A DNA stretch of 64,000 nucleotides from a virus (Duplodnaviria > Caudoviricetes): positions 32,001 through 96,000 of IMG/VR virus record IMGVR_UViG_3300033075_000428. The stretch is one strand, 5' to 3'. Positions 1 through 64,000 of this stretch are shown in pieces. The notes below the pieces were generated by a model. It ran no database searches and was not told where the DNA came from. It was given only the letters and a program-made list of their open reading frames with translations. How positions within the stretch are numbered: position 1 is the first letter of the stretch; each line of letters begins with the position of its first letter. Made by a program: the position numbers and the translations under genes.

Positions 1-540
1 CAATCGTATAATCCATGCTGTCAATCACATACAGCGTCGGTGTGGTGCTCATACCCTATCCTTGTGTTCAGTGCACTTGATTATGCTGTGTCCTGACATC
101 ACGAGTTGCTCTGACAAAGCCAGTGCGTTTTTGACGAATTGGTCTACTATTGCACAGACGATTTGCTCTCTCAACCATTCTTTGTGCTTCTTATTTCGTA
201 TGCGCTTGTTCATGCACGCTCCTTGTGTTCCTTACAACCAAAGTCACTTGGCATATTCAACTTCAAGTACTCACAGTAAGTGATTTGGCATTTAGCACAT
301 GTACTACACTGAGGCATTCCTTCAATGAGTTGGTCATGAGTAGCTCGGATAAACTCTGGTTCACCACGTGAAATATTGCTATCTGGACGTACGTATACAT
401 ACAGGGTCAGTGGCGTGCTCAAGGTATCACTCCAATCTTGATGAGGAACCAAACTTTGATACGTGACCAGAATGATGTACCATATGGGTCTTTCATTGGA
501 ACTGCGTCACTCCACGAACCATCTGGGTTTTGTTGCTTAT

Positions 541-900
541 TCATTTCTTCGTCCATGCTTGAATGATTTTATTGAACTGTTGCTTGTTGTGCGCGTTGGC
601 GGCGGCTTGGGCTTGCTTTTTCGATTTGCATTTGTGTGTTTTTCGTTCGATGCTGTGATACCAGAACCAATGGCCGCCCTCTTCTATAAGAGCGTAGAAT
701 GATCCATGTAGTAATGCGTCCGCACGATCCCACTTGTCCCACTCCAAATCCTTGCATTCAATCGCAGCAATAATCTCGTCTGGAGTAGCAGGACGTTCGA
801 ACTTGACGTCCACATAACCAGTCTCTACGTGCCCTAAATCATAGTCGACATAGTGCTTTTGCTTCATACCTTTTACGTACAATATCTGCTTAGCGCTCAT
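541..900 (-). CDS. hypothetical protein; C-terminal 'CKDLEW...AxxxAxxHN' paralogous domain
   Basis: Packed ORF; CKDLEWD and terminal helix shared with 1533-1769. Confidence 0.7.
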   Translation of the reverse strand: MSAKQILYVKGMKQKHYVDYDLGHVETGYVDVKFERPATPDEIIAAIECKDLEWDKWDRADALLHGSFYALIEEGGHWFWYHSIERKTHKCKSKKQAQAAANAHNKQQFNKIIQAWTKK

Positions 901-904
901 GATA

Positions 905-1153
905 TTAACGTTCTTTCGGTATGTAGTTCATTCGGTAGTCATCTAATAGACGTTTTTGCAATGCGATCATCCGCTCTTGTTCCTCCAGCGTTTTTGCTGC
1001 TTCTTCAATGATAGCTAAGTCTCGTGTCTGTAATCGTTCACATTCCCTTTGTCCTGCTTTGCTACACGCGGTATCACTGCCATGATCACTCACTTCTACT
1101 TCACGCAGTGCTTTGGCTAGTTGTGTAGGTGTCATGATGTTAGTCCTCTCCAT
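905..1153 (-). CDS. hypothetical protein
   Basis: TPxxLAxxLR...AAxxLExQ segment also found in the C-terminal half of 2167-2703. Confidence 0.65.
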   Translation of the reverse strand: MERTNIMTPTQLAKALREVEVSDHGSDTACSKAGQRECERLQTRDLAIIEEAAKTLEEQERMIALQKRLLDDYRMNYIPKER

Positions 1154-1320
1154 GCTCTGGTGATGATGTTAACAGGAAACCAGATAGCTATGGCAACGAG
1201 AATGACGAGTCCTGTGTTTCCATGCATGATGTGGTAGATGACTAACAAGCTATCCCATATGAGAAGCACAACTCCAAATATGAGGAACACAACATCGATG
1301 TTTTTGTTACGAGTACTCAT
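1132..1320 (-). CDS. small two-TM membrane protein
   Basis: Two hydrophobic stretches in 62 aa. Confidence 0.6.
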   Translation of the reverse strand: MSTRNKNIDVVFLIFGVVLLIWDSLLVIYHIMHGNTGLVILVAIAIWFPVNIITRAWRGLTS

Positions 1321-1548
1321 CTAGGTTAACTCCACATCGGTCACAATAGCAAATTTAGTAACACCAGTAAAGCTGTCAGCATCTCGTCCATTATTCCAGT
1401 CAAAGTTCTTAGCACTGCCAATTTCTGGGTCACCATATTTGTGGTCAACGATGACGATGTCATCTTCTTTGACATAGGGAGGCATGAACTCACCAGTATG
1501 ATTGACCAAGTGTTGCCCCTTGACTTTGATTTTCATTCCTTGCCCCAT
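1321..1548 (-). CDS. hypothetical protein, 'HxG...P...W' phage family
   Basis: Pattern shared with 4564-4911 and 5606-5833. Confidence 0.6.
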   Translation of the reverse strand: MGQGMKIKVKGQHLVNHTGEFMPPYVKEDDIVIVDHKYGDPEIGSAKNFDWNNGRDADSFTGVTKFAIVTDVELT

Positions 1549-1769
1549 GTGTCAATCAAGTTCTGGAATGCTTGTCTGTTGAGTTCATTGGCATTGAATT
1601 TAGCTTGGTCTACAGATTCAACAGTCTTGGGATTCTTGTTGTCAAGTGACCATTGCCAATTATTAGTCCCATCTCTCGTAATGAAGAAGTGCCCGATGAT
1701 TCCCATTGCGAAAAGAAGATTCCCATCAACTGAACCATCCCATTCCAAGTCTTTGCATTTGATTTTCAT
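1533..1769 (-). CDS. hypothetical protein ('CKDLEW' family)
   Basis: Start moved to MKIKCKDLEW, which gives an ATGA overlap with the upstream HNH gene. Confidence 0.7.
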   Translation of the reverse strand: MKIKCKDLEWDGSVDGNLLFAMGIIGHFFITRDGTNNWQWSLDNKNPKTVESVDQAKFNANELNRQAFQNLIDTWGKE

Positions 1770-2170
1770 AAGGTTTCCACTTCTTGGTAGAATATCTTCC
1801 ACATCTCTTCAGGATGAATACTATCGAGAAACTTCTCTAGTTTTCGAAGAGTAGCTATTGTCAGTGGCTTTCCTTCACCTATTCCATTGATATCATCTAG
1901 TGACTCTTCAATGCTCATTCCTATTTCTCGAGTGTTCCACCAGTGACGTAGGGTGAATGGCCGACGATTTTCTCCAAGCCAGATGCCTAGCTTTGTTAGC
2001 GACGATGTCGTAATCCTATCGATGCTATGTACCTTACCATGGCATTTCGCACACAGGGTAACAGTCTTAGTGCCACCGAGTGACTTTGGTACAACGTGAT
2101 GCTCATGCAGGTCATAGGTGCTCCTGCATTCGAAACATGTTTTTGCTATGGTGTTTGTGCCTGTGCTCAA
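1766..2170 (-). CDS. HNH endonuclease-domain protein
   Basis: CxxC...HEHHVVPKSLGG...LCxxCHxxVH. Confidence 0.8.
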   Translation of the reverse strand: MSTGTNTIAKTCFECRSTYDLHEHHVVPKSLGGTKTVTLCAKCHGKVHSIDRITTSSLTKLGIWLGENRRPFTLRHWWNTREIGMSIEESLDDINGIGEGKPLTIATLRKLEKFLDSIHPEEMWKIFYQEVETL

Positions 2171-2703
2171 CTCGTCTGAGTATCAATTGACTTCGTAATC
2201 TTCTGAATGACATCTGCAAGAGGCTTGAACATTGCGTGCAATTGAGACTGCTCAATTGCTGAGCGCAGTTGCTCGAGTAACTCCCATTGATGCTTTATCG
2301 TCTTCTCAAGAGAGATGATTAGTAGTGACTGGCCTTCTAACATCGAAGCAGCATGTAGCACTATTGCATCAAACTCATTTTTGTTGTATGAGTTAACGCA
2401 ACGTAGCTCGTGAGCCAACTCTTCTGGTGTCTTCTTCCCAGGAAGTGGCGACGGTATCTCGTCGCTCTTACTGACACAAGGGATACACATGCTTGGGCTA
2501 CGTGAACCAGTGGTGAGTTCATCTTTCACAGTTGCTGTGTCTGACCATGCGTGGACAGTGAATGCCCATCCCTTTGAGATTCTTCTTCGAAGAGCATTGA
2601 CTGTTAGACGTTCACAGTAGTAGTGTTGACGTAAGCTGTATTCAACAAACACTACTCCTTCAACGGGCAATGTCTTCATCGGTTGCGGATTGACTAGCTT
2701 CAT
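2167..2703 (-). CDS. hypothetical fusion protein ('PQPMxTLP' domain + coiled-coil)
   Basis: N-terminus matches 6134, 6563 and 61518; C-terminus matches 905. Confidence 0.7.
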   Translation of the reverse strand: MKLVNPQPMKTLPVEGVVFVEYSLRQHYYCERLTVNALRRRISKGWAFTVHAWSDTATVKDELTTGSRSPSMCIPCVSKSDEIPSPLPGKKTPEELAHELRCVNSYNKNEFDAIVLHAASMLEGQSLLIISLEKTIKHQWELLEQLRSAIEQSQLHAMFKPLADVIQKITKSIDTQTS

Positions 2704-2960
2704 TGTCTACCAGAATGAATAGGGTTCGGACAGTCTCCCGCATGCAGCATTGTGGCAGTTTCAGAGTAGTAAGGTGACCAATGATGGAAAAATACATAGT
2801 CACAACCACGAACGCGCTTGATTTGTGGTTCCCATTCATCACGCTTTTTGGGCTGAGTTACTGAATCCTTACGCTCAGTCACAGTTGATACTGTTTGTTT
2901 CTCAGAGCTACAACCTACTACCAAAAGTAGAATAGTAGCGAGAATGAGGTGACGTTTCAT
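2700..2960 (-). CDS. putative lipoprotein
   Basis: MKR + hydrophobic core + lipobox VVGC. Confidence 0.6.
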   Translation of the reverse strand: MKRHLILATILLLVVGCSSEKQTVSTVTERKDSVTQPKKRDEWEPQIKRVRGCDYVFFHHWSPYYSETATMLHAGDCPNPIHSGRQ

Positions 2961-3357
2961 TTGGCATCCTTTGATGTTTGATTGTGGTAGTTACAGGAGT
3001 CGTTGTATATGTCCAGTTTACAACCACTGTTGTTGCTTTCTTTACTATTGCAGAACCAGTACTTGCGAGGATAGCATGATGAACTCTCGTAAGAGATTTT
3101 CTTTAGAGTGCAAGTTTCACAGGTCTTCATTTGGCAACCTTCTTGGCTTTCTTGCGTGCTTTCCTTGACTTACTGGTCTTGCGTCCCTTGAATGGCGTCT
3201 CCTCTTTAGGAGCTTCAGTCTTCCCAGTACGCTTGGGTGGTGCATAACCTGTGATGTCTTCTACAGACTTCTTGAGTGTACCTTCGAAATCATATCCACC
3301 CCCAAGTAGGAGTCCAGCAAGAATGATGTCAGATGCCTTCATTGAGATGCTTACTCC

Positions 3358-3582
3358 TTATCGTGCTGAACATTTTGGGCAAGGACAACTGATTCCATGG
3401 ACACAAATTCCACCACCAACTCGAATACCAGTACCATGACACTCGGGACATTGGTCATGGAGACAGGGTTGCCAATCAGGCTTCTGATTTACTTGCTCCA
3501 AGTGCTCACGCTGCCGCTTTCTGAGTTCACGTTCGTACTCTTCACGATTGACGTTATTAGATTGACCCCAACTCATGTTCAC
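3358..3582 (-). CDS. small Cys-rich (Zn-binding) protein
   Basis: CxHxxCPECHGTG...CxH..SCPCPKC. Confidence 0.65.
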   Translation of the reverse strand: MNMSWGQSNNVNREEYERELRKRQREHLEQVNQKPDWQPCLHDQCPECHGTGIRVGGGICVHGISCPCPKCSAR

Positions 3583-3598
3583 TCCTTGTGTTTAACTC

Positions 3599-4000
3599 TC
3601 AAAACTTGTCTTGTATCTCTCTGAGTACTAGAAGACCGAGAATCACTGCTGATGGCCAATACCACCCATTGCTAGCGAGTACATAAATGGCGTAAATTGA
3701 GATGCCATAAATGAATGCTCTAATGGGTACACCAATCAAAAGCAGAAGAATCTTCCGATTTCTTTCCTCAACATATGCTTCGTGGTAGTAGTATCTACCA
3801 GGAACATGTACTCCTTCGGGCATAGTCAAGTTCAACATCTCTGCTGCGTGAACTGCTTCATGTTTGAACGGAAAAGAAAAGTAACGAGCAGTCGTGTCCT
3901 TTTCCGCAAAACGAACATAAACCCACTTGCGTTTTGCTAGGACAAAATAGACAACCCAGCGTTCTTTACGCAGAAGAGATGTTAGGAGTGGGATGCGCAT
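3599..4000 (-). CDS. hypothetical membrane protein
   Basis: C-terminal hydrophobic helices. Confidence 0.6.
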   Translation of the reverse strand: MRIPLLTSLLRKERWVVYFVLAKRKWVYVRFAEKDTTARYFSFPFKHEAVHAAEMLNLTMPEGVHVPGRYYYHEAYVEERNRKILLLLIGVPIRAFIYGISIYAIYVLASNGWYWPSAVILGLLVLREIQDKF

Positions 4001-4003
4001 CGT

Positions 4004-4567
4004 TCAATTGCCTCTGTTCGATTTCATCTGTAAGAGACGTTGAGCTTGGTAGTGAGTCTCACAAAGTTGCTTTGCACGTTCGTGGAAAGGTGAATCACCT
4101 TCGCAGAGTACACCTTCCTCGTCAGAAACGAATCTCCAAGTATAGATACTGTTGCTATTCCTAGTGACTCGATAGTATGTACCCTGTATTAACCCCTCAG
4201 CATAGGCACTGCCAGAAGGGTGTGTTTCCCATAGAAGTTTCTCAGAAGTGACCACAACTTTCTCAGTCCAAGATTCAATATTGGCAATCAGTTTATTGAA
4301 CTCATCCCTATTGTGCTCGTCACAGATTGATTTTGCGTCAGCAAACGAATATGATTCACCGATTGTACTGCTTGCGTTGATTCCAAACTGCTTAAATTCG
4401 ATGACGATTATCTCTGGCAAGAATCCAAGTGTGTAGTACCCTGTGATACCCTTATACGAGAGAGCAGTAAACTCTTTCGGTTCACCATTTACTTGAAAGA
4501 AACGTGATTCATGCTCTCCGTTTTCAAGCTCCTTACACGTCCTATTGAACTTATCAGACATGCTCAT
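4004..4567 (-). CDS. hypothetical protein with two copies of the 'AKxxCxxH' domain
   Basis: DAKSICDEHN and RAKQLCETHY repeats. Confidence 0.65.
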   Translation of the reverse strand: MSMSDKFNRTCKELENGEHESRFFQVNGEPKEFTALSYKGITGYYTLGFLPEIIVIEFKQFGINASSTIGESYSFADAKSICDEHNRDEFNKLIANIESWTEKVVVTSEKLLWETHPSGSAYAEGLIQGTYYRVTRNSNSIYTWRFVSDEEGVLCEGDSPFHERAKQLCETHYQAQRLLQMKSNRGN

Positions 4568-4911
4568 TCGCCCTTCTTCTTCTTCTTTTTGACAGTCACC
4601 TTAGCAGACTTGTTCTCAGTTCTCACCAACTTCCCTGTCGTTCTGTCACGATACATTGGAAGTTTCAGTACAGTAGGTGGCTTCTCCTCTTTCTGCTTCT
4701 TCTTGCTCTTCACCTTGATTTGTATCGGCATATACCACAAGACGTCGTCTTGAGGAACAAGTAATCCCCATTCCCAGAAGTAACAAATTGCAGTGGAAGC
4801 TGAGATGCGACCGTCTCGATGTTTACACAGCACAATCTGGCTGTCGGGGACAGGTGATTCCCCACCATGGTGGGGAATGAATTCAGACTCATCAACCTTC
4901 AACGTTACCAT
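4564..4911 (-). CDS. hypothetical protein ('HxGG..P' family, Lys-rich tail)
   Basis: HHGGESP...RDG...WEW. Confidence 0.65.
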   Translation of the reverse strand: MVTLKVDESEFIPHHGGESPVPDSQIVLCKHRDGRISASTAICYFWEWGLLVPQDDVLWYMPIQIKVKSKKKQKEEKPPTVLKLPMYRDRTTGKLVRTENKSAKVTVKKKKKKGE

Positions 4912-5428
4912 TGCTTAGTTCCTTGTGTTCTCCATACCACCTGTCCCGTTCTCTTGTCGCTTCATCAAATGCGTCAAGACAGTTCAACAGATACTTTGCC
5001 AATACGAAGTCAGGAGTGTTCGAACTATTCTCTGCTGAGTTCATGTTAATGGCCGCTCTGACCGCTTCGCCCAGCCCGTCTGGCTCTGAGAGGAACGAAA
5101 AGGAGTCTGTTGCAGCAAACTTTCCGCTAAGATTAGGAGAGCTGATAGGAGACCAAGCGAAGATTCCAAATCCGTGTTGAACCTTGTCAATGGCGAAAGA
5201 TGTTGTTTTACCATTCCACATCAGCACATTCACTTCATTGTATTCGTTTGCGTCTTTCTTTGTTGGTAACTGCTTATTCAGTGGTATCCAAATTGTAGAC
5301 TTTTCAAGTGCATTAGCTAGTGCTGAAAACATCTTGTAGTCATACATGTATGTTTCTTCATCACCATACCTTGCTTTGTCACGAAGATATGCTGCCAGTG
5401 TACTTCTGGTGAGTTCCGTAAGGTACAT
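4892..5428 (-). CDS. DUF551-like domain + 'SAENxSNTPDF' domain protein
   Basis: WIPLNKQLP pattern; segment shared with 60864-61514. Confidence 0.6.
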   Translation of the reverse strand: MYLTELTRSTLAAYLRDKARYGDEETYMYDYKMFSALANALEKSTIWIPLNKQLPTKKDANEYNEVNVLMWNGKTTSFAIDKVQHGFGIFAWSPISSPNLSGKFAATDSFSFLSEPDGLGEAVRAAINMNSAENSSNTPDFVLAKYLLNCLDAFDEATRERDRWYGEHKELSNGNVEG

Positions 5429-5605
5429 ATCGAGATGGTCTCAAAGATTATGAAAAGAGTCGTACAATCAAGTATACAGGGAATGCGACACAGATAGCAA
5501 TCAGCGTCAGCACTCCACCGAATACGAAAGCGTACGCTAGAAACTTACCGAAGAGCGTTTCTGCTCCAAACAGTTCTGGTATTGAACTTCGGGAAACATC
5601 AAAAC

Positions 5606-5833
5606 TCATTGTTCTACCTCAAATTCAACTGGAAGATAGTGAGTGATTCTCTCACCTGGATTTGACACGTCAGCCCATTCCCACGTCCAAAGTTCAGGAA
5701 GACCAAGGGTGAATCTGCCGTCACGTTCTAACACTAGAACATAGGTGCCGTCATACTTGGAAGGCCGATGCCCACCGTTGTGGACAAACATGTTCTTCTT
5801 GTCAATTGTGATCTTCATCACGTTTACTTTCAA
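5606..5833 (-). CDS. hypothetical protein ('HxGG..P' family)
   Basis: HNGGHRP...RDG...WEW. Confidence 0.6.
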   Translation of the reverse strand: MKVNVMKITIDKKNMFVHNGGHRPSKYDGTYVLVLERDGRFTLGLPELWTWEWADVSNPGERITHYLPVEFEVEQ

Positions 5834-6155
5834 GAGTCATTCGCTCATAGATTATGAACTCAGGTTCTGATTGCAAAATCTCAGCGTCTGCTGGGACTTC
5901 TGGAAAGAACTTGACATCATTAATATCTATCTCATTGACAGTAACAATTGTCTGACCTAATTTCAGTCCTGCTGAAAAGTCATAAAGTGCAGAGTGCACC
6001 CAGTTAAGGAGTTGCTCTTTTGATGCAAACTTTATGTTTGTGCTGATATCAATTGTTCCTTCGGTACATCCGTCAGAATCTAGGTCAATATCAATGGCAA
6101 AATGAAAACACATAATACTCTCTCTGTTGGTTATTATACAATCTCGTGAGACCAC
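5802..6155 (-). CDS. hypothetical protein
   Basis: Packed ORF; start uncertain. Confidence 0.5.
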   Translation of the reverse strand: MVSRDCIITNRESIMCFHFAIDIDLDSDGCTEGTIDISTNIKFASKEQLLNWVHSALYDFSAGLKLGQTIVTVNEIDINDVKFFPEVPADAEILQSEPEFIIYERMTLESKRDEDHN

Positions 6156-6559
6156 GCATGAACTTTGATATAAATTCCTGAAGTACTCTGTGGTTTACGA
6201 AATGCGGAAGCGTCACCACGTTGCACCTTTCGCAATGATTCTATCGATGCAGCAAAAGTATACTCCACATCAGCCCATACTTCACCACTCTCAGGAAGAG
6301 TGTCGGTTGGCTGTGGATTCAACAGACGAACGTGTTCGTCAGCAACTGATGCGGCGTATGCCCATGCAAGGAATTCACCTGTTCTACCACTGCCACTACG
6401 AAACAACATTTCATAGTCGCTAAACTCGAACAAACCTATGCTAGGTGGTCGTGGAGAAGAGTCCCAAGGTTGCTGTAAGATATACTCAAAGTGCAATCGA
6501 GTACCATCGCGAAAACTCTCTGGGAGAGTACTCATTGGTTGTGGGTCAATTAGCCGCAT
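6134..6559 (-). CDS. hypothetical protein, tandem 'PQPxxTLP' domains
   Basis: RLIDPQPMSTLP...AWA and RLLNPQPTDTLP...AWS. Confidence 0.7.
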   Translation of the reverse strand: MRLIDPQPMSTLPESFRDGTRLHFEYILQQPWDSSPRPPSIGLFEFSDYEMLFRSGSGRTGEFLAWAYAASVADEHVRLLNPQPTDTLPESGEVWADVEYTFAASIESLRKVQRGDASAFRKPQSTSGIYIKVHAWSHEIV

Positions 6560-6562
6560 CGC

Positions 6563-6757
6563 TTAATCCTTTACGGTTGCAGTGTGTGACCATGCAACCC
6601 CAACGTAGTTAGGGAGTTTTAGAAGTGCATTTACAACACGTACTCTTTCTTCTTTTGTATATCGAAATATTCCGTTTGAGTTTGTGCGCTCAAATTCCCA
6701 GAATACTCTCCCGTCTTCTGGTAACGTCTCCATTGGTTTTGGGTCAACGAGCTTCAT
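6563..6757 (-). CDS. hypothetical protein, 'PxPMxTLP' domain
   Basis: Start moved to MKLVDPKPMETLP; ends AWSHTATVKD, like the 2167 domain. Confidence 0.7.
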   Translation of the reverse strand: MKLVDPKPMETLPEDGRVFWEFERTNSNGIFRYTKEERVRVVNALLKLPNYVGVAWSHTATVKD

Positions 6758-6937
6758 TGTTTTCTCCACTCCTCTCGGTGTGCTGGATGTGTCCACAATG
6801 GACTGCAGATAGCTTGGTCTGCGTAGTACTGTCGAAGTTCCTTTGGAATGGTCTTGTTGTACATGCCATCAAGGCACCACTGAAACCACCAAAGGTCAAA
6901 TCTGGTTTGTCACGAAACGTTGAACGCGTAGAACATT

Positions 6938-7054
6938 TTAGTCCTGCTCTTCAACGACACCAGTACCGTTGCAAATTGGACATTCCATGCCTTCTCCCAA
7001 ACCGTCTTCAGGAAGATAACCGTTGCCAGGGCATTCTGGGCATTCTACTTCCAT
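6938..7054 (-). CDS. 38-aa DnaJ-type Zn-finger peptide (not in ORF track)
   Basis: Hand translation MEVECPECPGNG...CPICNGTG; AAGGAG RBS upstream. Confidence 0.6.
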   Translation of the reverse strand: MEVECPECPGNGYLPEDGLGEGMECPICNGTGVVEEQD

Positions 7055-7106
7055 CACTGTTTCTCCTTGTTAGTTGCCTGTAATTTTGCTTGTTCTGCTT
7101 TCCACT

Positions 7107-7436
7107 TCATGTTGCTGAGTCCTCAGTAGGCTGTTGACTACCACTAATGATGTTAGTGATTGGTCGTACAATGCTCAACGCTGATTCAATCGCTCCGTTT
7201 GGCCAGCCTTCGTCTCTTGACACTCGAGCTTCCCACTCCAAAGCTGGTACCAACTTTACAAGATTGTTCCAGTCAACAGTAGAATCAGCAATGTTCAGTC
7301 CAATGGCTCTTTTGATTGCAATGTCTTCATGAATACAACTGATGGTTTGCCAACCGTTCGTCACATCCCAACTACCCTCAGCATTCTTCTTTGCTTGCCA
7401 ATTCCCAACACTGCTGTTTTCAATTTTGTCACTCAT
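7107..7436 (-). CDS. hypothetical protein ('(A/V)DSGV' family)
   Basis: AIGLNIADSTVD motif. Confidence 0.65.
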   Translation of the reverse strand: MSDKIENSSVGNWQAKKNAEGSWDVTNGWQTISCIHEDIAIKRAIGLNIADSTVDWNNLVKLVPALEWEARVSRDEGWPNGAIESALSIVRPITNIISGSQQPTEDSAT

Positions 7437-8313
7437 AGTCCTCTTGCCTTAAGTTGTTTATAGTTTCTCGTGCATGTAGAAATTTCAATTCAGTCAGTGA
7501 CCACAGGAAGTCCTCACTGTAGATTGTATCTTTCAGTGTTGGTACTTGACCTGCTTCGTATGCAATTCGTGCAGCTTCCTCACGTTCAACGAAGCGATTC
7601 GTAGAAGTAAGAAATCCTTGCACGTCGTCACGAGACGGAAGTCCAGAAACAGCATGGTACTGTGACATTGCAAACCCATGTCCAACTCCAGCAAACACAA
7701 TGCCTTTGTCAATGTTACAGGGACGATGTACAACTACTCGCTTACCAACATAGTTGGGATACCAAACAGCAGAACACACCAAGCGTTCTTTCGAATCTGC
7801 TCCCCAAACTGGGTATTCTGGCTCATCAACGTCAGGACTCTCAGAAAGCTTAGGATTGTGCCTCAACAAGATGATGAGTTCAAGAATTCTTGCTGTACGA
7901 TGAGCTTGTGCTAAATGCCCGTATCCTGTAATACCTTGTGACAAACCTGCTGCATGTAGCGCTTCCGTCATCTCTTCATCAGTGAGCACACCACCAAACT
8001 TTCGTTTAGACTGGAGGTTCAGATTCATCTGGTCATGGTCTTCATTGTTAAGAGCAGTATCTATCTCTTTGAGGAACCGAAGGACTGCTCTCATTTCTGT
8101 GCCAAATTGTCTGTCGTCTCTCCGCAAACAAGATTCAAGAATGTCACACAACAGTGTGACTTCACCAAGCTCAACACCAGCGTCAGCTACCATCAGAGCA
8201 GTTCTACGCAAACCAGCAAGATGCTCATTTGTACCACAGAGTACTTTGCTCATGCCTTGTTCAACAACCCACTGACCACTGGACTCTTCCAGATACGTCC
8301 AATTTGAACTCAT
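7429..8313 (-). CDS. hypothetical fusion: 'DSGV' domain + conserved phage 'QGFLTS.RFV.R.EA..IA..AGQ...SED' domain
   Basis: Motifs read directly from the translation. Confidence 0.7.
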   Translation of the reverse strand: MSSNWTYLEESSGQWVVEQGMSKVLCGTNEHLAGLRRTALMVADAGVELGEVTLLCDILESCLRRDDRQFGTEMRAVLRFLKEIDTALNNEDHDQMNLNLQSKRKFGGVLTDEEMTEALHAAGLSQGITGYGHLAQAHRTARILELIILLRHNPKLSESPDVDEPEYPVWGADSKERLVCSAVWYPNYVGKRVVVHRPCNIDKGIVFAGVGHGFAMSQYHAVSGLPSRDDVQGFLTSTNRFVEREEAARIAYEAGQVPTLKDTIYSEDFLWSLTELKFLHARETINNLRQEDYE

Positions 8314-8675
8314 TTTCCTTCCTCCGATGATTCTGGTGGAATGGGGATAATCTTGACCTTAGCAATTGAGCGAAGGTAACGCATTAGCAGGTCGTATACA
8401 CTTCGCTCAATAGTAACATAGTCTTCATCACCTTGCGCTGTATCATACAACTCTTGACTAATGGCGTCTGCTTTGCTTAGGTCAACACCAGAATCTACCA
8501 CGGCTAATGCAATTGCATACAGCTTTGCTTTCTCTTCTGTCAAGTTTGGGACTGCTCCCTTGTTGGTCAATTTGAAGAGTGAGTTCTCAACACTGAAGAC
8601 AACACCATTACCAGTTACTTTCCAATTAGTCTTAGGAGTGTTGCTTGTTGGAATACTATTTGCTGGAATGCTCAC
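8310..8675 (-). CDS. hypothetical protein ('DSGV' family)
   Basis: AIALAVVDSGVDL. Confidence 0.65.
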   Translation of the reverse strand: MSIPANSIPTSNTPKTNWKVTGNGVVFSVENSLFKLTNKGAVPNLTEEKAKLYAIALAVVDSGVDLSKADAISQELYDTAQGDEDYVTIERSVYDLLMRYLRSIAKVKIIPIPPESSEEGK

Positions 8676-9089
8676 TTACTTGTCTCCAAAATCTGGGTCA
8701 ATGTCAAGCTCCGAGTCACCTTCAAAGTTGAAGTCCCACGTGTCGTCTTCAGGTTCTTTAGAATTGTCTTCTCCACGAAACTTGTCTGCAAGTCTCTGCA
8801 GAGCAAAGTGAATCAGCGTTGGTTCACGGTCTCCGAGACCACCGTCCTTCCAAAGCTTATGTGCTCTCTTGAAGTTCTCTTCAGCAATGACAAAGTCTTC
8901 TGGGTCTAACAGTTGTCCACTCTGAATGCGTCTTGCCCAATGTCCAGGGATGATAGTAACAGGAATGGGATACAATACATCCTCAGTCTGAATTGTCGTT
9001 GCGTTGACTATTGCGTTCTCCCCACCCAGAAGGTCGGCCAACTCATTCGCATCAGACCATCCCTCTAGAACATTGCATGAAGTACTCAT
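8676..9089 (-). CDS. hypothetical protein, paralogue of 9286-9597
   Basis: PVTIIPGHWARRIQSGQLL vs PCTLISGNWTERIKSGELL. Confidence 0.7.
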   Translation of the reverse strand: MSTSCNVLEGWSDANELADLLGGENAIVNATTIQTEDVLYPIPVTIIPGHWARRIQSGQLLDPEDFVIAEENFKRAHKLWKDGGLGDREPTLIHFALQRLADKFRGEDNSKEPEDDTWDFNFEGDSELDIDPDFGDK

Positions 9090-9285
9090 GTGGTTGTCCG
9101 TTGTGATAATGCGGATTTAAGTACATTTACTGTAGCTTCCGAACTGACATCGTTGTCGTGAATTCCAATTAGTCGATCATTGACATACAGACCATAACTG
9201 TGGTCGTGGCCAGCATTCATTTGCTTCGATTCAATCTTGGGCATCGGGATCAACCCGTATGCTGTCATCGCTTCTTCTCGTGTCA

Positions 9286-9597
9286 TCACACATCCCCTGT
9301 CATTTTGTCGGCAATAGTTTTCATGAGCATGTGCTCCCATGAAGGCTCTTCCTCTTTGGGTCTACCTTTGTCCACCCATTTATCCAACTCGTTCAAATAA
9401 TCGTAACGAGTAAGACTGAGTTCTTCAACTGTGAGCAACTCACCACTCTTTATTCTCTCAGTCCAATTTCCTGAAATCAACGTACAAGGGTGGTCACCTT
9501 TCTCTTCTGGTATCTTAACGCCAATGTCACAAGGGATGTTAAGATTCTCAAGAGAGATGTGTTTGATTCCGCCGTCTCGTGGTTCAAATGTGGTCAT
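9286..9597 (-). CDS. hypothetical protein, paralogue of 8676-9089
   Basis: As for 8676-9089, plus shared W.D.G...EP...ADK. Confidence 0.7.
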   Translation of the reverse strand: MTTFEPRDGGIKHISLENLNIPCDIGVKIPEEKGDHPCTLISGNWTERIKSGELLTVEELSLTRYDYLNELDKWVDKGRPKEEEPSWEHMLMKTIADKMTGDV

Positions 9598-9986
9598 TCC
9601 TTTACCTGTGCCTGATTATAAAGTTTACAAATGGAACGCGCTAGCTTCACTGCTTGCGTCTTGTTGTTTACATCAGCATCGTTTACAATGCCAATGAACC
9701 AAACCTTTGCAACAGCCCAATCAGTTCTACGGTCAAACACTGCAGAACAATGGTCATCTGTCTTGACAAAATACCGTGCCATTACTCACTCCGTTTCGTA
9801 TACGTGTCTTCGTCTTCATTGTGAACTTTATAGCCCATTGCTAAGATGACGCAATCCAACTTCGACCTACCGTTGTACTCCTGCATATAGTCAAGTGCAT
9901 CATAGAGGACTTTCGTCTTCTCCTTACACTTGAGTGCGTTGTACTTGTCTACAAAATCTTGGCTTGTGTAGGTCTTCTGTGCCATG

Positions 9987-10499
9987 CTATAGCAACTCCG
10001 CTAATGATGGTGTTGGTTCATACCATGATGGAATGGGACGATTAGTCCACTTAGCTAGATGCTTCTTCTCCTGCTGGTAGTATGCTCTGTAAGAAATCAC
10101 AGGATTGTTTGACTTCAGATGGTCTGGGATAGCTAGGGCAAACGGAGTGAGACCGCTCTTCTCTGTTATTTGCGGTGGGTTACTTCTCATCCAGTTTAGT
10201 ATGTCCTCGCATGCATGTGTCTTCCCATATCTGTGAGTGTACTCAAGACAAAGTGCATCAGCTAATTCAAGAAGCCATCTCCAATTATACAATGTCTCCA
10301 CAGACCACTTAGAACAGGGGTGATTCTTGTGCGTCGACTTGTAAGGATTCGCTCGTGGGTATCCGTCAAATGAGTGATTTGTTTCGTAGTATGCGAGATG
10401 CAACATCTGAGTTGATTCTAGAATCATCTTGACAACGTGCTTATCGTTATGATAAGTAGCGCATACATATGGATTCATATCAAGGATGAAGATGTTCAT
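9987..10499 (-). CDS. pyrimidine dimer DNA glycosylase/endonuclease V-like protein
   Basis: MNIFILD...DKHVVKMILE..QML...HxNHPC..W...EYT.RYGKxH...YR.YY...K...W..R..P.W family pattern. Confidence 0.7.
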   Translation of the reverse strand: MNIFILDMNPYVCATYHNDKHVVKMILESTQMLHLAYYETNHSFDGYPRANPYKSTHKNHPCSKWSVETLYNWRWLLELADALCLEYTHRYGKTHACEDILNWMRSNPPQITEKSGLTPFALAIPDHLKSNNPVISYRAYYQQEKKHLAKWTNRPIPSWYEPTPSLAELL

Positions 10500-10613
10500 G
10501 TCGATTCTACTTCTTCGTGCTTCCTAGGATTCTACCTAGCTGTTGCTGAATCCACACCACACTCAGAAGTGTGGCAGTGGCAAGGTATGCTCCAAAGAGG
10601 AAGTCAAGAAATG

Positions 10614-11183
10614 TCATTTGGTCGGCCACGAGTCAGTGACAGGAATATGTTCAATACGCTCCCACTCAAGCCTAAACACTTGTTTGGCATACTCTCCACG
10701 GAATTCCTTCCGCAACTTTTGTGCGAAGAACTTAATCGACTCCACTGTTGGGTGTAGGAATGATATCATTGTATCATCTTCTCCAGATTTCCCAATGCTC
10801 TTCAGGTCATTTACCGTTAGCATCGTGAATAGCTCTTTGTAGTTCTTTCGGATGTAGGTCTCAAGAGCATATTCCATCTGTTCTTCGAACTTCTCCATCA
10901 CAATGTGTAGTGTTGTCAATGATGTCGAACCTAGCTCCTTGGGAGCTACAGTGCTTATGAAGCCATCACGCGTGGTCTCTTCAGACTTAGCGTACGCTTT
11001 GGGTTCTCCTTGAAGACCTTTGTTTTGCTGGTCAAGACGAAGATTTTGAATGACATGATATACGTCTGTAGCTTCACTTGGTGAGATGGGAATACTGAAT
11101 CCAGGTCTTGGGTTACTACCATCAAATGATAGGTAGAAGTTGGTTCCTGTCTTATTGACTTCTTCAATCACTACTGGTATCAT
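10614..11183 (-). CDS. hypothetical protein
   Basis: 189-aa packed ORF. Confidence 0.65.
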   Translation of the reverse strand: MIPVVIEEVNKTGTNFYLSFDGSNPRPGFSIPISPSEATDVYHVIQNLRLDQQNKGLQGEPKAYAKSEETTRDGFISTVAPKELGSTSLTTLHIVMEKFEEQMEYALETYIRKNYKELFTMLTVNDLKSIGKSGEDDTMISFLHPTVESIKFFAQKLRKEFRGEYAKQVFRLEWERIEHIPVTDSWPTK

Positions 11184-11194
11184 CGCTTCATCTC

Positions 11195-11560
11195 CTATTG
11201 TGTTGCTTCTTGGCTTGCCGATTCATATGAATGGAAGCAGTTGTTTGCGTTGTAAAGAATCAAATCTGTTTCAGTGTCTGTCCAAACACGTGTACGAATC
11301 TCAAGAGCATTGTCAGTTCCAACGTTGATATACCAGAAGATGTCGCCGTGTCTAGGTTTGTCATCTTCCCTCATCTCTGTCTCATGTTGCAAACGAAGCT
11401 CACGCTCATGTTCAAGAAGTTGTTTCTTCTCTTCTTGAATGTCGTTGAAGCAGTCATAGCAGAATCCCCAGTCAGGGTCACCACCTGAGGACTTAATGTT
11501 GGTACCACACTTTCCGCAAAGTGCGTCTCCCCAACCTGGCTCAAGCCACCAAAGTGCCAT
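11195..11560 (-). CDS. hypothetical protein with N-terminal CxxC..CxxC
   Basis: CGKC / CYDC. Confidence 0.6.
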   Translation of the reverse strand: MALWWLEPGWGDALCGKCGTNIKSSGGDPDWGFCYDCFNDIQEEKKQLLEHERELRLQHETEMREDDKPRHGDIFWYINVGTDNALEIRTRVWTDTETDLILYNANNCFHSYESASQEATQ

Positions 11561-11580
11561 TGTCTGTTACTCTGTTGTGT

Positions 11581-12387
11581 TCAAAACTGCAAACTTTGTA
11601 TGACATCCTTGTACATCAAGCGTCTTTCATATGGGTCAGCATCAATCCACGCTAATCCCATTTGTGCCAAGTCGATATGCTGAACAATTGTCGCACCTTC
11701 ATTCTCGTTTGGCTTTGCCAAGACTAGAATCGAGTCACTAATCGCTAGTGAACTTTCAATGTCGTGGCTCACCACAATCATGGTGTTGTACTCGTTCAGC
11801 GTCGAAACTCGTCTCAGTAGTGCAATCACACGCTCCTTGACGATTGCGTCTAGACCAGAGAACGGCTCATCAAGCAGGATAAATTTGTTGCCTGTGAGTA
11901 TCTGCTGAATGATGCTTACACGTTGACGTTGTCCACCTGACAGTTGCAATGGATACTTATCCAAGTGTTCTAAGATTGAGAACTCAGTTGCGTACTGTTC
12001 GATGGTGTGTGTAATCTGTTCTTTGGTCAGCGTGACACCAGAGTTCAGAAGCGATAGCAAAAGGTTCTTTCGAACCGTTCGGTGATTGAACAAAAGGTAG
12101 TTCTGAGCAACGACACCAACTTCTCCTGCCCTGACTGGTTGTAGCTCCCGACCGACCAACACATTTCCCGAGCTTGGGGCAGTCAAGCCTGAGAGCACTT
12201 TAAACAACTGTGTTTTACCTATTCCAGAGCGTCCGAGGAGAGTGGTCACTTGTCCTTGCGCAACGTCAGGACGGGTGATGTTGCTGATTTGGAAGTTGAT
12301 GTCCTTCAAGATGGGTTTGTCGTAGTTCAGACACACATTCTCAACTTTGAAAATAGGCTCTTCTACGTTGTAGGCAATTGTGCTCAT
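11581..12387 (-). CDS. ABC transporter ATP-binding subunit (TauB/SsuB-like)
   Basis: Walker A GRSGIGKT, signature LSGGQRQR, Walker B ILLDEPF, H-loop VSHD. Confidence 0.95.
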   Translation of the reverse strand: MSTIAYNVEEPIFKVENVCLNYDKPILKDINFQISNITRPDVAQGQVTTLLGRSGIGKTQLFKVLSGLTAPSSGNVLVGRELQPVRAGEVGVVAQNYLLFNHRTVRKNLLLSLLNSGVTLTKEQITHTIEQYATEFSILEHLDKYPLQLSGGQRQRVSIIQQILTGNKFILLDEPFSGLDAIVKERVIALLRRVSTLNEYNTMIVVSHDIESSLAISDSILVLAKPNENEGATIVQHIDLAQMGLAWIDADPYERRLMYKDVIQSLQF

Positions 12388-13157
12388 TTGACACCTATCT
12401 TGACGTAAGGGAACAAGAGTTCACGAAGCTTTCTCAGTGTGTAGTCAATCAACAGTCCCAACACAAAGACTACCACGAGCAATGAGAACACCGTCGAAAG
12501 GTCAAGGTACTTGTTGGACTTAATGATGAGTGAACCAAGTCCACCCTCGGACATCGACAATCCTTCAACCATTGTAATCATCATCCAAGCAATGGCGAAG
12601 TTCTGGCGTACCGTGTCAATTGCTGAGTCCAGTCTTCCAACAACAATCACTTCCCACATGGTCTTTAACGGATTCATCTTCAACGTTTTCGCCAATTCGT
12701 ACTCTTGAACGTTGATGGACGCAATTGTTGACATTAAGCTGGTGACAAAGAACGGGACAATACCAAAGATGAGCAACGAAGTCTTTAGCTGGCTACCGTC
12801 TTTCGTCAAGAGTGTGAACACAAAGACCAAGCCAGAAAGCGTCAGATAACGAAGCTTCGTTACCAGTTGAGTGACAGGTGTCAAAGCAGGGATGACTGAC
12901 ATGTAGACCAAGGCTAGTGAGATTATGATTGACAATCCCATTCCAACAGTTGTCAGATACAAGCTGGCGATGAAGTTTTCCCAGAAGACAGGAGTTGTGG
13001 CAAGGTTGGCAACTGACGTCAAAACGCGTATCGGTCCAGGGATAAGGCTATTGCCTAACAATTGCCAAAGCCCTAGACCGATGACGCATTCAACCACCAC
13101 CAGAACTGTCTTCTCTGCTCTTGAAAGGGTTTCAAGAGGAGTGAAGAATCTTTTCAT
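12384..13157 (-). CDS. ABC transporter permease (TauC/SsuC-like)
   Basis: About six TM helices, EAA-like loop YELAKTLKM, EGGLG motif; ATGA overlap with the ATPase. Confidence 0.9.
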   Translation of the reverse strand: MKRFFTPLETLSRAEKTVLVVVECVIGLGLWQLLGNSLIPGPIRVLTSVANLATTPVFWENFIASLYLTTVGMGLSIIISLALVYMSVIPALTPVTQLVTKLRYLTLSGLVFVFTLLTKDGSQLKTSLLIFGIVPFFVTSLMSTIASINVQEYELAKTLKMNPLKTMWEVIVVGRLDSAIDTVRQNFAIAWMMITMVEGLSMSEGGLGSLIIKSNKYLDLSTVFSLLVVVFVLGLLIDYTLRKLRELLFPYVKIGVK

Positions 13158-13160
13158 TGG

Positions 13161-14930
13161 TTACTCGCCCAACACGATTTGTACTCGTCTGTTCTTCGCA
13201 CGTCCTGCTTCTGACGTGTTGTCAGCAATTGGCTGAGACTCACCGAAACCACGTGCCTCAATGCGTGTAGCAGAGATTCCCTTCCGCACAATATACGCCT
13301 TGACTGATTGTGCACGACGTTCAGAAAGGTCTTGATTCCTACCGTCATCCCCAACGTCGTCGGTGTGTCCGTAGATTCCCAGTGTCAGACCTTCAGCAAC
13401 AACAGCCGCATTCAAGATTTGGTCAATGTCGTCGTATGACGATGGGTCAATCTCTGCGCTTCCTGTTCGGAAGTTGATGTTGTAAGCTTTCGAAGACACT
13501 TCAGTGCTAATGGAAGAAGCATAGTTGACCTGAATGGTCTTGCCTTCCAATAGCTCAGGATGGTTCGACAGTACAGACAACATGAATGACTTGTCAACAA
13601 CTTTCGAGTACTCAGGATAGGTCTTCATGTACTCAGGGTACATCTTGGAATTGATGTCTCCAAATGTCTTGTACACAATCTTGTACCTGTCAAGCTTGTC
13701 ACCTGAGAGTCCAAACATCAAAGCGGCATCTGACAAGTTGAATGCCATCGAACCACCAAGGTCAACGTTGTTGCCTTGAACGTCTTTGGTCTTCACTCCG
13801 TTGTAGTACTTCAGCCAGTAGTCACCAGACTTCTCAGCATAAACTTGAGCAGAAACGTCTGCAGCAAACTTCTTCGCTGAGGTGAATGAGCGTACTTGGT
13901 CACCTGCTTGTGCTAGTGCAATGATGATACCTTCAACAGTCGAGCGATGGTCGTAAGCCCACTTCTTGATTGTGATGGTAATGTTCGGCATCTGTGAAGC
14001 ATACTGTCGAGTGGATGCAATCGTCACGAGTCCACCCTTCTTCTCTGCGACACTTACGTCACCTGGAGTCCATGTGGAAACTGCGTCAACGCCTACCGTA
14101 GTGTCCTGACTTGTCTTCTTACCGTTGACAATTAGCTTTCGCTTCTCAGTGTATCCTGTGATGTACTTGTTCGGTGCGTCCAAGAAGTCACTAGCAGCTA
14201 CAAGGTTGATAGCTTTAGCGTCAAACGAAGTTTCGTCAGGATTGACCTTGATTCCGTTGTCACCTGCCCACTTGAGCAAGATGTTCATGTCACCGTCACG
14301 CAATACGCAAGCAACAGTCTTTCCAACAGCTGACTGAGGATTGCGCTTCCACTCGGGTGGTGCCATCAATTGGTCTTCACCGTAGGACTTGCCCATTGCA
14401 TAGAATGCGATTGGCTGGTATTCTTCTCCCAAAGGTTCTAGCTCTTTCACCAGTGCTGAGAAGAACGCTGGCATACCGTCACCCATGAAGGATGCGAAGA
14501 CAGCTGGTGTCGCTGGGTTGTCTTTGTAATTGTTCGCAAAAGCAACAAGGTCTGCAATGGTCTTGTTACAATCGTCTTGACGCTGAATGCTTAAGTTGAC
14601 CCCATTCTTTTGCATGAGGGAACCTGACTTCGTCAATGCTCCACCGTTTGCGAACATCAGGGGGAACTGTGAGTTCCACGCCATAATCTTCCAAATCACT
14701 TGTGGTGCTCCACCAGCGTCTTCAGAAGATGGCAGTGGCAACTGCATCACGTTACCTGACAACGATGCTTCTGGTGCGTCTGGGAGTGCAAGTGCACCAA
14801 TGGTGACTGCGTCCTTGGCGTCTTTTGGTAGTTTGTCATACCAGAAGACTTTCCCGAGACCTAGACATGCTAGGAACAATACTGCGATGATGATTTTACC
14901 TGAGGCTTTTAGCTTGATTTTAGTAGCCAT
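13161..14930 (-). CDS. membrane-anchored NMT1/THI5-like substrate-binding protein fused to a C-terminal OmpA (peptidoglycan-binding) domain
   Basis: N-terminal TM; OmpA motifs INFxTGS, GHTDxxG, NxxLSxRRAxSV, GFGExxP, NRRV. Confidence 0.85.
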   Translation of the reverse strand: MATKIKLKASGKIIIAVLFLACLGLGKVFWYDKLPKDAKDAVTIGALALPDAPEASLSGNVMQLPLPSSEDAGGAPQVIWKIMAWNSQFPLMFANGGALTKSGSLMQKNGVNLSIQRQDDCNKTIADLVAFANNYKDNPATPAVFASFMGDGMPAFFSALVKELEPLGEEYQPIAFYAMGKSYGEDQLMAPPEWKRNPQSAVGKTVACVLRDGDMNILLKWAGDNGIKVNPDETSFDAKAINLVAASDFLDAPNKYITGYTEKRKLIVNGKKTSQDTTVGVDAVSTWTPGDVSVAEKKGGLVTIASTRQYASQMPNITITIKKWAYDHRSTVEGIIIALAQAGDQVRSFTSAKKFAADVSAQVYAEKSGDYWLKYYNGVKTKDVQGNNVDLGGSMAFNLSDAALMFGLSGDKLDRYKIVYKTFGDINSKMYPEYMKTYPEYSKVVDKSFMLSVLSNHPELLEGKTIQVNYASSISTEVSSKAYNINFRTGSAEIDPSSYDDIDQILNAAVVAEGLTLGIYGHTDDVGDDGRNQDLSERRAQSVKAYIVRKGISATRIEARGFGESQPIADNTSEAGRAKNRRVQIVLGE

Positions 14931-14978
14931 GGCCTTTCCTTATTGAAAAATTGAACAGTGGTGGTTGTGGGTGTTTTC

Positions 14979-15953
14979 TTATGACAGAAGGTTGTCGTAC
15001 TTGGACGTGTCGACTTGGCCAAGTCCTGGGAACTGCTGAGCCGTTTGTCCAGTAATAGAGACCAAGTTCGACTCCTTGAGCATTTCAAGACCTTTCAACT
15101 CATACGTAGCGTTTTCAAGGTCGATGTTACGCATGAACTCAGACGTTACTTCCATTGCTTGACGCATATCTCCAAGCTTATTCGCAATGTCATCTTTCAA
15201 GAATTCCATTGACTGCTCAGCAAGGAGCTTCTTCTCAGGGTCACCAGTGAAGAACTTCAGTGCACTGTTCACAGCATTCCTACCAGCAGTGACTGAATTG
15301 TACATGTCCTTCTTGTTTTGCAACTCCGCTTGCGCGTCTTCAATGACATACTTTGAGTTGCTGTAGATGTTTTCCAAGTATGTTGTCAACCGCTCGAGTA
15401 CAGTACGAAGCGGAGTTAACTTGTCAATGTACTCTTGGTCACGAGCTATTTGACGAGAGATGACGTTAAACTCCTGTGACATGCCATTCTTTTGTGCCGC
15501 AACGAGCTTTTCTTTGTTCTTCTTGATATTGTCGAAACGCTCTTGTATGTTCGTCACAATCTTCTGAAGCTGACCTGCAAGAATCTTCAGTTGTTTGAAT
15601 ACTTCATCACGCTGGTGTAGCATGTCTTTGATGAAGTCTTCAGCAATGATGAATGGGTCAAGCTCAATGACCATACCGACGAGCTTCTTCATCAGAATCT
15701 CGTACATGTAGAACACTGACAATCGAAGCTTCCGATTCGACAGTGCCATATACAGCAAGACACAAGCAGTGCCAGCTATCATGACGTTGAGTGTTGTCCA
15801 AGCGATTACTGCCAGAATTGGCATAACGAACCATCCGACGAGGCCTAACAGCACAATCCCAATGACTGTGCCAATCTTCCCTCCTGGTCTGTTCCAGTAA
15901 CTCTTCAGCTTTGTTTCTGCTGAAGAAGTCATTGGTACAATTGAACCTTGCAT
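14979..15953 (-). CDS. two-TM, long coiled-coil protein (PspA/IM30-like)
   Basis: Two N-terminal TM helices, then DP followed by a long helical heptad region. Confidence 0.6.
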   Translation of the reverse strand: MQGSIVPMTSSAETKLKSYWNRPGGKIGTVIGIVLLGLVGWFVMPILAVIAWTTLNVMIAGTACVLLYMALSNRKLRLSVFYMYEILMKKLVGMVIELDPFIIAEDFIKDMLHQRDEVFKQLKILAGQLQKIVTNIQERFDNIKKNKEKLVAAQKNGMSQEFNVISRQIARDQEYIDKLTPLRTVLERLTTYLENIYSNSKYVIEDAQAELQNKKDMYNSVTAGRNAVNSALKFFTGDPEKKLLAEQSMEFLKDDIANKLGDMRQAMEVTSEFMRNIDLENATYELKGLEMLKESNLVSITGQTAQQFPGLGQVDTSKYDNLLS

Positions 15954-15998
15954 CTTTGTTCTTTCCGTAAAATAGTGGTGGTTGGTGGTTTCTTCTGG

Positions 15999-16685
15999 TT
16001 ACAAGTACTGAGTTATCAGGTTAACGTCAGATTCAATTCTGCTCAACGTCATGGAGCAGACTGAACGGTAGGCGTTTTCAAACTGAACAATGTTGTCCTC
16101 AGCAGTCTTGATTTCTTGGGCGAGTGTTACGTTTGCTGTGCGTAGCTGTTCGTTCTGTGCTGTGAGTTCAGCAATCAACTTCGTGTTGGTTTCAATCTGC
16201 TCGGTGTTGGTAGTGATTTGAGTCTTGCGATTCTGGATATCACCCGACATCTTCGTGTCAAGGACATTTTTGAAGTTGTTGCTGTCTGTCTTAATCATCT
16301 CAACATAGTGTTGAGCGCTTGACAATAGCAATTCCTTGGTCACACCTTGCACAGCGAGTGCAGAGAACACTGCTTTGACTCGGTCACTGTCCTTTGGAAT
16401 CACTGACAATGAGTCACTCATTTTCATGAACTCAAAGTAATCAGGTCCAGGGAGATTTGCGGTCTCCATCAATGAGTTAAAGTGCTGTGTGTACTTGTCT
16501 GCGTTCTCTTTCGACACGTTCACATAATTCTGCTGGGTGAACGTTGGTTGCTGTACCTGTTGCTTAGAAGCTAATCCATCCATAAATGGATTCGACGCAA
16601 CGGGTGTTGACTGTGGTGCTTGTGGAAGCGGTTGGTCTTTTTCAATGTCGACGAACGTTCCAATTACCTTGTCAAAGATGCTCAT
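15999..16685 (-). CDS. coiled-coil protein, first gene of the ABC/OmpA operon
   Basis: Start moved to MSIFDK; NLPGPDYFEF motif; C-terminal coiled coil. Confidence 0.7.
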   Translation of the reverse strand: MSIFDKVIGTFVDIEKDQPLPQAPQSTPVASNPFMDGLASKQQVQQPTFTQQNYVNVSKENADKYTQHFNSLMETANLPGPDYFEFMKMSDSLSVIPKDSDRVKAVFSALAVQGVTKELLLSSAQHYVEMIKTDSNNFKNVLDTKMSGDIQNRKTQITTNTEQIETNTKLIAELTAQNEQLRTANVTLAQEIKTAEDNIVQFENAYRSVCSMTLSRIESDVNLITQYL

Positions 16686-16990
16686 TGATTTCCTGTTAGA
16701 TTGTTTCCCATAAGTGCGAATCCCTGTCAAGTTCTCCTGGGTGAATTTGATGCCCAGTAAGCTCACGTTCAATTCTGGTTTGACGACAGTACCCACAAGT
16801 GCGAGTACGCTCAATGTACTCTTTTCGGTCAGGGATAACGTATCGAATGACGATTGTTTCTCCCTTGCAACGATTGTTCTTCACCCACAACTTTGCGCTT
16901 TCTGCTGTGTCAGTGAGTACTCGTAACACAAGACGACTTTTTGGTGCTGACGGCAAGTGATACATCACTTCAAAAGTAGACAGTGCCATT

Positions 16991-17296
16991 TCATTTCCCC
17001 AGTATCGCATCTTCAATGATTTGACGACGAGTGTTCGCGCGGAAGTGATTTGTATCCCAGTCAACGTTCTTTCCGTTAATCACCACTACGTATGGTCGAT
17101 ACGGAGCTTCCTTGTCATTTGTCTCACCACAGGGAGCGATGCTGCACACTGGCTTTGGAATAGTGTCGTTGACATAAGCAATTGTCTCTTCAATCGTCTT
17201 AGCAATCTCAAGGACAATCGGTGCATGGGTGCTTACCATAGCAAGCTTCCCTAATGTGTCTTTCAACTTCCTCAACTGTTTTTGCTTCCGTGTCAC
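16991..17296 (-). CDS. hypothetical protein
   Basis: Packed ORF. Confidence 0.55.
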   Translation of the reverse strand: MTRKQKQLRKLKDTLGKLAMVSTHAPIVLEIAKTIEETIAYVNDTIPKPVCSIAPCGETNDKEAPYRPYVVVINGKNVDWDTNHFRANTRRQIIEDAILGK

Positions 17297-17574
17297 AAGT
17301 CACCTTCAAAGAATTGGGTCTCAGCCCATGTGTTCACAGAGCACACCGCTCTACACACAGGAACGACGAACCCATTGGGATACTTGCTAGTCCAATGACA
17401 GCAATTCGTTACAGTAGAAGTAGGATTTGGTTTTAGGACAAAACCAAAGTGACCTTGCATTGGTCATGTTGATACGGTCACCGTAGATGTTTTCCTTCCA
17501 CACCAAACCAAGACGTTTGACATGGCTGACACTAGTGACGTTGATGAACCCGTAATAAATACGCTGGAGGAAGT

Positions 17575-17994
17575 TCATTTAGATTTGAGGCTATCAGACA
17601 CCTTGACGGTGATGCCTGTTTCTGGTGCGACACGTTGGAAGAATCCGTTTGATACTTCATCATGTGCACGTACCACAATGTGTGACGATGGTACTTTCAA
17701 CGTTGTAATCATCTTGTTGAGGAGTCTTCTCGCCAAACCCTTACGACGATAGTCAGCCCTTGTGTAGAAGTCAGCGAGAAACTTGTTGTCGCTAATTGGA
17801 ACAGTAATACTCCAAGAGAGCACCACGTTATTCGCTTCAATCCACCATACACGAGAGTGATAGTCCTCGTGCAGAAGCGTGTCAAGCATATTACCACGTG
17901 TCCTGAAATTCAACCGCTCCATCTGTTCGAATACATACGGTGGAATGTTACGACCAACTCGTGTGTAGAGCTTACTGTCCTTTGGTACTTTCAT
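17575..17994 (-). CDS. GNAT family acetyltransferase
   Basis: Acetyl-CoA motif YTRADYRRKGLARRLL; terminal GFF. Confidence 0.8.
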   Translation of the reverse strand: MKVPKDSKLYTRVGRNIPPYVFEQMERLNFRTRGNMLDTLLHEDYHSRVWWIEANNVVLSWSITVPISDNKFLADFYTRADYRRKGLARRLLNKMITTLKVPSSHIVVRAHDEVSNGFFQRVAPETGITVKVSDSLKSK

Positions 17995-18305
17995 GCTCTT
18001 AGACTCTCACGAAGTGGTGTGCTGAATAGCCTCTGAGTTGATTTAGCGAGTTGAATAGCTTCTTCACGGGTTAGAACAAAGACTTCAGTCTTTGAGTTCT
18101 TCTCACCAGAGAAGAATCCGTCAACATAGCTTCCGTCCCACAATCGAGTGAATCTCCTGTCACTGTCAAAGAGAAATGAACAAGGATTCTCACGACGGTC
18201 ATGATGTGTCAATACGTCAGTGAAGTACGTTTCAGGAGCTAGTTTAGCGATTGTAGTCCTCTTGTTCGCGGAAGCAATCTTCTCATACGTCAGATGGTTG
18301 CGCAT
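17991..18305 (-). CDS. hypothetical protein
   Basis: Packed ORF. Confidence 0.55.
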   Translation of the reverse strand: MRNHLTYEKIASANKRTTIAKLAPETYFTDVLTHHDRRENPCSFLFDSDRRFTRLWDGSYVDGFFSGEKNSKTEVFVLTREEAIQLAKSTQRLFSTPLRESLRA

Positions 18306-19221
18306 CGTCTTGCTCCGTTGGTTTCTGGAATGCTTCCTCAGGAATCTCGAGCTTCTTCTCTTTCAGGATTCTCAGGTAATCAATGTCACCTTCTCCTGGC
18401 TTCTCAATGCGATAGGAACACTCAGCTAGTGCCATGTCAGTTATCCACCAGTCACCTTTTGTGTCTTGAAGAAAGTCAATTGACCACTTTCCTCGGAAGT
18501 GTCCAGCAACGTAAAGTGCTTGAAGATAAATCTCGTCAGCGTCAGACTGGGTGATTGTCTGTAGCTCAATGAGCTTATCTCTAAGGTCTGGGGGCAATTG
18601 AACGAACACATTATTGCGATAGTTCTCTCGCTTGAATGCTTCGGTTGGCCAATACGGGTGTCCTGACTCGACGTGACCCTCTTCAACGAATACACGAACT
18701 TCTTTCGTGATTGGCATACTGTTGAACGCATGAAACATTGGAGCAGTTGGAATGAGCTTCCGAACAGCAAAGACCGAGTGTGGTAATCCGTTTGGCATTG
18801 CTACAATAGAGCTGAACTCAAGCATCTTATACAGTCTGCTATACATCTGTTCTTTGGTCTGCTTCTCAGCAATGTAACACGTGTCAACCCAGTCATGCTT
18901 GCAAGACAATGACTCAGTGCGCAAGAAGCAAGGATAACCGATGGAGTCCATTGCTCTGGTTAGGTCATCTACAAATCGCTCTGTGTGCTCATCTTGAATA
19001 CCCTCGAGGAGCACAATTGCTAGTTCTGGCATTTGCACAAAGTGTGTCTCTGGCACTCTCATTCCAATTTGGTCAAGAATAGGGAACCAGAAGGTCATTG
19101 AGTTCATGCGGTCATTGTATCGTCCACGACTTACAATGCGAGGCATCACTGCGTCCAAGTCAGAAGACTCAACCTTGTGCATGAATGATGTTAGCTGATG
19201 GGTTTCGAGGAGTTCTTGCAT
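18283..19221 (-). CDS. ATP-grasp protein, R2K/Cdc123-like clade
   Basis: PCFLRTxxxSCKH, EVRVFV, SIDF...WWITD. Confidence 0.65.
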   Translation of the reverse strand: MQELLETHQLTSFMHKVESSDLDAVMPRIVSRGRYNDRMNSMTFWFPILDQIGMRVPETHFVQMPELAIVLLEGIQDEHTERFVDDLTRAMDSIGYPCFLRTESLSCKHDWVDTCYIAEKQTKEQMYSRLYKMLEFSSIVAMPNGLPHSVFAVRKLIPTAPMFHAFNSMPITKEVRVFVEEGHVESGHPYWPTEAFKRENYRNNVFVQLPPDLRDKLIELQTITQSDADEIYLQALYVAGHFRGKWSIDFLQDTKGDWWITDMALAECSYRIEKPGEGDIDYLRILKEKKLEIPEEAFQKPTEQDDAQPSDV

Positions 19222-19374
19222 TGTGTTAATCTTGCGAGTTGGTTGGTGATTTTTCTTTCAGTGACTTCAGTTGCTCTTCAAGAACTATCTCAGTAGATTG
19301 ACACCCAGAAAGGTATCCGATAATGTAGATGACTGGGGTATACACAAAAGCTATCACCAACATAAGCCATGGAT

Positions 19375-19878
19375 TCATTGTAGTGACTCCTGTTTCTTGC
19401 CTTGACGATACTCCTCAAGTGCTGTGCGAATCATCGTCTCCAAGTCTTCGATGGACTCTGCACGTTTCCTGTTTTTGTTTGCCTTTGACGCGCAGTAGTC
19501 ATCGGTACAAGTTATCGGGTAACTTGCGGAGCAACGAACGCAAGGTGACTGCTTGACAACGAGGTTGTAGAAGTAAGTTGGATTTTGTGCCAGTGCTTTG
19601 TCAATATGAATCATATCGATAAGAACATCTAATTCACACCGATATGTTGCAGAGCGTAAATCACTCACTTTGGTGCCAAGATGCTGAACGCTAAAATTAC
19701 GTTGGCTCTGTACTACTGCAGTAGCAAATAGCTGTTCTCCTCTCAGTTCAACGTAAATCGTATAGTTAGACTTGATACCCTCAACAAAGATGTCGAGTGC
19801 ATCTTCCCCAACCTTGTTGATTGTCCATGGAAGCCAGATGGTTAGCATCTTGCTTGGATTGTCCTGCATGTTATCCAT
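19375..19878 (-). CDS. hypothetical protein with C-terminal Cys cluster
   Basis: CVRC...C...C. Confidence 0.55.
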   Translation of the reverse strand: MDNMQDNPSKMLTIWLPWTINKVGEDALDIFVEGIKSNYTIYVELRGEQLFATAVVQSQRNFSVQHLGTKVSDLRSATYRCELDVLIDMIHIDKALAQNPTYFYNLVVKQSPCVRCSASYPITCTDDYCASKANKNRKRAESIEDLETMIRTALEEYRQGKKQESLQ

Positions 19879-20160
19879 TGGGATGCCTTATCATGTATGG
19901 CTCACGATAGTTTCTCTTCATCAACTCAACACCGTGGTCTTCATGCACAGCGTAGAGTTCAACTTCAGAGTTGTATTCAGCAGACTTCCACCACTCTTCA
20001 AAGGTGCGGAATGCAGATTCCACGTCATCCGTGAAGAACAATTTCTTGATTTCTTCCGAAACTGGATAGAAAGCAACTCCCTGAACATACACCCCACATG
20101 TGCCATACTTGACAGCAAAGGATTTTGCATGTAGAATCAACTCTTCAAAGCGTGTTGTTG

Positions 20161-20826
20161 TCATTTGTATCTCAGGACAAAGTAGGGCGGATTATTGATA
20201 TCGACAATCGTCCTGAGTTCATTCTCGATTGTTTCTTCATATGCAAATCCACGAAGCTCTAGATGGTAGATATTATTCTCTGCTTCGTGGTGTGTGCGCC
20301 AACGTGAGAAGATAGCGTCACCAATCTTTGACATTCTTATTCTTGCCCCACCAGTCTTAGCGCAAGCTTCAAGACTGTAGATGTCAAGTGTTCCAATCAC
20401 AAGTGTCTCGCCATCGTCAAGATTTGGTAACACAACAGGAATTCTAGAAGTGAACTTGTTTGTCTTTCTAACATAGTCGACAAACAATGTAGCCAACTCT
20501 TGGTTAGAAAAGAGGTCTACATTTAGGTCAACACATTCAAGCCAATCACCTAACGTAGCATGCCACCAGAACTTTCGGTCGGCATAGTTGAGGCGAGATA
20601 TAGAATCTAACGTACAGTCAATCAGGGTGTTTTCATGATACAGAAGATTGGCACTGCGCTTCACTTCACCAATTGTTACTGGAATTCCAATTCTGGTTCT
20701 ATTTGTCTTGTTAACAAGACCATTAGGAGAAGCTTGTAACGTCATCTCAATTTCTACACTTTGCCCACCGATTGGAGTTGCTCCAAGAGGCAATGGTAAG
20801 TTCTTGAGTTCTAGTTCTGAGTGCAT
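20161..20826 (-). CDS. hypothetical protein
   Basis: 221-aa packed ORF. Confidence 0.65.
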   Translation of the reverse strand: MHSELELKNLPLPLGATPIGGQSVEIEMTLQASPNGLVNKTNRTRIGIPVTIGEVKRSANLLYHENTLIDCTLDSISRLNYADRKFWWHATLGDWLECVDLNVDLFSNQELATLFVDYVRKTNKFTSRIPVVLPNLDDGETLVIGTLDIYSLEACAKTGGARIRMSKIGDAIFSRWRTHHEAENNIYHLELRGFAYEETIENELRTIVDINNPPYFVLRYK

Positions 20827-21114
20827 GTTGTCAGTCTTTCCAAGTGATGTAAATCATGCCAAAAATGAGATACAGGATGATGGACTTGCGACTCTGTGAG
20901 TACTCAACGGAGAGTGCATAGTCTGTTCCACCACCAAAGCGGCCAAACTCATTGATGAACGTCTCACTACCATAGCCACGAACCAGTCCCCAGCCAAACC
21001 GCTTTGGTGCGTCTGGTGAACGTTTCATCGCTTCAGTGTAGACTGTATCACAACGTTGCCATGGCCAGCGTTCAAACTCGATTCTTATCATCATTTCCTC
21101 AATGTATCGTGAGT

Positions 21115-21191
21115 TGGTACTCCCTACTGGACTCGAACCAGTGACCTACAGCTTAGAAGGCTGTTGCTCTATCCAACTGAGCTAAGGGAGC
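21115..21191 (-). tRNA. trnR: tRNA-Arg (anticodon UCU)
   Basis: GCTCCCT-TA-GCTC AGTTGGATA GAGC-A-ACAGC CT TCT AA GCTGT-AGGTC-ACTGG TTCGAGT CCAGT-AGGGAGT-ACCA; complete cloverleaf with encoded CCA. Confidence 0.97.
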
Positions 21192-21198
21192 AGAAGTG

Positions 21199-21660
21199 TT
21201 ATTTACGAAGTGCCAAGACTTCAGGACTCGTTGCCAGCCAATCTTTCTTCAACTGAACCAGTGTTTCCAATCGCTTTTCTTTTTGTTCAAGCTTGTAACA
21301 GATGTTGTCCATCCTGTTTACATCGTAATATCCATTGCAGTCTACTGCGTCCTCACACTCTAATGCTTCTTTGCAGAGTCCAGAGACTTCCCGCTTCAAG
21401 ACATTAATCTCACAAGAGATATCATCCACAGAAGAGAAGAGGAAATATTCAATGTAGTCACCTAGTGTTGAGTTCTCATTATCGAGTCTTATGGTCTCTT
21501 CCATGAATAAGTCATCGACAGAAGAAATACCAATGGTTTCGTAGCGTCCCTCAAGAACTTTCTCATTCTCCTTGATTAAGTTGAGAGCGTGTTCTCGAGA
21601 CATTCCAACACAGTTGTAGAACTTTGCGCTCATGACACGAAGTCTTTCAAAGATTATCAA
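21199..21660 (-). CDS. hypothetical protein
   Basis: Packed ORF. Confidence 0.6.
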   Translation of the reverse strand: MIIFERLRVMSAKFYNCVGMSREHALNLIKENEKVLEGRYETIGISSVDDLFMEETIRLDNENSTLGDYIEYFLFSSVDDISCEINVLKREVSGLCKEALECEDAVDCNGYYDVNRMDNICYKLEQKEKRLETLVQLKKDWLATSPEVLALRK

Positions 21661-22673
21661 ACACGGAAATACATTGCGAAGGTCATGAAGGTTATCGTCT
21701 TGGAACCGTTGAATATCGGTTTCGTTGCTGAAGACGTGCGAATCTCTCCACGAACACCAAACATCTTTGACAATGCATAATCAAGGTTCACTGAGAAGTT
21801 GTCACAAACAAACTCTTCGTTGTTCATCGACTTGAACACAACTTGGTCTATGTCGTTGATGTTCTCCCAGCGTCCCGTAACAGCAAACTCTTTCGACAAC
21901 TTGTACTGTGCCTGCATTCCAAGATAGTGCATCGGTCTCTTGTTCCGCTCGAATGCAGCGTTGGCAATAACAGCAAGTGTCGTTCGACTGTTCTTGTATT
22001 CAGCCCAGACGTCATGATATGAACGGACGGAACTTCCTGTGTCCAAGTCATTGCCTGTCAGCGTATTGTAGTTCACCTTGAACGCTGAATCAGCTTGCCA
22101 ACACAATGCAGTCCCAATCGAATTATCCTTGTTATTGTCGATGATTCTCTGCCAACCTTGAACGAGTAGAACAGCCGCTGTGACGTTTTGAAAGGCATAT
22201 TGCACCTTCAAACCATTTTCGTAGTACAGGGTAGCGTCGGCCAACATCGTTTGTGTGACAACAAGGTTGTTGATGCCAATCGTGTTACAGTATCCTGTAT
22301 GTGCTGGCATGATACCCGCTGTTATCTCCAACTCTTGGGCTTTGAACTGAAGATTCAGTTCTTGTAGGAAACGCACATTGTAATCAGCACCTGAGTAGTT
22401 GGCTTCCGTGTACTTCCCAGTTTGGAGTGCAACGTGTGCAGACAGAGACTTGTACGTAGCAACTGAAGAGACGCAAGCCAAGTCAATGTGTACTTGGTTG
22501 TTCACTGATGGTTGCATTGAGTACGGTATCGTGGTAAGTGAGTTGTCGAAGCGTGTTGAATACATGGCGTCGACATATCCATTCACTGTGACAACGATGC
22601 CTGTGTCTTGATTTTCAAACACTGCACCATGACATAGTCGTGTGGCACAGAAGAACACTACTAGTAACTTCAT
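21657..22673 (-). CDS. outer-membrane beta-barrel porin (BBP2/OmpL-like)
   Basis: Signal peptide; GYVDxxY, LQxGxY, GxxPxHxG, YYENG, GWQRI motifs; amphipathic strands; aromatic C-terminus. Confidence 0.8.
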   Translation of the reverse strand: MKLLVVFFCATRLCHGAVFENQDTGIVVTVNGYVDAMYSTRFDNSLTTIPYSMQPSVNNQVHIDLACVSSVATYKSLSAHVALQTGKYTEANYSGADYNVRFLQELNLQFKAQELEITAGIMPAHTGYCNTIGINNLVVTQTMLADATLYYENGLKVQYAFQNVTAAVLLVQGWQRIIDNNKDNSIGTALCWQADSAFKVNYNTLTGNDLDTGSSVRSYHDVWAEYKNSRTTLAVIANAAFERNKRPMHYLGMQAQYKLSKEFAVTGRWENINDIDQVVFKSMNNEEFVCDNFSVNLDYALSKMFGVRGEIRTSSATKPIFNGSKTITFMTFAMYFRV

Positions 22674-23185
22674 GTTGTCTTGCTCTCGCTATTAGTCGAG
22701 AGTATTCTCTCACGAAGCTTCTGTATTGTTGGTAGTACCTCATTGAAGTCCATGTCGTCAGACACTCCCCACTCAATCAGGTGCATCATCTTACCCGCAG
22801 TTGCGATAAACTCTCTGGTCTCTTGCAACAGAGCGAACTGTTCCTCAGTGAACTTTCGATTGGAATCCAAGTTGGTATTCACAATCTCAAACTCTTTAGC
22901 CAACCAAGCAGGAACGTCGATGACTTCTTCTTTACTCCACTGTTGAATGTCTTCAACAAGCTTTGTTGCGCTTTTTCGCTCTTGATGAAAGGCATTCAGC
23001 TTCCGAATAAACTCTATGAAGTCTTTCGTTGGATAATTGAATGTTCTCTCAATCTGAGCCAACGTGACCTTGAGTAGCGTTGGAGTTGACTCCGACATCA
23101 AACGTTGCTCTACCACGAACTGGTCAAACCGCTCGCAGAAGTCTTCAACGTTTCGATATGCATAGAAGAAGGAACCACCACTCAT
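22670..23185 (-). CDS. hypothetical protein
   Basis: MSGGSF.Y start and EWxxSxD end, a common phage pattern. Confidence 0.65.
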   Translation of the reverse strand: MSGGSFFYAYRNVEDFCERFDQFVVEQRLMSESTPTLLKVTLAQIERTFNYPTKDFIEFIRKLNAFHQERKSATKLVEDIQQWSKEEVIDVPAWLAKEFEIVNTNLDSNRKFTEEQFALLQETREFIATAGKMMHLIEWGVSDDMDFNEVLPTIQKLRERILSTNSESKTT

Positions 23186-23442
23186 GGTTTGTCTTTTCCT
23201 TGATTCGTTAACTGTAGGTTACAATTACCTGTGGTTTGGTCAAACATTGGTGCAACGTAATACACCCAACTTGGAACAGATTGTTGTGAACCACTTACTG
23301 CTGCAGACGTGATTTCAACGTGCAGTGCGTGACGTTGACACTTGTCTCGCAATGGACACAACACAGGTTGTCCGCCACGGTGAGTGTATTCGCCTGTACA
23401 ATGTGCAATGTCGTGATTCATTTTCTCTCGCTTGGTAGACAA
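23182..23442 (-). CDS. small Cys-containing hypothetical protein
   Basis: DIAHC...CPLRDKCQR...C. Confidence 0.6.
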   Translation of the reverse strand: MSTKREKMNHDIAHCTGEYTHRGGQPVLCPLRDKCQRHALHVEITSAAVSGSQQSVPSWVYYVAPMFDQTTGNCNLQLTNQGKDKP

Positions 23443-23460
23443 CCGCTTGGGTCAATAGAC

Positions 23461-23503
23461 AAAAACCTGAACGCCTTTCGTTACAACACGAAATTCGCTC
23501 AGG
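23461..23503 (-). terminator. putative intrinsic terminator
   Basis: CCTGAGCG...CGTTCAGG stem followed by TTTTT on the minus strand. Confidence 0.6.
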
Positions 23504-23534
23504 CTGAAGAAAATTTTGAAACTCAGGGAGTGAG

Positions 23535-23840
23535 CTATGCCAACTCGCCATTCAACAAGTCTAGGTGTACTTGGTTAGCAAACTTTACAGCATCTTCGTA
23601 TGTGTCGTGCTTGTTGTCTGCAAAGTAAAGTCTACTGCTAACTTTCCAGTGAGTCATATCGTTGTACTTGAATACGAAGTATTCCAACATACCGTTGAAC
23701 GTTCGTGCACAGAACAACTGTCCGTTTCGAACATGATGAAAGTGAAGTGGCTTGAGTTGTTCTTGTTTTAGCATATTTAACCAGTAGTTAGTCTCATCAG
23801 CTACTAAAACGCTACCAGATTGAGTTCTTTGTGTGCTCAT
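23535..23840 (-). CDS. hypothetical protein ('AxxxAxxH' helix family)
   Basis: TYEDAVKFANQVH. Confidence 0.55.
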   Translation of the reverse strand: MSTQRTQSGSVLVADETNYWLNMLKQEQLKPLHFHHVRNGQLFCARTFNGMLEYFVFKYNDMTHWKVSSRLYFADNKHDTYEDAVKFANQVHLDLLNGELA

Positions 23841-24401
23841 GAGCTTCGTCTTCATGCATTGTACTGGGAAACATTGAAAACTTCCTAGGAGTGTCTGTTT
23901 CCTTCGGAGGAATATCCAACAAGAGCTTTATGAACTTGTCCAAGTGACTCTGGTTTTCAAACACTATTGTCGTGCAATCCTTGTCAGGAGAGTTGACGGC
24001 TGTTCCGTTGACGTAGATTTTCACACTCATAGTACCGATAGTTCAATTGATTAGCTCTTTTGCGTGGAGAACGAAGTGTCTGCACTATCCACTTTCGTTA
24101 GGATAACTTCAGGCTTATACCCGTGACCGATTCCGTGCCATGTAGGCTTCGGGAACTGAAAATTCTTCTTGAAGAATATCGCCACCTTATGGTAGCAACG
24201 TTGTAATACTAGCATGTCGTTTCTTCTTTTTGATTCGAACACGTAACGTCCAGTTACGTAGAACGGAGACACGAAATCTCCCAATGGTGAAATCCAACAC
24301 AATTCGTTGCTGGTTGTCGAGTCGTTTCATCGGGTGAATTGACATCACAACTCCAACTGTGGATGAAGGATAGTTAAAACTGATAGCGCAGTGAATACTG
24401 A

Positions 24402-24674
24402 CTAGGTCTTCTTGTTCTCTTTCTTCTGTAGGAACTGGGAGTACGCTACCAAGACTCGTTCAGCATTGTGCTCATTCACGAATTCTTTCGCTCGCTTGAA
24501 CGTAGTAGACTCAAACACTGGGTCGGATTGTCTGCTGTTTTCATACACTCTCCAAGTTTTGTTGAATCCCCAAGGACGCACGATATAGTATACACATGAG
24601 ATACCATGACCTGTGTAATAGGTATCATAGCTATGCCACTTGAACCACTTTATTTCCTTGAGTTCAACTTCCAT
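24402..24674 (-). CDS. hypothetical protein ('AKxxxxxHN' family)
   Basis: LKEIKW...TFKRAKEFVNEHN. Confidence 0.6.
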   Translation of the reverse strand: MEVELKEIKWFKWHSYDTYYTGHGISCVYYIVRPWGFNKTWRVYENSRQSDPVFESTTFKRAKEFVNEHNAERVLVAYSQFLQKKENKKT

Positions 24675-25254
24675 TGTGTCTCTTTCCAAGTTCTCGTTCC
24701 ACAAAGCTTACCACCTTACAAGCATGAGTCCAGATGACATGGTCTATGCTAATTGCTTCAAGTAGTGCTAGACACTCAGGAATATAGACCTTCGCGAACT
24801 TTGGGTCATAGGTGTAGATACTTCGGGTGTTGTCAATGATGTCTGCGCATTTGATTATCTTGGCAGTGTAGCTTACGTTGGATAGGAAACGACGATCAAT
24901 TTCCTTGCGCACGGCTCTATTGCCATCTTCTGGTTTCGACCGTTGAGTCAACTCTACAACGAGGTCAACAATCTCTTTCGAGAAGCATCTGCGCAAGAGT
25001 TCTTCAGTAACTTCAGTAACTTCAGTGTCCTCTATAGTGTCGTGCAGATAAGCTGCACTAATCATTGTCTCTGTCAAACTAGGGACAAAGTTGCGAAGCT
25101 CAGTGACCACACCAGCAAGATGCACGAAGTAAGGTTCACCTGTGTACTTACGCTGTTGGTTCTTATGGGCTGTAGCCGCGAACATCTTAGCGTATTCACT
25201 CTCGGTGAATAACATAGTATTCTTGTTTAGCTCTTTGAGTTCTTCAAGTATCAT
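24664..25254 (-). CDS. HD-domain hydrolase, SpoT/Mesh1-like (small alarmone hydrolase-like)
   Basis: AHxxQxRKYTGEPYxxH, LHDTIEDT, IKxADxxDN. Confidence 0.85.
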   Translation of the reverse strand: MILEELKELNKNTMLFTESEYAKMFAATAHKNQQRKYTGEPYFVHLAGVVTELRNFVPSLTETMISAAYLHDTIEDTEVTEVTEELLRRCFSKEIVDLVVELTQRSKPEDGNRAVRKEIDRRFLSNVSYTAKIIKCADIIDNTRSIYTYDPKFAKVYIPECLALLEAISIDHVIWTHACKVVSFVERELGKRHNGS

Positions 25255-25646
25255 TCTGGTGTGTTCTCTTTTTGAAACTCAGACAAGATAGAGTAGTCAA
25301 GCTGGCGATCAATTGCGAGTTCTCGTAGACGCTTTGGCCACTCTTCAGGATTATGACCGTCATGTACACTTTGAAGTCCAATCAATAGACGAGTTGCCCC
25401 TGGTACATCTTTAAACACTCGCAGAGATGGTGGGCACAGGGTGCTTTGGAGCAACTCTCGAATACCACTAGTCTCCATTTCAATGTTAGGATTATACTCT
25501 TCTTCAGGAATCAGGACTCCGATGGCACACTTCAATCCACCTTCTCCTGAGAAGTATAAACATCTTTCATCCCAAGAGAGTGACCGTTCATTCTGTGTCA
25601 ACAAGTGTCGGGCAACTGTGTCAAAGATTTCTTGTTTGGTCATCAT
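25251..25646 (-). CDS. conserved phage protein, tandem paralogue 1 of 4
   Basis: QEIFD.V..HLLTQNE.S...CLY...KCAIG.LIP...LQ..HD. Confidence 0.8.
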   Translation of the reverse strand: MMTKQEIFDTVARHLLTQNERSLSWDERCLYFSGEGGLKCAIGVLIPEEEYNPNIEMETSGIRELLQSTLCPPSLRVFKDVPGATRLLIGLQSVHDGHNPEEWPKRLRELAIDRQLDYSILSEFQKENTPE

Positions 25647-26053
25647 GATACACTCTTCTCTTGGAATTGTCTCAAGACACTGTTGTCAAGATTGAAATTT
25701 AACGCAGTAACTAGAAGACCGTTTATCCAATCCTCTATAATCATCTCGTCATGAATGCCCTGAAGTTCCTCGAGAAGCATCATTGTCTGAGTGTTATCAC
25801 AGTAGACTGAAAGTGACTTTGGGCATGATGGGTGATAGTTGATAAGGTATCTAACATCCCCACTGTTTTCAATAGCAGGCTTGTACTCCTTATCAGGAAT
25901 CAACACACCGATAGCACACTTCTTACCATCGGGAGAATGATATAAGCACTTCCAAGGGTTTAAGCAATTTCCTTGAACTGGAATAATGCTCTTCTCATTC
26001 TGAGTCAGTAGGTGCTTAGCAACGATATCAAAGATTTCTTGTGGAGTCAACAT
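25643..26053 (-). CDS. conserved phage protein, tandem paralogue 2 of 4
   Basis: Same motifs. Confidence 0.8.
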   Translation of the reverse strand: MLTPQEIFDIVAKHLLTQNEKSIIPVQGNCLNPWKCLYHSPDGKKCAIGVLIPDKEYKPAIENSGDVRYLINYHPSCPKSLSVYCDNTQTMMLLEELQGIHDEMIIEDWINGLLVTALNFNLDNSVLRQFQEKSVS

Positions 26054-26445
26054 GATATACTCCCCTCTTGGAATTGTCTCAAGACTGTATCTTCTAGCCC
26101 CCAGTGAAGCGCAAGCTCACGAAGACGACTAGGCCATGTTTTGGGTTCGAGATTGTCGTGTACTCTTTGGAGTGTCAACAATAGATCCATAAATGACTCA
26201 TTCGTTCGGTAAGCCAATAATGACTTGGGACATAAGTCAGAATGATTATAAACAAGGGAGTGAACATCACCTGTAGATTCCATGGAGACATTGTACTCGT
26301 CATCAGGAATCAGCGCTCCAACAGCGCACTTCTTACCATCAGGAGTACGGTATAGACATGTCCCTCTAAATGTATCAACGCTCTTTTCATTCTGAGTCAG
26401 TAGGTGCTGGACAACGGTATCGAAGATTTCCTGCATAGTCAACAT
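26047..26445 (-). CDS. conserved phage protein, tandem paralogue 3 of 4
   Basis: Same motifs. Confidence 0.8.
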   Translation of the reverse strand: MLTMQEIFDTVVQHLLTQNEKSVDTFRGTCLYRTPDGKKCAVGALIPDDEYNVSMESTGDVHSLVYNHSDLCPKSLLAYRTNESFMDLLLTLQRVHDNLEPKTWPSRLRELALHWGLEDTVLRQFQEGSISC

Positions 26446-26455
26446 GGTGAGTTCC

Positions 26456-26905
26456 TTACAGCTTTGCCGTTGACGTTGGTTCTGTGTAGGTGAAGTTCTT
26501 GATTGCGTGTCCGTTCCAGCTTCTAATGGAATGGACTAATGAACTGTTGAGTTCATGGTCAATAGCAAGGTTCATGAGCTTTGAACGAAGCATCTTGACT
26601 GAACGAGACTCATCATGAATCTGTTGAAGACTCTGCAAGTACTCAGCCATCTCACCCTTGCTCATCCACTTTGGTAATGGTGACGAAGGCATGTCCAGAA
26701 GCTCCTTGATGCTATGGCCTTCCATGTCATTTGAGTAGTTCTTTTCAGTGATAAGGATGCCAATGGCACACTGATGTGTAACATACCCGTCACGAGAGAA
26801 AATCTTGTACCGAGGTCCGCTGTTCACTGCATTGCGCACCTTTGACTGTACACCTTGCTCCGCAAAGTGAGTGCAAACTCGGTTGAACACTTCCTGCTTC
26901 GTCAT
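26456..26905 (-). CDS. conserved phage protein, tandem paralogue 4 of 4 (most divergent)
   Basis: Start moved to MTKQEVF (ATGA overlap); CAIGILI and LQxIHD retained. Confidence 0.75.
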   Translation of the reverse strand: MTKQEVFNRVCTHFAEQGVQSKVRNAVNSGPRYKIFSRDGYVTHQCAIGILITEKNYSNDMEGHSIKELLDMPSSPLPKWMSKGEMAEYLQSLQQIHDESRSVKMLRSKLMNLAIDHELNSSLVHSIRSWNGHAIKNFTYTEPTSTAKL

Positions 26906-27423
26906 GACTTCTCCTGTGATAGTGGCTTTGAGGTCTTCCTCAATTGTGTGCTTATTATTGTGTCCCAGTCCAACCTGTGAAGATGCGAGTGCATGATGAG
27001 ACACATCTGACTGCTGACATCTATGTCCAATTTAATGGACTGGAATATGTATCTGAACACTTCACCCCAGTTAGAATGAAACATCTCCTCTGAGTTTGGG
27101 CTCTCGAGAATCTTCTCAACCAATGAAATCTCTCGTTGACAATTCTCAGAAAGTGAGTCCCAAATGGATTTACCAGTGCTCGTTTTGACGTTACGAACAA
27201 GACAAACAGCGAGTGTTGCATACTGTTTTGGTGTCATCGCTCTAACACATAGCCAATGTAACCAGTCAGGACGGTGACAGTTCATTAGCACCTTTTCCAT
27301 GTTCAAGAACTGGAAAGCCCAATCCCTTGCCTTTTGACAAGCTCCAAGTTGCTTGAGATACTCATCCTTGAGAGGAAGTGTTTCAGCGCGTTGACAGTAG
27401 AGGTAGTGATTCATTAACATCAT
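26902..27423 (-). CDS. hypothetical protein
   Basis: LGAC..A..W...C.R.DWL.W pattern. Confidence 0.65.
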   Translation of the reverse strand: MMLMNHYLYCQRAETLPLKDEYLKQLGACQKARDWAFQFLNMEKVLMNCHRPDWLHWLCVRAMTPKQYATLAVCLVRNVKTSTGKSIWDSLSENCQREISLVEKILESPNSEEMFHSNWGEVFRYIFQSIKLDIDVSSQMCLIMHSHLHRLDWDTIISTQLRKTSKPLSQEKS

Positions 27424-27677
27424 TTGTCCCTTGGTTGACGTACACCCGAGGTGAACGCACGCTTGGTTGCGTTTTTCATCATTATCAATTCAAGAAGCGT
27501 GATGTTCCAAGTTCCTTCAGCATACGCCTCAATCGCCCCAATGAGGTCAGAAAGTTCCACAAGTTGCAACACAGGGCTTTGCTGTTCAACTGCATCCATG
27601 AATTCATGGTACTCCTCAGTAATCTTTGAATGACTACCAAAGGTACCACGGGGAATTTCTCTCAGGTGATAGGACAT
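27420..27677 (-). CDS. MazG-like nucleotide pyrophosphohydrolase
   Basis: KIxEExxE...ELSDL helical acidic motif. Confidence 0.65.
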   Translation of the reverse strand: MSYHLREIPRGTFGSHSKITEEYHEFMDAVEQQSPVLQLVELSDLIGAIEAYAEGTWNITLLELIMMKNATKRAFTSGVRQPRDK

Positions 27678-27690
27678 GATGTTCGAGAAG

Positions 27691-28335
27691 TTACTTGAAG
27701 ACTTTACTGAGGAAGAACTTTCTGACCAACTGCTCGTCGAGACACTCCATTGTCTTGCGCCAGTTCACGATGTTCGTCAATCTTGGTTCAGCACACGCTG
27801 TACCGTATACCCACATGAACCCTTGAAACGAACGTATCCCATACGAACCTAGTTCAACAAGTTCAAATTCCTTCGACGGTGGAACGTTCACCACAGCACA
27901 GATGTCGTAGCCATTTCCTTCGTCGTTTTCAACAATGTCACAGTCAACGTACCGACGAAAGAATTCCAATGCTGATTTCATCACCAGTTCCAACTCAGCC
28001 ATTGCAGTAAGCTCATTCACTGCAGAAGAAATCAGTTCATTCTTGAGGAAGTACTTCGTGTGCAGGAAGTCGAATGATTCTTTCCGAAAGCAGGGTGTCA
28101 CCGTCTGGAACCGTCCTTGGGGCAAGAACCCTTTGGACTGCAAGTAAAGGAACGACTGTTCACCCGACGCAACTAGGACTTTCCCGTCAGGGTGAACGAG
28201 TTGAAAGTCTTCTCGGTCAGAGGGTTTCGTGATGGCAGAGATTGCCTTCGTAACAGTCCAAGGGCTTTCGATTCTTGTGTACCCAATGTTCGTAAAGAAC
28301 TCAATAGAGTCCTGAATCTTTTGATAGTCAATCAT
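27691..28335 (-). CDS. stand-alone class II aminoacyl-tRNA synthetase-like catalytic domain
   Basis: Motif 2-like TPCFRxE...YFLKxE; ELGSYG; motif 3-like GTACAEPR; no anticodon-binding domain (214 aa). Confidence 0.7.
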   Translation of the reverse strand: MIDYQKIQDSIEFFTNIGYTRIESPWTVTKAISAITKPSDREDFQLVHPDGKVLVASGEQSFLYLQSKGFLPQGRFQTVTPCFRKESFDFLHTKYFLKNELISSAVNELTAMAELELVMKSALEFFRRYVDCDIVENDEGNGYDICAVVNVPPSKEFELVELGSYGIRSFQGFMWVYGTACAEPRLTNIVNWRKTMECLDEQLVRKFFLSKVFK

Positions 28336-28862
28336 AGTGACTTGTTTCGTATGTTCTTATTGAAGTGTTTCAGGCACGCGTCCTTACACTCAGTGATTGA
28401 ACCAAGCACGAGAATTTGTGATCTTTCATGTGCGTCACTGTCATCGATGAATCGTGCTCGGTACATTGGCAGAGTCACATCAATGAGCTCAATCACATAT
28501 TCCAAGTCAACTGTTATCACAGCGCGATAAACAACTACTGCTGTAACTGTCTTCCAAACAATGTCACGTGCTGGTTCAGACAATGGATTCTCTTTGGTTT
28601 GTGGTTTCCTAACAACAACGATTGACCAACTAGGTCTCAGTGTAGAAGACTTCGCGACGAAAGATTCGTACTGAACTACATTCTTCGAAAGATGTTTACA
28701 GGTAAACACTCTGCTATCGTGGGTGGTTTGTAGGTAGGAGAACAAGCCCACTTCATCATGGTCTTCTGGAATCGTGACACGTACTGGCCTTCCGTTAGCA
28801 ATACTGTCTTGAACAGCATTATTAACTTTGTCAAGAGTATTCTGAGCTATCTTAGTTACCAT
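28332..28862 (-). CDS. hypothetical protein
   Basis: Packed ORF. Confidence 0.6.
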   Translation of the reverse strand: MVTKIAQNTLDKVNNAVQDSIANGRPVRVTIPEDHDEVGLFSYLQTTHDSRVFTCKHLSKNVVQYESFVAKSSTLRPSWSIVVVRKPQTKENPLSEPARDIVWKTVTAVVVYRAVITVDLEYVIELIDVTLPMYRARFIDDSDAHERSQILVLGSITECKDACLKHFNKNIRNKSL

Positions 28863-29185
28863 TTGATTTTCTCCAATGCGGCGTTGACAACACGCGTGTT
28901 GAAGCGTTCTTGTCTTGTTGTTTCCCAGTCAGACTGCATGACGTCTTTAGCTACCAGTAGTGCTCTGGCCATCAAGATGTGAGCACCATCTTCATAGTTG
29001 TGCTCAAACGTGAATTTGTGTTCACTGTTAAATCTGTGTTCACCATTACACAATGTAAGGGTCAACTCATAGACAAAGTCACCAACGTTAGTGGTGCTCT
29101 TGCCCCTGTTCACAATCTTGAACTTGTAAATCGTGTCTCGGTTAACCTTGACGTCAAACGTTAGCATGCTTCTTTCTTGTGTCAA
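28856..29185 (-). CDS. hypothetical protein
   Basis: Packed ORF. Confidence 0.55.
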   Translation of the reverse strand: MTQERSMLTFDVKVNRDTIYKFKIVNRGKSTTNVGDFVYELTLTLCNGEHRFNSEHKFTFEHNYEDGAHILMARALLVAKDVMQSDWETTRQERFNTRVVNAALEKIKW

Positions 29186-29247
29186 ATTAGTTGACAGCTA
29201 AGTGCGCGGGTTGGCACCCTTGGAAGAACGAGCAACCAAGCGAATAC

Positions 29248-29282
29248 AAAAATCCCCACAGTGCGTTACCAAAGTGGGGATT
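29248..29282 (-). terminator. intrinsic terminator closing the Y RNA cassette
   Basis: AATCCCCAC...GTGGGGATT followed by TTT; a second hairpin GTAGTGATG/CATCACTAC lies at 29294-29319. Confidence 0.7.
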
Positions 29283-29341
29283 GCTGGCTTACAGTAGTGA
29301 TGTCTATACCCATCACTACCACCAGTGAGGCAAAATACAAG

Positions 29342-29468
29342 TTCTAACAGGAACAGTCGCTAACGGAAATTAAGTGCTCTACCAACTGAGCTACAAGCAA
29401 TTGCTCGCTTGACAGGACTTGAACCTGCGACAAAAGGAGAAGTATCCGTTGGCTACACCATGTTAGAA
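29342..29468 (-). ncRNA. yrlA: YrlA-like Y RNA with permuted tRNA-like domain
   Basis: Terminal stem TTCTAACA/TGTTAGAA; TGGTGTAG, GATACTTC and CTGTTCC motifs; T arm GCAGG-TTCAAGT-CCTGT, closed acceptor CAAGCGA-GCAA-TTGCTTG, D arm GCTC-AGTTGGTA-GAGC. Confidence 0.85.
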
Positions 29469-29522
29469 TCGTTGTGTTTTCAAACGTACTGAAATCAGTA
29501 CAACAGACACTCAATAAATAAC

Positions 29523-29663
29523 CCTGTAGGAACAGGCGTTGACGGGCTTTTGTGACCACTTGTTTTGCCAGTTAAACTACAAGATTATAGAAATCTTGGA
29601 AGGATTTGAACCTTCAATCAGCGGTTTTTTGTTACGAAGTAACCGTTAACTACACCATACAGG
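29523..29663 (-). ncRNA. yrlA: YrlA-like Y RNA with permuted tRNA-like domain
   Basis: Terminal stem CCTGTA/TACAGG; same three motifs; T arm GAAGG-TTCAAAT-CCTTC, closed acceptor CAAGATT-TCTAT-AATCTTG, D arm GTTT...AAAC. Confidence 0.85.
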
Positions 29664-29718
29664 TATCATTGAGTTTTCAAATGTACTGTTGACAGTACAA
29701 CAAGCAGTCAAAAATAAA

Positions 29719-29788
29719 ACCGACAGGAACAGGCGTCTACGGGTTGTGGTTCATAACGTGAAGTAACCGTTGACTACACCATGTCAGT
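29719..29788 (-). ncRNA. short Y RNA (putative Ro-binding stem only)
   Basis: GACA-TGGTGTAG-TCAACGG-TTACTTC...CCGTAGA-CGC-CTGTTCC-TGTC; no tRNA module. Confidence 0.75.
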
Positions 29789-29789
29789 C

Positions 29790-30113
29790 TTACTTGGGGG
29801 TATCCGAGGGACGAATGGTTACGTTGGCAGCGTTGATTGTTACTTCATTCGCTGTTGCCGCAACTCCTGGTACATAGTTTGTACCAGTCAATGTGTCGTT
29901 GTTACTAGTTCCTGAGCTCTTAGTGCCCGTATCACCAGAGGTGATGACGTCAAGTGCCATGAAGTTGAATTCATGCTGTGCAGGATAGTTCTCTTGAAAC
30001 CAGACACAAACACACATACCATTTGGACGGATATCATTCACCGTCATGCTTGGGCTTCCCGTCTTCAGACGGACGATGTCTCCAATTTTCACGCTGTCTG
30101 TTGTAACAAGCAT
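29790..30113 (-). CDS. YodC/DUF2158-like small protein
   Basis: KIGDIVRLKTGSPSMTV...CVWF...F...L. Confidence 0.75.
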   Translation of the reverse strand: MLVTTDSVKIGDIVRLKTGSPSMTVNDIRPNGMCVCVWFQENYPAQHEFNFMALDVITSGDTGTKSSGTSNNDTLTGTNYVPGVAATANEVTINAANVTIRPSDTPK

Positions 30114-30144
30114 GTCTCAATCCAAATTTCTGTTTTAAAAATGA

Positions 30145-30219
30145 AAGCGGCTAGGAACAGACGCAAGTAGGTGATTTCGTGCAAATGTGAAGTAACCCAC
30201 CGCTACACCATAGACGCTT
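30145..30219 (-). ncRNA. short Y RNA (putative Ro-binding stem only)
   Basis: AAGCGTCTA-TGGTGTAG...GTTACTTC...CTGTTCC-TAGCCGCTT. Confidence 0.75.
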
Positions 30220-30281
30220 ACAATACATAGAACGGGTTGAAATTCTTAGAGCCTTTTCTCGAGGCTACCAGAAGAAAAGAT

Positions 30282-30947
30282 TCAGGTCACTGAAACCAAG
30301 TCTTTTGGACTGATGTTCAAGTGGAATGTCTGAATCAGTCCAGGGAGTTTCCTTGCGTCGATTTGAACCACACCAGCAGTGTCTGGCAAGTAGACTTCAA
30401 TGTAATTCAAGTCAGTGTCAAGAGTCTTGGTTGACTTCTCATACAATGGGTACTCGTCAATGTAGACGTACAACTCACCAGATGACTCGAACACGTCTCC
30501 ATGTGACAGAAGTGCTTGAGTCTTTGGGGTGGTCTGAATCTTCCCAGTCTGCATCAAGCTGATAACTCGAGACACAATGATTCCAGCGGAACTCTTGTGT
30601 GCCTTGATGTCGTTGATGAGTCGAGCAAGCAGTTCATCTTTCTTCCCAAACGGGAACTCATGCTCAGCTTCGTCAACTACACTTCTGAGTCCTGCATTGT
30701 CAACAGCAATAAGTGCCTTGCTCCCATTGCCTGCAATGTCAGTAACAAATCGATACAACGAGTTAACATCAAAGCGATTAGCAACGTGGGCTGAATCAGG
30801 GAACTTCGCTTTTGCTCTCTTCAGTGAAGTGAACAAGTCAGCGGAAGTTGAGAAAGAATACACTGGACTGTCACGCTTCTGGTACTCAACGAAGTACCTA
30901 CCAAGCGACTTGTCTAGTGTGATGCTTACCAGAAACTCTTTCACCAA
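30282..30947 (-). CDS. hypothetical protein
   Basis: 221-aa ORF. Confidence 0.65.
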   Translation of the reverse strand: MVKEFLVSITLDKSLGRYFVEYQKRDSPVYSFSTSADLFTSLKRAKAKFPDSAHVANRFDVNSLYRFVTDIAGNGSKALIAVDNAGLRSVVDEAEHEFPFGKKDELLARLINDIKAHKSSAGIIVSRVISLMQTGKIQTTPKTQALLSHGDVFESSGELYVYIDEYPLYEKSTKTLDTDLNYIEVYLPDTAGVVQIDARKLPGLIQTFHLNISPKDLVSVT

Positions 30948-31408
30948 CGTGACTCCTCTTGAGTTGCAATTATAAGAGGTGGAACGGTGCCCGAGGTATA
31001 TAGGGTTAGCCCGTTAGAAGCGTTATCCAACATCGTAACTGGTGGATTCGCCAAAGTGCTTCGGTCAGCGATTAAGATTGTCTCTGGCTTGTTTAGCTGA
31101 CTTCTCACCAGGGATTCGATTGACGAGGAAGTCAAGTCTCCATCGGGTATTGTCTGATTGCTAAGGAACTTCTTACCTTCTTCAGTTAGCTTGTATGTAC
31201 GTTTCAACTCACCTGAAACGAGTGACCCACTACGAACATCATAAACGATTGACTCATAGATGAACGTTACAGCATCATGGATTGTAATCAGTCCAAGGAA
31301 CTCTCGTGTCTTGCAGTGGTACAACGGACGTTCAACCGTTGACGAGTGCCCTGTGTGCCCATCACAAAGCTTCTGAACGTTATTGCGGTCTATCGTTATC
31401 TTTGACAT
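30941..31408 (-). CDS. hypothetical protein
   Basis: Start moved to MSKITID. Confidence 0.6.
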   Translation of the reverse strand: MSKITIDRNNVQKLCDGHTGHSSTVERPLYHCKTREFLGLITIHDAVTFIYESIVYDVRSGSLVSGELKRTYKLTEEGKKFLSNQTIPDGDLTSSSIESLVRSQLNKPETILIADRSTLANPPVTMLDNASNGLTLYTSGTVPPLIIATQEESRW

Positions 31409-31612
31409 TCTTTGTATTCTTAGGTGGTATCGGACCAAGTGTAAAGTACAGGAAGACGCAGAACAATTGAGTGAAGACGTCGTTCACAAATATCCCAAAC
31501 AAGAATCCAGCGAACAACACTGTGCGAAGTGTAATGTCAAGTTGTCGCTCTTCAAACATGATAGCTCCGAGGTATAACGTTAGCTTGTGAGTAATATAAC
31601 ACTAGTGGTGGG

Positions 31613-32047
31613 TCAAGTGATTCGTCCATAGCTACCTTGCTCACCAGACTTACTTGACGGGCTAGAAGACGAGAATGTCAGACTCTTACCAGCAGGACTA
31701 TTGTTGGTTGTCCTGATGTACTGTAGCTGGTCTTTGTACTCTAGGAATTCAATAAATAGCTGTTTGTCTTCCTCAGACATATTTTTGAACTCCTCGAATT
31801 CTTTCTGCTCCCTCTGCTTTACACTTTTACGGAAGCTATCAGAAATCTCGTCGAACATGGCATTGAGGGAACGGAAAGAATTCATTGCGTCCCCAAATCC
31901 TTGCTTTCTAAAACGACGCTCTTCGAGTCTACCACCGATGATTACAGTCAGAATTAGAAGAACTATAAATCCCAAGAGAAGCAAGAGAAAAAGCATGTCG
32001 TTGCTCATGATAAGAACCAGTTCAGTTAGTCTGTTGAAGTAATTCAC
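31613..32047 (-). CDS. single-pass membrane protein
   Basis: Long Leu/Ile TM helix. Confidence 0.65.
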   Translation of the reverse strand: MNYFNRLTELVLIMSNDMLFLLLLLGFIVLLILTVIIGGRLEERRFRKQGFGDAMNSFRSLNAMFDEISDSFRKSVKQREQKEFEEFKNMSEEDKQLFIEFLEYKDQLQYIRTTNNSPAGKSLTFSSSSPSSKSGEQGSYGRIT

Positions 32048-32155
32048 AATGGGTTACGAAGCTCATTCCAATCAAGCTTCGAAGAGATTGGTAGCTTGCG
32101 CTCTTCACGTCGTGAGTCCTTAGGAAGCTCATTGCCCTTGTAACGAGGCAATTGC

Positions 32156-32635
32156 TTAGATTGTTTGACCTTCGACGTAGGGTACTGCATAGGAGAATCT
32201 GGCATAGTCTCTTGGTTTCGTGCCTCTGAGTTGCATTACAATCGTACGGAAATCAATGTCATGCTTCTTCAAGAAGCTCACGAACCACAGATACTCTTGT
32301 GAGTATCGTCTGCCCGACATCAATGAGAGGAAGTGACTCACATACATTATCATGGTGTTCTTAGCAGTGGCCTTCTTACCATAGTAGTAGAACAACGTGA
32401 TGGTCTGAGTATCTTTGTCAATGGTTGCACCAATAGTGCATGAAGGTCCAATTTCCTTGTCATAGCCATCAAAGTCAGCGAGCAGTTCCCCTCTTGGGTC
32501 TGGTTGTGAGCGGTCGATTCCTGGTTCACCCACAAGGACATGAAGTTGACCTACAGAGAATCCATCAACGATACTGCGATCAATTGCTGAGTTAATCATC
32601 TTCTTGATTTCGTCCATAGTCTTTTTATTGTCCAC
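32156..32635 (-). CDS. hypothetical protein
   Basis: AGGAG RBS; 159 aa. Confidence 0.65.
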   Translation of the reverse strand: MDNKKTMDEIKKMINSAIDRSIVDGFSVGQLHVLVGEPGIDRSQPDPRGELLADFDGYDKEIGPSCTIGATIDKDTQTITLFYYYGKKATAKNTMIMYVSHFLSLMSGRRYSQEYLWFVSFLKKHDIDFRTIVMQLRGTKPRDYARFSYAVPYVEGQTI

Positions 32636-32705
32636 TGCTTGTCTCCTACTTGGGTTCAGGGTGATTGCCGACCTAGGAACGAGCTACACACACCTAAGGT
32701 TCCAG

Positions 32706-32743
32706 AAACAAAATAGCCCATCATACACTACAATGATGGGCTA
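32706..32743 (-). terminator. intrinsic terminator ending the head-protein block
   Basis: TAGCCCATCAT...ATGATGGGCTA followed by TTTTGTTT. Confidence 0.8.
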
Positions 32744-32775
32744 CTGGCGTGAAACGAGAGGAGGCGATTGACTAA

Positions 32776-33177
32776 TCAGGTGTGAAGCAACGGATTGATG
32801 ATCTCACTTGGTGTATTGGTTGAACTGATGAGAGCATGGTATTGCTTTATGCGATTCTCATTGTAAAAGCTAGAGATGTTCTTCTGAATTGCTTTCAGCG
32901 CATCGTGATCAGCTTGAACCTTTGACGCCGACATTCTGCGCAAGTATTTGCCATCAACGTAGATGCGTACGTCGTAGTCGAGACCACGACCAAACTCTGA
33001 AGTCTTTTCCATACTCAATACAAGTGTTGTAGTCCACTTGATTAACTTCTTGTAAAGGGAAGCTGGTATCTCTTTCGTCTTCAAGTACTCTTCATAGTCT
33101 GGGAGCTTCAGTTTGAGCACTGAAATTGGTGGACTCCCAGCTACTGAGACTCTGAACTCAATTGGTTTGGTAGACAC
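32776..33177 (-). CDS. hypothetical protein
   Basis: Packed ORF. Confidence 0.65.
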   Translation of the reverse strand: MSTKPIEFRVSVAGSPPISVLKLKLPDYEEYLKTKEIPASLYKKLIKWTTTLVLSMEKTSEFGRGLDYDVRIYVDGKYLRRMSASKVQADHDALKAIQKNISSFYNENRIKQYHALISSTNTPSEIINPLLHT

Positions 33178-33495
33178 TTAGTCTCCTCTTTCCACAAATG
33201 AGTCTTCAATCAGTTTGAGAAGTTCAGTGTAGGCACTGATTTTCTGCTTAACTTCTTTTTGTGCCTTTTGGAGACGTTCAGTATATTCGTCTACCCATTC
33301 TTCAGTAACGTCTTGTTTCAATAGGCGTTCAAAGCCCATTGGCACAATCATTGGTAGTGAACTCACTCCACTACTGTTAAGCTTATTAACTATCTCTCGA
33401 ACAGCAGCCTTCAACATCTTGGCATTTTCGCTCTCTTCACCAACGTGGTCTGTGGACTCACGTATTGACCTGACGATGTTCAGTTCATTTTGCAT
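33178..33495 (-). CDS. putative internal head protein, leader class A
   Basis: MQNELNIVRSIRES. Confidence 0.65.
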   Translation of the reverse strand: MQNELNIVRSIRESTDHVGEESENAKMLKAAVREIVNKLNSSGVSSLPMIVPMGFERLLKQDVTEEWVDEYTERLQKAQKEVKQKISAYTELLKLIEDSFVERGD

Positions 33496-33510
33496 TGTTT
33501 GTTCAATCTG

Positions 33511-34005
33511 TTAGTACAAGTTATCTTTTGCCAATTCAGGATTAGCAATCACTTTCGTTATCTGCTTCTTGATTGCTGGTAGTTGTCTTTTCATCTCATC
33601 CAAAATGATGTCACGCAATGTATCTTTCAACTTATTGATGAAGTCATCAATGACTGAAAGAGAATCTAGTGTTGAACGACCGAGTGCTCTCAGTGCTTGC
33701 TCAGCAATGTAGTAGATTGAATCATCTACATAGCTAGCTAGTATCCGTTGATACTCGTTACTATTAGCCCTTGAAAAATCTTTTGCGGTGAATAGCTTGT
33801 TGAACTGCTCTAAGAATGCCCCTGTTTCAACTGGGTCTCCAAGTTCATTAGCAGTGTCAATCAAATTGCCAATTACTACGGGCTCAACAATTGGAGTATT
33901 CTTCTTGTTGATGCGAGTGAATTCCTTGACAAACCTTGATGTTAATGACCCGTCTGCCAAAGAAGACTCTCTGATAGCCTTGAGGATGTTCAGTTCATTT
34001 TGCAT
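33511..34005 (-). CDS. putative internal head protein, leader class A
   Basis: Start moved to MQNELNILKAIRES; the first 21 nt are identical to the 33495 gene. Confidence 0.65.
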   Translation of the reverse strand: MQNELNILKAIRESSLADGSLTSRFVKEFTRINKKNTPIVEPVVIGNLIDTANELGDPVETGAFLEQFNKLFTAKDFSRANSNEYQRILASYVDDSIYYIAEQALRALGRSTLDSLSVIDDFINKLKDTLRDIILDEMKRQLPAIKKQITKVIANPELAKDNLY

Positions 34006-34062
34006 TCTTCTATGCTTTCGAGATTTGTTTCCAAATTTAATTTCTTGGCTTACCATAGTTCA

Positions 34063-34527
34063 TTACTCAGCAAAGTTATCAATGTACTCAAGAGAACCCT
34101 TGAGTGCCTTGATGAAAATGCGTCTCACCTTGTTTACCCCGTCTTCATCACCTTGCTCTGGTTTGTATTTGACCAAACCACCAGCAACCATTGTGAACGC
34201 TGTACAGTAGTAGTTGTTGACAGCTTCAGTTGCCCATTGAAATGCTTCCGACTGGACGCTTGACTTAAAACTGTCATCACTGCATTTCAAGATGAAGTCC
34301 TTGAGTTGCTGTTTCCTGTACTCAAAGACTCTTGACATGTCTCCGTTCATCCCCGAAGTGTCCTGAGTCAAGTACATGTCGATGTTACTAAGCTTGACAT
34401 TCTGATTGATGTCGTAGTCAGCAGTCTTCAGTAACATCTCTTGGTCTCTGGGGTCTAATTGTGTGAAAACGAGTCTCTTACCCAGAGACTCGTTTATCCC
34501 ACGAATGATGTTTAGTTCAGAGTCCAT
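34063..34527 (-). CDS. putative internal head protein, leader class A
   Basis: MDSELNIIRGINES. Confidence 0.65.
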   Translation of the reverse strand: MDSELNIIRGINESLGKRLVFTQLDPRDQEMLLKTADYDINQNVKLSNIDMYLTQDTSGMNGDMSRVFEYRKQQLKDFILKCSDDSFKSSVQSEAFQWATEAVNNYYCTAFTMVAGGLVKYKPEQGDEDGVNKVRRIFIKALKGSLEYIDNFAE

Positions 34528-35021
34528 TAGTACTTGATCTGATACTTCCCAGCCAAGACCTTAGGAATTTCACGTTCAAACATTGGAAGTTGTTTTTCAA
34601 GTTCATCAAGGAACAATGATACCATTGCAGGATACAGATTTAAATCCCGTTCAGGTACACCGAAACCAGTCTCCTCACAAGTATATTCTACCCAATCAAA
34701 AATGATATTTTGGCATGCAGAATGCTTGCCGTAAATACTCATTATTGGGCTCGAGATATATGTTTTCAATTCTTTCATCAATCGCTCTACCGTGACTGAC
34801 TCCTCACCTTCTTCTATCGCTATTTCCTCTGCAAGATTGGTGATGATATCATCTGGAATGAGTACTAAATCTCTCTTAAGACGTTGCAGTCTTTCCTGTT
34901 CCGCTGGAGTCAGTTTGAGATTTTGAATTCTGCTTGAAAGTACTGACTCTTGAATAAGAGTCTTGACCACAGTGTCAACGGACATTGTGGACTCAACAAG
35001 ACTTTTGGTATCTTTCTTCAT
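34527..35021 (-). CDS. putative internal head protein, leader class B
   Basis: Start moved to MKKDTKSLVESTMSVDTVVKTLIQES. Confidence 0.6.
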   Translation of the reverse strand: MKKDTKSLVESTMSVDTVVKTLIQESVLSSRIQNLKLTPAEQERLQRLKRDLVLIPDDIITNLAEEIAIEEGEESVTVERLMKELKTYISSPIMSIYGKHSACQNIIFDWVEYTCEETGFGVPERDLNLYPAMVSLFLDELEKQLPMFEREIPKVLAGKYQIKY

Positions 35022-35133
35022 TCCGATTATCCTTATAAAGTGAGAGTTGACTAGTCTATGTCCTAATTTGATTAGGGCATCAAGTACTGTTAACGAATAC
35101 AATAATTCGCAGTACCTAGTTTTGAGAGACAGC

Positions 35134-35649
35134 TTAGTTTACACGAAGCAATGAGTCTGCCTTGCGAAGCAGAGAGTCGACCAATGGGTCTGATTCCATG
35201 TCAGCTGTCTTGAGAACCATACGAGCCTTAGTGACAGCAACGATGAACATTGAGTAGTACGACATTTCAATCATTGGGTCAGACTCCATCATCTCCCAAG
35301 CCTGCAAGATGTTGTACAGTGCTTGTACACCCTTGGTCTTGGAACGAAACAAGTTCGTATAGTCATCTTCTAGTTCAGGACACAAGCGGTTCAATACACT
35401 CAGGCTCATCTCTTGAACCTTCATGCCACGAATCTTCTTGCGTACGTATGTCTGCAGTGTAGTGTTCTCCGCAGCATGCGTTACTAACAGGTACACAACA
35501 GTTCTCAGTTGAGCCGCTGTCTTGATTCCTGTTGGGAATGGCATGTTGGAAGTGCCCTGCATGGACTTAATCTGCTTCAACACATCGGTCATCACTGTTG
35601 TCTTGAACAGCGGTGCAGAGATGATTCTCTTGTCGACTTCAAAGTTCAT
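35134..35649 (-). CDS. hypothetical protein
   Basis: 171-aa ORF with no leader motif. Confidence 0.65.
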   Translation of the reverse strand: MNFEVDKRIISAPLFKTTVMTDVLKQIKSMQGTSNMPFPTGIKTAAQLRTVVYLLVTHAAENTTLQTYVRKKIRGMKVQEMSLSVLNRLCPELEDDYTNLFRSKTKGVQALYNILQAWEMMESDPMIEMSYYSMFIVAVTKARMVLKTADMESDPLVDSLLRKADSLLRVN

Positions 35650-35672
35650 TGTCTCGTCCTGTATTGGGTTTC

Positions 35673-36071
35673 TTAGTATATTGGTTCGATTTCAACTGAA
35701 AGCTTTCGTGTCTTCAAGACTGAATTCAGTTCTTGGTATGAATCATAAAACCGCTGAATGTTGTTAGCAATCTTACCGATTCTCCTTGTGACTTCCTTGT
35801 CAAGCTTCAACTCAAGCTCTTTCACATTCTTTACACCCTTCACCATGCCCTCTTCAAAGAACTTTCGGAGAGCATCAGCGTCCTTAGTATAACCAAGGTC
35901 TTCGATGCAAGAGCAGAATTCTTCCATGTCAAAGTTGCGAGCAAACTTCTCAACCCATTCATCAACCCGAGGAAACTCACCACCAGTGGTGTCGATTGTC
36001 TCCTGAATCTTCTTAGGAGCAGATTTCGATTCTTGCTCTCGCATTGCTTGTAGGATGGATAGTTCCGACAT
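35673..36071 (-). CDS. putative internal head protein, leader class A
   Basis: MSELSILQAMREQES. Confidence 0.65.
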   Translation of the reverse strand: MSELSILQAMREQESKSAPKKIQETIDTTGGEFPRVDEWVEKFARNFDMEEFCSCIEDLGYTKDADALRKFFEEGMVKGVKNVKELELKLDKEVTRRIGKIANNIQRFYDSYQELNSVLKTRKLSVEIEPIY

Positions 36072-36072
36072 G

Positions 36073-36579
36073 TTAAGCTCCAAACTCCGTTGTTATTTTA
36101 CCCGACTCTTTTGCGTAACGATTGACACAGTACTTCGCAATCACAAGTGCTATCTCTGAAGGCAAGCCAGCGAAGAACGTAGCATGCGCCACGCCTGGAA
36201 CAAACTCTTGAAATCTGTTGGTTCTGTCTAGGTCATGCGACAGTAACTTCTTGACTGGAGCAACTTGAATTCGTGGGTCTTGCTTCAAGTCAGATTGAAG
36301 TATGAAGTAGTAACGATGTCCACCGTCTCGCTTATTGGGGTCACCAGACGTAAGGGAAATCCAAGCTGTGTTCTCAGACTGAGTGTCAAACTCAAGCGCA
36401 ACACCTTGCAATCCAAAGTATTCTGCCTTCAATCCCATTTTCAAGAGCAAGTCATGTATAACACGAGCACTGCTCTTGAATGCCTTGTCTGTAGTGACTG
36501 CTTCTAGCAACGAGCTAACAAACTGCGTCTCAGTCAACGACTCATTCTCAACAAGGTTACGTACTGTTTCGTTACGCAT
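36073..36579 (-). CDS. putative internal head protein, leader class B
   Basis: MRNETVRNLVENESLTETQFVSSLLEA. Confidence 0.6.
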   Translation of the reverse strand: MRNETVRNLVENESLTETQFVSSLLEAVTTDKAFKSSARVIHDLLLKMGLKAEYFGLQGVALEFDTQSENTAWISLTSGDPNKRDGGHRYYFILQSDLKQDPRIQVAPVKKLLSHDLDRTNRFQEFVPGVAHATFFAGLPSEIALVIAKYCVNRYAKESGKITTEFGA

Positions 36580-37036
36580 GTTGAAGTGCTTCCATTTGTT
36601 CATCGTAAATCTTCTTCACAACAGCATACAAGCTATTGAGTTGTCCGTCTTTCACAGGGAACGTCTGGGTTGGGATTTGAATGTCCTTTACTGTTCCGTT
36701 AAGCTTCACTGTGAACTTGTCCATTGACATCTCACCAGTTTGGCCGTCTGCTATGAACTTCATTGTTATTGTGGCTACAGCACCCGATGGTGTATCGATG
36801 TCCACCAGAATGCTAGAGTGGTAGTCAACAACGTCACCATCATCTATGTTACGGTGAATCAACACAGCAGAGACCTTGTAGTCGTTTTGAATCTTGACAC
36901 GAAGCATGTCAATGATGTCTTGAAACAACTCAGCCTCGTCTGCTGTTAGCTCAGCTTCCCCAAGGAACTGCTTTGTGATGGTCTCTATTGAGAGACCAGT
37001 TTCGAGGAGAGTTCTGATTTGGTTGTTTACTGACAT
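36572..37036 (-). CDS. putative internal head protein, leader class B
   Basis: MSVNNQIRTLLETGLSIETITKQFLGEA. Confidence 0.6.
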   Translation of the reverse strand: MSVNNQIRTLLETGLSIETITKQFLGEAELTADEAELFQDIIDMLRVKIQNDYKVSAVLIHRNIDDGDVVDYHSSILVDIDTPSGAVATITMKFIADGQTGEMSMDKFTVKLNGTVKDIQIPTQTFPVKDGQLNSLYAVVKKIYDEQMEALQHA

Positions 37037-37070
37037 AGTCTTGAGTCAATCCGTTGAGTGATTATTGGTT

Positions 37071-37700
37071 TCAGTCGACTTGAATGTAACCAAACCGAGT
37101 ATTCAAGAGCAAGGTTACATCATAGTTTGGTGAGTTTGCCCAGATGGTGTTGCCTTGTTGCTTGAACCCAAGATGGTCTAGGACACCAGTCCAAGTTTTA
37201 TAGTCAGCGTCTGATACGTCGAGCTTGTTACCTTGGAGCAAAGTTACTTCATGTTCAGTAGCAAGCAAGAAGTCTTGAATGAACTTGTTAGCATCACCTG
37301 GAGTTTGCTCAGTCTCAGAGAGTTCATCGGTTGATTCTTTGAATGCTGTCTTCTCAAACTTCTGAAGAAGTTTTATCGCATCGTTAGCAGACTCACCGAG
37401 TTGTACCATTCCCTTTAGATAGGAGTATGCTACACTGAAGGTATTAGGTTGTATAAACCCAGAGCAGATTTGGGAGAGTACCCTACCCAATTCATAGAAA
37501 TCGTGGTAGTTTTGGGATTCATACGAATCCATCGCGAGGAAAAACGTCCGTAAATTCGTCTGAAGCTCCTTTAGTTTTTCACTATCGATTTCTTCTGATA
37601 ACTCTGGTTTCTGATTAGACTCTTTCAATCTACTGTTCTTTGACAATAGCTCTTCATCTTGAAGTCTACGCATCTCAGCTAGGATTGCTCTCTCGGACAT
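37071..37700 (-). CDS. putative internal head protein, leader class A
   Basis: MSERAILAEMRR...LKES; partly paralogous to 37727-38158 (VxLGExAN). Confidence 0.65.
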   Translation of the reverse strand: MSERAILAEMRRLQDEELLSKNSRLKESNQKPELSEEIDSEKLKELQTNLRTFFLAMDSYESQNYHDFYELGRVLSQICSGFIQPNTFSVAYSYLKGMVQLGESANDAIKLLQKFEKTAFKESTDELSETEQTPGDANKFIQDFLLATEHEVTLLQGNKLDVSDADYKTWTGVLDHLGFKQQGNTIWANSPNYDVTLLLNTRFGYIQVD

Positions 37701-37726
37701 GGTGTATTTCCTTGGGTTAGATTACT

Positions 37727-38158
37727 TTAGTCGCAGTCTTCATCAATACCCGAGCCAGCAAAGAGGTTGTCTTCGTTCAAATCATCTTCGTCAGAGTTAC
37801 TCGACTCAGCGAAAGTGTCTGGCAACTGCTCAGTTGCAGTGAGCACTTTATTAGCTTCCTCTCCAAGCTCAACAAGTGACTCTAGTAACTCAGTCAACTG
37901 GTCTTTCGATTCTTGTGTATAAGCACGTTTGGTAACGTCTGAGTAGACCAATGCGAGATACTCTTGAAGGTTCTCAAATAGATGAGGCTCCCTACCGATT
38001 GCTACGGTGAGCTTCTGTGAAGCAGTCTTAAACCACTCAATAGCATGCTTATCAGCATCGCTCTCTGTGATTTGAATTGACTCTTTCAGCGAGTTAGTCT
38101 TCTGAGCTTCTTCAGCTTCGTTGCGACGCATTGCTGCAAGGATTGCTAGTTCTGACAT
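37727..38158 (-). CDS. putative internal head protein, leader class A
   Basis: MSELAILAAMRR...LKES..ITES. Confidence 0.65.
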   Translation of the reverse strand: MSELAILAAMRRNEAEEAQKTNSLKESIQITESDADKHAIEWFKTASQKLTVAIGREPHLFENLQEYLALVYSDVTKRAYTQESKDQLTELLESLVELGEEANKVLTATEQLPDTFAESSNSDEDDLNEDNLFAGSGIDEDCD

Positions 38159-38175
38159 GTTGTTTCTCTTGTTAG

Positions 38176-38523
38176 TTATTCGTCGTAAAATCCAACTGCA
38201 TTTCTGAGCTCTTTAACGAATGGTGAAGTCTTCTTTAAGAACTCTTTTAGACGCTCTAATGCAGTTAGAACCGCAATACCGTCTTTACGGTCAACCAGAT
38301 TTGGATCATCTATATCGTCATCAATTAGCTTTGTAAGTGAGTCAGAAAGCTTGGTCAACATGTCCTGTGGCATCTTTTCTCTCAGCTGAGCTCCTAAATG
38401 GAGAAGCTTATCCTTTCGATTCGCCCCGACAAGCATTGCTGTTCGACCGTTATAGTCAATCTCATTGAGGTTATTCTCATCCAACTCTAACGAAACCGTG
38501 GTATTTCCTGCAGTGATTGGCAT
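38176..38523 (-). CDS. hypothetical protein (possible head protein)
   Basis: AAGGAG RBS; LDE/LNE motifs near the N-terminus. Confidence 0.6.
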   Translation of the reverse strand: MPITAGNTTVSLELDENNLNEIDYNGRTAMLVGANRKDKLLHLGAQLREKMPQDMLTKLSDSLTKLIDDDIDDPNLVDRKDGIAVLTALERLKEFLKKTSPFVKELRNAVGFYDE

Positions 38524-38538
38524 TTACTTCTCCTTGGG

Positions 38539-39453
38539 TTAATGTGCGTCAGCAGTTTCTGCTTCAGCTGCATCGTGGTCAGCCTTCTTGTAATGGTGCC
38601 AAATCACTTCAACTGCCCACCAACCAGCACTCAGTGCTGTGGTGATGAGCGTGATGGCTCCACCGAACAAGACGAACTCAACGATACCAATTGCGATACA
38701 CACGGAGTTAATCACAACCTTGTGCTTCTCGTACCAGTCAACCATTCCCTTTAGCTTCGGATTGCTCTGAACTGTCTTGAGCTTCGAAATCAATCCAGCC
38801 AAGAATGGAATAGAAGGTGCAATCTTTAGTACCATTTCAAGGATGTCAACAGCAAAGTGCGTCCAGTGAATGGCACCCAACACAGCACCAATTGCTCCAC
38901 CTTCTTCAAGTGTGATTGGGAACTCAACTGGTTCATTGGTTTCATTGATTCGCTCTTGCTCGTCAACAACCCAAGAACGGTAGTCTTCCAAGAAGGAAGT
39001 GCGCTCGTCAGCTGTTACACGAATTGAGCGTTCCAACATGACGTCGGAGAGAATATGTCGTACTGGTTCGTGTGCCTCGAGCACCTTCTTCTCGCTCATG
39101 ATGGTCATGGCGGATTCAATCAGCCCATCTGCGTCTGACTTCGTTGCTCCCCACTTGAACCCAGGAACGAACTTCTGAGTGAGGTGTTTTTCCAATGGGG
39201 CGAAGACTTTGTCCTTGACCCAGTCAGCAATCTTGTCGACCTTGTCGGAAATGAAGGACTTGACCTTATCACCGATGTCTTTTACTTTGGCTAATCCCTT
39301 TTGAACAAGGTCTTTCAAACCTTCGTCAACAGCAGTTTCGTGTGTTTCATTCACACGTGCATTTGCGATTTTCAGTGCTTGTCTCACAACTGCTGCTTCG
39401 TTGAGCGTATTGTCGCGAAGCAACTCGTGAATTGTAGCAGTGTCTAGAGTCAT
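38539..39453 (-). CDS. putative head-packaged protein with C-terminal hydrophobic helices, leader class B
   Basis: IHELLRDNTLNEAAVV; many (I/L/V)xE sites; hydrophobic C-terminal third. Confidence 0.6.
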   Translation of the reverse strand: MTLDTATIHELLRDNTLNEAAVVRQALKIANARVNETHETAVDEGLKDLVQKGLAKVKDIGDKVKSFISDKVDKIADWVKDKVFAPLEKHLTQKFVPGFKWGATKSDADGLIESAMTIMSEKKVLEAHEPVRHILSDVMLERSIRVTADERTSFLEDYRSWVVDEQERINETNEPVEFPITLEEGGAIGAVLGAIHWTHFAVDILEMVLKIAPSIPFLAGLISKLKTVQSNPKLKGMVDWYEKHKVVINSVCIAIGIVEFVLFGGAITLITTALSAGWWAVEVIWHHYKKADHDAAEAETADAH

Positions 39454-39536
39454 GGCAGCTTGGGTATAATATGGAAATTGCTTACAGCCTTACTGGTATT
39501 AAGACTGTAAGCAATAGAGCTTTGACGTGTTGTTGG

Positions 39537-40133
39537 TTACAGTACTCCACTAGCAAACATGGCAACTGACCAACGGTCTTCAAGGTTAGTCGTTGGGTAG
39601 TCTGCTTGGAATTGATCACACTGTTGTCGTGTGAGCTCGAACTTACCTTCTGTGCGATTGACCAAACCAACAATCTCAATGAACTCCTCAAGTGACATAT
39701 TCCCCTTCTTGGTTGTAACTGTACCCAAGTGTTCACATGTGAACAGTAGGTCAGCACCTTCGTTGTTGGTAACGTCGAAGACCTGAATCATTCCCAAGAT
39801 TGGGTGTCCTGTTTGAATGAAGGGACATTGGAAGTCTATCGACCAGCAAACTTCAGGTGCTTCAGGAAACAGGGAGATGGTTGGAGCGATGGTGGTGCAA
39901 CCAACAGTTTCCAATGCTCTACCAACTTGTACTAGCTTGTACGTCTCAATTGCATTGATGTCTTCTTGAGACAAGCTGATGCTGAACTTCCGTGCTGGCT
40001 TGTAAAACTCTTGAGTGTCTGCTGGCTTCTGAGTGAAGTCAAAAGACTTGGTGCTATACGTTTCACTCGTAAGCATCTCAACTATCTGATTGGCAGAAGC
40101 GTTGGACACTAGGTATTGGTGGATGTTGTTCAT
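39537..40133 (-). CDS. putative internal head protein, leader class B
   Basis: MNNIHQYLVSNASANQIVEMLTSE. Confidence 0.6.
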   Translation of the reverse strand: MNNIHQYLVSNASANQIVEMLTSETYSTKSFDFTQKPADTQEFYKPARKFSISLSQEDINAIETYKLVQVGRALETVGCTTIAPTISLFPEAPEVCWSIDFQCPFIQTGHPILGMIQVFDVTNNEGADLLFTCEHLGTVTTKKGNMSLEEFIEIVGLVNRTEGKFELTRQQCDQFQADYPTTNLEDRWSVAMFASGVL

Positions 40134-40165
40134 TGTTGTTCTGAAAACTTATCTGCCATGTGTAG

Positions 40166-40204
40166 AAAAAGTAACGAAGCCGTTTCACTTGCTGAGACGG
40201 CTTC
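40166..40204 (-). terminator. putative intrinsic terminator
   Basis: GAAGCCGTCTCA-GCAAG-TGAAACGGCTTC then GTTACTTTTT. Confidence 0.6.
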
Positions 40205-40211
40205 AGCTTTA

Positions 40212-40646
40212 TTACAGCAACTTCTCTACGATGCTCTGCTCAGTCAGTGCTTCTGACTTAATCATGCTGTGGATGTCAGACGCTGACTCTTTGTAGAGAC
40301 TACCAAGTTTATGTCTTACTCTGCTCGCAATGTCAGATGGGTCACCAGCTGGATTGCGATTGATGTAGGTAAGAACTTCAAAGTACATATCATGAGTGTC
40401 GAATTCACCAGTACTGATCAGCTTCTTCAATTTTGCTGTGAATCGAGTCACTGCTTCTTCAGCAACTTCCTCTTCGTCATGCTCGTTACCAGTTCTGACC
40501 TTCTTTGGGGCAGTGCTGTCAAGAACTTCTTCCCACTCATATGGGTCTTCATCCCCAAGACGAGATTTGGGTAGTGACTTCAGCTCATGACGAATCGTGT
40601 CATGCTCATCAGCGTAGCGATATTCGCCTTCTTGAATGCTAGACAT
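40212..40646 (-). CDS. acidic putative head protein with class B motif at the C-terminus
   Basis: Ends IHSMIKSEALTEQSIVEKLL. Confidence 0.6.
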   Translation of the reverse strand: MSSIQEGEYRYADEHDTIRHELKSLPKSRLGDEDPYEWEEVLDSTAPKKVRTGNEHDEEEVAEEAVTRFTAKLKKLISTGEFDTHDMYFEVLTYINRNPAGDPSDIASRVRHKLGSLYKESASDIHSMIKSEALTEQSIVEKLL

Positions 40647-40855
40647 GTTGAAGTTTCTCCGATTGATTCTTGGCTTGTTGTCTCATTCTTGTTAACTCAC
40701 GAAGCACACCAACCTTAGTCAACTCTGTGTACTCATTGGTGACGGCTTGACCAGAAGCTATTGCTGAGGATACTCTGATACTCTCTTGTTCAGAGAGTGG
40801 TTTGGATTCAGTGTTGATTGGGTGGTTCATTTGCAGTAAGCTAGGTGCAATGTTA

Positions 40856-41857
40856 TCACCAGCGTTCAAGACTCTCGATATCAGAATACTCTTTCTTAAG
40901 CTCAGAAAGAAATTTAGACATCGTGAACTCTTTTGTAGAATCAATGTAAAGAGTGCCTGGTTCATCGTCCTCATTGCTGAAAACGTTTTTCTTCCCGTTG
41001 TCGTCTGTTCCTGTTATCTTAGTCACAACTTCAACGCTCGACTCATCACCTACCGCAAAGTAGAAACTGAGTTTGATACTATTAGCTTTCCCTGTAGTAG
41101 CATTTGGAGAATCCATTACTACGACTAATGCAGGTGATAGTGCGCCAGCAGAGCGTGCTTTCTTGACAGAAGTCACAGTGAACTCATTCCCCTTGATACT
41201 TTTACAGAGTTGTGTGAACACATTTTTGAAGTCTGCTTCTGAATTCTCTAGCCAGAGTTTTTCGAATCCAACTGTGTCTTGAGGAGTAACTTTGGTCTTC
41301 ACTAGATACTTGCGGAGTTGCTTACCTTTGCTCTTTAGAGCAGATAAGAATGCTTGGTCTTTCTTTGCCAAACTGAAGAAGTATTCAAGGCTCTCAGGTG
41401 AGTTAGCGCGTTCTTCACTGAAGAACTTATAGACTTCTGGGTCTTTGAATTTTTTGAATTCAAGCCAAGTAGACGCTCCATCAAGACCGCTTTTTTCAAC
41501 ACGATTTTTATCTAAAATTCCAGGAAATGCGATTATCTGAACTATATAGATGGGATTTTTGGATCTTGAACTATAATATAGTTCGATTGTGGCATGGATT
41601 GATATTTTTACCAACTTACCAGTAGGTACAACGGGAGTTAAAAGGTATTGATTAGCACCATTGTAATCGGGAGTGTATTTTTCAATAGTAACACTCCCAG
41701 CGGGTAATACTGAGATTAATTCGTCTATTATCCAAGCATCGACATTTTCAGTTTTAGTAAGCTTAAACTCCTTATTGCGATACTCTTCAATCAGAATCTG
41801 CTCTATGATAGATTTCTCATCAAGAGATGAGTTGATAAGTTTGTGTATTGACTTCAT
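40856..41857 (-). CDS. putative internal head protein, leader class B
   Basis: MKSIHKLINSSLDEKSIIEQILIEE. Confidence 0.65.
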   Translation of the reverse strand: MKSIHKLINSSLDEKSIIEQILIEEYRNKEFKLTKTENVDAWIIDELISVLPAGSVTIEKYTPDYNGANQYLLTPVVPTGKLVKISIHATIELYYSSRSKNPIYIVQIIAFPGILDKNRVEKSGLDGASTWLEFKKFKDPEVYKFFSEERANSPESLEYFFSLAKKDQAFLSALKSKGKQLRKYLVKTKVTPQDTVGFEKLWLENSEADFKNVFTQLCKSIKGNEFTVTSVKKARSAGALSPALVVVMDSPNATTGKANSIKLSFYFAVGDESSVEVVTKITGTDDNGKKNVFSNEDDEPGTLYIDSTKEFTMSKFLSELKKEYSDIESLERW

Positions 41858-41882
41858 GGGAATTCTCCTGGTTACTGATTGT

Positions 41883-42722
41883 CTATATAACTGCTAGGAA
41901 TGATGCGTCTGGAACCACTGCGCTGGTTGAACCAGCGTCTTCAGCAATGTTAATGTAGTAGTATCCACTCTTCGCTTTCCCAGACTTCAAGAAGCGTAAG
42001 ATTGTACCATTGGCTCTTGCGTCGTCCATTGGGCTACTGAGTGTGTTCGACATCTGTCCAATGATTCTCACTTGGAATACAATAGGCTTGCAGTTGAACG
42101 GAACAATGCTATTGTCAGAATATGTAGCACGTTCGTCTCTGTCTGTTGGGTAGTAGTCTTCCTCTGGACAACGACAGTTGAATCCTGTCTGACGGTATCG
42201 AAGTCTCGGGTCGGTGTCAAAACTCTTCTGTCCTGCGAGTAGTGTCTTACCATACTCACGAGTGCCATCCCAAGAACCCTCTGCGGGAATACCAATTCGT
42301 GCTTCAAGTGCTTCAGTAGCTGCTTTGAATGTACCTACGTGGATTCCACGGGTACCCTTTAGGTTCTTGTCTGTGCTCCCGTGCCAGAAGATGGGTGCTG
42401 AGGACTCTAGTAGTTTCAAGCACACGTCATTGACTGACAACTCAGTAGACTCAATGAGCTCACGAACATGTTCACTGTGTTCAACATGCTCATGAGTCTT
42501 CTTTATCACATTACCAGACTTGAAGAGTTTGCTGGGGTCTTGACCAAGAGTGATGCTACCTTCTCGGAACTTGTCAAACCCATCCTTCTTCGCTACTTGT
42601 TTCACAGCTTTGACACGGGCTTGCCACTGTACTGAGGTTTCCTCTTCACGTTGTGACGCTAACAGTTCTTCCTGCCATTCTTCATTACCCTTACGAGTCC
42701 CCCACAAGACACCCTGTTTCAT
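41883..42722 (-). CDS. putative head-packaged ADP-ribosyltransferase-like protein
   Basis: Internal class B motif, then FWHGS...GIHVGT..AA...Y.N..ED.GS.S..V. Confidence 0.55.
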   Translation of the reverse strand: MKQGVLWGTRKGNEEWQEELLASQREEETSVQWQARVKAVKQVAKKDGFDKFREGSITLGQDPSKLFKSGNVIKKTHEHVEHSEHVRELIESTELSVNDVCLKLLESSAPIFWHGSTDKNLKGTRGIHVGTFKAATEALEARIGIPAEGSWDGTREYGKTLLAGQKSFDTDPRLRYRQTGFNCRCPEEDYYPTDRDERATYSDNSIVPFNCKPIVFQVRIIGQMSNTLSSPMDDARANGTILRFLKSGKAKSGYYYINIAEDAGSTSAVVPDASFLAVI

Positions 42723-42724
42723 GC

Positions 42725-43441
42725 TTAGTCCTTGAACGTAACATCAACAGGCAAATCAGTAAAAATCTCTTGGGCGAAATCAATGCAGTCTGAATACACT
42801 TCGCTACGCTGGTCGTCTGGCATTGAAAGGGCAGACGTCAGGTCTTCCAAGATTGCATTCGACAAGTCACGCATTTCTTCAAGAAGCGTGATGTCCTCTT
42901 CAAGCAGGGCATGTGTGTCGCGCTCTTGGACGTGAAGTTCGATGATGAAGTGCGTTAGGCCTGAGCTCACCGCTTTCATGAGCTCTAACACGTCTTCTCG
43001 GGTCACGAACGCTGTTGACTCGTTTGTTTCCGCTGGAGTGGAAAGAGTCTTCTGAAAATGCTTGGACTTCCCAGAACGCCAGAACTTCTTGAGTGCTCGC
43101 TTGTACTTTTCCTTGTAGCGAGTCCAACGACGCTTCGCAATTCTGCTGAGTGCTGAGTTTGGCCTACGGTGATTCTTATGACGCACAACGGAAGCTTCTT
43201 CCAATTCCTCAACGAGTGAGAGTACCAAGGCTGACTCTTCTTGAGTCAAAGATTCTTCAATCAGTGCAGAGTTTACACGTGACAGTACTTTCGGTAAGAA
43301 ATCTTCTTTGCACGAGGACTCTAGGACAACGAGTTTCTCATACAATGAGAGTGTTTCATCAAAGCTCAACGGCTCAATACCTTTGAACTTTGGAAGTGTC
43401 TTGACGAAAGAAAGTGTCTCAGTCAGTGACAGTTGTTGCAT
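42725..43441 (-). CDS. putative prohead core/scaffold-associated protein
   Basis: Immediately downstream of the portal; acidic LxE-rich flanks around an Arg/Lys-rich core. Confidence 0.45.
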   Translation of the reverse strand: MQQLSLTETLSFVKTLPKFKGIEPLSFDETLSLYEKLVVLESSCKEDFLPKVLSRVNSALIEESLTQEESALVLSLVEELEEASVVRHKNHRRPNSALSRIAKRRWTRYKEKYKRALKKFWRSGKSKHFQKTLSTPAETNESTAFVTREDVLELMKAVSSGLTHFIIELHVQERDTHALLEEDITLLEEMRDLSNAILEDLTSALSMPDDQRSEVYSDCIDFAQEIFTDLPVDVTFKD

Positions 43442-43450
43442 TTCGTTACC

Positions 43451-45241
43451 TTAGTTTCCTGAAGTGATTGGAGTTTGGTCTGCTTCGGGGTCTTCACGAA
43501 GTGTAATCAACTCTTCAAGAGTGAATTGACCTTCGGTCAGAATGTTCTTCTGTGTGAGTCTACGTTGAATGTCGTTGTTGAAGTTCTGCAATGAACCTTC
43601 ACCAAGACGGAACCTGAGCCTATCAATCTGACTCTTCAGCTCATTGTTCTCTGACAATACCTTGTCAACAGTGCGTTCAATTTCCAAGACGTTGAGTGGA
43701 TTGACTGGCTGATTGGAAGCGAACAATGAATCCACTGAACCTTCTTTTGCCTTCTCTCCGTCGCCTTCACCACCTTCGTCACCTGTCTCACCTTCTGCTG
43801 AGGCTTCGTCTTCCTTCTTAGGATACAACTCATCCAGCTGAAGATTTGGTAGACGCATGTACGTCTTGATGAGGTAGCGATACAGGTACTCTTTGTCCAC
43901 TGTCTCAACACCATCGGTAACAGCAGTAACTATTGACTGGCAAACAGCTACTACTGCACTCAATGCGTCTGCTCTGTCCAACTCACCGTTAGTTGAAACA
44001 GGGGTGAGGGACACCTTGAACTTCGAAGGGTCAACGTCGAGACCATGCAAATAGAGCTCAATCTGGCACATGATTGTTAGGCCAACAATCAAGTCCTTTT
44101 GAATGGAAGCTACCTTGCGTGCATACCGTGGGTCAAGTGCAATCAGTGAATTGTACGAGAGAGCACTGTCTCCGTCGAATGACAGATATTGCTTTGGAAT
44201 ACCCAATGTTCCAAAGCGTTGTGAATTCAAGAACTCGATGTCAACGATCGACGAAACGTCAACGTCTCCACCAAAGGTGCTGATTTCACTACGTCCCTTG
44301 TTCGACGAACCATACACTGGAATGATGATTTCGTCTGCATATGACATTGGGTTCCGTTCACTGGACAAATACTCTTGTGTGTAGTTCACACCAGACTGCT
44401 TCGTGAACAGCTTCTTGTAGTTCTTGATGATGTTCTTCTGCTCACGAGTGTCACTTCCTTGGCCAACATCCACATAGTGAACACGGTAGAAAATAGACTT
44501 CGCTAAACGTGCTAACACCAATGAGTCTTCAGCAAGTGAGATTTTCTTCTCAATTTGACGAGACTTGATGAATGCTGGAGAGCCATACTTTGGGTTGATG
44601 TCGATGTCATACTTCTGCCAGAAAGCGTCTGGCATTCTGTCTTCCACAATTGGGTAACGTACGCTTCGGAAGTGTACGTAGTCAAATGGCTTGAGGGAAA
44701 CGAATTCACGTCCAGTGGTCATGGAGTTGTGAGTGATTGGACTCACTTCCAAGAATCCAACCAGCTTCCCGTTCTTCTCCAGACGACACACTTGTTCTGG
44801 TCGAATGGAATCATTGACATGGGAGATGCCACTACCTGAAGTCACAATACGGGTGAACTTGTCACCATACTTAGCGAGTTCACGTGCCCAAGACCAGATA
44901 CTTTCTTCAAGTCCAAGACGGTCAATCATGTTGCGTAAGACACGCTCTTTCTTTGGGTCTTCCGACGTCACGCTAATGATTTGATTCGCCGTGATGTCCA
45001 TTTGCGTAGCGTCGTCAGCCAACATGTCCAATGCACGTGACATCATCGACTCGTCCATCAAGTCCATGTCTCGGTACACTTCACTTCGCTTGTAGGTAGT
45101 ACCAGTGAATTGATTGTAGAACTCAATCAACTGGGACTTGTTTACTTCTGGTGAGTAGACTTCTCCACCTGACACTGGCTTCCTTGGTGCAAGGTTACCA
45201 GTACCACCAAACAGAGACTTCAGACCATCGAACATTGCCAT
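43451..45241 (-). CDS. portal protein (T4 gp20-like)
   Basis: 596 aa; YRxM, ALDxxADD, EDSLVLARLAK...RVHYVDVG, DIEFL...LGIPK. Confidence 0.85.
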   Translation of the reverse strand: MAMFDGLKSLFGGTGNLAPRKPVSGGEVYSPEVNKSQLIEFYNQFTGTTYKRSEVYRDMDLMDESMMSRALDMLADDATQMDITANQIISVTSEDPKKERVLRNMIDRLGLEESIWSWARELAKYGDKFTRIVTSGSGISHVNDSIRPEQVCRLEKNGKLVGFLEVSPITHNSMTTGREFVSLKPFDYVHFRSVRYPIVEDRMPDAFWQKYDIDINPKYGSPAFIKSRQIEKKISLAEDSLVLARLAKSIFYRVHYVDVGQGSDTREQKNIIKNYKKLFTKQSGVNYTQEYLSSERNPMSYADEIIIPVYGSSNKGRSEISTFGGDVDVSSIVDIEFLNSQRFGTLGIPKQYLSFDGDSALSYNSLIALDPRYARKVASIQKDLIVGLTIMCQIELYLHGLDVDPSKFKVSLTPVSTNGELDRADALSAVVAVCQSIVTAVTDGVETVDKEYLYRYLIKTYMRLPNLQLDELYPKKEDEASAEGETGDEGGEGDGEKAKEGSVDSLFASNQPVNPLNVLEIERTVDKVLSENNELKSQIDRLRFRLGEGSLQNFNNDIQRRLTQKNILTEGQFTLEELITLREDPEADQTPITSGN

Positions 45242-45246
45242 AAGAG

Positions 45247-45753
45247 TTAGGCTTCCGTCAAGGTTACGTCTTCAATACACACACCAATAAGCGGTGCAAT
45301 GATTTCAGCTGGGATGTCTGCGTCGATGATTTTCGACTCAGGAATCATCTTGAACTCAATCTTGTGCTTCTCATTGTAAGCGGTATCACGGAAGAGATTG
45401 TAAGCATCAAGGTCTTCCTGTGCGCTGATGCGCATTACGATTTCCTTGTGCCACTTGGTCTCATCCTTGTACTCTTCAGTGATGTCTTCAGCAGAGTTGA
45501 CTTCAAAGTAGTTGTTTGGGTCATCCACGTTAGCTTCATACCCTACACGTCGCAAGTACTTTGCTGGTTCACCTGCTTCATTCTTATCGCACAAGCGCAT
45601 GAATTCTTGACGAATCGCTTCATGCTCCTCTTTGAGAATCTTCTCAATCAAGCGAAGGTTCACACTGATGTGATAGGCACATGGGAGTGATGTCTTCGAC
45701 ATTGCAAGAAGCAACTGTTGAGTTATTTCTAGTTCAGAAAGTGTTAGTTCCAT
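45247..45753 (-). CDS. hypothetical protein (possible tail-fibre-associated chaperone)
   Basis: Position next to fibre genes; LP..Y.I..NL..IE pattern. Confidence 0.5.
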   Translation of the reverse strand: MELTLSELEITQQLLLAMSKTSLPCAYHISVNLRLIEKILKEEHEAIRQEFMRLCDKNEAGEPAKYLRRVGYEANVDDPNNYFEVNSAEDITEEYKDETKWHKEIVMRISAQEDLDAYNLFRDTAYNEKHKIEFKMIPESKIIDADIPAEIIAPLIGVCIEDVTLTEA

Positions 45754-45840
45754 CGACTATCGTCCTTAAAATTTTGTTGTATGTTCGTATTCAAAGTACT
45801 AAGGCATTAGAACGAAAATCTGCTCTAATGCCCTTGCTCG

Positions 45841-46110
45841 TTAGGGTGTCAATTCAGTGAGTCCAAGCTTGACAGTAGCAAGCGAGAACAAGTATGCATC
45901 GTCTTCACCCCATCCGTCGAGTTCTGCTTTGGTGAAGTTCACGTTTCTTGATTCAACGAAGTTATTGTCCTCGTCAAAGAAGCCAAACGAAATTTGACCG
46001 TAGCTTTCAGCTTCGGGATACTGAAGTGTAATACGACACTCCAATGGACGCAATGTAGTAGCAGGCTTCTTGATTGCTACTGGCTGGATGTCAAGTTTGA
46101 GTTCTGGCAT
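45841..46110 (-). CDS. small tail-fibre-associated protein
   Basis: WGxDDxY...KLGL C-terminus. Confidence 0.5.
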   Translation of the reverse strand: MPELKLDIQPVAIKKPATTLRPLECRITLQYPEAESYGQISFGFFDEDNNFVESRNVNFTKAELDGWGEDDAYLFSLATVKLGLTELTP

Positions 46111-46112
46111 GT

Positions 46113-46406
46113 TTATACCTCAGGTGTGTAGGTTTCACCACAGTAGACTGCTTGTCCACTTGACTGTGGAATTCCACCAATTCTAGTTACTTGAATAGTG
46201 CAAACACGATAGATACATGGTGTTTGGACAATGACTGGGTTACCTGTCTGTGGGTCAATTGCAGTAGTCTCATATGAGAGTGTAAGAACTGTGCCACCGA
46301 TGCCAGCACCAGTTTCTGGATTGACTGAGTCTGGTGTGGCATTTTCAACTGGCAAGATGGCTCCTGCAAGAGGACCACCAGAAAGAATGACGTTGGTTAC
46401 CGACAT
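46113..46406 (-). CDS. hypothetical structural protein
   Basis: LSGGPLAG start; lies within the fibre cluster. Confidence 0.5.
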   Translation of the reverse strand: MSVTNVILSGGPLAGAILPVENATPDSVNPETGAGIGGTVLTLSYETTAIDPQTGNPVIVQTPCIYRVCTIQVTRIGGIPQSSGQAVYCGETYTPEV

Positions 46407-46440
46407 GATGTAGAATCCTTGTGTTGATTGTTAAATTCGA

Positions 46441-47895
46441 TTACAGAGCCCAATATCCACGTGGTGTCCATGCAACGTTGATGAACTGAGAAGCAGTTGC
46501 CGCCCCAGAAGCAATACGCATGATGAACTGGGCAAACGTTCCAGGAGGTGCCGCTAGTGGTGACTCGAATGTTACTTCGATATTACGGTCACCTGCTTGA
46601 CCAACAACAGCATTAATTGGTACTTGAATACCACCAATTGTTGCACGTGCTGGTTCACGACCTGTGACTGTTGAAGAGGTCGCCAGTGAGATACCGCTGG
46701 AACCAGCTGAAGCCGCGAAGAAGAGTGTTGTTGGGACAGTGGCTGAGTTAACAGCACCGTCTGACCACACAAACACTGAGGCACCTGTCCAGATGTAGGT
46801 TGCTCCGTGTACTGGTAGTGCGGCGTCTTGTGTCAAACCTTGAAGCACATAGTCAGTAGCGCCAGAGGCAGTCGCGGCAAATTTGAAAATACCACCCCAT
46901 CCAGTTGTGCTTACTGCGGTATTCGAAAGTGATGCTGTTGGTACCGCTAATGAGTTCGTCCAGTTACCACCAGTTGCCTGTTGAAGTGGTAACCTAGGCC
47001 ACGAGTACGCACCACATCGAGCAACAATATGACTTGCTGGCATCTGAGCGTGTACGCTTACACCAGCAGAAGAAACTGACCAGTCACTAACTGAAACTTG
47101 TTGAACACCAACACCAGTGGTAGTGTGTGCGTTCTGAAGGAACATGGTCAGTGAACTATACTGGCTAATACCCATGTTCGAACCAGCTGGAGGGATATCA
47201 ACACCACCGAAATAGTTGTTGTTAATCCAGAGGTTCACTCTACTACGAGAGATGCCGAGTACATAGTTATTTGTTTCATTAATGACTAGACCATTTGGTA
47301 CACTCGCTGTAGCTAATGCAGCAGACGTAGCAATGTCCACGGAGTTGGCGACCACATAGAGTTTCAACTCTCCTGCGGTAAAGCGAAGGAATACACCGTT
47401 TGTTGGAGCAAGGGTACCAATTGCAGTATTGCGAAGTCCAAACTCTACGTTGTTGTTCGTGGCACCCCAAGACGTGAACTTAAACCTAGCCTTAGCATAG
47501 ATTGTTCCCTCAATTGGGACGGTGAACATCTCAAACGTTTGAATGATTGAGTTACCAGACAACGAGGAGTTAGCATTCAACAACAAGTTGTTGGCTACTG
47601 TCCACGTCATCGTGTGCGTATTAACTGTTGACTGGTAGTCTGGAGTTTGTACTGTGATGGCAAATGAACGGTTGTAGAGCTCAACGTCTTGACCAACACG
47701 AAGCTTCCAATCAGAGTCTACTTCGTGTGACCGAATAAGTGAACCACCGTAGTCTGCTGCACTTCCTGAGTTCCCTGCACCTTGAACTACACCAGTGTCA
47801 GCCAGTGTAGTCGTGGGAGCTACTTTCAGTGCATAATCAGCGGTAACATTAACGTGCCCTGCTGAGTTGTTTGAGGGATTCCCAACAATTACCAT
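46441..47895 (-). CDS. virion structural/fibre protein (Ser/Thr/Gly/Asn-rich beta protein)
   Basis: 484 aa; composition and context. Confidence 0.6.
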   Translation of the reverse strand: MVIVGNPSNNSAGHVNVTADYALKVAPTTTLADTGVVQGAGNSGSAADYGGSLIRSHEVDSDWKLRVGQDVELYNRSFAITVQTPDYQSTVNTHTMTWTVANNLLLNANSSLSGNSIIQTFEMFTVPIEGTIYAKARFKFTSWGATNNNVEFGLRNTAIGTLAPTNGVFLRFTAGELKLYVVANSVDIATSAALATASVPNGLVINETNNYVLGISRSRVNLWINNNYFGGVDIPPAGSNMGISQYSSLTMFLQNAHTTTGVGVQQVSVSDWSVSSAGVSVHAQMPASHIVARCGAYSWPRLPLQQATGGNWTNSLAVPTASLSNTAVSTTGWGGIFKFAATASGATDYVLQGLTQDAALPVHGATYIWTGASVFVWSDGAVNSATVPTTLFFAASAGSSGISLATSSTVTGREPARATIGGIQVPINAVVGQAGDRNIEVTFESPLAAPPGTFAQFIMRIASGAATASQFINVAWTPRGYWAL

Positions 47896-47907
47896 CTCTT
47901 CATCTCC

Positions 47908-50832
47908 TTACACTGCAATGCAGTTTACTGTAAAAGTTCCATTAGCGCCGAGTGGTGCATGTGCTCGAATGGTACAACCAGTTCCGTTCACAATGCTCTC
48001 TGCAGCAGCCTGAATGCACTGAATCAAAGCGTCTTCACCTTGAACAGTACACACTATTTTCATTGACGTTGTGATCCACGTTAGACCCGTGACAACCACT
48101 GTGGTGTCAGTATCATCGTTAGTTCCGAAATCAATCGTAGCAGTAAACGAATTACTGGTAGAACCCCATATATAACTACTACCATTGAACATCAGTGCTG
48201 TATTGCTAGCAGGCGCTGACGCTGGTAGTGTAATAGTGTATGACGTTGGAGACGAAACACCCAGACCAATGTAGTTAGAGGTAGTCCCAATTCTGAATTC
48301 GTTCGGTAGGAACCTAAAGTACTCAACGTCGGTACCAACGTTAGACAATGCAATTGCCATCGCCCCAATACGTGAACCGTGTGTGGCGTTTGCCCACAGA
48401 CCTGCGATTGAAGACGCAAATATGTCGCTTGTAGTAGTAGTTGCGAGACGAAACACAATAGAACCACCAAACCCATTCGCAGAGGTTCCAGAGTTATTCA
48501 TCTCGATGCTCAATGCTTCCTGCACACTATTGGTCACACTTGTGTAATGACGCAGTGCTTGTAACGACGAGGTGTTCGCTGTCGACTTGGCTACGGTTAG
48601 CTTTTTGGTAGTATCATCCCAGAAGAACTGGGCACTGCTACCGAATGCTCCAGAGTTGTTGAACTGTATCTCAGTATTACTACCAGCTGGCGAGACCGAA
48701 ACTGAAGCCCATACGTAGCTTGAACCATTGTACTTCAGATAGGTATTCGACCCAGGAGCACTGTCTGGCAACGTGATAGTGTATGACGTTGGTGCATTTA
48801 CCGCAAGACCAATATAGCTACCAGTGTTACCAATTCGATGCTCTTTTGGTAGGAATCTATGTTGTTCCGTTGAGGAAGAGGATGAGTTGTTAAGCTCTAA
48901 TGTAAATGCACTGACTTCCGAGCCTGATGTAGTTGTTATCATTAACCAACCAAGCCTATGGCTATCTATTAGCCCACCAGAGCTATTCGTAGAAGAAAAT
49001 AGAAAGTGACCACCGAATCCTGAAGCAGTACCACTAGCACAGTTAGCAACAAAATTAACTATTTTCTGAGAAGAGTTATTAAAGCTAAGAGTCTTAGAAA
49101 CTTTCAGTGCATATGTACTAGCGTCACCTGAAATATGGTTAACTTGAAGTACATCATATCCAGATTGATTTGACTGGAATATTGACAAGCAATTCTGAAT
49201 TGACATGTAAGAATAAGCAGCACCTGTGGCGATGGTTGCTAGTCTGAATTGACTATCATTGACAATTTTTCCAGAACCGTTATCGAACAGTATGCCTCTC
49301 GCGCCACCACCTGACCAGTCTGTGGTTCCACTTGTCAATGCGTCTAGGGTGATATTCCTATTAGGCATCGTTACTGTGCGAACAGTCGCTGTAGTAATAC
49401 CAGAAGCTTCAAATGCTATCTTCTTAGTCGCATCTGTGTTGTCTGAAATGCGGAATACGTTGTCAGCGAAGTCTGGAGTCAAGCTAACAGTAGCCCAAAC
49501 ATAGCTAGAACCATTGTACTTGAGGTACGTGTCAGAAGCTGGGGCAGAACCTGGAAGCGTGATGGTATAAGAAGTAGGTGCAGAGACAGTGAGCCCTACA
49601 TAGTTACCACTGGTACCAATTCGAATAGTACTGTCAACAGCAAAGACGAATCCTGAGTTATCCCAAGTAAGCTTTGAAGAATTCGCAACCTTGCTGGAAC
49701 CATCAGCAAACAACACTCCTGTGCTTGCACCACCTGACCAGTCTGTTGTTCCTGAGGTGATTTGGTCAAGAGAGAAATCACGATTTGGAACAGTAGCAGT
49801 ACGAGTCGTAGCAGTAGTGATTGCACTGACTTCAAATGCGAACTTCTTTGTAGCGTCTGCGTTGTCTACTACACGAAATACGTTGTCTGCGTATTCGTTC
49901 ACTGAGGTGACGGTACCAGTTGCCCAAGTGTAGTTAGCACCATCATACTTTAGGTATGTATTGGTTCCTGGAGCGGCACTTGGAAGAGTAATAGTGTAAG
50001 AAGTAGGAGAAGAGACAGTCAGGCCAACATAAGATGTGTTACTTCCAATTTGGAGCACACCTTGTCCTGTCATTCTGAACTTCTCAGCAAATACTGCGTT
50101 GTTTGCAATACGGAATGCGAGAGCACCAGTTCTTGTGGCGTCAGTTACGTCTGACCAGAATCCGTCAAGATACACAAGGTCACGTTCAGAACCACCATTG
50201 GTCTTTCCGAACCAACCCAGTGACATGCCATAGCCATTTGTTGGAGTTCCCGAAGACGGATTGAGGTTCAAGAACAACCCATATTTCAACCCAGATGGGG
50301 AAGCATCACGAGAGTTCACCCATAATATAGCGGCTCCATTACCAGTAGAAGTGAAGTTCCCAACCCCAGCGCCACCACCACCTGAAACATAGAGACCTTC
50401 TTGAGATCCAAAACTATAGTAAAGTATGTTTGAAGATGTTTTTAGCTTACCAGTTGCAGCATCGGAATAAAGGATACCGTTATTAGAGCCAGACGAAACA
50501 CTTCCAGTTATTGAAGTTGTGGAATCAACCAGTGTGTCCAATGTGACATTTCTGTCAGGCATTGTGATGGTACGTACTGTCGCAGTAGTAATACCACTAG
50601 CTTGGAATGCTATCTTCTTGGTCGAGTCACCGTCGTCTGAGATGCGAAACACGTTGTCTGCGAAGTCTGTTCCACCACCCAAGGAAACCCACGAGCCACC
50701 TTGACGAAAGCGGAAACCATTCGATGCGTAATAAACGATGTCACCATCACTTGGGCTGACTGGCAGTGAGCCCAAGTTGGTGAATCGTAGAGTGTTAGCA
50801 ACTTCAGCGAGTTGACTGAGTATCTTAGGCAT
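47908..50832 (-). CDS. tail fibre protein with internal repeats
   Basis: Three (D/E)(F/Y)ADNVFR...KK.AF..S.ITTAT.RT repeats; four IG...Y.GL.V..PTSYTITLP repeats; PAGSNTEIQFN. Confidence 0.75.
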   Translation of the reverse strand: MPKILSQLAEVANTLRFTNLGSLPVSPSDGDIVYYASNGFRFRQGGSWVSLGGGTDFADNVFRISDDGDSTKKIAFQASGITTATVRTITMPDRNVTLDTLVDSTTSITGSVSSGSNNGILYSDAATGKLKTSSNILYYSFGSQEGLYVSGGGGAGVGNFTSTGNGAAILWVNSRDASPSGLKYGLFLNLNPSSGTPTNGYGMSLGWFGKTNGGSERDLVYLDGFWSDVTDATRTGALAFRIANNAVFAEKFRMTGQGVLQIGSNTSYVGLTVSSPTSYTITLPSAAPGTNTYLKYDGANYTWATGTVTSVNEYADNVFRVVDNADATKKFAFEVSAITTATTRTATVPNRDFSLDQITSGTTDWSGGASTGVLFADGSSKVANSSKLTWDNSGFVFAVDSTIRIGTSGNYVGLTVSAPTSYTITLPGSAPASDTYLKYNGSSYVWATVSLTPDFADNVFRISDNTDATKKIAFEASGITTATVRTVTMPNRNITLDALTSGTTDWSGGGARGILFDNGSGKIVNDSQFRLATIATGAAYSYMSIQNCLSIFQSNQSGYDVLQVNHISGDASTYALKVSKTLSFNNSSQKIVNFVANCASGTASGFGGHFLFSSTNSSGGLIDSHRLGWLMITTTSGSEVSAFTLELNNSSSSSTEQHRFLPKEHRIGNTGSYIGLAVNAPTSYTITLPDSAPGSNTYLKYNGSSYVWASVSVSPAGSNTEIQFNNSGAFGSSAQFFWDDTTKKLTVAKSTANTSSLQALRHYTSVTNSVQEALSIEMNNSGTSANGFGGSIVFRLATTTTSDIFASSIAGLWANATHGSRIGAMAIALSNVGTDVEYFRFLPNEFRIGTTSNYIGLGVSSPTSYTITLPASAPASNTALMFNGSSYIWGSTSNSFTATIDFGTNDDTDTTVVVTGLTWITTSMKIVCTVQGEDALIQCIQAAAESIVNGTGCTIRAHAPLGANGTFTVNCIAV

Positions 50833-50834
50833 TA

Positions 50835-52175
50835 TTATCCAATGACAACAACACGGTATTGATTCGTTGTCGGAGCAACATCAAACTTCAGTGTGATGGT
50901 GTTGGTTGTAGTATGCTCAACGTCACACCAGACTTCCGCATATGTTCCTGACGCTGTGTAAAGCGCAACTGTTACGTCTCGTGTGGCAAGGTTATGCGTT
51001 ATGGTGATTGACGTCGAGGAGTTATCACCCACGTCAGTCGCATAACGAGTCATGAAGCCAAGAGACGTCTTAGCAGTAGCGGTAGAGTTACCACCAGTAC
51101 CACCATTACCAACCGCTAGTGTACCTGTGACAGCGTTTGTGTTAGCTAGGTCGAGTGCACCCCACGTTGCTTCAGCACCCGCTGAACCTGTGGAGCGGAG
51201 CACTTGGCCAGCTGTGGCAGTAGAACGAACAATCACATTTGACGAACCGTCAATGCCTGTGGACGAACCAGTGGTCTTGACAGAGATGACCGTGCCTGTG
51301 ATGTCGATACCATTCGAGCCAGTGTACGTTACACCAGACGGGAACGGTGACCAGTTGATGGCAGTGGTGTTGAGTGTACCACCTTGGTCAGAAGTACACA
51401 AGAAGACTTTGTCTCCATTGGCTGAACCAGTCTCAACTGCGACGAATGCTCCTGGAACCTTTGTCCAAGCATCCATGTCCGTAGCTCGTGTCCACGAACC
51501 AGCCGCCACAACGTAGATACCATTCTCAGCAGGGGCTGTTTGATTCTTAACGAGAACACGGTCACCAGCAATGACAGAGATTGTGTCAATTGTCTGTGGG
51601 GCAGACAGCGTGATGTTTGCTGTGGTAGCGGCAATCACCGAAGGTTTGGGGTCGAGACCTTGAGAGATACTGTCAACGTATCCCTTGGTTGCAGCATCCG
51701 TGGAAGCTGTTGGTGTACCAAGGTTCGTAATCTTGAATGAGTTGAGTGAGACGTCAGCATTCGGTGCAGTGATTGCATTCAGCTTCGTGTCTCCTGGCAT
51801 TGCCTTTGAGACCGAAACACCTAGGTCTACAAACAAACCAGAAGCACCTTCACCGATGGAACCTTCAGTCGAGGCAAGTGACGTAGTCTTGCGACGCACA
51901 GCCGCTGTGATAGCTGGCGTTGGGTCATCGTAGGTGAAGTCAATTGAGTTGGTGTCAGTGAGAATGGAACCAACGTCATCTTGCGCATTCTCCGTTGTGT
52001 ATCCACCTGAAGCAGAAGCCCACACGGTACCATTGTAGTAGTACAACACATTGCCTACAGTGTCGTAGTACAATTGACCAGCCACAGGAGAACCTGGAGC
52101 GGCTGCAAGGTTGTGTACGACAATGTTAAGTGCTTGGCGTTTTTGGAAGTCTAGGTTTGAGACTAGTTTAGGCAT
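50835..52175 (-). CDS. tail fibre/structural protein
   Basis: KITNLGTP...DAATKGYVD, GDRVLVKNQ..ENGIY, LAVGNGGTG, ITHNL motifs. Confidence 0.75.
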   Translation of the reverse strand: MPKLVSNLDFQKRQALNIVVHNLAAAPGSPVAGQLYYDTVGNVLYYYNGTVWASASGGYTTENAQDDVGSILTDTNSIDFTYDDPTPAITAAVRRKTTSLASTEGSIGEGASGLFVDLGVSVSKAMPGDTKLNAITAPNADVSLNSFKITNLGTPTASTDAATKGYVDSISQGLDPKPSVIAATTANITLSAPQTIDTISVIAGDRVLVKNQTAPAENGIYVVAAGSWTRATDMDAWTKVPGAFVAVETGSANGDKVFLCTSDQGGTLNTTAINWSPFPSGVTYTGSNGIDITGTVISVKTTGSSTGIDGSSNVIVRSTATAGQVLRSTGSAGAEATWGALDLANTNAVTGTLAVGNGGTGGNSTATAKTSLGFMTRYATDVGDNSSTSITITHNLATRDVTVALYTASGTYAEVWCDVEHTTTNTITLKFDVAPTTNQYRVVVIG

Positions 52176-52273
52176 TTACGTCTCCGAAGAAGCAAAATGG
52201 TAGTACTGCTCTAGTAAAACGGTACTGTGGGCAACTTCTGAGAACGTCTTAACGAATTGCTAAGAATACAAGC

Positions 52274-53380
52274 TTAACGATTGTTAAGCACCACATCGAT
52301 GATGTAGGGAATCATGTCCTTGACAGCTACTGACTTCTTGCGTAGTGTTCTCGTGAGGAGGGAAACGAGTTCTGTTCCAATTCCTGGGACTGAGGCTGTG
52401 CTGAGCTTCTCTTTCGTGAGTGGGTCAATCATATCACGAATATTGGACGTTGCTGTCTCTATGCCCTGTCTGTCAACTTCACCTGTGCGTGGGTCTTTCA
52501 GTGTTTTGAGCAATACTCTTTTGAAGTACTCAAGATCAGGATTGAATGTCTCTATGATGTTCTCTTCATAGTCTGAGATTGTATCTTTCTTGTAAACTCC
52601 AAAGTATCTACTCTTGTTCTCTTCTGAGTTCAAGAACACGTCTAGTATATCTTGTTTTGGTACACCAATCAATAGGAGAACAAGAATAGCCTTATCATAT
52701 GGGTATGAACCTGTGTGGACTGGGAATTGAACAGTTCTCTGTGGCTGAGGCAATTCAGAAGTTTGATCCTTGCTCAAGAAGTCTTCAAGAGTTTCCTCAG
52801 TGACTTGTGTTCCTTTGGTGCCTGACTTGAAATCATTGCGTGAAGCAAATGAGTATACTGGGATGTTATTGTCAAGACAAGTTTGAACTACATTCCTTAG
52901 CATATCATTATTCTCTAGTGAGCTTTTGCCACGAGACGAAAGGATGTCTAACCGAATGATGTACTTCAGTGCATTCTTGATGATTGGTTTCGAGGAGAAG
53001 AAGCGTTCTTCGGTTTCATCATATTTGTTTCTAAACCAAGAGCTAGAATCAACGTGATAATCGAACGGCTCTCTACGGACTTCTTGATTGAGCCTGTCTG
53101 CATCAAGAGTGAATACAACTGGGAAGTTCGTGCCGAAGCTTATCCCCCTCGTTCGTGCAGTCGACAAGTAGTAGTACTTGTTCTTTGGAATGTCCTTCCG
53201 AATCTCCGTGCCTGTCATCAACGCTAAGCGGAACTGATTCTTGGTGACAATCTGCTCAGCTACGTCAAGGTGTGTGAAGTGATAGACTGTTCCCAGATTA
53301 CTACCTTCAATCAGGTCAGTGACAATGAGTGACACATCATCCTGCTTCGTTAGTTTCTGATGAAGGTTCTCTGGGTTCAT
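52274..53380 (-). CDS. putative head-packaged ADP-ribosyltransferase-like protein, leader class B
   Basis: Start moved to MNPENLHQKL...LIEG; VYHFT, YLSTAR, VVFTLD, ETEER. Confidence 0.55.
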   Translation of the reverse strand: MNPENLHQKLTKQDDVSLIVTDLIEGSNLGTVYHFTHLDVAEQIVTKNQFRLALMTGTEIRKDIPKNKYYYLSTARTRGISFGTNFPVVFTLDADRLNQEVRREPFDYHVDSSSWFRNKYDETEERFFSSKPIIKNALKYIIRLDILSSRGKSSLENNDMLRNVVQTCLDNNIPVYSFASRNDFKSGTKGTQVTEETLEDFLSKDQTSELPQPQRTVQFPVHTGSYPYDKAILVLLLIGVPKQDILDVFLNSEENKSRYFGVYKKDTISDYEENIIETFNPDLEYFKRVLLKTLKDPRTGEVDRQGIETATSNIRDMIDPLTKEKLSTASVPGIGTELVSLLTRTLRKKSVAVKDMIPYIIDVVLNNR

Positions 53381-53459
53381 TTGCTTGAGCTTCTGATGAG
53401 AATGGTAGGTTCTCATAAAACGCATAGAGTGTTACTATCATCACACGCACTATCTAGAA

Positions 53460-54005
53460 TCAGAAAATGTTAGCACGTTCCCATCTGCATTGCAGATAGC
53501 TTGAGTCTACTCCAATGTCAACGACATACCCCTTCTGTTCAAGGAAGTGTGCTGCATCATGATAAATCTCTGAACGTGTGTGGTCGTTTAGTTCAATGAA
53601 CACACCGTTGTCATCCGACAACACTGTGGCGTTCTTGTAAATACATACATAGTAATCACCACGCAATGCAGCTTGGCGAATAGCAGGGTATACGATACTG
53701 TGCATGAACTTTTCAACATATTGTTCTGATTTTGCTGTAGCGTCTTCCCACAGTTCAATCTCCCGTTCATTTGAGATGCGGTAAGCAGCACTCGCCACTA
53801 TCTCACCTTCCCCTGTGTCAATGGGAAGTTCTTCAGATGGTCGAGCATAAGGTTCTTCCGTTTGCTCTTTCCTATTGATAAGAGTGCAAGTCACTGGGTC
53901 TTTCTTTAACTGCTTTAGCAAAATGTATGCCATTGTGACTGTGTAGAGAATAATCATTGTCCAGACGCAAGTCTGTACAATGAGTGCTAAATCTTCAGAG
54001 TTCAT
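53460..54005 (-). CDS. single-pass membrane protein, paralogue of 54032-54709
   Basis: TM helix; ELPIDxGxGxIxASAAYRIS; VYPxIR; RWExxNIF. Confidence 0.75.
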   Translation of the reverse strand: MNSEDLALIVQTCVWTMIILYTVTMAYILLKQLKKDPVTCTLINRKEQTEEPYARPSEELPIDTGEGEIVASAAYRISNEREIELWEDATAKSEQYVEKFMHSIVYPAIRQAALRGDYYVCIYKNATVLSDDNGVFIELNDHTRSEIYHDAAHFLEQKGYVVDIGVDSSYLQCRWERANIF

Positions 54006-54031
54006 TTCTTTGTCCTGTCAGTGTGGGGTGG

Positions 54032-54709
54032 TTAGAAAATGTTGCCTTTCTCCCAGCGAACTACGAGTTCATTTGTATCAGTGCTCACAGTGGTTTGATA
54101 CCCTTGATTCTTGAGCACGATTGCTACATAGTTGAAAAGTGCAAGACGTATGTCGCTGTTGAGTTCGTACGGAATATCGTTGTTGCTTGCTAGCATGCGG
54201 AAATCATGGTCAGTAAGTACAGCCCAATAATCACCCATCTCTGCTCTAAGGCGGATGAGCGGATAGACTGATTGTTCTAAGAACATTCCGTGAATGCCAT
54301 GAGCCTTCATCTCAGCGTCAAAGTCTCTCTGTGTTGCTGTTGTAAATGAGATGCGATATGCAGCGGATGCGTTGATTGTACCGTTGCCGTTATCTATGGG
54401 GAGTTCCGAGATTAGTCGAGGACGCTTCACGTGCTTTGTTTCCTGTTCAACATCCTTACCCTTACCCCAATAGTAAGTAATGCCCCGAATCCAGTCCTTC
54501 ATCTTGAATACAGTCACAACAAGAAGAGACAAGAGGAACACTGATATCATCAACCAAGCACAGATTTTGACAATGTAATCAAAGTCGAGATAGTTCATCA
54601 TGTTCCTGTCAATCGGTTGAGGGTTAGCGATTGAGGGAACGAACCGTGAAAGTTCTAATCTAAGGGGGGTTAAACCAGAGTAGGCTGAAGTAGTTTCAGC
54701 TATAGCCAA
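54032..54709 (-). CDS. single-pass membrane protein, paralogue of 53460-54005 (true start probably near 54602)
   Basis: Same motifs. Confidence 0.7.
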   Translation of the reverse strand: MAIAETTSAYSGLTPLRLELSRFVPSIANPQPIDRNMMNYLDFDYIVKICAWLMISVFLLSLLVVTVFKMKDWIRGITYYWGKGKDVEQETKHVKRPRLISELPIDNGNGTINASAAYRISFTTATQRDFDAEMKAHGIHGMFLEQSVYPLIRLRAEMGDYWAVLTDHDFRMLASNNDIPYELNSDIRLALFNYVAIVLKNQGYQTTVSTDTNELVVRWEKGNIF

Positions 54710-54714
54710 TATTC

Positions 54715-54993
54715 TTAGCTAATGTAGACCTTGCCTGTGAACGAGCCATCACTGATAATACGTAGCTGATTGATGGTATCATACACTACGTCAGTCCAAA
54801 CAAGGTCACCAGCAGAGGTGATTACAGTAACGGAAGATGGGAATCTTCCTAGATTGTGGACAACTGTCCACGTTGAAGCAGGAACCTGCTGGTCATGAAC
54901 GTAAGAGTAGTCGACACCATTCAGTTGGTCGGTGTCTGGCAACTGTTGGAAGTCACCAGTGGTGGGGTCGAGTGTAAGAGGCTTACGCTTCAT
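54715..54993 (-). CDS. small virion structural protein
   Basis: YVHDQ..PASTWTVVHNLGRFP. Confidence 0.65.
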   Translation of the reverse strand: MKRKPLTLDPTTGDFQQLPDTDQLNGVDYSYVHDQQVPASTWTVVHNLGRFPSSVTVITSAGDLVWTDVVYDTINQLRIISDGSFTGKVYIS

Positions 54994-55039
54994 TCGTGTT
55001 GGTTTCCAAGGTTGAATTCATTAGTCAATGTAAAACTCA

Positions 55040-55528
55040 TTACAGTAGCACTCTGGCAGAGATACGAATCTCTAAAGTAGTAGCACTCTGTGCACGTCCA
55101 ATGCTAATCAAGTACTTGTTGATGGTGGAGGAGATATTGGGTAGAGTACCTGTCAACTTCCCTGCCACAGTAGTGTGGAACCACAGCTTCGCATTCGGTG
55201 TCAACCCACCAGTGGTTCCAGCCACAGCATCCCACTCTGCAGTAGTCAGTGTTAACAACCCACTGAACTGTATGCGTCCAGAAGCATTGCCAGCTACAGT
55301 AGCTGTGACCAATCCTTGTACCCAACTTGTACTGTCTCCACCACCTTGGTCAGACAAGTGAACGGTGGTGCCCACCACATACACTGGTGTCCCTGCAGGG
55401 ATGGAGCTTCCTGAGGTATTGGTGAAGTCAATGCCAAGAGGACTGTACCCAATGTCAAGAGTGTCTCCAGCTTGGAGTAACTCCTTGCGTCCAGTGGTGC
55501 CAAGAACAATTGGTCTGCGTAGTGCCAT
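55040..55528 (-). CDS. virion structural (decoration/cement-like) protein
   Basis: IPAGTPVYV; LTPN...AGKLT...IG.A shared with 55816-56316. Confidence 0.6.
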   Translation of the reverse strand: MALRRPIVLGTTGRKELLQAGDTLDIGYSPLGIDFTNTSGSSIPAGTPVYVVGTTVHLSDQGGGDSTSWVQGLVTATVAGNASGRIQFSGLLTLTTAEWDAVAGTTGGLTPNAKLWFHTTVAGKLTGTLPNISSTINKYLISIGRAQSATTLEIRISARVLL

Positions 55529-55571
55529 GTTTCAAGCCAAGTTACTATAGAAGAAAAGTTTGTTGTTAGAA

Positions 55572-55798
55572 TTTAAAAATTGTTCTTGTTCACACACTGT
55601 AGTAAAAATTATGTTCTTAGATTTCAATAGGTTCATACAAGTGAGTAGATTCATGTAGCAAATCAAAAGTCCCTGTAGCTTTTGCACTAGGCTAAAAACT
55701 ATGTTCTTAGATTTCAATAGCTGAGAGTATGTGAGTAGCATTGTGTAGAGTTAAAAAATTGTTCTTGTGCGTGTGCTGTAGTAAAAACTATGTTCTTG
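55572..55798. repeat. AT-rich iterated non-coding repeat (about 90-bp period, TAAAAA(C/T)T(AT)GTTCTT cores)
   Basis: Cores at about 55574, 55603, 55693, 55753 and 55782; TATGTTCTTAGATTTCAATAG occurs exactly twice. Confidence 0.85.
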
Positions 55799-55815
55799 AA
55801 ATTGTGTAGCTGACA

Positions 55816-56316
55816 TCACAACCAAATAGGTTCTTGGATGTCATACTTGAAGATGGTAGTAGTGAGTGCTGTGCCTATTGGCTGAACAAACAAAGCAGTT
55901 GATTGATCTGGAGTGACAGTGAGTTTCCCAGCAGTCTGAGAGAGGTAGTATTGTGTGTTGGGTGTAAGAAGCGTTGAGCCTGTGAGTGTCGTCCAGTTCG
56001 ATTGAACTAGATATGCTCCATTGAGTGTTACTATTGTGGCTTGAGACGATGCTGTGACAATGTTTAGATTGAATCCTATTGCTGGAGAGATAAGTGAAGA
56101 AGCTTTTAGACATCCTGTACTTAGAGTATTACCGAATACTAGTTCTCCTGTATTGATAGAAATGGATTCAAGATTTGTGAGTATGAGATTCGAAGTCTGT
56201 GTACTACCAGTACTGTAAACAATCGCTCCCTGTATGTCTACATATATCTTCTGCTCCACGATGTTGACGTTAATCTCCTGAACGTCTGCGAGCATTACGT
56301 TAATGTCTTGTGCCAT
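55816..56316 (-). CDS. virion structural protein, paralogous C-terminal domain with 55040-55528
   Basis: LTPNTQYYLSQTAGKLT...PIGTA. Confidence 0.6.
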   Translation of the reverse strand: MAQDINVMLADVQEINVNIVEQKIYVDIQGAIVYSTGSTQTSNLILTNLESISINTGELVFGNTLSTGCLKASSLISPAIGFNLNIVTASSQATIVTLNGAYLVQSNWTTLTGSTLLTPNTQYYLSQTAGKLTVTPDQSTALFVQPIGTALTTTIFKYDIQEPIWL

Positions 56317-56383
56317 TGGGGACTTACGAGTTTACTGAAGAATTACAAATTCATGAACTACAAATTAGGGATTTTACCCTAGG

Positions 56384-56752
56384 TTACGACGTTCTGAGAG
56401 TCACTTGTTCTTGAATCTCACAAATTCCTGAAACCACTGTACGAACAGTTAGGTCTGGTGCTTTCCATTGTATGTCGAAGTAATACTGGCCTGCTGGGAT
56501 TGACGTGGTTGCTGAGCTAGGGATGACGAGTACAGTCTTCCCAGTGGTCGGGGACGAGTGATTTACCCAGTCAATAGCAATGAGTGCTTGGTTGTCAAGG
56601 TCTGTGCGATGCTTCTTGACCGTGAAGAAGAATTTGTAACCTGTGATGTTTACAGCTGTGTCAAGGTTGAGCGTAATGGTGAGTTCAATGGGAGTGTCGT
56701 CACCCTTGCGGACATAGAGACGAGACGTGGAGCTTGACGTTTGTGTTGACAT
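56384..56752 (-). CDS. BppU-like baseplate/Ig-type structural protein
   Basis: KGD...ITGY.F.FTVK...G...T....G.Y..DIQ...T...G. Confidence 0.6.
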   Translation of the reverse strand: MSTQTSSSTSRLYVRKGDDTPIELTITLNLDTAVNITGYKFFFTVKKHRTDLDNQALIAIDWVNHSSPTTGKTVLVIPSSATTSIPAGQYYFDIQWKAPDLTVRTVVSGICEIQEQVTLRTS

Positions 56753-56911
56753 TGTTGAGTGCTTGAGTTCTGAGTGTTGAGGGGATTGACGGTCTCTCTG
56801 GAGAGTAAAACGGGAGGGGTCTACCTATTTGGGTTGGGTGGTCGTTCTTGGGTTCGCCTTGGAGTGAGTTGATGGTTGTTGGAGAGTTTCTTTTACGAGG
56901 ATTGAACTGAG

Positions 56912-57457
56912 ATGGCACCAAGTGAGAAGGCAAAACCTGAATGGTTGATTGTTGGAACGAAATGGGTTGTTTCGTTTAAACACAGGTTTAATAACATAGA
57001 CCTAGAAGTACTTGCAACATTGCGAGTCATGGAACTGTCTGACAATGGTGACTTTGTTCGAATTGAGCTCGATAACTGTTCTCCTGAACGAATGCGTCAC
57101 AGTGGCTGGTATCTCGTTAAGAACGTTGAGTCGAAATTTCGATTCAAGGACACTGTTGGTGAATCGAATAAACCTGCTAATATATTGAGGAAGAGTTACC
57201 CTTGGCTAAAGGAAGGTAATGTGTTGTCTGTGATGTTTAATCGATATGGACAGCAATGGATACGGAGGTTGAAGATTCATGGCGTCTATCAGTTGAACAA
57301 GGTTAACATTGGAGAAACGAATGTGATTGTTGAGCTGATGAATAACCAAGCTGACGGTGTTACTGGGTACCTATTGCCTTCCTATGTTGGGGTGACAATT
57401 GATGAACTACTGTCTCAGTTCTACATTGCAGAGCATGAGGAGAGTAAAGTAGATTGA
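56912..57457 (+). CDS. hypothetical protein with two 'WLxxG' repeats
   Basis: EWLIVGTKWV and PWLKEGNVL; paralogous to 58340-59260. Confidence 0.7.
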   Translation: MAPSEKAKPEWLIVGTKWVVSFKHRFNNIDLEVLATLRVMELSDNGDFVRIELDNCSPERMRHSGWYLVKNVESKFRFKDTVGESNKPANILRKSYPWLKEGNVLSVMFNRYGQQWIRRLKIHGVYQLNKVNIGETNVIVELMNNQADGVTGYLLPSYVGVTIDELLSQFYIAEHEESKVD

Positions 57458-57496
57458 TTATTGGTTTAGGTGAATAACGTTTGAATTGGAGTTTGT

Positions 57497-58336
57497 TTGA
57501 TGAGCACAACAAAGACTGAGTACGTTTTCTTGCATGCGAAGAGGAAATACAATCCTATTACGCTGACAAGAGTAAGAACCGTTGGTAAGGACGGAAGTGT
57601 GAGCGTGACATGGTTCAACTCGCTCAACGGCGTAAAGACAGCTGCTGTGAACAAGCTATTCTATATTGGCTCACCAGAGTTAGTCGAGTATCTGATTGAG
57701 TTCAACAAGAGGAAGGTTTGGAGGGAAGACGACTTCTATCACTTCAGCATTCGACTTGGGGTGTATGACTTCTTCTGTGACGAGAAATCTTGGTCACTAG
57801 CTTGGGCTGGGCAATTCGTGAGCTTCAAGGAACCAATGACTGCGCAAGACGCAATGGAGTATACTAGCAGGTACTTGTGTAATGACATAGATGGGAATGA
57901 CCTACTCAAAGTGTACTATCATAAGAACTTTTGGGAGCGTGACTACTCGAAGGACAGGGGTGTTGACGAGTACTGTGTTCGCTTGAGGTTCAAGACAGAG
58001 TTGTACCCGAATAGCCAGTTGAAGAGGTCTCGTGGTTCGTTGTCAATGAAGAATGAGATTTTCGTTACTCGATGGAATCGATTCCACTTGACTCTTAAGT
58101 TGGAACTTGACTACGACCGTCTGTTCAAGATTTACGATTCGCTTCCTGCTGAGGTGAAGGACTTTACAATGTACGTCCCTGTTCGTGACAAGGATGACCA
58201 CGTTGTTGAGGTCAAGGGTACGAAGGTTGTCGTTGACAACGACGGGACTGAAGCGTTCAAGGTGTTGAGAGCCAGATATGTTCCTCTCGGCGAGGTGAGC
58301 AAAGAAGTGAAGAAACCAACACGAAAGAGGAGTTGA
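57497..58336 (+). CDS. hypothetical protein
   Basis: 279-aa ORF. Confidence 0.7.
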   Translation: MMSTTKTEYVFLHAKRKYNPITLTRVRTVGKDGSVSVTWFNSLNGVKTAAVNKLFYIGSPELVEYLIEFNKRKVWREDDFYHFSIRLGVYDFFCDEKSWSLAWAGQFVSFKEPMTAQDAMEYTSRYLCNDIDGNDLLKVYYHKNFWERDYSKDRGVDEYCVRLRFKTELYPNSQLKRSRGSLSMKNEIFVTRWNRFHLTLKLELDYDRLFKIYDSLPAEVKDFTMYVPVRDKDDHVVEVKGTKVVVDNDGTEAFKVLRARYVPLGEVSKEVKKPTRKRS

Positions 58337-58339
58337 CGT

Positions 58340-59260
58340 ATGCCACCAAAAGGATGTTACCCTTGGCTGATTGCTGGGACAAAGTGGGTTGCTACGTACA
58401 AGGAGAGTGCTGGAGCCAAGAAGTATAGTAAGAGGTACTTTTCCATTGGAGTTGAAGAAGTATCTTCCGACAGGACATTTGTGAAGTTATCGTTTAAGGA
58501 CGTGACGAACGCAATGCCCGATTGGCTCATTGAGTTTCATTCTTCAGGCAACTGCTGGTTTGTGACTGAAGGTGTAGACGCTTCGTTCGAGTTTCATGAG
58601 CAGATTGTGAAGAACCCTGAGCCACAAGTGGTGGTTATTGACGGAGTGAAGGTTAAAGAGGGAGAGAAAGTTCTCATAAAGAACGTACCTAGATTTGCGC
58701 TTCATGGTGAGGATGATTGGATTCAAGAAGGGCAAATCATTGTACAGTTTAACTTTGAGAACTATCATTCATATGGTTACTACTTTCGAAAGATGACAAT
58801 TGAAGAAGTCTCTGACGACAAGCGGTACATCAGGCTAAACCCAGAATTCTCGCAATCGATGTCTGACAAAAACGAGAAGCATTGTGCAAAGGTTCTTGGA
58901 TTTTCAAAAACGAAGTTGATTCCTGTGGACTTCCTGAAGTCTGTGTCTGGAAGAATCCGGAGATACGAAGATGAAGTACATATCACGCCACCTGTGCCAC
59001 CGAGTATTATAGTAGAGTCTGTGCAAATGAACTCTGGTAAGAGGACACTTCTCATCTCAGTCAACGAGAAGTGTCCCTGTTGTGGGAAACACAATACTCT
59101 TCGAGTGGCTCCACATATGTCTCAACTTGAGAAAACAAGTGGTGAGCAGACAATCGAATGCGATGGTTGTCGTAAAAAGTTGATTTTCCGATACTGGAAT
59201 GTCCCTGGAAATACTGTTAAAGATAGATTCCGCTGGAATCTTTTCCACAGGGTCATATGA
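58340..59260 (+). CDS. hypothetical protein: two 'WLxxG' repeats + C-terminal Zn ribbon
   Basis: PWLIAGTKWV, DWIQEG, CPCC...CDGC. Confidence 0.7.
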   Translation: MPPKGCYPWLIAGTKWVATYKESAGAKKYSKRYFSIGVEEVSSDRTFVKLSFKDVTNAMPDWLIEFHSSGNCWFVTEGVDASFEFHEQIVKNPEPQVVVIDGVKVKEGEKVLIKNVPRFALHGEDDWIQEGQIIVQFNFENYHSYGYYFRKMTIEEVSDDKRYIRLNPEFSQSMSDKNEKHCAKVLGFSKTKLIPVDFLKSVSGRIRRYEDEVHITPPVPPSIIVESVQMNSGKRTLLISVNEKCPCCGKHNTLRVAPHMSQLEKTSGEQTIECDGCRKKLIFRYWNVPGNTVKDRFRWNLFHRVI

Positions 59261-59716
59261 GCGACAAGAGCAACACGTGGGTTCCCGACGACATGATAAT
59301 CAGCGTTATCAGTTGGCTACCAATCACTGACGAGGCAATTCAAGAAGTGGAAGCGAACTTCTTGGGAGACAATTTCGAGATTCTCCTGACGGATGGGAAG
59401 CGTGTTGATAGCGCTTACTACATCACACACGGGAGAACCTTGGGATTCACTCACTTCGCAATCATCCCTACACCAGAAATCAAGTAACAAGCAATGGACT
59501 CACTGAAAACTCTTCAAGCAATTGGTATCAAGAAGTACATCGATGAGTGACATAACCAAATTCATCATTGGGCTTGACATTCCTGAAGAGGAGAAGCAAC
59601 TTGCTATTAAGCTTGACGAACAACAGCAAGACCTGCTGAAATTGCTTCAGCTTTACAATGAGCTTGAAATCATCAGGAAACTGAACACAATGGGATTCCA
59701 ATTGAACTGAGGTGAC

Positions 59717-60127
59717 ATGATTAACATCCACATGCGTCCTGTCCCTGGATACGAAGGATTGTACTTAGTGACGAACACTGGAATGGTGGTTTCTGTTGAA
59801 CGCAAGGTGAAGAAAGCAAACGGAAGAGAACAGAAAGTAGCTGGGCGGGTGTTGAAACCTTCGTACTATCGAGGCTACCAGAAAGTGGTTCTGTACTCGG
59901 GGAACACTGGCAAAACGTTCTTCGTTCATCGCCTTGTGTACTCTGCCTACTATGGTTTGTCTCCACATGAGACTATCGACCACATCGACGGTGTCAAACA
60001 CAATAATCACATCGACAATCTAGCCCCAATGTCTCGTGAAGAGAATACACGTCGCATGTGGGACAGAATTCGTGGTGTGGAAGTAACTTCATTACCAAAG
60101 CAACAACCTGTGTCCATTTCGTTCTAA
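59717..60127 (+). CDS. NUMOD4 + HNH endonuclease
   Basis: RPVPGYEGLY.V.N.G.V.S; VHRLV...IDHIDG.K.NN...NL. Confidence 0.85.
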   Translation: MINIHMRPVPGYEGLYLVTNTGMVVSVERKVKKANGREQKVAGRVLKPSYYRGYQKVVLYSGNTGKTFFVHRLVYSAYYGLSPHETIDHIDGVKHNNHIDNLAPMSREENTRRMWDRIRGVEVTSLPKQQPVSISF

Positions 60128-60132
60128 GCCCT

Positions 60133-60450
60133 ATGAGCCAACAGATAAACTGGATTGAAGACAAGCGAACTGGACGACTTGAGAGTGATTCAAACTCTCG
60201 ACTCTTCTATATCATCAATCGTACAACTGAACTAGACGGTGTGACACCGCTGAGATTCAAGTGGTTTCGATTCCCGTACATCGTGCTCATGAGCTTGCCT
60301 GCAGAACAGTGGTTCTTCATCTGTGGCTATGCGTTGACAAGAGAACAAGCAAAGACAAAGGCTGAACGCTTCAATCTCAAGTTGATGAAACAGCAAATTC
60401 ACAAGATTACTGTATTTCCAAGAGGACAGTATAGTGGCTTCAATTATTGA
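60133..60450 (+). CDS. hypothetical protein ('AKxxAxxxN' helix family)
   Basis: Start moved to MSQQINW; TREQAKTKAERFN. Confidence 0.55.
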   Translation: MSQQINWIEDKRTGRLESDSNSRLFYIINRTTELDGVTPLRFKWFRFPYIVLMSLPAEQWFFICGYALTREQAKTKAERFNLKLMKQQIHKITVFPRGQYSGFNY

Positions 60451-60654
60451 ATGGGACTTAGTAAACTGGTGGGATGAACTTGTCGATGACACGTTTACCA
60501 TTGTTTACTGCTACCAAGCCAAGAACAAGGAAACGGGAGAAGTGATTGCTGAACACTTCTCGTCGGACTCTGAAGAGACGAATCCCTTCAACACCCCAGG
60601 GTATACGGCTACGTTCAACAAGCTGTTTCCAGAGTGGGTTCTTGAGAGAGCACA

Positions 60655-60867
60655 GTGACCAAGCGAGGAGTGATTAAACGCTTTGACACTTACCACACAG
60701 ATGAGGTCACTTGTCCCTATTGCGGGTATGAACACGATTGTAGCCACGAATACTTTGACGTTGGGCAGGAATCAATAGACATTGGGTGTGAAGGATGTGG
60801 CAAAGAGTTCTTTGCGAAAGCTGAGAGCAATGCGAGATACACAACACGAAAGATAGGTGAGGCATGA
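60655..60867 (+). CDS. small Zn-ribbon protein
   Basis: CPYCG...CEGCGKEF. Confidence 0.7.
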   Translation: MTKRGVIKRFDTYHTDEVTCPYCGYEHDCSHEYFDVGQESIDIGCEGCGKEFFAKAESNARYTTRKIGEA

Positions 60868-61514
60868 CAAAGAGCGAAGTGTTGGACGGTTTGCAAAAAG
60901 CGCGAACTACCATTGAAGTCAAGGGAGCGCTGACCAATGAGATTGAATCCATCAACGCCGCCATCTCCATGCTCCAAAACACAACCATCTGGACACCATG
61001 CACGGAGCGGATGCCGACGGTAGAGGATGCTGATAAAGATGGATATGTAAACGTTCTACACGCAAATGGTCGGGCAGAGTATATGAAGTGGTTTTCCGTA
61101 CCAGACTGGATAAACGCTTATTCTGCTGAGCACAATGTCACTCACTGGTCACGCATCGAGCCGATGGAAGGAACAAAAATGAGTACTCACTACCAAACAG
61201 CATCAAGCGAGGAAGGTTGGAAAGCAGTACCGTCTAGTCAAAACCAAGACGCATGGTGTGTTGTACACCCAATGTGGAAGATTGCAACAGGTGGTGTAAG
61301 AGGACGTGTCGTTGAGTTCAATAAAGAACAAGCCCATGCATACGCTGCAGCCCTGAGATTGGTGGATTCTGGTGTGGTTCTAGGGGAAGCGATGAAGTTA
61401 GTGGAAGCATGGGACGAGGCTGATGACAAGAAAGAATTCTTGTCTGAGCGGATGGCCGCTGATAACATGGCGAACTATATCGAACGTATTGCTAGCATTG
61501 TAAAAGAGGATTGA
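60864..61514 (+). CDS. fusion: DUF551-like domain + 'DSGV' domain
   Basis: WTPCTERMPT..DA; AAALRLVDSGV. Confidence 0.7.
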   Translation: MTKSEVLDGLQKARTTIEVKGALTNEIESINAAISMLQNTTIWTPCTERMPTVEDADKDGYVNVLHANGRAEYMKWFSVPDWINAYSAEHNVTHWSRIEPMEGTKMSTHYQTASSEEGWKAVPSSQNQDAWCVVHPMWKIATGGVRGRVVEFNKEQAHAYAAALRLVDSGVVLGEAMKLVEAWDEADDKKEFLSERMAADNMANYIERIASIVKED

Positions 61515-61517
61515 CCT

Positions 61518-61733
61518 ATGCAATTGATTGACCCACAACCGATGGACACGTTACCTCAAACTGGTCGAGTATTCGTTACATTGCACCAGTATTCAGGTGG
61601 AACGAAACCTGCGCAGTTTACTGTTGAGAAAGACGTACGCTATATCCGCTCCGATATGGAACACTACGACGCAAACGATAAGTGGCGTACTGAATATATC
61701 TCATGGTCACAAGCGGGAAACCCAGGAGAATGA
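61518..61733 (+). CDS. hypothetical protein, 'PQPMxTLP' domain
   Basis: MQLIDPQPMDTLPQTGRVF...SWS. Confidence 0.7.
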   Translation: MQLIDPQPMDTLPQTGRVFVTLHQYSGGTKPAQFTVEKDVRYIRSDMEHYDANDKWRTEYISWSQAGNPGE

Positions 61734-61736
61734 ATC

Positions 61737-61967
61737 ATGGCTGATGTTGTATTCACTCATGAAGTACATATTCGTAATGGCAGACTCATCAACGATGACC
61801 CACAACGAAGATGCTATGATGGATGCTATTTCAAGAGCCACATGGAATGGGGTAAATGGGAGCATTTTCAAGACTGTGTGAGTGAAGATGTAGCAAAACT
61901 AGTTGTGAAGTCATTTGAACGTGAAGACCAACAACTGAAGGTTGTACCAAAATTCTGTCTCAATTAA
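61737..61967 (+). CDS. hypothetical protein
   Basis: INDDPQRRCYDGC, a recurrent phage pattern. Confidence 0.6.
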   Translation: MADVVFTHEVHIRNGRLINDDPQRRCYDGCYFKSHMEWGKWEHFQDCVSEDVAKLVVKSFEREDQQLKVVPKFCLN

Positions 61968-62183
61968 CTGAGTGACAATATGGCACTGAGTAACCAAAGC
62001 AAGATGGACTGGATATCAAGGGTGACAATACTGCTGTTCCTCAGCCTGTTGCTCCTTTGGATATGGTCTATGGCGTCCCACAACTAACGTATCGCAACTG
62101 AGTTTTCTAACCGTTAGGTAAATCAACCTAGCGGTTTTGTCGTTCTTAGAATCAATGACCACGACACAATACACTGGTGAAGC

Positions 62184-62840
62184 ATGCTGACAGTCCCTGA
62201 ACAGATTGCATTGGCTCAAAAGGTTGCTGAACTCTCGACTGTACGAGAACTTGCGTATGCGATGTATCGGAGAGTCGTTAAGATGGTTCCGTATAATACG
62301 AAGAAAGCACTCGATGAATATGGTGAACAGCTGAGAGACATTGATTCTTCAACCTATGCGAATATCCTGAACGTCCTATTGGACTTGATGAACACAGCGA
62401 AGGATGAGGATACACTCAAGAAATCTCTATTGATGCACGATATCCTGATGGGTAAGCAACACACGAAGAGCATTTTTCGTGGTCTCCCTAAAGACTCGTT
62501 GTTGTTCCTTGAGTATACTAAACTCCTTATGGCTGAGCGTGATCGCCAGCAAGAAGAGCAGTACTTGAGCATCATGGTCAATGGAGAGAATAAAACCTCA
62601 GCAAGGGGCTATGAATCGTATCTGCAGTCGATGGTCAGAGACGTTACTGTGTTGTTCAAGTCAGTACTTCACGGTGCTGATGACGCTGAGAATGCTGTAG
62701 CGTTGACTGATGAGGACAGACTAAAAATGTTGAAGAACTGTCTCAGTGCTTCGTTGAAACTCGCACGTGTGTGTATGACCCTGAATGCAGAGTTACGACC
62801 AGACCAAGTGGAAGAGATTGAAGCAGAACCACCATTCTAA
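62184..62840 (+). CDS. hypothetical helical protein
   Basis: 218-aa ORF. Confidence 0.65.
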   Translation: MLTVPEQIALAQKVAELSTVRELAYAMYRRVVKMVPYNTKKALDEYGEQLRDIDSSTYANILNVLLDLMNTAKDEDTLKKSLLMHDILMGKQHTKSIFRGLPKDSLLFLEYTKLLMAERDRQQEEQYLSIMVNGENKTSARGYESYLQSMVRDVTVLFKSVLHGADDAENAVALTDEDRLKMLKNCLSASLKLARVCMTLNAELRPDQVEEIEAEPPF

Positions 62841-62851
62841 CAGGATAAACA

Positions 62852-63640
62852 GTGCCTGAAGATAACAAGTGTCATAATCTCGACACTATCTTGAACGCCA
62901 AGATAGGTGAGTTGACAATTATCCAAACAAAGACTCCAGGGTTCACGTTCGATTACGAGAATGGTGTTATCACACTACAGCAAAATGGACATAATCATCC
63001 GAGAATCCCAAGGACAGTACGAACATGGCATGTTCCGTTCAAAAGCAAACCAATCGATGACGAAATTATAAGATTCATGCTTAAGAGGGAATATGAGAGA
63101 CTTGGAAAACCACGGTGGCTAGTTGTATACGACGCATGGACAACGTATAATTCTGATTTAGATATTCACACTCAGTTCATACGTTGTTCATGGATAACAG
63201 ACTATTCTATACAAAGAGCAGACGCTAGAGATTTAACTTGGTACGCATTCATTGATGATGAACGAGAAGTTCCTGAGGAACTCCAATATCTATATTGTAG
63301 GAGAGACTGGACTATTGTAAAGAACAATCAAGAATTCGCGCAAAGACTGAGTGAATTAGGCATACCAGAAGTTGTGAGCTTTGACTTCTACCTGTATAAT
63401 GGTAAATCAACACTTGAATCGATGACGTTGTTAGTCGACGCCATAATGAAGAAGGTTCTCTCCCTACAAGAAGGAGAAACATTCGTTCTTCCAATTGTGC
63501 TGGTTCACACTGATTCTCCGCAGGGACAAAAGCTCTTGTCACAGATTTGGGAGATGCAGTCAAAACAATTGTTGGCGACAGGCAAGGTGATTGCTGAGCC
63601 TGACAGATATAAACCACTTTTTGGAGACGATGGACGATGA
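62852..63640 (+). CDS. protein with C-terminal cyclic-phosphate-processing receiver-like domain
   Basis: FIDDER...W.IV.N..EF...P..VSFD..L...VHT.SP.G. Confidence 0.6.
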   Translation: MPEDNKCHNLDTILNAKIGELTIIQTKTPGFTFDYENGVITLQQNGHNHPRIPRTVRTWHVPFKSKPIDDEIIRFMLKREYERLGKPRWLVVYDAWTTYNSDLDIHTQFIRCSWITDYSIQRADARDLTWYAFIDDEREVPEELQYLYCRRDWTIVKNNQEFAQRLSELGIPEVVSFDFYLYNGKSTLESMTLLVDAIMKKVLSLQEGETFVLPIVLVHTDSPQGQKLLSQIWEMQSKQLLATGKVIAEPDRYKPLFGDDGR

Positions 63641-64000
63641 ATACAAACCTGACAGAGATTGCGGTCATTCTTGACCGCTCTGGTTCAATGGGGACTATCA
63701 AAGACTCAACCATTGAAGGGTTCAATGGTTTTGTTGACGAGCAGAAGAAGGGTACTGGTGAGATGAATCTCACATTGGTACAATTCGACACTGAGTATGA
63801 AGTGTTGTACACACGAAAGAACATTCAAGACGTTAAGTGTCTTGAGTTTCACCCACGGGGAAGCACAGCGTTGTATGATGCTATCGGCAGAACGATCAAT
63901 ACTCTTGGCAGAGAGATTGCGTGCACAGCACCAGCACAACGACCTGGAAAGGTACTCGTACTCATCATCACTGATGGTGAGGAAAACGCTTCGAAGGAGT
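63637..64000 (+). CDS. vWA-domain protein (runs off the window; not in ORF track)
   Basis: Hand translation MNTNLTEIAVILDRSGSM...PRGSTALYDAIG...IITDGEENAS; MIDAS motif; ATGA overlap. Confidence 0.9.
   Translation, partial: MNTNLTEIAVILDRSGSMGTIKDSTIEGFNGFVDEQKKGTGEMNLTLVQFDTEYEVLYTRKNIQDVKCLEFHPRGSTALYDAIGRTINTLGREIACTAPAQRPGKVLVLIITDGEENASKE

What the first reader, a model, noticed from the sequence alone, without database searches (positions are those of the whole stretch)
29342..30219. Phage cassette of four Y RNA-like genes, two carrying a circularly permuted, anticodon-less tRNA mimic
Seen: four minus-strand elements each have a different but self-complementary terminal stem and three invariant motifs (TGGTGTAG, G(A/T)TACTTC, CTGTTCC). 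The inner stem also varies between copies while mostly keeping its pairing. Two copies (29342-29468, 29523-29663) insert a T arm, then an acceptor-like stem closed by a loop, then a D arm. That is a tRNA in permuted order whose anticodon arm is replaced by the long stem. The other two copies are stem-only. A terminator follows the last copy. Established: this architecture defines bacterial YrlA Y RNAs, which bind Ro60/Rsr and usually lie near rsr/rtcB. Inference: the phage expresses a Y RNA array that re-targets or titrates a Ro60 RNP, or acts as an uncleavable tRNA decoy against anti-phage tRNA nucleases. The short copies would be pure Ro60 sponges.
Basis: partly seen in the sequence, partly recalled or inferred. 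Interest (0 to 1): 0.9.

Follow-up and report, generated by a model that had tools for sequence, protein, structure and literature searches.

The report
Phage Y RNA cassette for Ro60
This 190-kb phage carries four small structured RNA genes of the Y RNA type, two of them displaying a tRNA look-alike; they belong to a large, apparently undescribed RNA family that sits beside the gene for the ring-shaped RNA-binding protein Ro60 in hundreds of phages and some bacteria, so they are most likely that protein's partner RNAs.

Summary
Four minus-strand elements (30145-30219, 29715-29792, 29523-29663, 29342-29468) share a two-helix handle. It runs: variable closing stem S1, invariant UGGUGUAG, a 7-bp variable stem S2, invariant GWUACUUC, a variable insert, then CG-N-CUGUUCC. 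Copies C and D insert a T arm, a closed 7-bp acceptor-like hairpin and a D arm, and match Rfam YrlA below its threshold.

Both stems covary across about 150 homologues (91% paired against 45-51% in slid controls).

The link to Ro60 is strong. The phage has its own TROVE+vWA gene about 39 kb away. Of 39 viral records with the RNA, 34 encode TROVE, including all 16 complete ones. In 80 loci chosen by the protein alone, 64 have the RNA within 3 kb, and all 142 hits lie on the gene's strand. TROVE is the only recurrent neighbour.

These are therefore Y RNA-type partners of the phage's own Ro60. I found no support for host-Ro60 sponges or for anticodon-nuclease decoys.

Phage Ro60 with Y RNAs is published, so the kind is known. 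This handle is not: it lacks the published GNCGAA motif, no member reaches Rfam's YrlA threshold, and I found no description of it.

This scan has noted similar handle arrays beside Ro60-like genes on other DNA. Binding and expression remain untested.

The parts
30145..30219 (-). Copy A, short form (75 nt). S1 has one U.C mismatch. Handle motifs at 30203-30210, 30189-30196 and 30154-30160. S2 is irregular, with a 3' bulge. The 3' end is followed by a U-rich tail.
   Evidence: (R1 55.3 bits, E 2e-13)
29715..29792 (-). Copy B, short form (78 nt). S1 is 8-11 bp. Handle motifs at 29774-29781, 29760-29767 and 29726-29732. It has a small UUCA/UGAA hairpin after UAC. It starts right after the stop codon of the DUF2158 ORF and is followed by UUUUAUUUUU.
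   Evidence: (R1 64.7 bits, E 4e-16)
29523..29663 (-). Copy C, long form (141 nt). Handle motifs at 29650-29657, 29636-29643 and 29529-29535. The tRNA-like insert has a T arm at 29599-29615, a 7-bp acceptor-like hairpin with a 5-nt loop at 29580-29598, a UA linker and a D arm at 29562-29577. A short CCGC/GUGG stem encloses the insert.
   Evidence: YrlA 26.5 bits over 29561-29620; tRNA model 17.4 bits; R1 51.8 bits, not in training set
29342..29468 (-). Copy D, long form (127 nt). Handle motifs at 29453-29460, 29439-29446 and 29350-29356. It has a T arm at 29412-29428, a 7-bp acceptor-like hairpin closed by a GCAA tetraloop at 29394-29411, a UA linker and a canonical D arm at 29376-29391. There is no anticodon arm.
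   Evidence: YrlA 41.6 bits, E 1.5e-7, whole model; R1 51.2 bits, not in training set
29663..29704 (-). Conserved spacer upstream of copy C, repeated upstream of copy D. It holds a small GUACUG...CAGUAC hairpin and then UUUGAAAAC. It is a candidate promoter or processing signal; its function is not established.
29466..29506 (-). Second copy of the conserved spacer, upstream of copy D.
29243..29282 (-). Intrinsic-terminator-like hairpin (9-bp G+C-rich stem, then AUUUUUGUAUU) that closes the cassette.
   Evidence: two-hairpin region 29238-29341, z -4.4; aligned as a terminator stem; missed by the simple scan because its loop is longer than 8 nt

Best explanation
The four elements are genes for Y RNA-type noncoding RNAs that serve the phage's own Ro60 protein. 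That protein is a 476-aa TROVE+vWA ring protein encoded at genome 20666-22096 on the same strand, about 39 kb away and outside the window.

Each RNA closes its 5' and 3' ends into a handle. The handle runs: variable stem S1, an invariant imperfect helix (UGGUGUAG opposite CG-N-Y-UGUUCC, with bulged nucleotides), a 7-bp stem S2 of fixed length but free sequence, and an invariant UACUUC at the junction.

Inferred: the invariant handle is the docking site for the outer surface of the Ro60 ring, as in known Y RNAs. The WUACUUC junction aligns with the conserved CGAAUGCUU region of YrlA.

Inferred: the part beyond the handle is an exchangeable effector module. In C and D it is an L-shaped tRNA mimic (T arm, closed 7-bp acceptor stem, D arm) that should attract a tRNA-binding protein or nuclease. 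In A and B it is a small hairpin loop. The phage would then assemble several Ro60 particles with different tethered partners. This follows the Rsr-Y RNA-PNPase machine of Deinococcus and Salmonella and the phiLo Ro60-Yrl-PNPase complex, and would reshape RNA degradation or quality control during infection.

Shown here: the motifs, the covarying structure, the tRNA-like modules, and the exclusive genomic linkage of the family to TROVE genes.

Not shown: transcription, Ro60 binding, the identity of the effector, and any benefit to the phage.
For: Structure: on 19 short forms aligned by MAFFT, 90.7% of cells pair against 42-53% when partners are slid, and 14 of 21 pairs show double changes. On 150 model-collected homologues, 91% pair against 45-51%, and 19 of 20 pairs show double changes. 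In long forms the T arm, 7-bp acceptor hairpin and D arm also covary.

Window copies: R1 scores 51-65 bits with no other hit in the genome. YrlA partial matches cover C and D.

Partner: a TROVE (E 4e-17) plus vWA protein with an intact DxSxS MIDAS motif. It aligns over residues 26-465 to the solved phiLo Ro60, E 1e-15.

Linkage, RNA-selected sample: 34 of 39 RNA-bearing viral records and 16 of 16 that are at least 90% complete encode TROVE. RNA hits lie inside 29 of 30 TROVE loci that extend 1.5 kb either side of the match. TROVE is the only protein cluster recurring within 4 kb of arrays, in 44 of 58 loci, against 4 or fewer for any other real cluster.

Linkage, protein-selected sample: 64 of 80 loci have the RNA within 3 kb, and all 142 hits are on the TROVE strand.

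Linkage, cellular genomes: 19 of 26 full elements have TROVE within the fetched 8-kb locus. Of the 94 other pattern matches, 82 have none and 12 have one.

Named phages with the same layout: CcrColossus has 7 copies upstream of gp139 and Xanthomonas phage Olaya has 3-4.

Precedent: Y RNAs tether Ro60 to PNPase, and phage Ro60 binds phage-encoded Y-like RNAs (PMC4201824, PMC12135203).
Against: No binding or expression data exist for any member of this handle family.

In this phage the cassette is 39 kb from the Ro60 gene, and there is no copy within 6 kb of it. That is atypical for the family.

The published Ro60-contact motif GNCGAAN0-1G is absent. No Rfam Y_RNA match appears and the YrlA matches are below threshold.

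Single-sequence folding of A and B is no better than shuffles.

The Ro60-bound RNAs tested in phiLo were picked by a CGAA motif and are not handle-type elements. Experimental support is therefore by analogy only.
Confidence: 0.8

Rival explanations
1. The RNAs work without Ro60 as tRNA decoys or sponges. The tRNA-like modules would soak up host tRNA-targeting defence nucleases or tRNA-modifying enzymes.
For: C and D keep the tRNA elbow: T loop UUCAA, D loop GG, the UA linker and 7-bp acceptor stems. Many relatives carry a full 17-nt anticodon-arm mimic with U33- and R37-like positions. The cassette is not next to the Ro60 gene in this phage.
Against: C and D have no anticodon loop, and A and B have no tRNA part at all, yet all four keep the same invariant handle. 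That conservation implies a common protein partner. The family is linked almost exclusively to TROVE genes, always on the same strand. No defence-related gene recurs nearby.
Confidence: 0.07
2. The RNAs target the host's Ro60/Rsr by titrating or re-programming it, rather than the phage protein.
For: Cellular genomes carry the same handle next to their own TROVE genes, so a host Ro60 could recognise it.
Against: The phage carries its own intact TROVE+vWA gene, and every complete phage record with the RNA does too (16 of 16). That would be unnecessary for a pure sponge. The host is unknown, so whether it has an Rsr is also unknown.
Confidence: 0.05
3. The elements are permuted or split tRNA genes, or leftovers of tRNA genes, that are processed into working tRNAs or tRNA halves.
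For: Seven-base-pair acceptor stems occur, as in M. smegmatis YrlA, which RNase P cleaves (PMC4201824). ARAGORN reads a few relatives as tRNAs, and CcrColossus has one annotated as tRNA-Gln.
Against: There is no CCA and no free acceptor end. C and D have no anticodon loop. ARAGORN finds no tRNA here and the tRNA model gives only 17.4 bits. Only 4 of 64 long relatives are called tRNA. A and B have no tRNA parts.
Confidence: 0.02
4. The elements are repeats with a cis role only, such as terminators, RNA-stability hairpins or recombination sites, and not trans-acting RNAs.
For: Each S1 stem is followed by a U-rich run. The simple scan calls the end of copy C a terminator. Single-sequence folding z-scores are weak.
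Against: Invariant unpaired motifs, a fixed S2 length and embedded tRNA-like domains with conserved tertiary-contact nucleotides are not expected of terminators. The family is conserved across phyla with compensatory changes and is tied to one protein family.
Confidence: 0.03

Closest known systems
YrlA, the bacterial and phage Y RNA-like A (Rfam RF02553; Chen et al. 2014, PMC4201824; structure in Wang et al. 2018, 10.1101/312249)
   Same: Copies C and D have the same permuted tRNA mimic: T arm, closed acceptor-like stem, UA, D arm and no anticodon loop. The mimic sits on a stem made by the RNA's two ends. Infernal aligns the WUACUUC junction with YrlA's conserved gaAUGCuu. The family is linked to a Ro60/TROVE gene on the same strand. 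More than one Y RNA per genome occurs, one tRNA-like and one hairpin-like.
   Different: Scores are below Rfam's threshold here and in 12 related loci. The published GNCGAAN0-1G motif is absent. An extra outer module, UGGUGUAG opposite YUGUUCC plus S1, is not in the YrlA model, and YrlA's middle helix is missing. Arrays of 2-7 copies mix short and long forms. Many relatives, though not C or D, add a complete anticodon-arm mimic. In this phage the RNAs lie 39 kb from the Ro60 gene.
YrlB / Yrn2-type second Y RNAs (Salmonella, M. smegmatis, D. radiodurans; PMC4201824)
   Same: Copies A and B are short hairpin-type Y RNAs without a tRNA module, encoded beside tRNA-like ones.
   Different: YrlB has no detectable homologues outside its own genus. 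A and B share the whole handle with C and D and with hundreds of other loci.
Thermus phage phiLo Ro60 with Yrl1 and Yrl2 (PMC12135203; PDB 9KOP, 9L5Y)
   Same: A phage-encoded Ro60, the best solved-structure match of this phage's protein (E 1e-15), works with phage-encoded Y-like RNAs. A ternary complex with host PNPase was shown in vitro.
   Different: Yrl1 and Yrl2 were chosen by a CGAA motif upstream of the gene and are not handle-type. The only handle-like matches in phiLo are weak (25.8 and 12.7 bits) and lie downstream, inside an annotated CDS.
Metazoan Y RNAs (Rfam RF00019) bound by Ro60
   Same: The general plan matches: ends paired into a stem, and next to it a conserved imperfect helix beginning GG/CC with bulged nucleotides, which in animals is the Ro60 site. 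A variable distal module follows, and a U-rich 3' tail.
   Different: There is no detectable sequence or model similarity: no RF00019 match at E up to 10. The conserved helix sequence differs. This comparison rests partly on my memory of the animal sequences.

Membership tests
YrlA (Rfam RF02553) | Score at or above the curated gathering threshold (69 bits) | tested here: not met
   D scores 41.6 bits (E 1.5e-7) and C 26.5 bits. A and B give no match. No relative in 12 loci reaches it either.
YrlA (Chen et al. 2014) | Permuted tRNA-like module: T arm, closed acceptor-like stem, UA, D arm | tested here: met
   Met for C and D, and these helices covary in 28 long forms. Not present in A and B.
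YrlA (Chen et al. 2014) | GNCGAAN0-1G motif near the 5' end (proposed Ro60 contact) | tested here: not met
   A regular-expression search of all four copies finds none. The related CGG-W-UACUU is aligned by Infernal to cgaAUGCuu.
YrlA (Chen et al. 2014) | Encoded within about 4 kb of a Ro60/TROVE gene, on the same strand | tested here: not met
   In this phage the strand is the same but the distance is about 39 kb, with no copy within 6 kb of the gene. At family level the feature is met: 64 of 80 loci have the RNA within 3 kb, and 142 of 142 hits are on the gene's strand.
Y RNA (functional class) | Physically bound by Ro60/Rsr | not testable with these tools
   This needs RIP, CLIP or EMSA. 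There is only genomic linkage.
Y RNA (functional class) | RNA of 70-140 nt whose 5' and 3' ends pair into a stem carrying a conserved imperfect helix, with a variable distal module | tested here: met
   S1 and S2 covary and the invariant helix lies between them.
Y RNA (functional class) | A Ro60/TROVE protein is encoded by the same genome | tested here: met
   A 476-aa protein matches TROVE (62.9 bits) and VWA_2, and matches phiLo Ro60 at E 1e-15.
Metazoan Y_RNA (Rfam RF00019) | Match to the covariance model | tested here: not met
   No match at E up to 10 over 29200-30350.
tRNA (RF00005 / ARAGORN) | Cloverleaf in canonical order with an anticodon loop | tested here: not met
   ARAGORN finds only tRNA-Arg at 21115-21191. 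The tRNA model gives 17.4 bits on copy C, against a gathering score of 29.
TROVE-linked 'handle' RNA family (model R1, built here) | S1, UGGUGUAG, 7-bp S2, GWUACUUC, insert, S2', CG-N-YUGUUCC, S1' | tested here: met
   All four copies score 51-65 bits. There are 156, 106 and 142 hits in the related viral loci, and these three locus sets partly overlap.

The most novel reading that the evidence does not exclude
The invariant handle (UGGUGUAG opposite YUGUUCC, a fixed 7-bp spacer stem, then UACUUC) is a second, so far undescribed Ro60-recognition code, used by a large clade of phage and bacterial Ro60 proteins. The arrays would then be sets of interchangeable adaptors. One Ro60 ring is loaded with different display modules (bare hairpins, tRNA elbows, or complete tRNA mimics with varied anticodon-like loops), and each brings a different host tRNA-binding enzyme or nuclease to the ring. 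The phage could use this to re-programme host RNA decay or to counter tRNA-directed defences.

The resemblance of the 5' handle to a tRNA acceptor end, U8-A9 and D region would also fit the proposed origin of Y RNAs from dimeric tRNA transcripts.
Probability: 0.3. Interest if true: 0.75.

Novelty: new variant of a known kind. Interest (0 to 1): 0.5.

Why it matters
What bacterial and phage Ro60 particles do, and what the tRNA-like part of Y RNAs recruits, are still open questions.

This work defines a large family: several hundred RNA copies in the loci fetched here, and 491 related TROVE genes in viral contigs, from scans that stopped at their limits. The family has a sharply conserved handle and freely exchangeable display modules.

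That gives clear targets for mutation (UACUUC, UGGUGUAG, the S2 length). It also offers tractable systems: Caulobacter phage CcrColossus has seven copies and Xanthomonas phage Olaya has three or four.

It flags annotation problems too. No member tested reaches Rfam's YrlA threshold. At least one element is deposited as a tRNA-Gln gene, and weak matches in phiLo overlap an annotated CDS.

For this phage it shows that the RNAs can be uncoupled from the protein gene by 39 kb.

Tried and rejected
- Rfam at gathering thresholds over the whole window found only tRNA-Arg. With E up to 10 it added only sub-threshold YrlA matches and chance hits.
- blastn of the region against 50,697 phage records found no match.
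No reads were laid, so expression is untested.
- RtcB and a CCA-adding enzyme were sought in the phage genome and not found. The rsr-rtcB repair-operon context does not apply.
- I suspected a Bacteroidota-type promoter (TAnnTTTG) in the repeated spacers. The motif is not enriched genome-wide (58 and 49 observed against 84 and 62 expected), so I dropped the host inference.
- The sigma-70 scan found no promoter on the minus strand.
- I tested whether the 5' handle folds with the insert into a canonical-order tRNA. Only 4 of 64 long relatives are called tRNA by ARAGORN, and U6 of the handle varies without compensation. This stays a weak evolutionary speculation.
- Pfam and PHROG scans of ten neighbouring ORFs found nothing that recurs with the family.
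- A search with the single TROVE protein in viral contigs found only one relative. The alignment-based search was needed.
- The weak R1 hits at window 50293-50383 (17 bits) and genome 170177-170229 (14 bits) were treated as chance.

Full report
WHAT IS THERE

The window is bases 32001-96000 of a complete 190,353-bp IMG/VR phage record with direct terminal repeats. On the minus strand between 29342 and 30219 lie four elements, A to D, at 30145-30219, 29715-29792, 29523-29663 and 29342-29468. Each holds TGGTGTAG, then exactly six variable bases, then G(A/T)TACTTC, and further on CTGTTCC. This triple combination occurs nowhere else in the genome.

The bases just outside the motifs pair with each other and form stem S1. 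They differ between copies: 7 of 8 bp in A, 8-11 bp in B, 6 bp in C and 7 bp in D. The six variable bases plus the following G pair with the bases that precede CG-N-CUGUUCC, forming stem S2.

Copies C and D carry an insert between the GWUACUUC junction and S2'. It holds a T arm with a UUCAA loop, a 7-bp hairpin in the place of the acceptor stem (closed by a GCAA tetraloop in D), the UA dinucleotide, and a D arm with the GG loop. Copies A and B have only a 15-25 nt loop with a small UUC...GAA hairpin.

About 60 nt after D there is a strong terminator-like hairpin at 29243-29282.

IS IT MORE THAN CHANCE?

Single-sequence folding is not impressive (z -0.9 to -2.2), so I looked for relatives.

The pattern TGGTGTAG-N6-GWTACTTC hits at least 119 viral contigs, and the scan stopped at its limit. 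About a third of those matches show the full S1/S2 geometry by a strict script.

A MAFFT alignment of 19 short forms gives 90.7% paired cells against 42-53% when the 3' partners are slid. Fourteen of 21 pairs have compensatory double changes.

I built a covariance model, R1, from that alignment. It finds all four window copies at 51-65 bits, and C and D were not in the training set. It finds 156 elements in the first 100 viral loci. On the best 150 of these, 91% of cells pair against 45-51% in slid controls, and 19 of 20 pairs show double changes. That alignment is fitted to the model, which favours pairing. The MAFFT result does not have this bias.

In 28 long forms RNAalifold independently recovers S1, S2, the T arm, the 7-bp acceptor hairpin and the D arm. 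It finds 26 of 32 pairs with compensatory changes.

The motifs were fixed by my first search, so their invariance in that sample proves nothing. In a second sample chosen only by the protein (see below), the best-kept positions are U7, G9 and G13 of the 5' motif (92-100%), G-U-UACUUC (90-100%, apart from the W position at 73% U) and UUC of the 3' motif (91-100%).

WHAT IS IT LINKED TO?

The phage encodes a 476-aa TROVE+vWA protein with an intact DxSxS MIDAS motif at genome 20666-22096. It is on the same strand, about 39 kb from the cassette and outside the window. Its best solved relative is the Ro60 of Thermus phage phiLo, E 1e-15 over nearly the full length.

Of 39 viral records that carry full RNA elements, 34 encode TROVE, and so do all 16 that are at least 90% complete. 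The five without are fragments of 12-21% completeness. R1 hits lie inside 29 of 30 TROVE loci that extend 1.5 kb either side of the protein match.

I clustered all ORFs within 4 kb of the arrays in 58 loci. Only one real recurrent neighbour emerged, the roughly 440-aa TROVE protein, in 44 loci. The next two clusters are antisense shadow ORFs inside that gene, and everything else occurs in four loci or fewer.

As a control free of RNA-pattern bias, I fetched 80 viral loci by an alignment of TROVE proteins that are 35-53% identical to this phage's. Sixty-four have R1 hits within 3 kb, usually 1-4 copies directly upstream or downstream. All 142 hits lie on the strand of the TROVE gene. Most of the 16 loci without hits look like human-gut crAss-like contigs. 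In crAss001 a search without filters finds diverged copies right after the TROVE gene.

The same pattern in bacterial and archaeal genome contigs gives 26 full elements, 19 of them with a TROVE gene in the same fetched 8-kb locus. Among the other 94 matches, 82 have no TROVE gene and 12 do; those 12 are probably variants.

Named phages show the same layout. Caulobacter phage CcrColossus has seven copies directly upstream of gp139 (TROVE), and Xanthomonas phage Olaya has three or four.

WHAT IT MOST LIKELY IS AND DOES

These are Y RNA-type partner RNAs of Ro60. The handle has the general plan of known Y RNAs: paired ends, then a conserved imperfect helix with bulged bases, then a variable distal part. 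The strict conservation of both invariant modules and of the S2 length between them suggests that one protein reads both at a fixed distance.

Infernal aligns the CGG-W-UACUU junction with the conserved cgaAUGCuu of the YrlA model. That model region overlaps the published proposed Ro60-contact motif, so the junction is my first candidate for the Ro60 contact. This step is inference.

The distal modules differ: a tRNA elbow in C and D, a small hairpin in A and B. In the published systems the distal module tethers an effector. PNPase fills that role in Deinococcus and Salmonella, and host PNPase does so with phiLo Ro60 in vitro (PMC4201824, PMC12135203). The tRNA-like domain of YrlA folds as an L-shape and was predicted to bind an unknown tRNA-binding factor (10.1101/312249).

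My reading is therefore that one phage Ro60 is loaded with four adaptors of two kinds. I put about 0.8 on 'Ro60 partner RNAs' and about 0.5 on the tethering mechanism in particular.

The phage has no RtcB and no CCA-adding enzyme, so the bacterial rsr-rtcB repair-operon context does not apply.

RIVALS

- A Ro60-independent decoy role fits poorly. All four RNAs keep the handle, A and B have no tRNA part, and C and D lack an anticodon loop.
- A host-Ro60 sponge role is unnecessary given the phage's own gene.
- Working permuted tRNAs are excluded by the closed acceptor stems and the missing anticodon loops.
- A purely cis role as terminators does not explain the invariant unpaired motifs or the tRNA-like domains.

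COMPARISON WITH WHAT IS KNOWN

Ro60 orthologues and YrlA-like RNAs in phages were reported in 2014 (22 phages; PMC4201824). According to PMC12135203 these included CcrColossus. A phage Ro60-RNA complex was solved in 2025. The kind is therefore known.

Against the defining features of YrlA:
- The tRNA-like module is met in C and D.
- The Rfam threshold is not met: 41.6 and 26.5 bits against 69, and no relative in 12 loci reaches it.
- The GNCGAAN0-1G motif is absent.
- The within-4-kb rule is not met in this phage, though it holds for the family.

The outer handle module, the frequent arrays of 2-7 mixed copies, and the short forms that share the whole handle are not part of the published description as far as I could read. 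The 2014 supplement is not held and the 2020 review is not held. Literature searches found no description of this handle.

I therefore class it as a new variant of a known kind. The window's cassette is an ordinary member of that variant, except for its distance from the Ro60 gene.

Notes from this scan report similar 'handle' RNA arrays beside Ro60-like genes in other phages, and another reader noted the Ro60 gene in this genome. These agree with my independent tests but are not evidence in themselves.

LIMITS

- The host is unknown.
- E-values from R1 are rough because its calibration was shortened.
- The first homologue set was selected by exact motifs.
- The comparison with the animal Ro60 site rests partly on memory.

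Noticed in passing
window 29284-29325 (-): A strong hairpin lies between copy D and the terminator. Its sequence echoes the handle: UGGUGGUAG, a 6-nt stem strand, GUAUAGAC, the complementary strand, then CUGUAAGCC. It could be a decayed fifth copy or an unrelated stability hairpin. R1 does not detect it at E below 1.
   Followed up: partly
window 29663-29704 and 29466-29506 (-): A spacer of about 41 nt is repeated upstream of copies C and D. It holds an inner GUACUG...CAGUAC hairpin followed by UUUGAAAAC. It may be a promoter or a processing site. It contains TAnnTTTG, but that motif is not enriched genome-wide.
   Followed up: partly
window 29790-30113 (-): A 107-aa DUF2158/YodC-like ORF (Pfam E 3.6e-9) sits between copies A and B, and copy B starts right after its stop codon. 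No such ORF recurs in other arrays.
   Followed up: partly
window 27691-28335 (-): A 214-aa protein matches PHROG 4806 'histidyl tRNA synthetase' (E 1e-35), with a weak match to Pfam class II aaRS. It lies about 1 kb downstream of the tRNA-like RNAs. It is not a recurrent neighbour of the family, so the position is probably coincidental.
   Followed up: partly
L159 (Caulobacter phage CcrColossus JX100810) 109217-109284 of the record: The deposited 'tRNA-Gln' lies inside a handle-type element (R1 hit 109124-109288). It is probably that Y-like RNA's anticodon-arm and T-arm portion read as a tRNA.
   Followed up: partly
L281 (Thermus phage phiLo MH673673) locus 4472-4535 and 4663-4740: Two weak handle-like matches (25.8 and 12.7 bits, both with GGGUACUUC and a 3' UUUCC) lie just downstream of the Ro60 gene. 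They overlap the annotated CDS phiLo_25. They are not the published Yrl1 and Yrl2, which lie upstream.
   Followed up: no
L158 (Bacteroides phage crAss001 MH675552) locus 5908-6230: The 900-nt non-coding gap after the TROVE gene gp96 holds two diverged handle elements (34.7 and 24 bits, found only with filters off). It also holds a 144-nt stretch that matches the tRNA model at 46.6 bits.
   Followed up: partly
related loci, e.g. L029:4234-4367, L008:7386-7525, L028:1865-2003, L078:1085-1217: Many long forms have exactly 22 nt between UAC and the T arm: a 5-bp stem, a 7-nt loop and a 5-nt AGGUC-like linker. This is a full anticodon-arm plus variable-loop mimic, with U at loop position 2 and a purine at position 6. 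The 'anticodons' vary (UUU, CUU, UGU, GCG, GUG, GCU, AUU). The window's C and D lack it.
   Followed up: partly
genome 17376-18317 (-), outside the window (L282:2376-3317): A calcineurin-like metallophosphoesterase gene lies about 2.3 kb downstream of the TROVE gene. Two tRNA-Leu genes and a peptide deformylase gene are also nearby. No ubiquitin-like or RtcB genes were seen.
   Followed up: partly
window 50293-50383 (-): A weak R1 match (17.1 bits, E 0.017) has ACUUCAC and UUCCCC but a poor 5' motif. It is probably chance.
   Followed up: no

Follow-up and report, generated by a model that had tools for sequence, protein, structure and literature searches.

The window analysed here, a stretch of 64,000 nt, belongs to the genome of an uncultured T4-like phage (190,353 bp, 284 predicted proteins, a proteome of 57,674 residues). 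Coordinates preceded by C1 refer to the genome, bare coordinates refer to the window, and genes are designated by their start position. Head genes of the T4 type were recognized, namely a gp20-family portal (PF07230, E 7.5e-27), a major capsid protein of the gp23 type (PF07068, E 2.3e-51) and a gp21-family (Peptidase S77) prohead protease (PF03420, E 5.7e-27, 91 bits versus a cut-off of 27). The portal gene (43451..45241, 596 aa), whose product was about 30% identical to annotated Maribacter phage portals, stands at the head of an array of tightly packed genes lying just downstream, every gene being on the minus strand. Its immediate neighbour (42725..43441), a 238-aa protein with a very basic central stretch and no leader, gave no match in Pfam and PHROG searches; homologues (27-31% identity) were located directly after the portal in the related phages L006, L011 and L012. 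About 20 proteins of the genome, or about 7% of its predicted genes, bear one of the two short shared motifs described below.

The class A leader has the consensus M-x-x-E-L-x-I-[LIV]-x-x-[IM]-[RN]-E. A previous sequence-only reading of the window had assigned it to six genes, and when all six reading frames of the 190,353-bp genome were scanned, the pattern matched exactly those six (starts 33495, 34005, 34527, 36071, 37700 and 38158), with or without the initial Met. The leader ends with I-R-E|S in the 105-aa product of 33178..33495 (at residue 13) and in the 164-aa product of 33511..34005, for which the start was placed by leader alignment, with I-N-E|S in the 154-aa product of 34063..34527 (at residue 13) and with M-R-E|Q in the 132-aa product of 35673..36071. 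The last two members, 37071..37700 (209 aa) and 37727..38158 (143 aa), represent a subtype M-S-E-L-A-I-L, are similar over about 27 residues and display a candidate cut site L-K-E|S at residues 27 and 26, respectively; the cargo of the former matched only itself among 5.8 billion proteins. One more member lies outside the window (C1:23265-23597) and brings the class to seven; its I-S-E|S occupies residues 11-14.

The class B motif, of about 25 residues, is longer, and a pair of helices is predicted within it. Candidate cut sites occur twice in it, as L-[IV]-E|S around residue 10 and as L-x-E|small around residue 25. It had been proposed for nine genes with an approximate pattern; taken literally, this pattern had no match in the genome, whereas a profile derived from the nine named segments upheld the motif itself. 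The profile retrieved three unseeded N-termini outside the window (C1:13662-14360, C1:28746-29786 and C1:10217-10774; E 2e-5 to 2e-3), as well as a weaker fourth member (C1:8167-9243), and a model of all 13 members matched nothing else in the six frames of the genome. In leave-one-out searches, the omitted member ranked 11 to 24 of 284 proteins, 53380 being the sole member that was not recovered.

Class B was located at the very N-terminus in 11 of its 13 copies. Within the array these include the products of 40856..41857 (333 aa, leader matching the profile), whose cargo matched only itself among 1.84 billion representatives, of 39537..40133 (198 aa), which had the best score against the class B model, and of 38539..39453 (304 aa), which also displays a hydrophobic C-terminal region (residues ~203-278 by hydropathy windows) and weakly resembles the T4 scaffold family PF25623, below threshold (E 0.018). 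They further include the products of 36572..37036 (154 aa, L-G-E|A end), of 36073..36579 (168 aa), whose start was placed by leader alignment in a frame open back to 36603, and of 34527..35021 (164 aa), with both L-V-E|S and I-Q-E|S. The weakest leader was that of 52274..53380 (minus strand, 368 aa), a gene that is separated from the array and surrounded not by head genes but by tail-fibre-like ones; its product and the class B protein of C1:28746-29786 are paralogues (E 3e-8). A leader position could not be maintained for the two other genes. In 40212..40646 (144 aa) the motif forms the C-terminal 22 residues, with no canonical cut site beside it, and in 41883..42722 it is internal (residues 84-108), with no in-frame start codon nearby.

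Three genes of the array carry neither leader: 38176..38523 (115 aa), 35134..35649 (171 aa, basic) and the last gene, 32776..33177 (133 aa, basic). The array is followed on the same strand by a terminator-like hairpin (32712..32745), which is a consensus match only; the total of terminator-like sites in the region was not above chance.

The significance of the shared N-termini was borne out when the N-terminal 45 residues of the 284 proteins were compared all against all, which gave 35 pairs above threshold compared with three after shuffling; unbiased clustering of N-termini yielded class B and class A as the largest groups. The leaders themselves are predicted to be short helices. The cargo parts were mostly unrelated, as had been claimed, since BLASTP found no relation among them with two exceptions, the pair 53380 and C1:28746, and a 23-residue C-terminal motif common to 34005 and 35021. 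Such a combination could in principle be left by tandem duplication, the cargo having diverged and the N-termini having been kept for a reason foreign to the capsid, for instance to serve the initiation of translation or the stability of the protein. The tandem arrangement of the genes, the identity of 33495 and 34005 in their first 21 nucleotides, the resemblance between 37700 and 38158, the equal length of 34005 and 35021 together with their common motif, and the fact that most cargo proteins are small, acidic and devoid of relatives are all compatible with this origin. However, the leader codons and the upstream DNA were not conserved among members, so that conservation is found at the peptide and not at the DNA level, and the cargo motif common to 34005 and 35021 stands behind leaders of different classes (A and B, respectively). 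Together with the leader ends, the cargo homologues and the related phages considered below, these observations make a mere remnant of duplication quite improbable.

Most leaders had been described as ending in (I/L)xE, and [LI]-x-E followed by S, A or G was indeed present at the aligned leader end in 14 of the 20 proteins, for a genome-wide rate of 0.0026 per residue; the motif itself is short, and it was lacking at this position in the other six. The same sites are concentrated in the protease protein. The PF03420 match covers residues 23-170 of its 493 residues, and the remainder includes a fused, scaffold-like tail of roughly 320 residues crowded with [LI]-x-E|[SAG] sites. The whole protein contains 13 [LI]-x-E[SAG] sites where its composition would predict 1.55 (P about 1e-8), the highest enrichment of the whole genome. 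Position, composition and site density suggest that this tail acts as a scaffold. The leaders thus end with a motif that is enriched in the putative scaffold, which a duplication origin would not predict.

A further connection with the protease concerns the tetrapeptide I-[RN]-E-S. Of its five occurrences among the 57,674 residues of the proteome, two belong to the N-terminus of the protease (Glu 13 and Glu 20) and the other three to class A leaders, each time with the Glu at position 13. The class A profile itself recognized the protease N-terminus weakly, at rank 8 with 3.8 bits, a score that ranks 9 and 10 nearly equalled. No head protein resembling class B was found in the genome.

The product of 42722 (279 aa) is composed of an 83-aa N-terminal part, the class B copy, which holds both L-I-E|S and L-L-E|S, and a C-terminal domain (residues ~111-279). 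All 296 homologues of this domain lacked the N-terminal 110 residues and hence the class B leader, indicating that the leader was joined independently, which also argues against a common origin by duplication. The homologues with a short leader carried other leaders, in which [LIF]-x-E was present in 100 of 104 cases versus 29% of control N-termini. The last [LIF]-x-E was found 5-7 residues before the domain in 73 of these 100 proteins, the distance being 5 in the present phage, so that the class B motif occupies exactly the place of the leader cut motif of the homologues. In one homologue (P0023) the leader was identical at 7 of 10 positions to the printed T4 capsid-targeting sequence (PMC8442874). 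Neither the class A nor the class B model gave a significant match to the leaders of these homologues.

With regard to the cargo of 42722, the AlphaFold model (pLDDT 92.6) suggested an ADP-ribosyltransferase-like fold. About 45 of the 50 best-matching chains belonged to this superfamily (RES, ParT, MbcT, diphtheria-type and PARP), but the matches were weak, with Z at most 5.1 and a best Foldseek E-value of only 0.14. No Pfam family, PF18760 (ART-PolyVal) included, matched the cargo at E up to 0.05. The domain opens with a His-Gly pair that is invariant in the family, as are several Tyr, Glu and Asp residues.

The unusual positions of class B raise the possibility that this motif serves not as an address but as a cleavable joint, or as a small module with a fold of its own, for instance an oligomerization hairpin, in which case a single code would exist, class A if either. 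The internal copy of 42722 and the C-terminal copy of 40646 are in keeping with such a function, as are the two candidate cut sites within the motif, the two-helix hairpin predicted by the model and the several cut sites known inside the long propeptides of phage SPN3US (PMC5694885). On the other hand, the prevalence of the very N-terminal position and the replacement, in 42722, of the T4-like leader of the homologues by class B are difficult to reconcile with a mere joint. The same is true of the related phage L011, whose portal and capsid protein were 48% and 52% identical to those of the present phage. Class B was found there on five unrelated ORFs, one copy being C-terminal as in 40646, and no class A was detected within the 20 kb seen. 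If class B were not an address, the tagged proteins of L011 would have none. We thus regard this explanation as rather unlikely. The maintenance of class B on unrelated L011 proteins also speaks against the duplication remnant.

The use of leaders extends to other relatives. At least 23 genes of phage G001 (portal 45% identical) bear a leader of another kind, which is also found in L012. Beyond the 23 genes, the best match of the G001 leader model was the N-terminus of its own protease (11.8 bits versus a background of 6.3), followed at 10.3-11.5 bits by four paralogues with a similar leader. Relatives use either class B or lineage-specific leaders. Recognition of the leaders by a modifying enzyme or by another sorting machine, as for RiPP-like leaders, secretion or tail-assembly signals, instead of the prohead core, could also be envisaged. 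However, no radical-SAM domain was found in the genome by a search that detected the family in 14 of 14 control genomes, and the leaders are not hydrophobic signal peptides by hydropathy. The link is instead to the protease, through the shared cut motif, the enrichment of the scaffold and the resemblance of the G001 leader to the N-terminus of that phage's own protease, and this last alternative appears very improbable indeed.

Taken from sequence comparisons, both classes would represent prohead-core targeting propeptides removed by the gp21-type protease, a reading to which we assign a probability of roughly 0.65. The capsid loading put forward by the sequence-only reading was thereby favoured by the protease, the scaffold sites, the cargo homologues and the leaders of relatives. 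Its two parallel targeting codes were not established; class B may be a class A-type signal in doubled form or, given its internal and C-terminal occurrences, serve as a cleavable joint. Under the propeptide reading, the leader helix would, like the T4 capsid-targeting sequence, bind the scaffold or core, and cleavage after Glu would free the cargo. Class A would follow the route of the protease's own N-terminal propeptide, while class B would be a longer two-helix, two-site signal that could also be used as a cleavable joint. A varied set of free proteins would be left inside the capsid and presumably be ejected into the host along with the DNA.

The leader set is most likely a larger, two-tag version of the T4 internal-protein system, as judged from the genes. 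In T4, diverse internal proteins have only a 10-residue capsid-targeting sequence in common, Alt is processed at its N- and C-terminus alike and gp21 has a cut motif close to its own N-terminus (PMC9026906, PMC3012670). The present phage resembles the T4 system (IPI, IPII, IPIII and Alt) in the type of its portal, its capsid protein and its S77 protease, the last of which likewise has a cut motif close to its N-terminus (PMC9026906). In both, proteins that are otherwise unrelated begin with a short leader ending with [LI]-x-E, and the scaffold, a putative one here, is rich in such sites. The putative ADP-ribosyltransferase-like fold of the 42722 cargo recalls the head-packaged Alt, and the C-terminal class B copy recalls the cutting of Alt at both ends. 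In contrast to T4, where a handful of genes are tagged, about 20 are concerned here; two unrelated leader families coexist in one phage, class B, with its two predicted helices and its pair of candidate sites, is about 25 residues long instead of 10, and the protease and the scaffold-like region form one protein. By eye, only the terminal hydrophobic-x-Glu of classes A and B is shared with the printed T4 sequence (PMC8442874). The idea of using such leaders as packaging tags is not new, because the T4 capsid-targeting sequence has already served to load foreign proteins into T4 heads (PMC9026906, PMC3012670).

Similar processing is known from the head and ejection proteins of the giant phages SPN3US (gp53 and gp54) and phiKZ (inner-body proteins), in which the propeptides of many head proteins are cut after Glu by a T4-related protease; SPN3US gp53 and gp54 have an identical 15-residue N-terminus with two candidate sites, and a transmembrane helix is predicted in the ejection protein gp47 (PMC5694885). 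Their cut motif is A/S/G-x-E instead of [LI]-x-E, however, and their propeptides are mostly over 100 residues long and common to paralogues, not to unrelated proteins.

A last resemblance is to the polyvalent proteins of phages and conjugative elements (ART-PolyVal PF18760, MuF). The domain of 42722 is encoded here as a small, separate product preceded by a leader, and PF18760 does not match it, whereas some of its IMG/VR copies are embedded in proteins of 1,344 to 4,806 aa. In the homologue P0098 this type of domain adjoins an ART-PolyVal domain, PF18760 appearing in a separate N-terminal part as judged from the alignment rather than from domain coordinates.

The window covers bases 32,001-96,000 of a complete viral record of 190,353 bp with direct terminal repeats, and no close DNA relatives were found among 50,697 GenBank phages. 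Its head genes include a T4 gp20-type portal on the minus strand at 43451-45241 (PF07230, E 7.5e-27; roughly 30% identical to portals of Maribacter phages) and, outside the window, a gp21-family prohead protease (locus L009, C1:5423-6904 in whole-genome coordinates; PF03420, E 5.7e-27) and a gp23-type capsid protein (PF07068, E 2.3e-51). The stretch from the portal to 32776 comprises 18 tightly spaced minus-strand genes. The 238-aa neighbour of the portal (42725-43441, minus strand), which contains an invariant, very basic stretch, was kept in all four relatives. Portal and protease lie about 68 kb apart in this phage (window 1-43441 plus C1:6904-32000) versus about 2.7 kb in the related locus L011; since the interval takes in the array as well as many unrelated genes, it seems to be the variable region of the clade. 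A clear Shine-Dalgarno sequence was missing from most array gene starts (window 33000-45300) which, together with portal matches to Flavobacteriia phages (Maribacter, Flavobacterium), hints at a Bacteroidota host.

Analysis of the two short peptides shared by array genes, classes A and B, established that the leader feature is real. The class A pattern was matched six times in a six-frame translation of the whole genome, every time at one of the six start codons at which the sequence-only reading had placed it, and a class A profile added one further member outside the window (C1:23265-23597). Class B, claimed for nine genes, fared differently: its literal pattern matched nothing in the six-frame genome, while a profile built from the nine named segments confirmed the motif and retrieved three unseeded N-termini outside the window (E 2e-5 to 2e-3). 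The model was enlarged to 13 members, including a weaker fourth extra N-terminus, and its matches in the six-frame genome were confined to those 13 places; a candidate fourteenth member was found at C1:153586-154053 (E 0.015). When members were left out one at a time, they ranked 11 to 24 of 284 and only 53380 (genes are named by their start in the window) was missed; it was retained because it is a paralogue of class B member C1:28746-29786 (E 3e-8). Both classes also emerged when the first 45 residues of all predicted proteins were compared pairwise without prior: 35 pairs exceeded a threshold that 3 shuffled pairs reached, the largest groups being class B and class A. Genes of the two classes interleave along the array.

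Once the leaders were stripped, BLASTP detected almost no similarity between the cargo proteins, in agreement with the earlier view that the downstream domains are mostly unrelated. The proteins encoded by 34005 (class A) and 35021 (class B), each of 164 aa, have a C-terminal 23-residue motif in common at the same position (E 4e-5), suggesting that the two carry related cargo under different leaders. Duplication accounts for some pairs but leaves this swap of class unexplained. The majority of cargo proteins are small and acidic, and 39453 has a hydrophobic region at its C-terminal side. None of the array proteins had an above-threshold match in Pfam or PHROGs, and no relatives were found for 37700 in 5.8 billion proteins or for 41857 in 1.84 billion representatives. 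The protein atlas offered no lead for 53380, and its suspected link to the C-terminal extension of P0026 gained no support.

Upstream DNA and codon usage differ among leader genes, except for 21 bases common to 33495 and 34005, so that leader conservation lies at the level of the peptide and not of a DNA cassette; a DNA-level cassette or regulatory element was ruled out, no upstream DNA being held in common. The window contains no copy of the T4 late promoter TATAAATA, and the numbers of sigma-70-like promoters and terminators were not above chance. An inverted repeat with a 12-bp stem (window 40176-40204), inside a 78-base intergenic gap, separates the gene with a C-terminal class B copy from the next class B gene and could be a recombination remnant or a transcript-processing site. 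A role of the leader as a tag for a radical-SAM enzyme was rejected, the genome having no such enzyme.

The leaders most likely act as targeting peptides that would then be cleaved off, a reading to which we assign a probability of about 0.65. The candidate prohead-protease cut motif, [LI]-x-E with S, A or G as the next residue, has a genome-wide frequency of 0.0026 per residue and stands at the aligned end of 14 of 20 leaders, which bears out the claim that most of them end at (I/L)xE. Near residue 10, seven of the class B leaders show an additional site, L-[IVL]-E/[ST] (the slash marks the candidate cut point). The protease domain occupies residues 23-170 of a 493-aa protein, and the tail of about 320 residues that follows it, divergent and Lys/Glu/Gln-rich in three related phages (alignment A7), may represent a fused scaffold; the protease is likewise fused to a scaffold-like tail in L011 and in the related genome G001. 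This protease-scaffold protein shows the strongest cut-motif enrichment among all proteins of the genome, with 13 copies where its own composition predicts 1.55 (P ~1e-8), and its motif-rich tail fits the degradation of the T4 scaffold by gp21. Of the five I-[RN]-E-S tetrapeptides among 57,674 residues, two belong to the protease (Glu 13 and Glu 20) and three to class A leaders (each at Glu 13). Since the class A profile match to the protease N-terminus, although the top one among non-members, reaches 3.8 bits and lacks a margin, the link between leader and protease N-terminus rests on this tetrapeptide count and on G001.

The protein encoded by 42722 showed how one domain can stand behind several leaders. 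Its residues ~111-279 form a domain of a large and well-conserved family (296 matches, 50-68% identity, mainly proteins of 185-200 aa), and the homology begins five residues past the L-L-E/S that closes the class B motif; duplication does not account for this independently fused domain. Among 104 homologues with a short N-terminal extension, 100 contain [LIF]-x-E, versus 29% of control N-termini, and in 73 of those 100 the last such motif lies 5-7 residues ahead of the domain. The homologues' leaders are of several unrelated types, and that of P0023 agrees at 7/10 residues with the form of the T4 capsid-targeting sequence given in PMC8442874. A likeness of class A to one of these types was a visual impression unsupported by the profile. 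Leader sharing between cargo homologues and neighbouring genes is suggestive only, with a signal in L013, L014, L023 and L045 (one neighbour) and none in six other loci. L013/L014 and L023 are IMG/VR loci of unrelated phages, where for example M-K-L-[KR]-[DQE]-[IL]-[IL] occurs on three to four genes. Some IMG/VR copies of the domain sit within proteins of 1,344-4,806 aa. The confident AlphaFold model of 42722 (pLDDT 92.6) tentatively suggests an ADP-ribosyltransferase: of the top 50 chains in a wide fold search, about 45 belonged to that superfamily, albeit weakly (Z <=5.1), the protein atlas pointed to the same superfamily, and the best Foldseek match was weak (E 0.14). The domain is a fitting cargo in that T4, too, packages an ADP-ribosyltransferase, Alt, in its head. 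No match to this cargo was found among 50,697 GenBank phages.

Homologues of the portal are 80%, 74%, 51% and about 45% identical to it. Relatives' loci were read from IMG/VR and JGI; a scan of viral contigs with a single portal query gave nothing, and a portal alignment was required. Locus L011 (portal 48%, capsid protein 52%) encodes portal, 238-aa homologue, protease-scaffold and capsid protein in the same order within about 6 kb, and displays five class B-like motifs, one of them C-terminal, on ORFs unrelated to the cargo of the present phage, a result that duplication again leaves unexplained. In L012 (portal 44%) two or three post-portal genes (L012:2748-6213) have a different leader in common, of the type found in G001 (IMGVR_UViG_3300020577_007160; portal 45%, complete, 179.5 kb). 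Both class A and class B are absent from G001, where unbiased N-terminal clustering revealed a single leader on 23 genes, mostly ending [IV]-[KR]-E/S or similar. It reads roughly I-E-[QR]-R-I-x-R-L-E-x-K, frequently closing I-K-E/S, and its genes lie for example at G001:C1:115588-127137, with others scattered over 27-154 kb (loci L057-L066). The next-best matches to this leader were the N-terminus of the phage's own protease (11.8 bits) and four paralogues (10.3-11.5), followed by a drop to 6.3 bits; cross-phage controls ranked 71 and 148. Thus the leader varies by lineage while the terminal cut motif persists, and at least one lineage appears to have its cargo signal on the protease too.

It is conceivable, though we consider it unlikely, that classes A and B are separate addresses for different prohead partners, with leaders co-evolving with the core. 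Class A would then take the same route as the protease's own propeptide and class B would bind another prohead partner, allowing the phage to control copy number, position or exit order of two cargo sets; across the clade, such co-evolution would yield many mutually exclusive natural packaging tags. The most serious rival treats class B as a cleavable joint or a small module and not as a second address. In two genes the position of class B differs from the earlier account: its copy is C-terminal in 40646 and internal in 42722 (residues 84-108), where the Val codons are GTT, so that there is no hidden start. In the AlphaFold model, the class B segment is predicted to fold as a pair of short helices (residues 2-9 and 14-25, pLDDT 69-84).

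In T4, a 10-residue sequence, cut at residues 8-10, directs foreign fusion proteins as well as internal proteins to the core; the diverse internal proteins of T-even phages have this targeting sequence alone in common, Alt is cleaved at both ends, and a cut motif lies close to the N-terminus of gp21 itself (PMC9026906, PMC3012670). Phage SPN3US has paralogous ejection proteins with common two-site N-termini (PMC5694885). Compared with T4, the scale is larger here, there are two leader families, neither of them T4-like, and the class B leader is longer and two-site. A further difference is the cross-lineage evidence for combining leaders and cargo. A full-text literature search found no paper joining the capsid-targeting sequence with metagenomic surveys. 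If the targeting reading is true, capsid loading by short leaders would not be a T4 curiosity but a major genome-organising mode in a clade of uncultured large phages, with at least 20 tagged genes per phage, the leader being exchangeable across lineages while cut motif and cargo distance are fixed. Many relative-less proteins would be flagged as likely virion-delivered and early-acting, hence as possible players in anti-defence or host take-over, and the clade would offer sets of distinct natural packaging tags, with a matching protease-scaffold partner for each. The apparent leader/protease match in G001 bears on how the protease enters the core, an open question in T4 reviews (PMC9026906).

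Other shared N-termini were observed in the window. Four genes (2167-2703, 6134-6559 and 6563-6757, all minus strand; 61518-61733, plus strand) begin with M-K-L-V-N-P-Q-P-M-x-T-L-P and may be full-length paralogues or carriers of a third shared tag. Four tandem genes at 25251-26905 have closely similar N-termini, T-x-Q-E-I-F-D-T-V-A-x-H-L-L-T-Q-N-E, and are probably a paralogue family.
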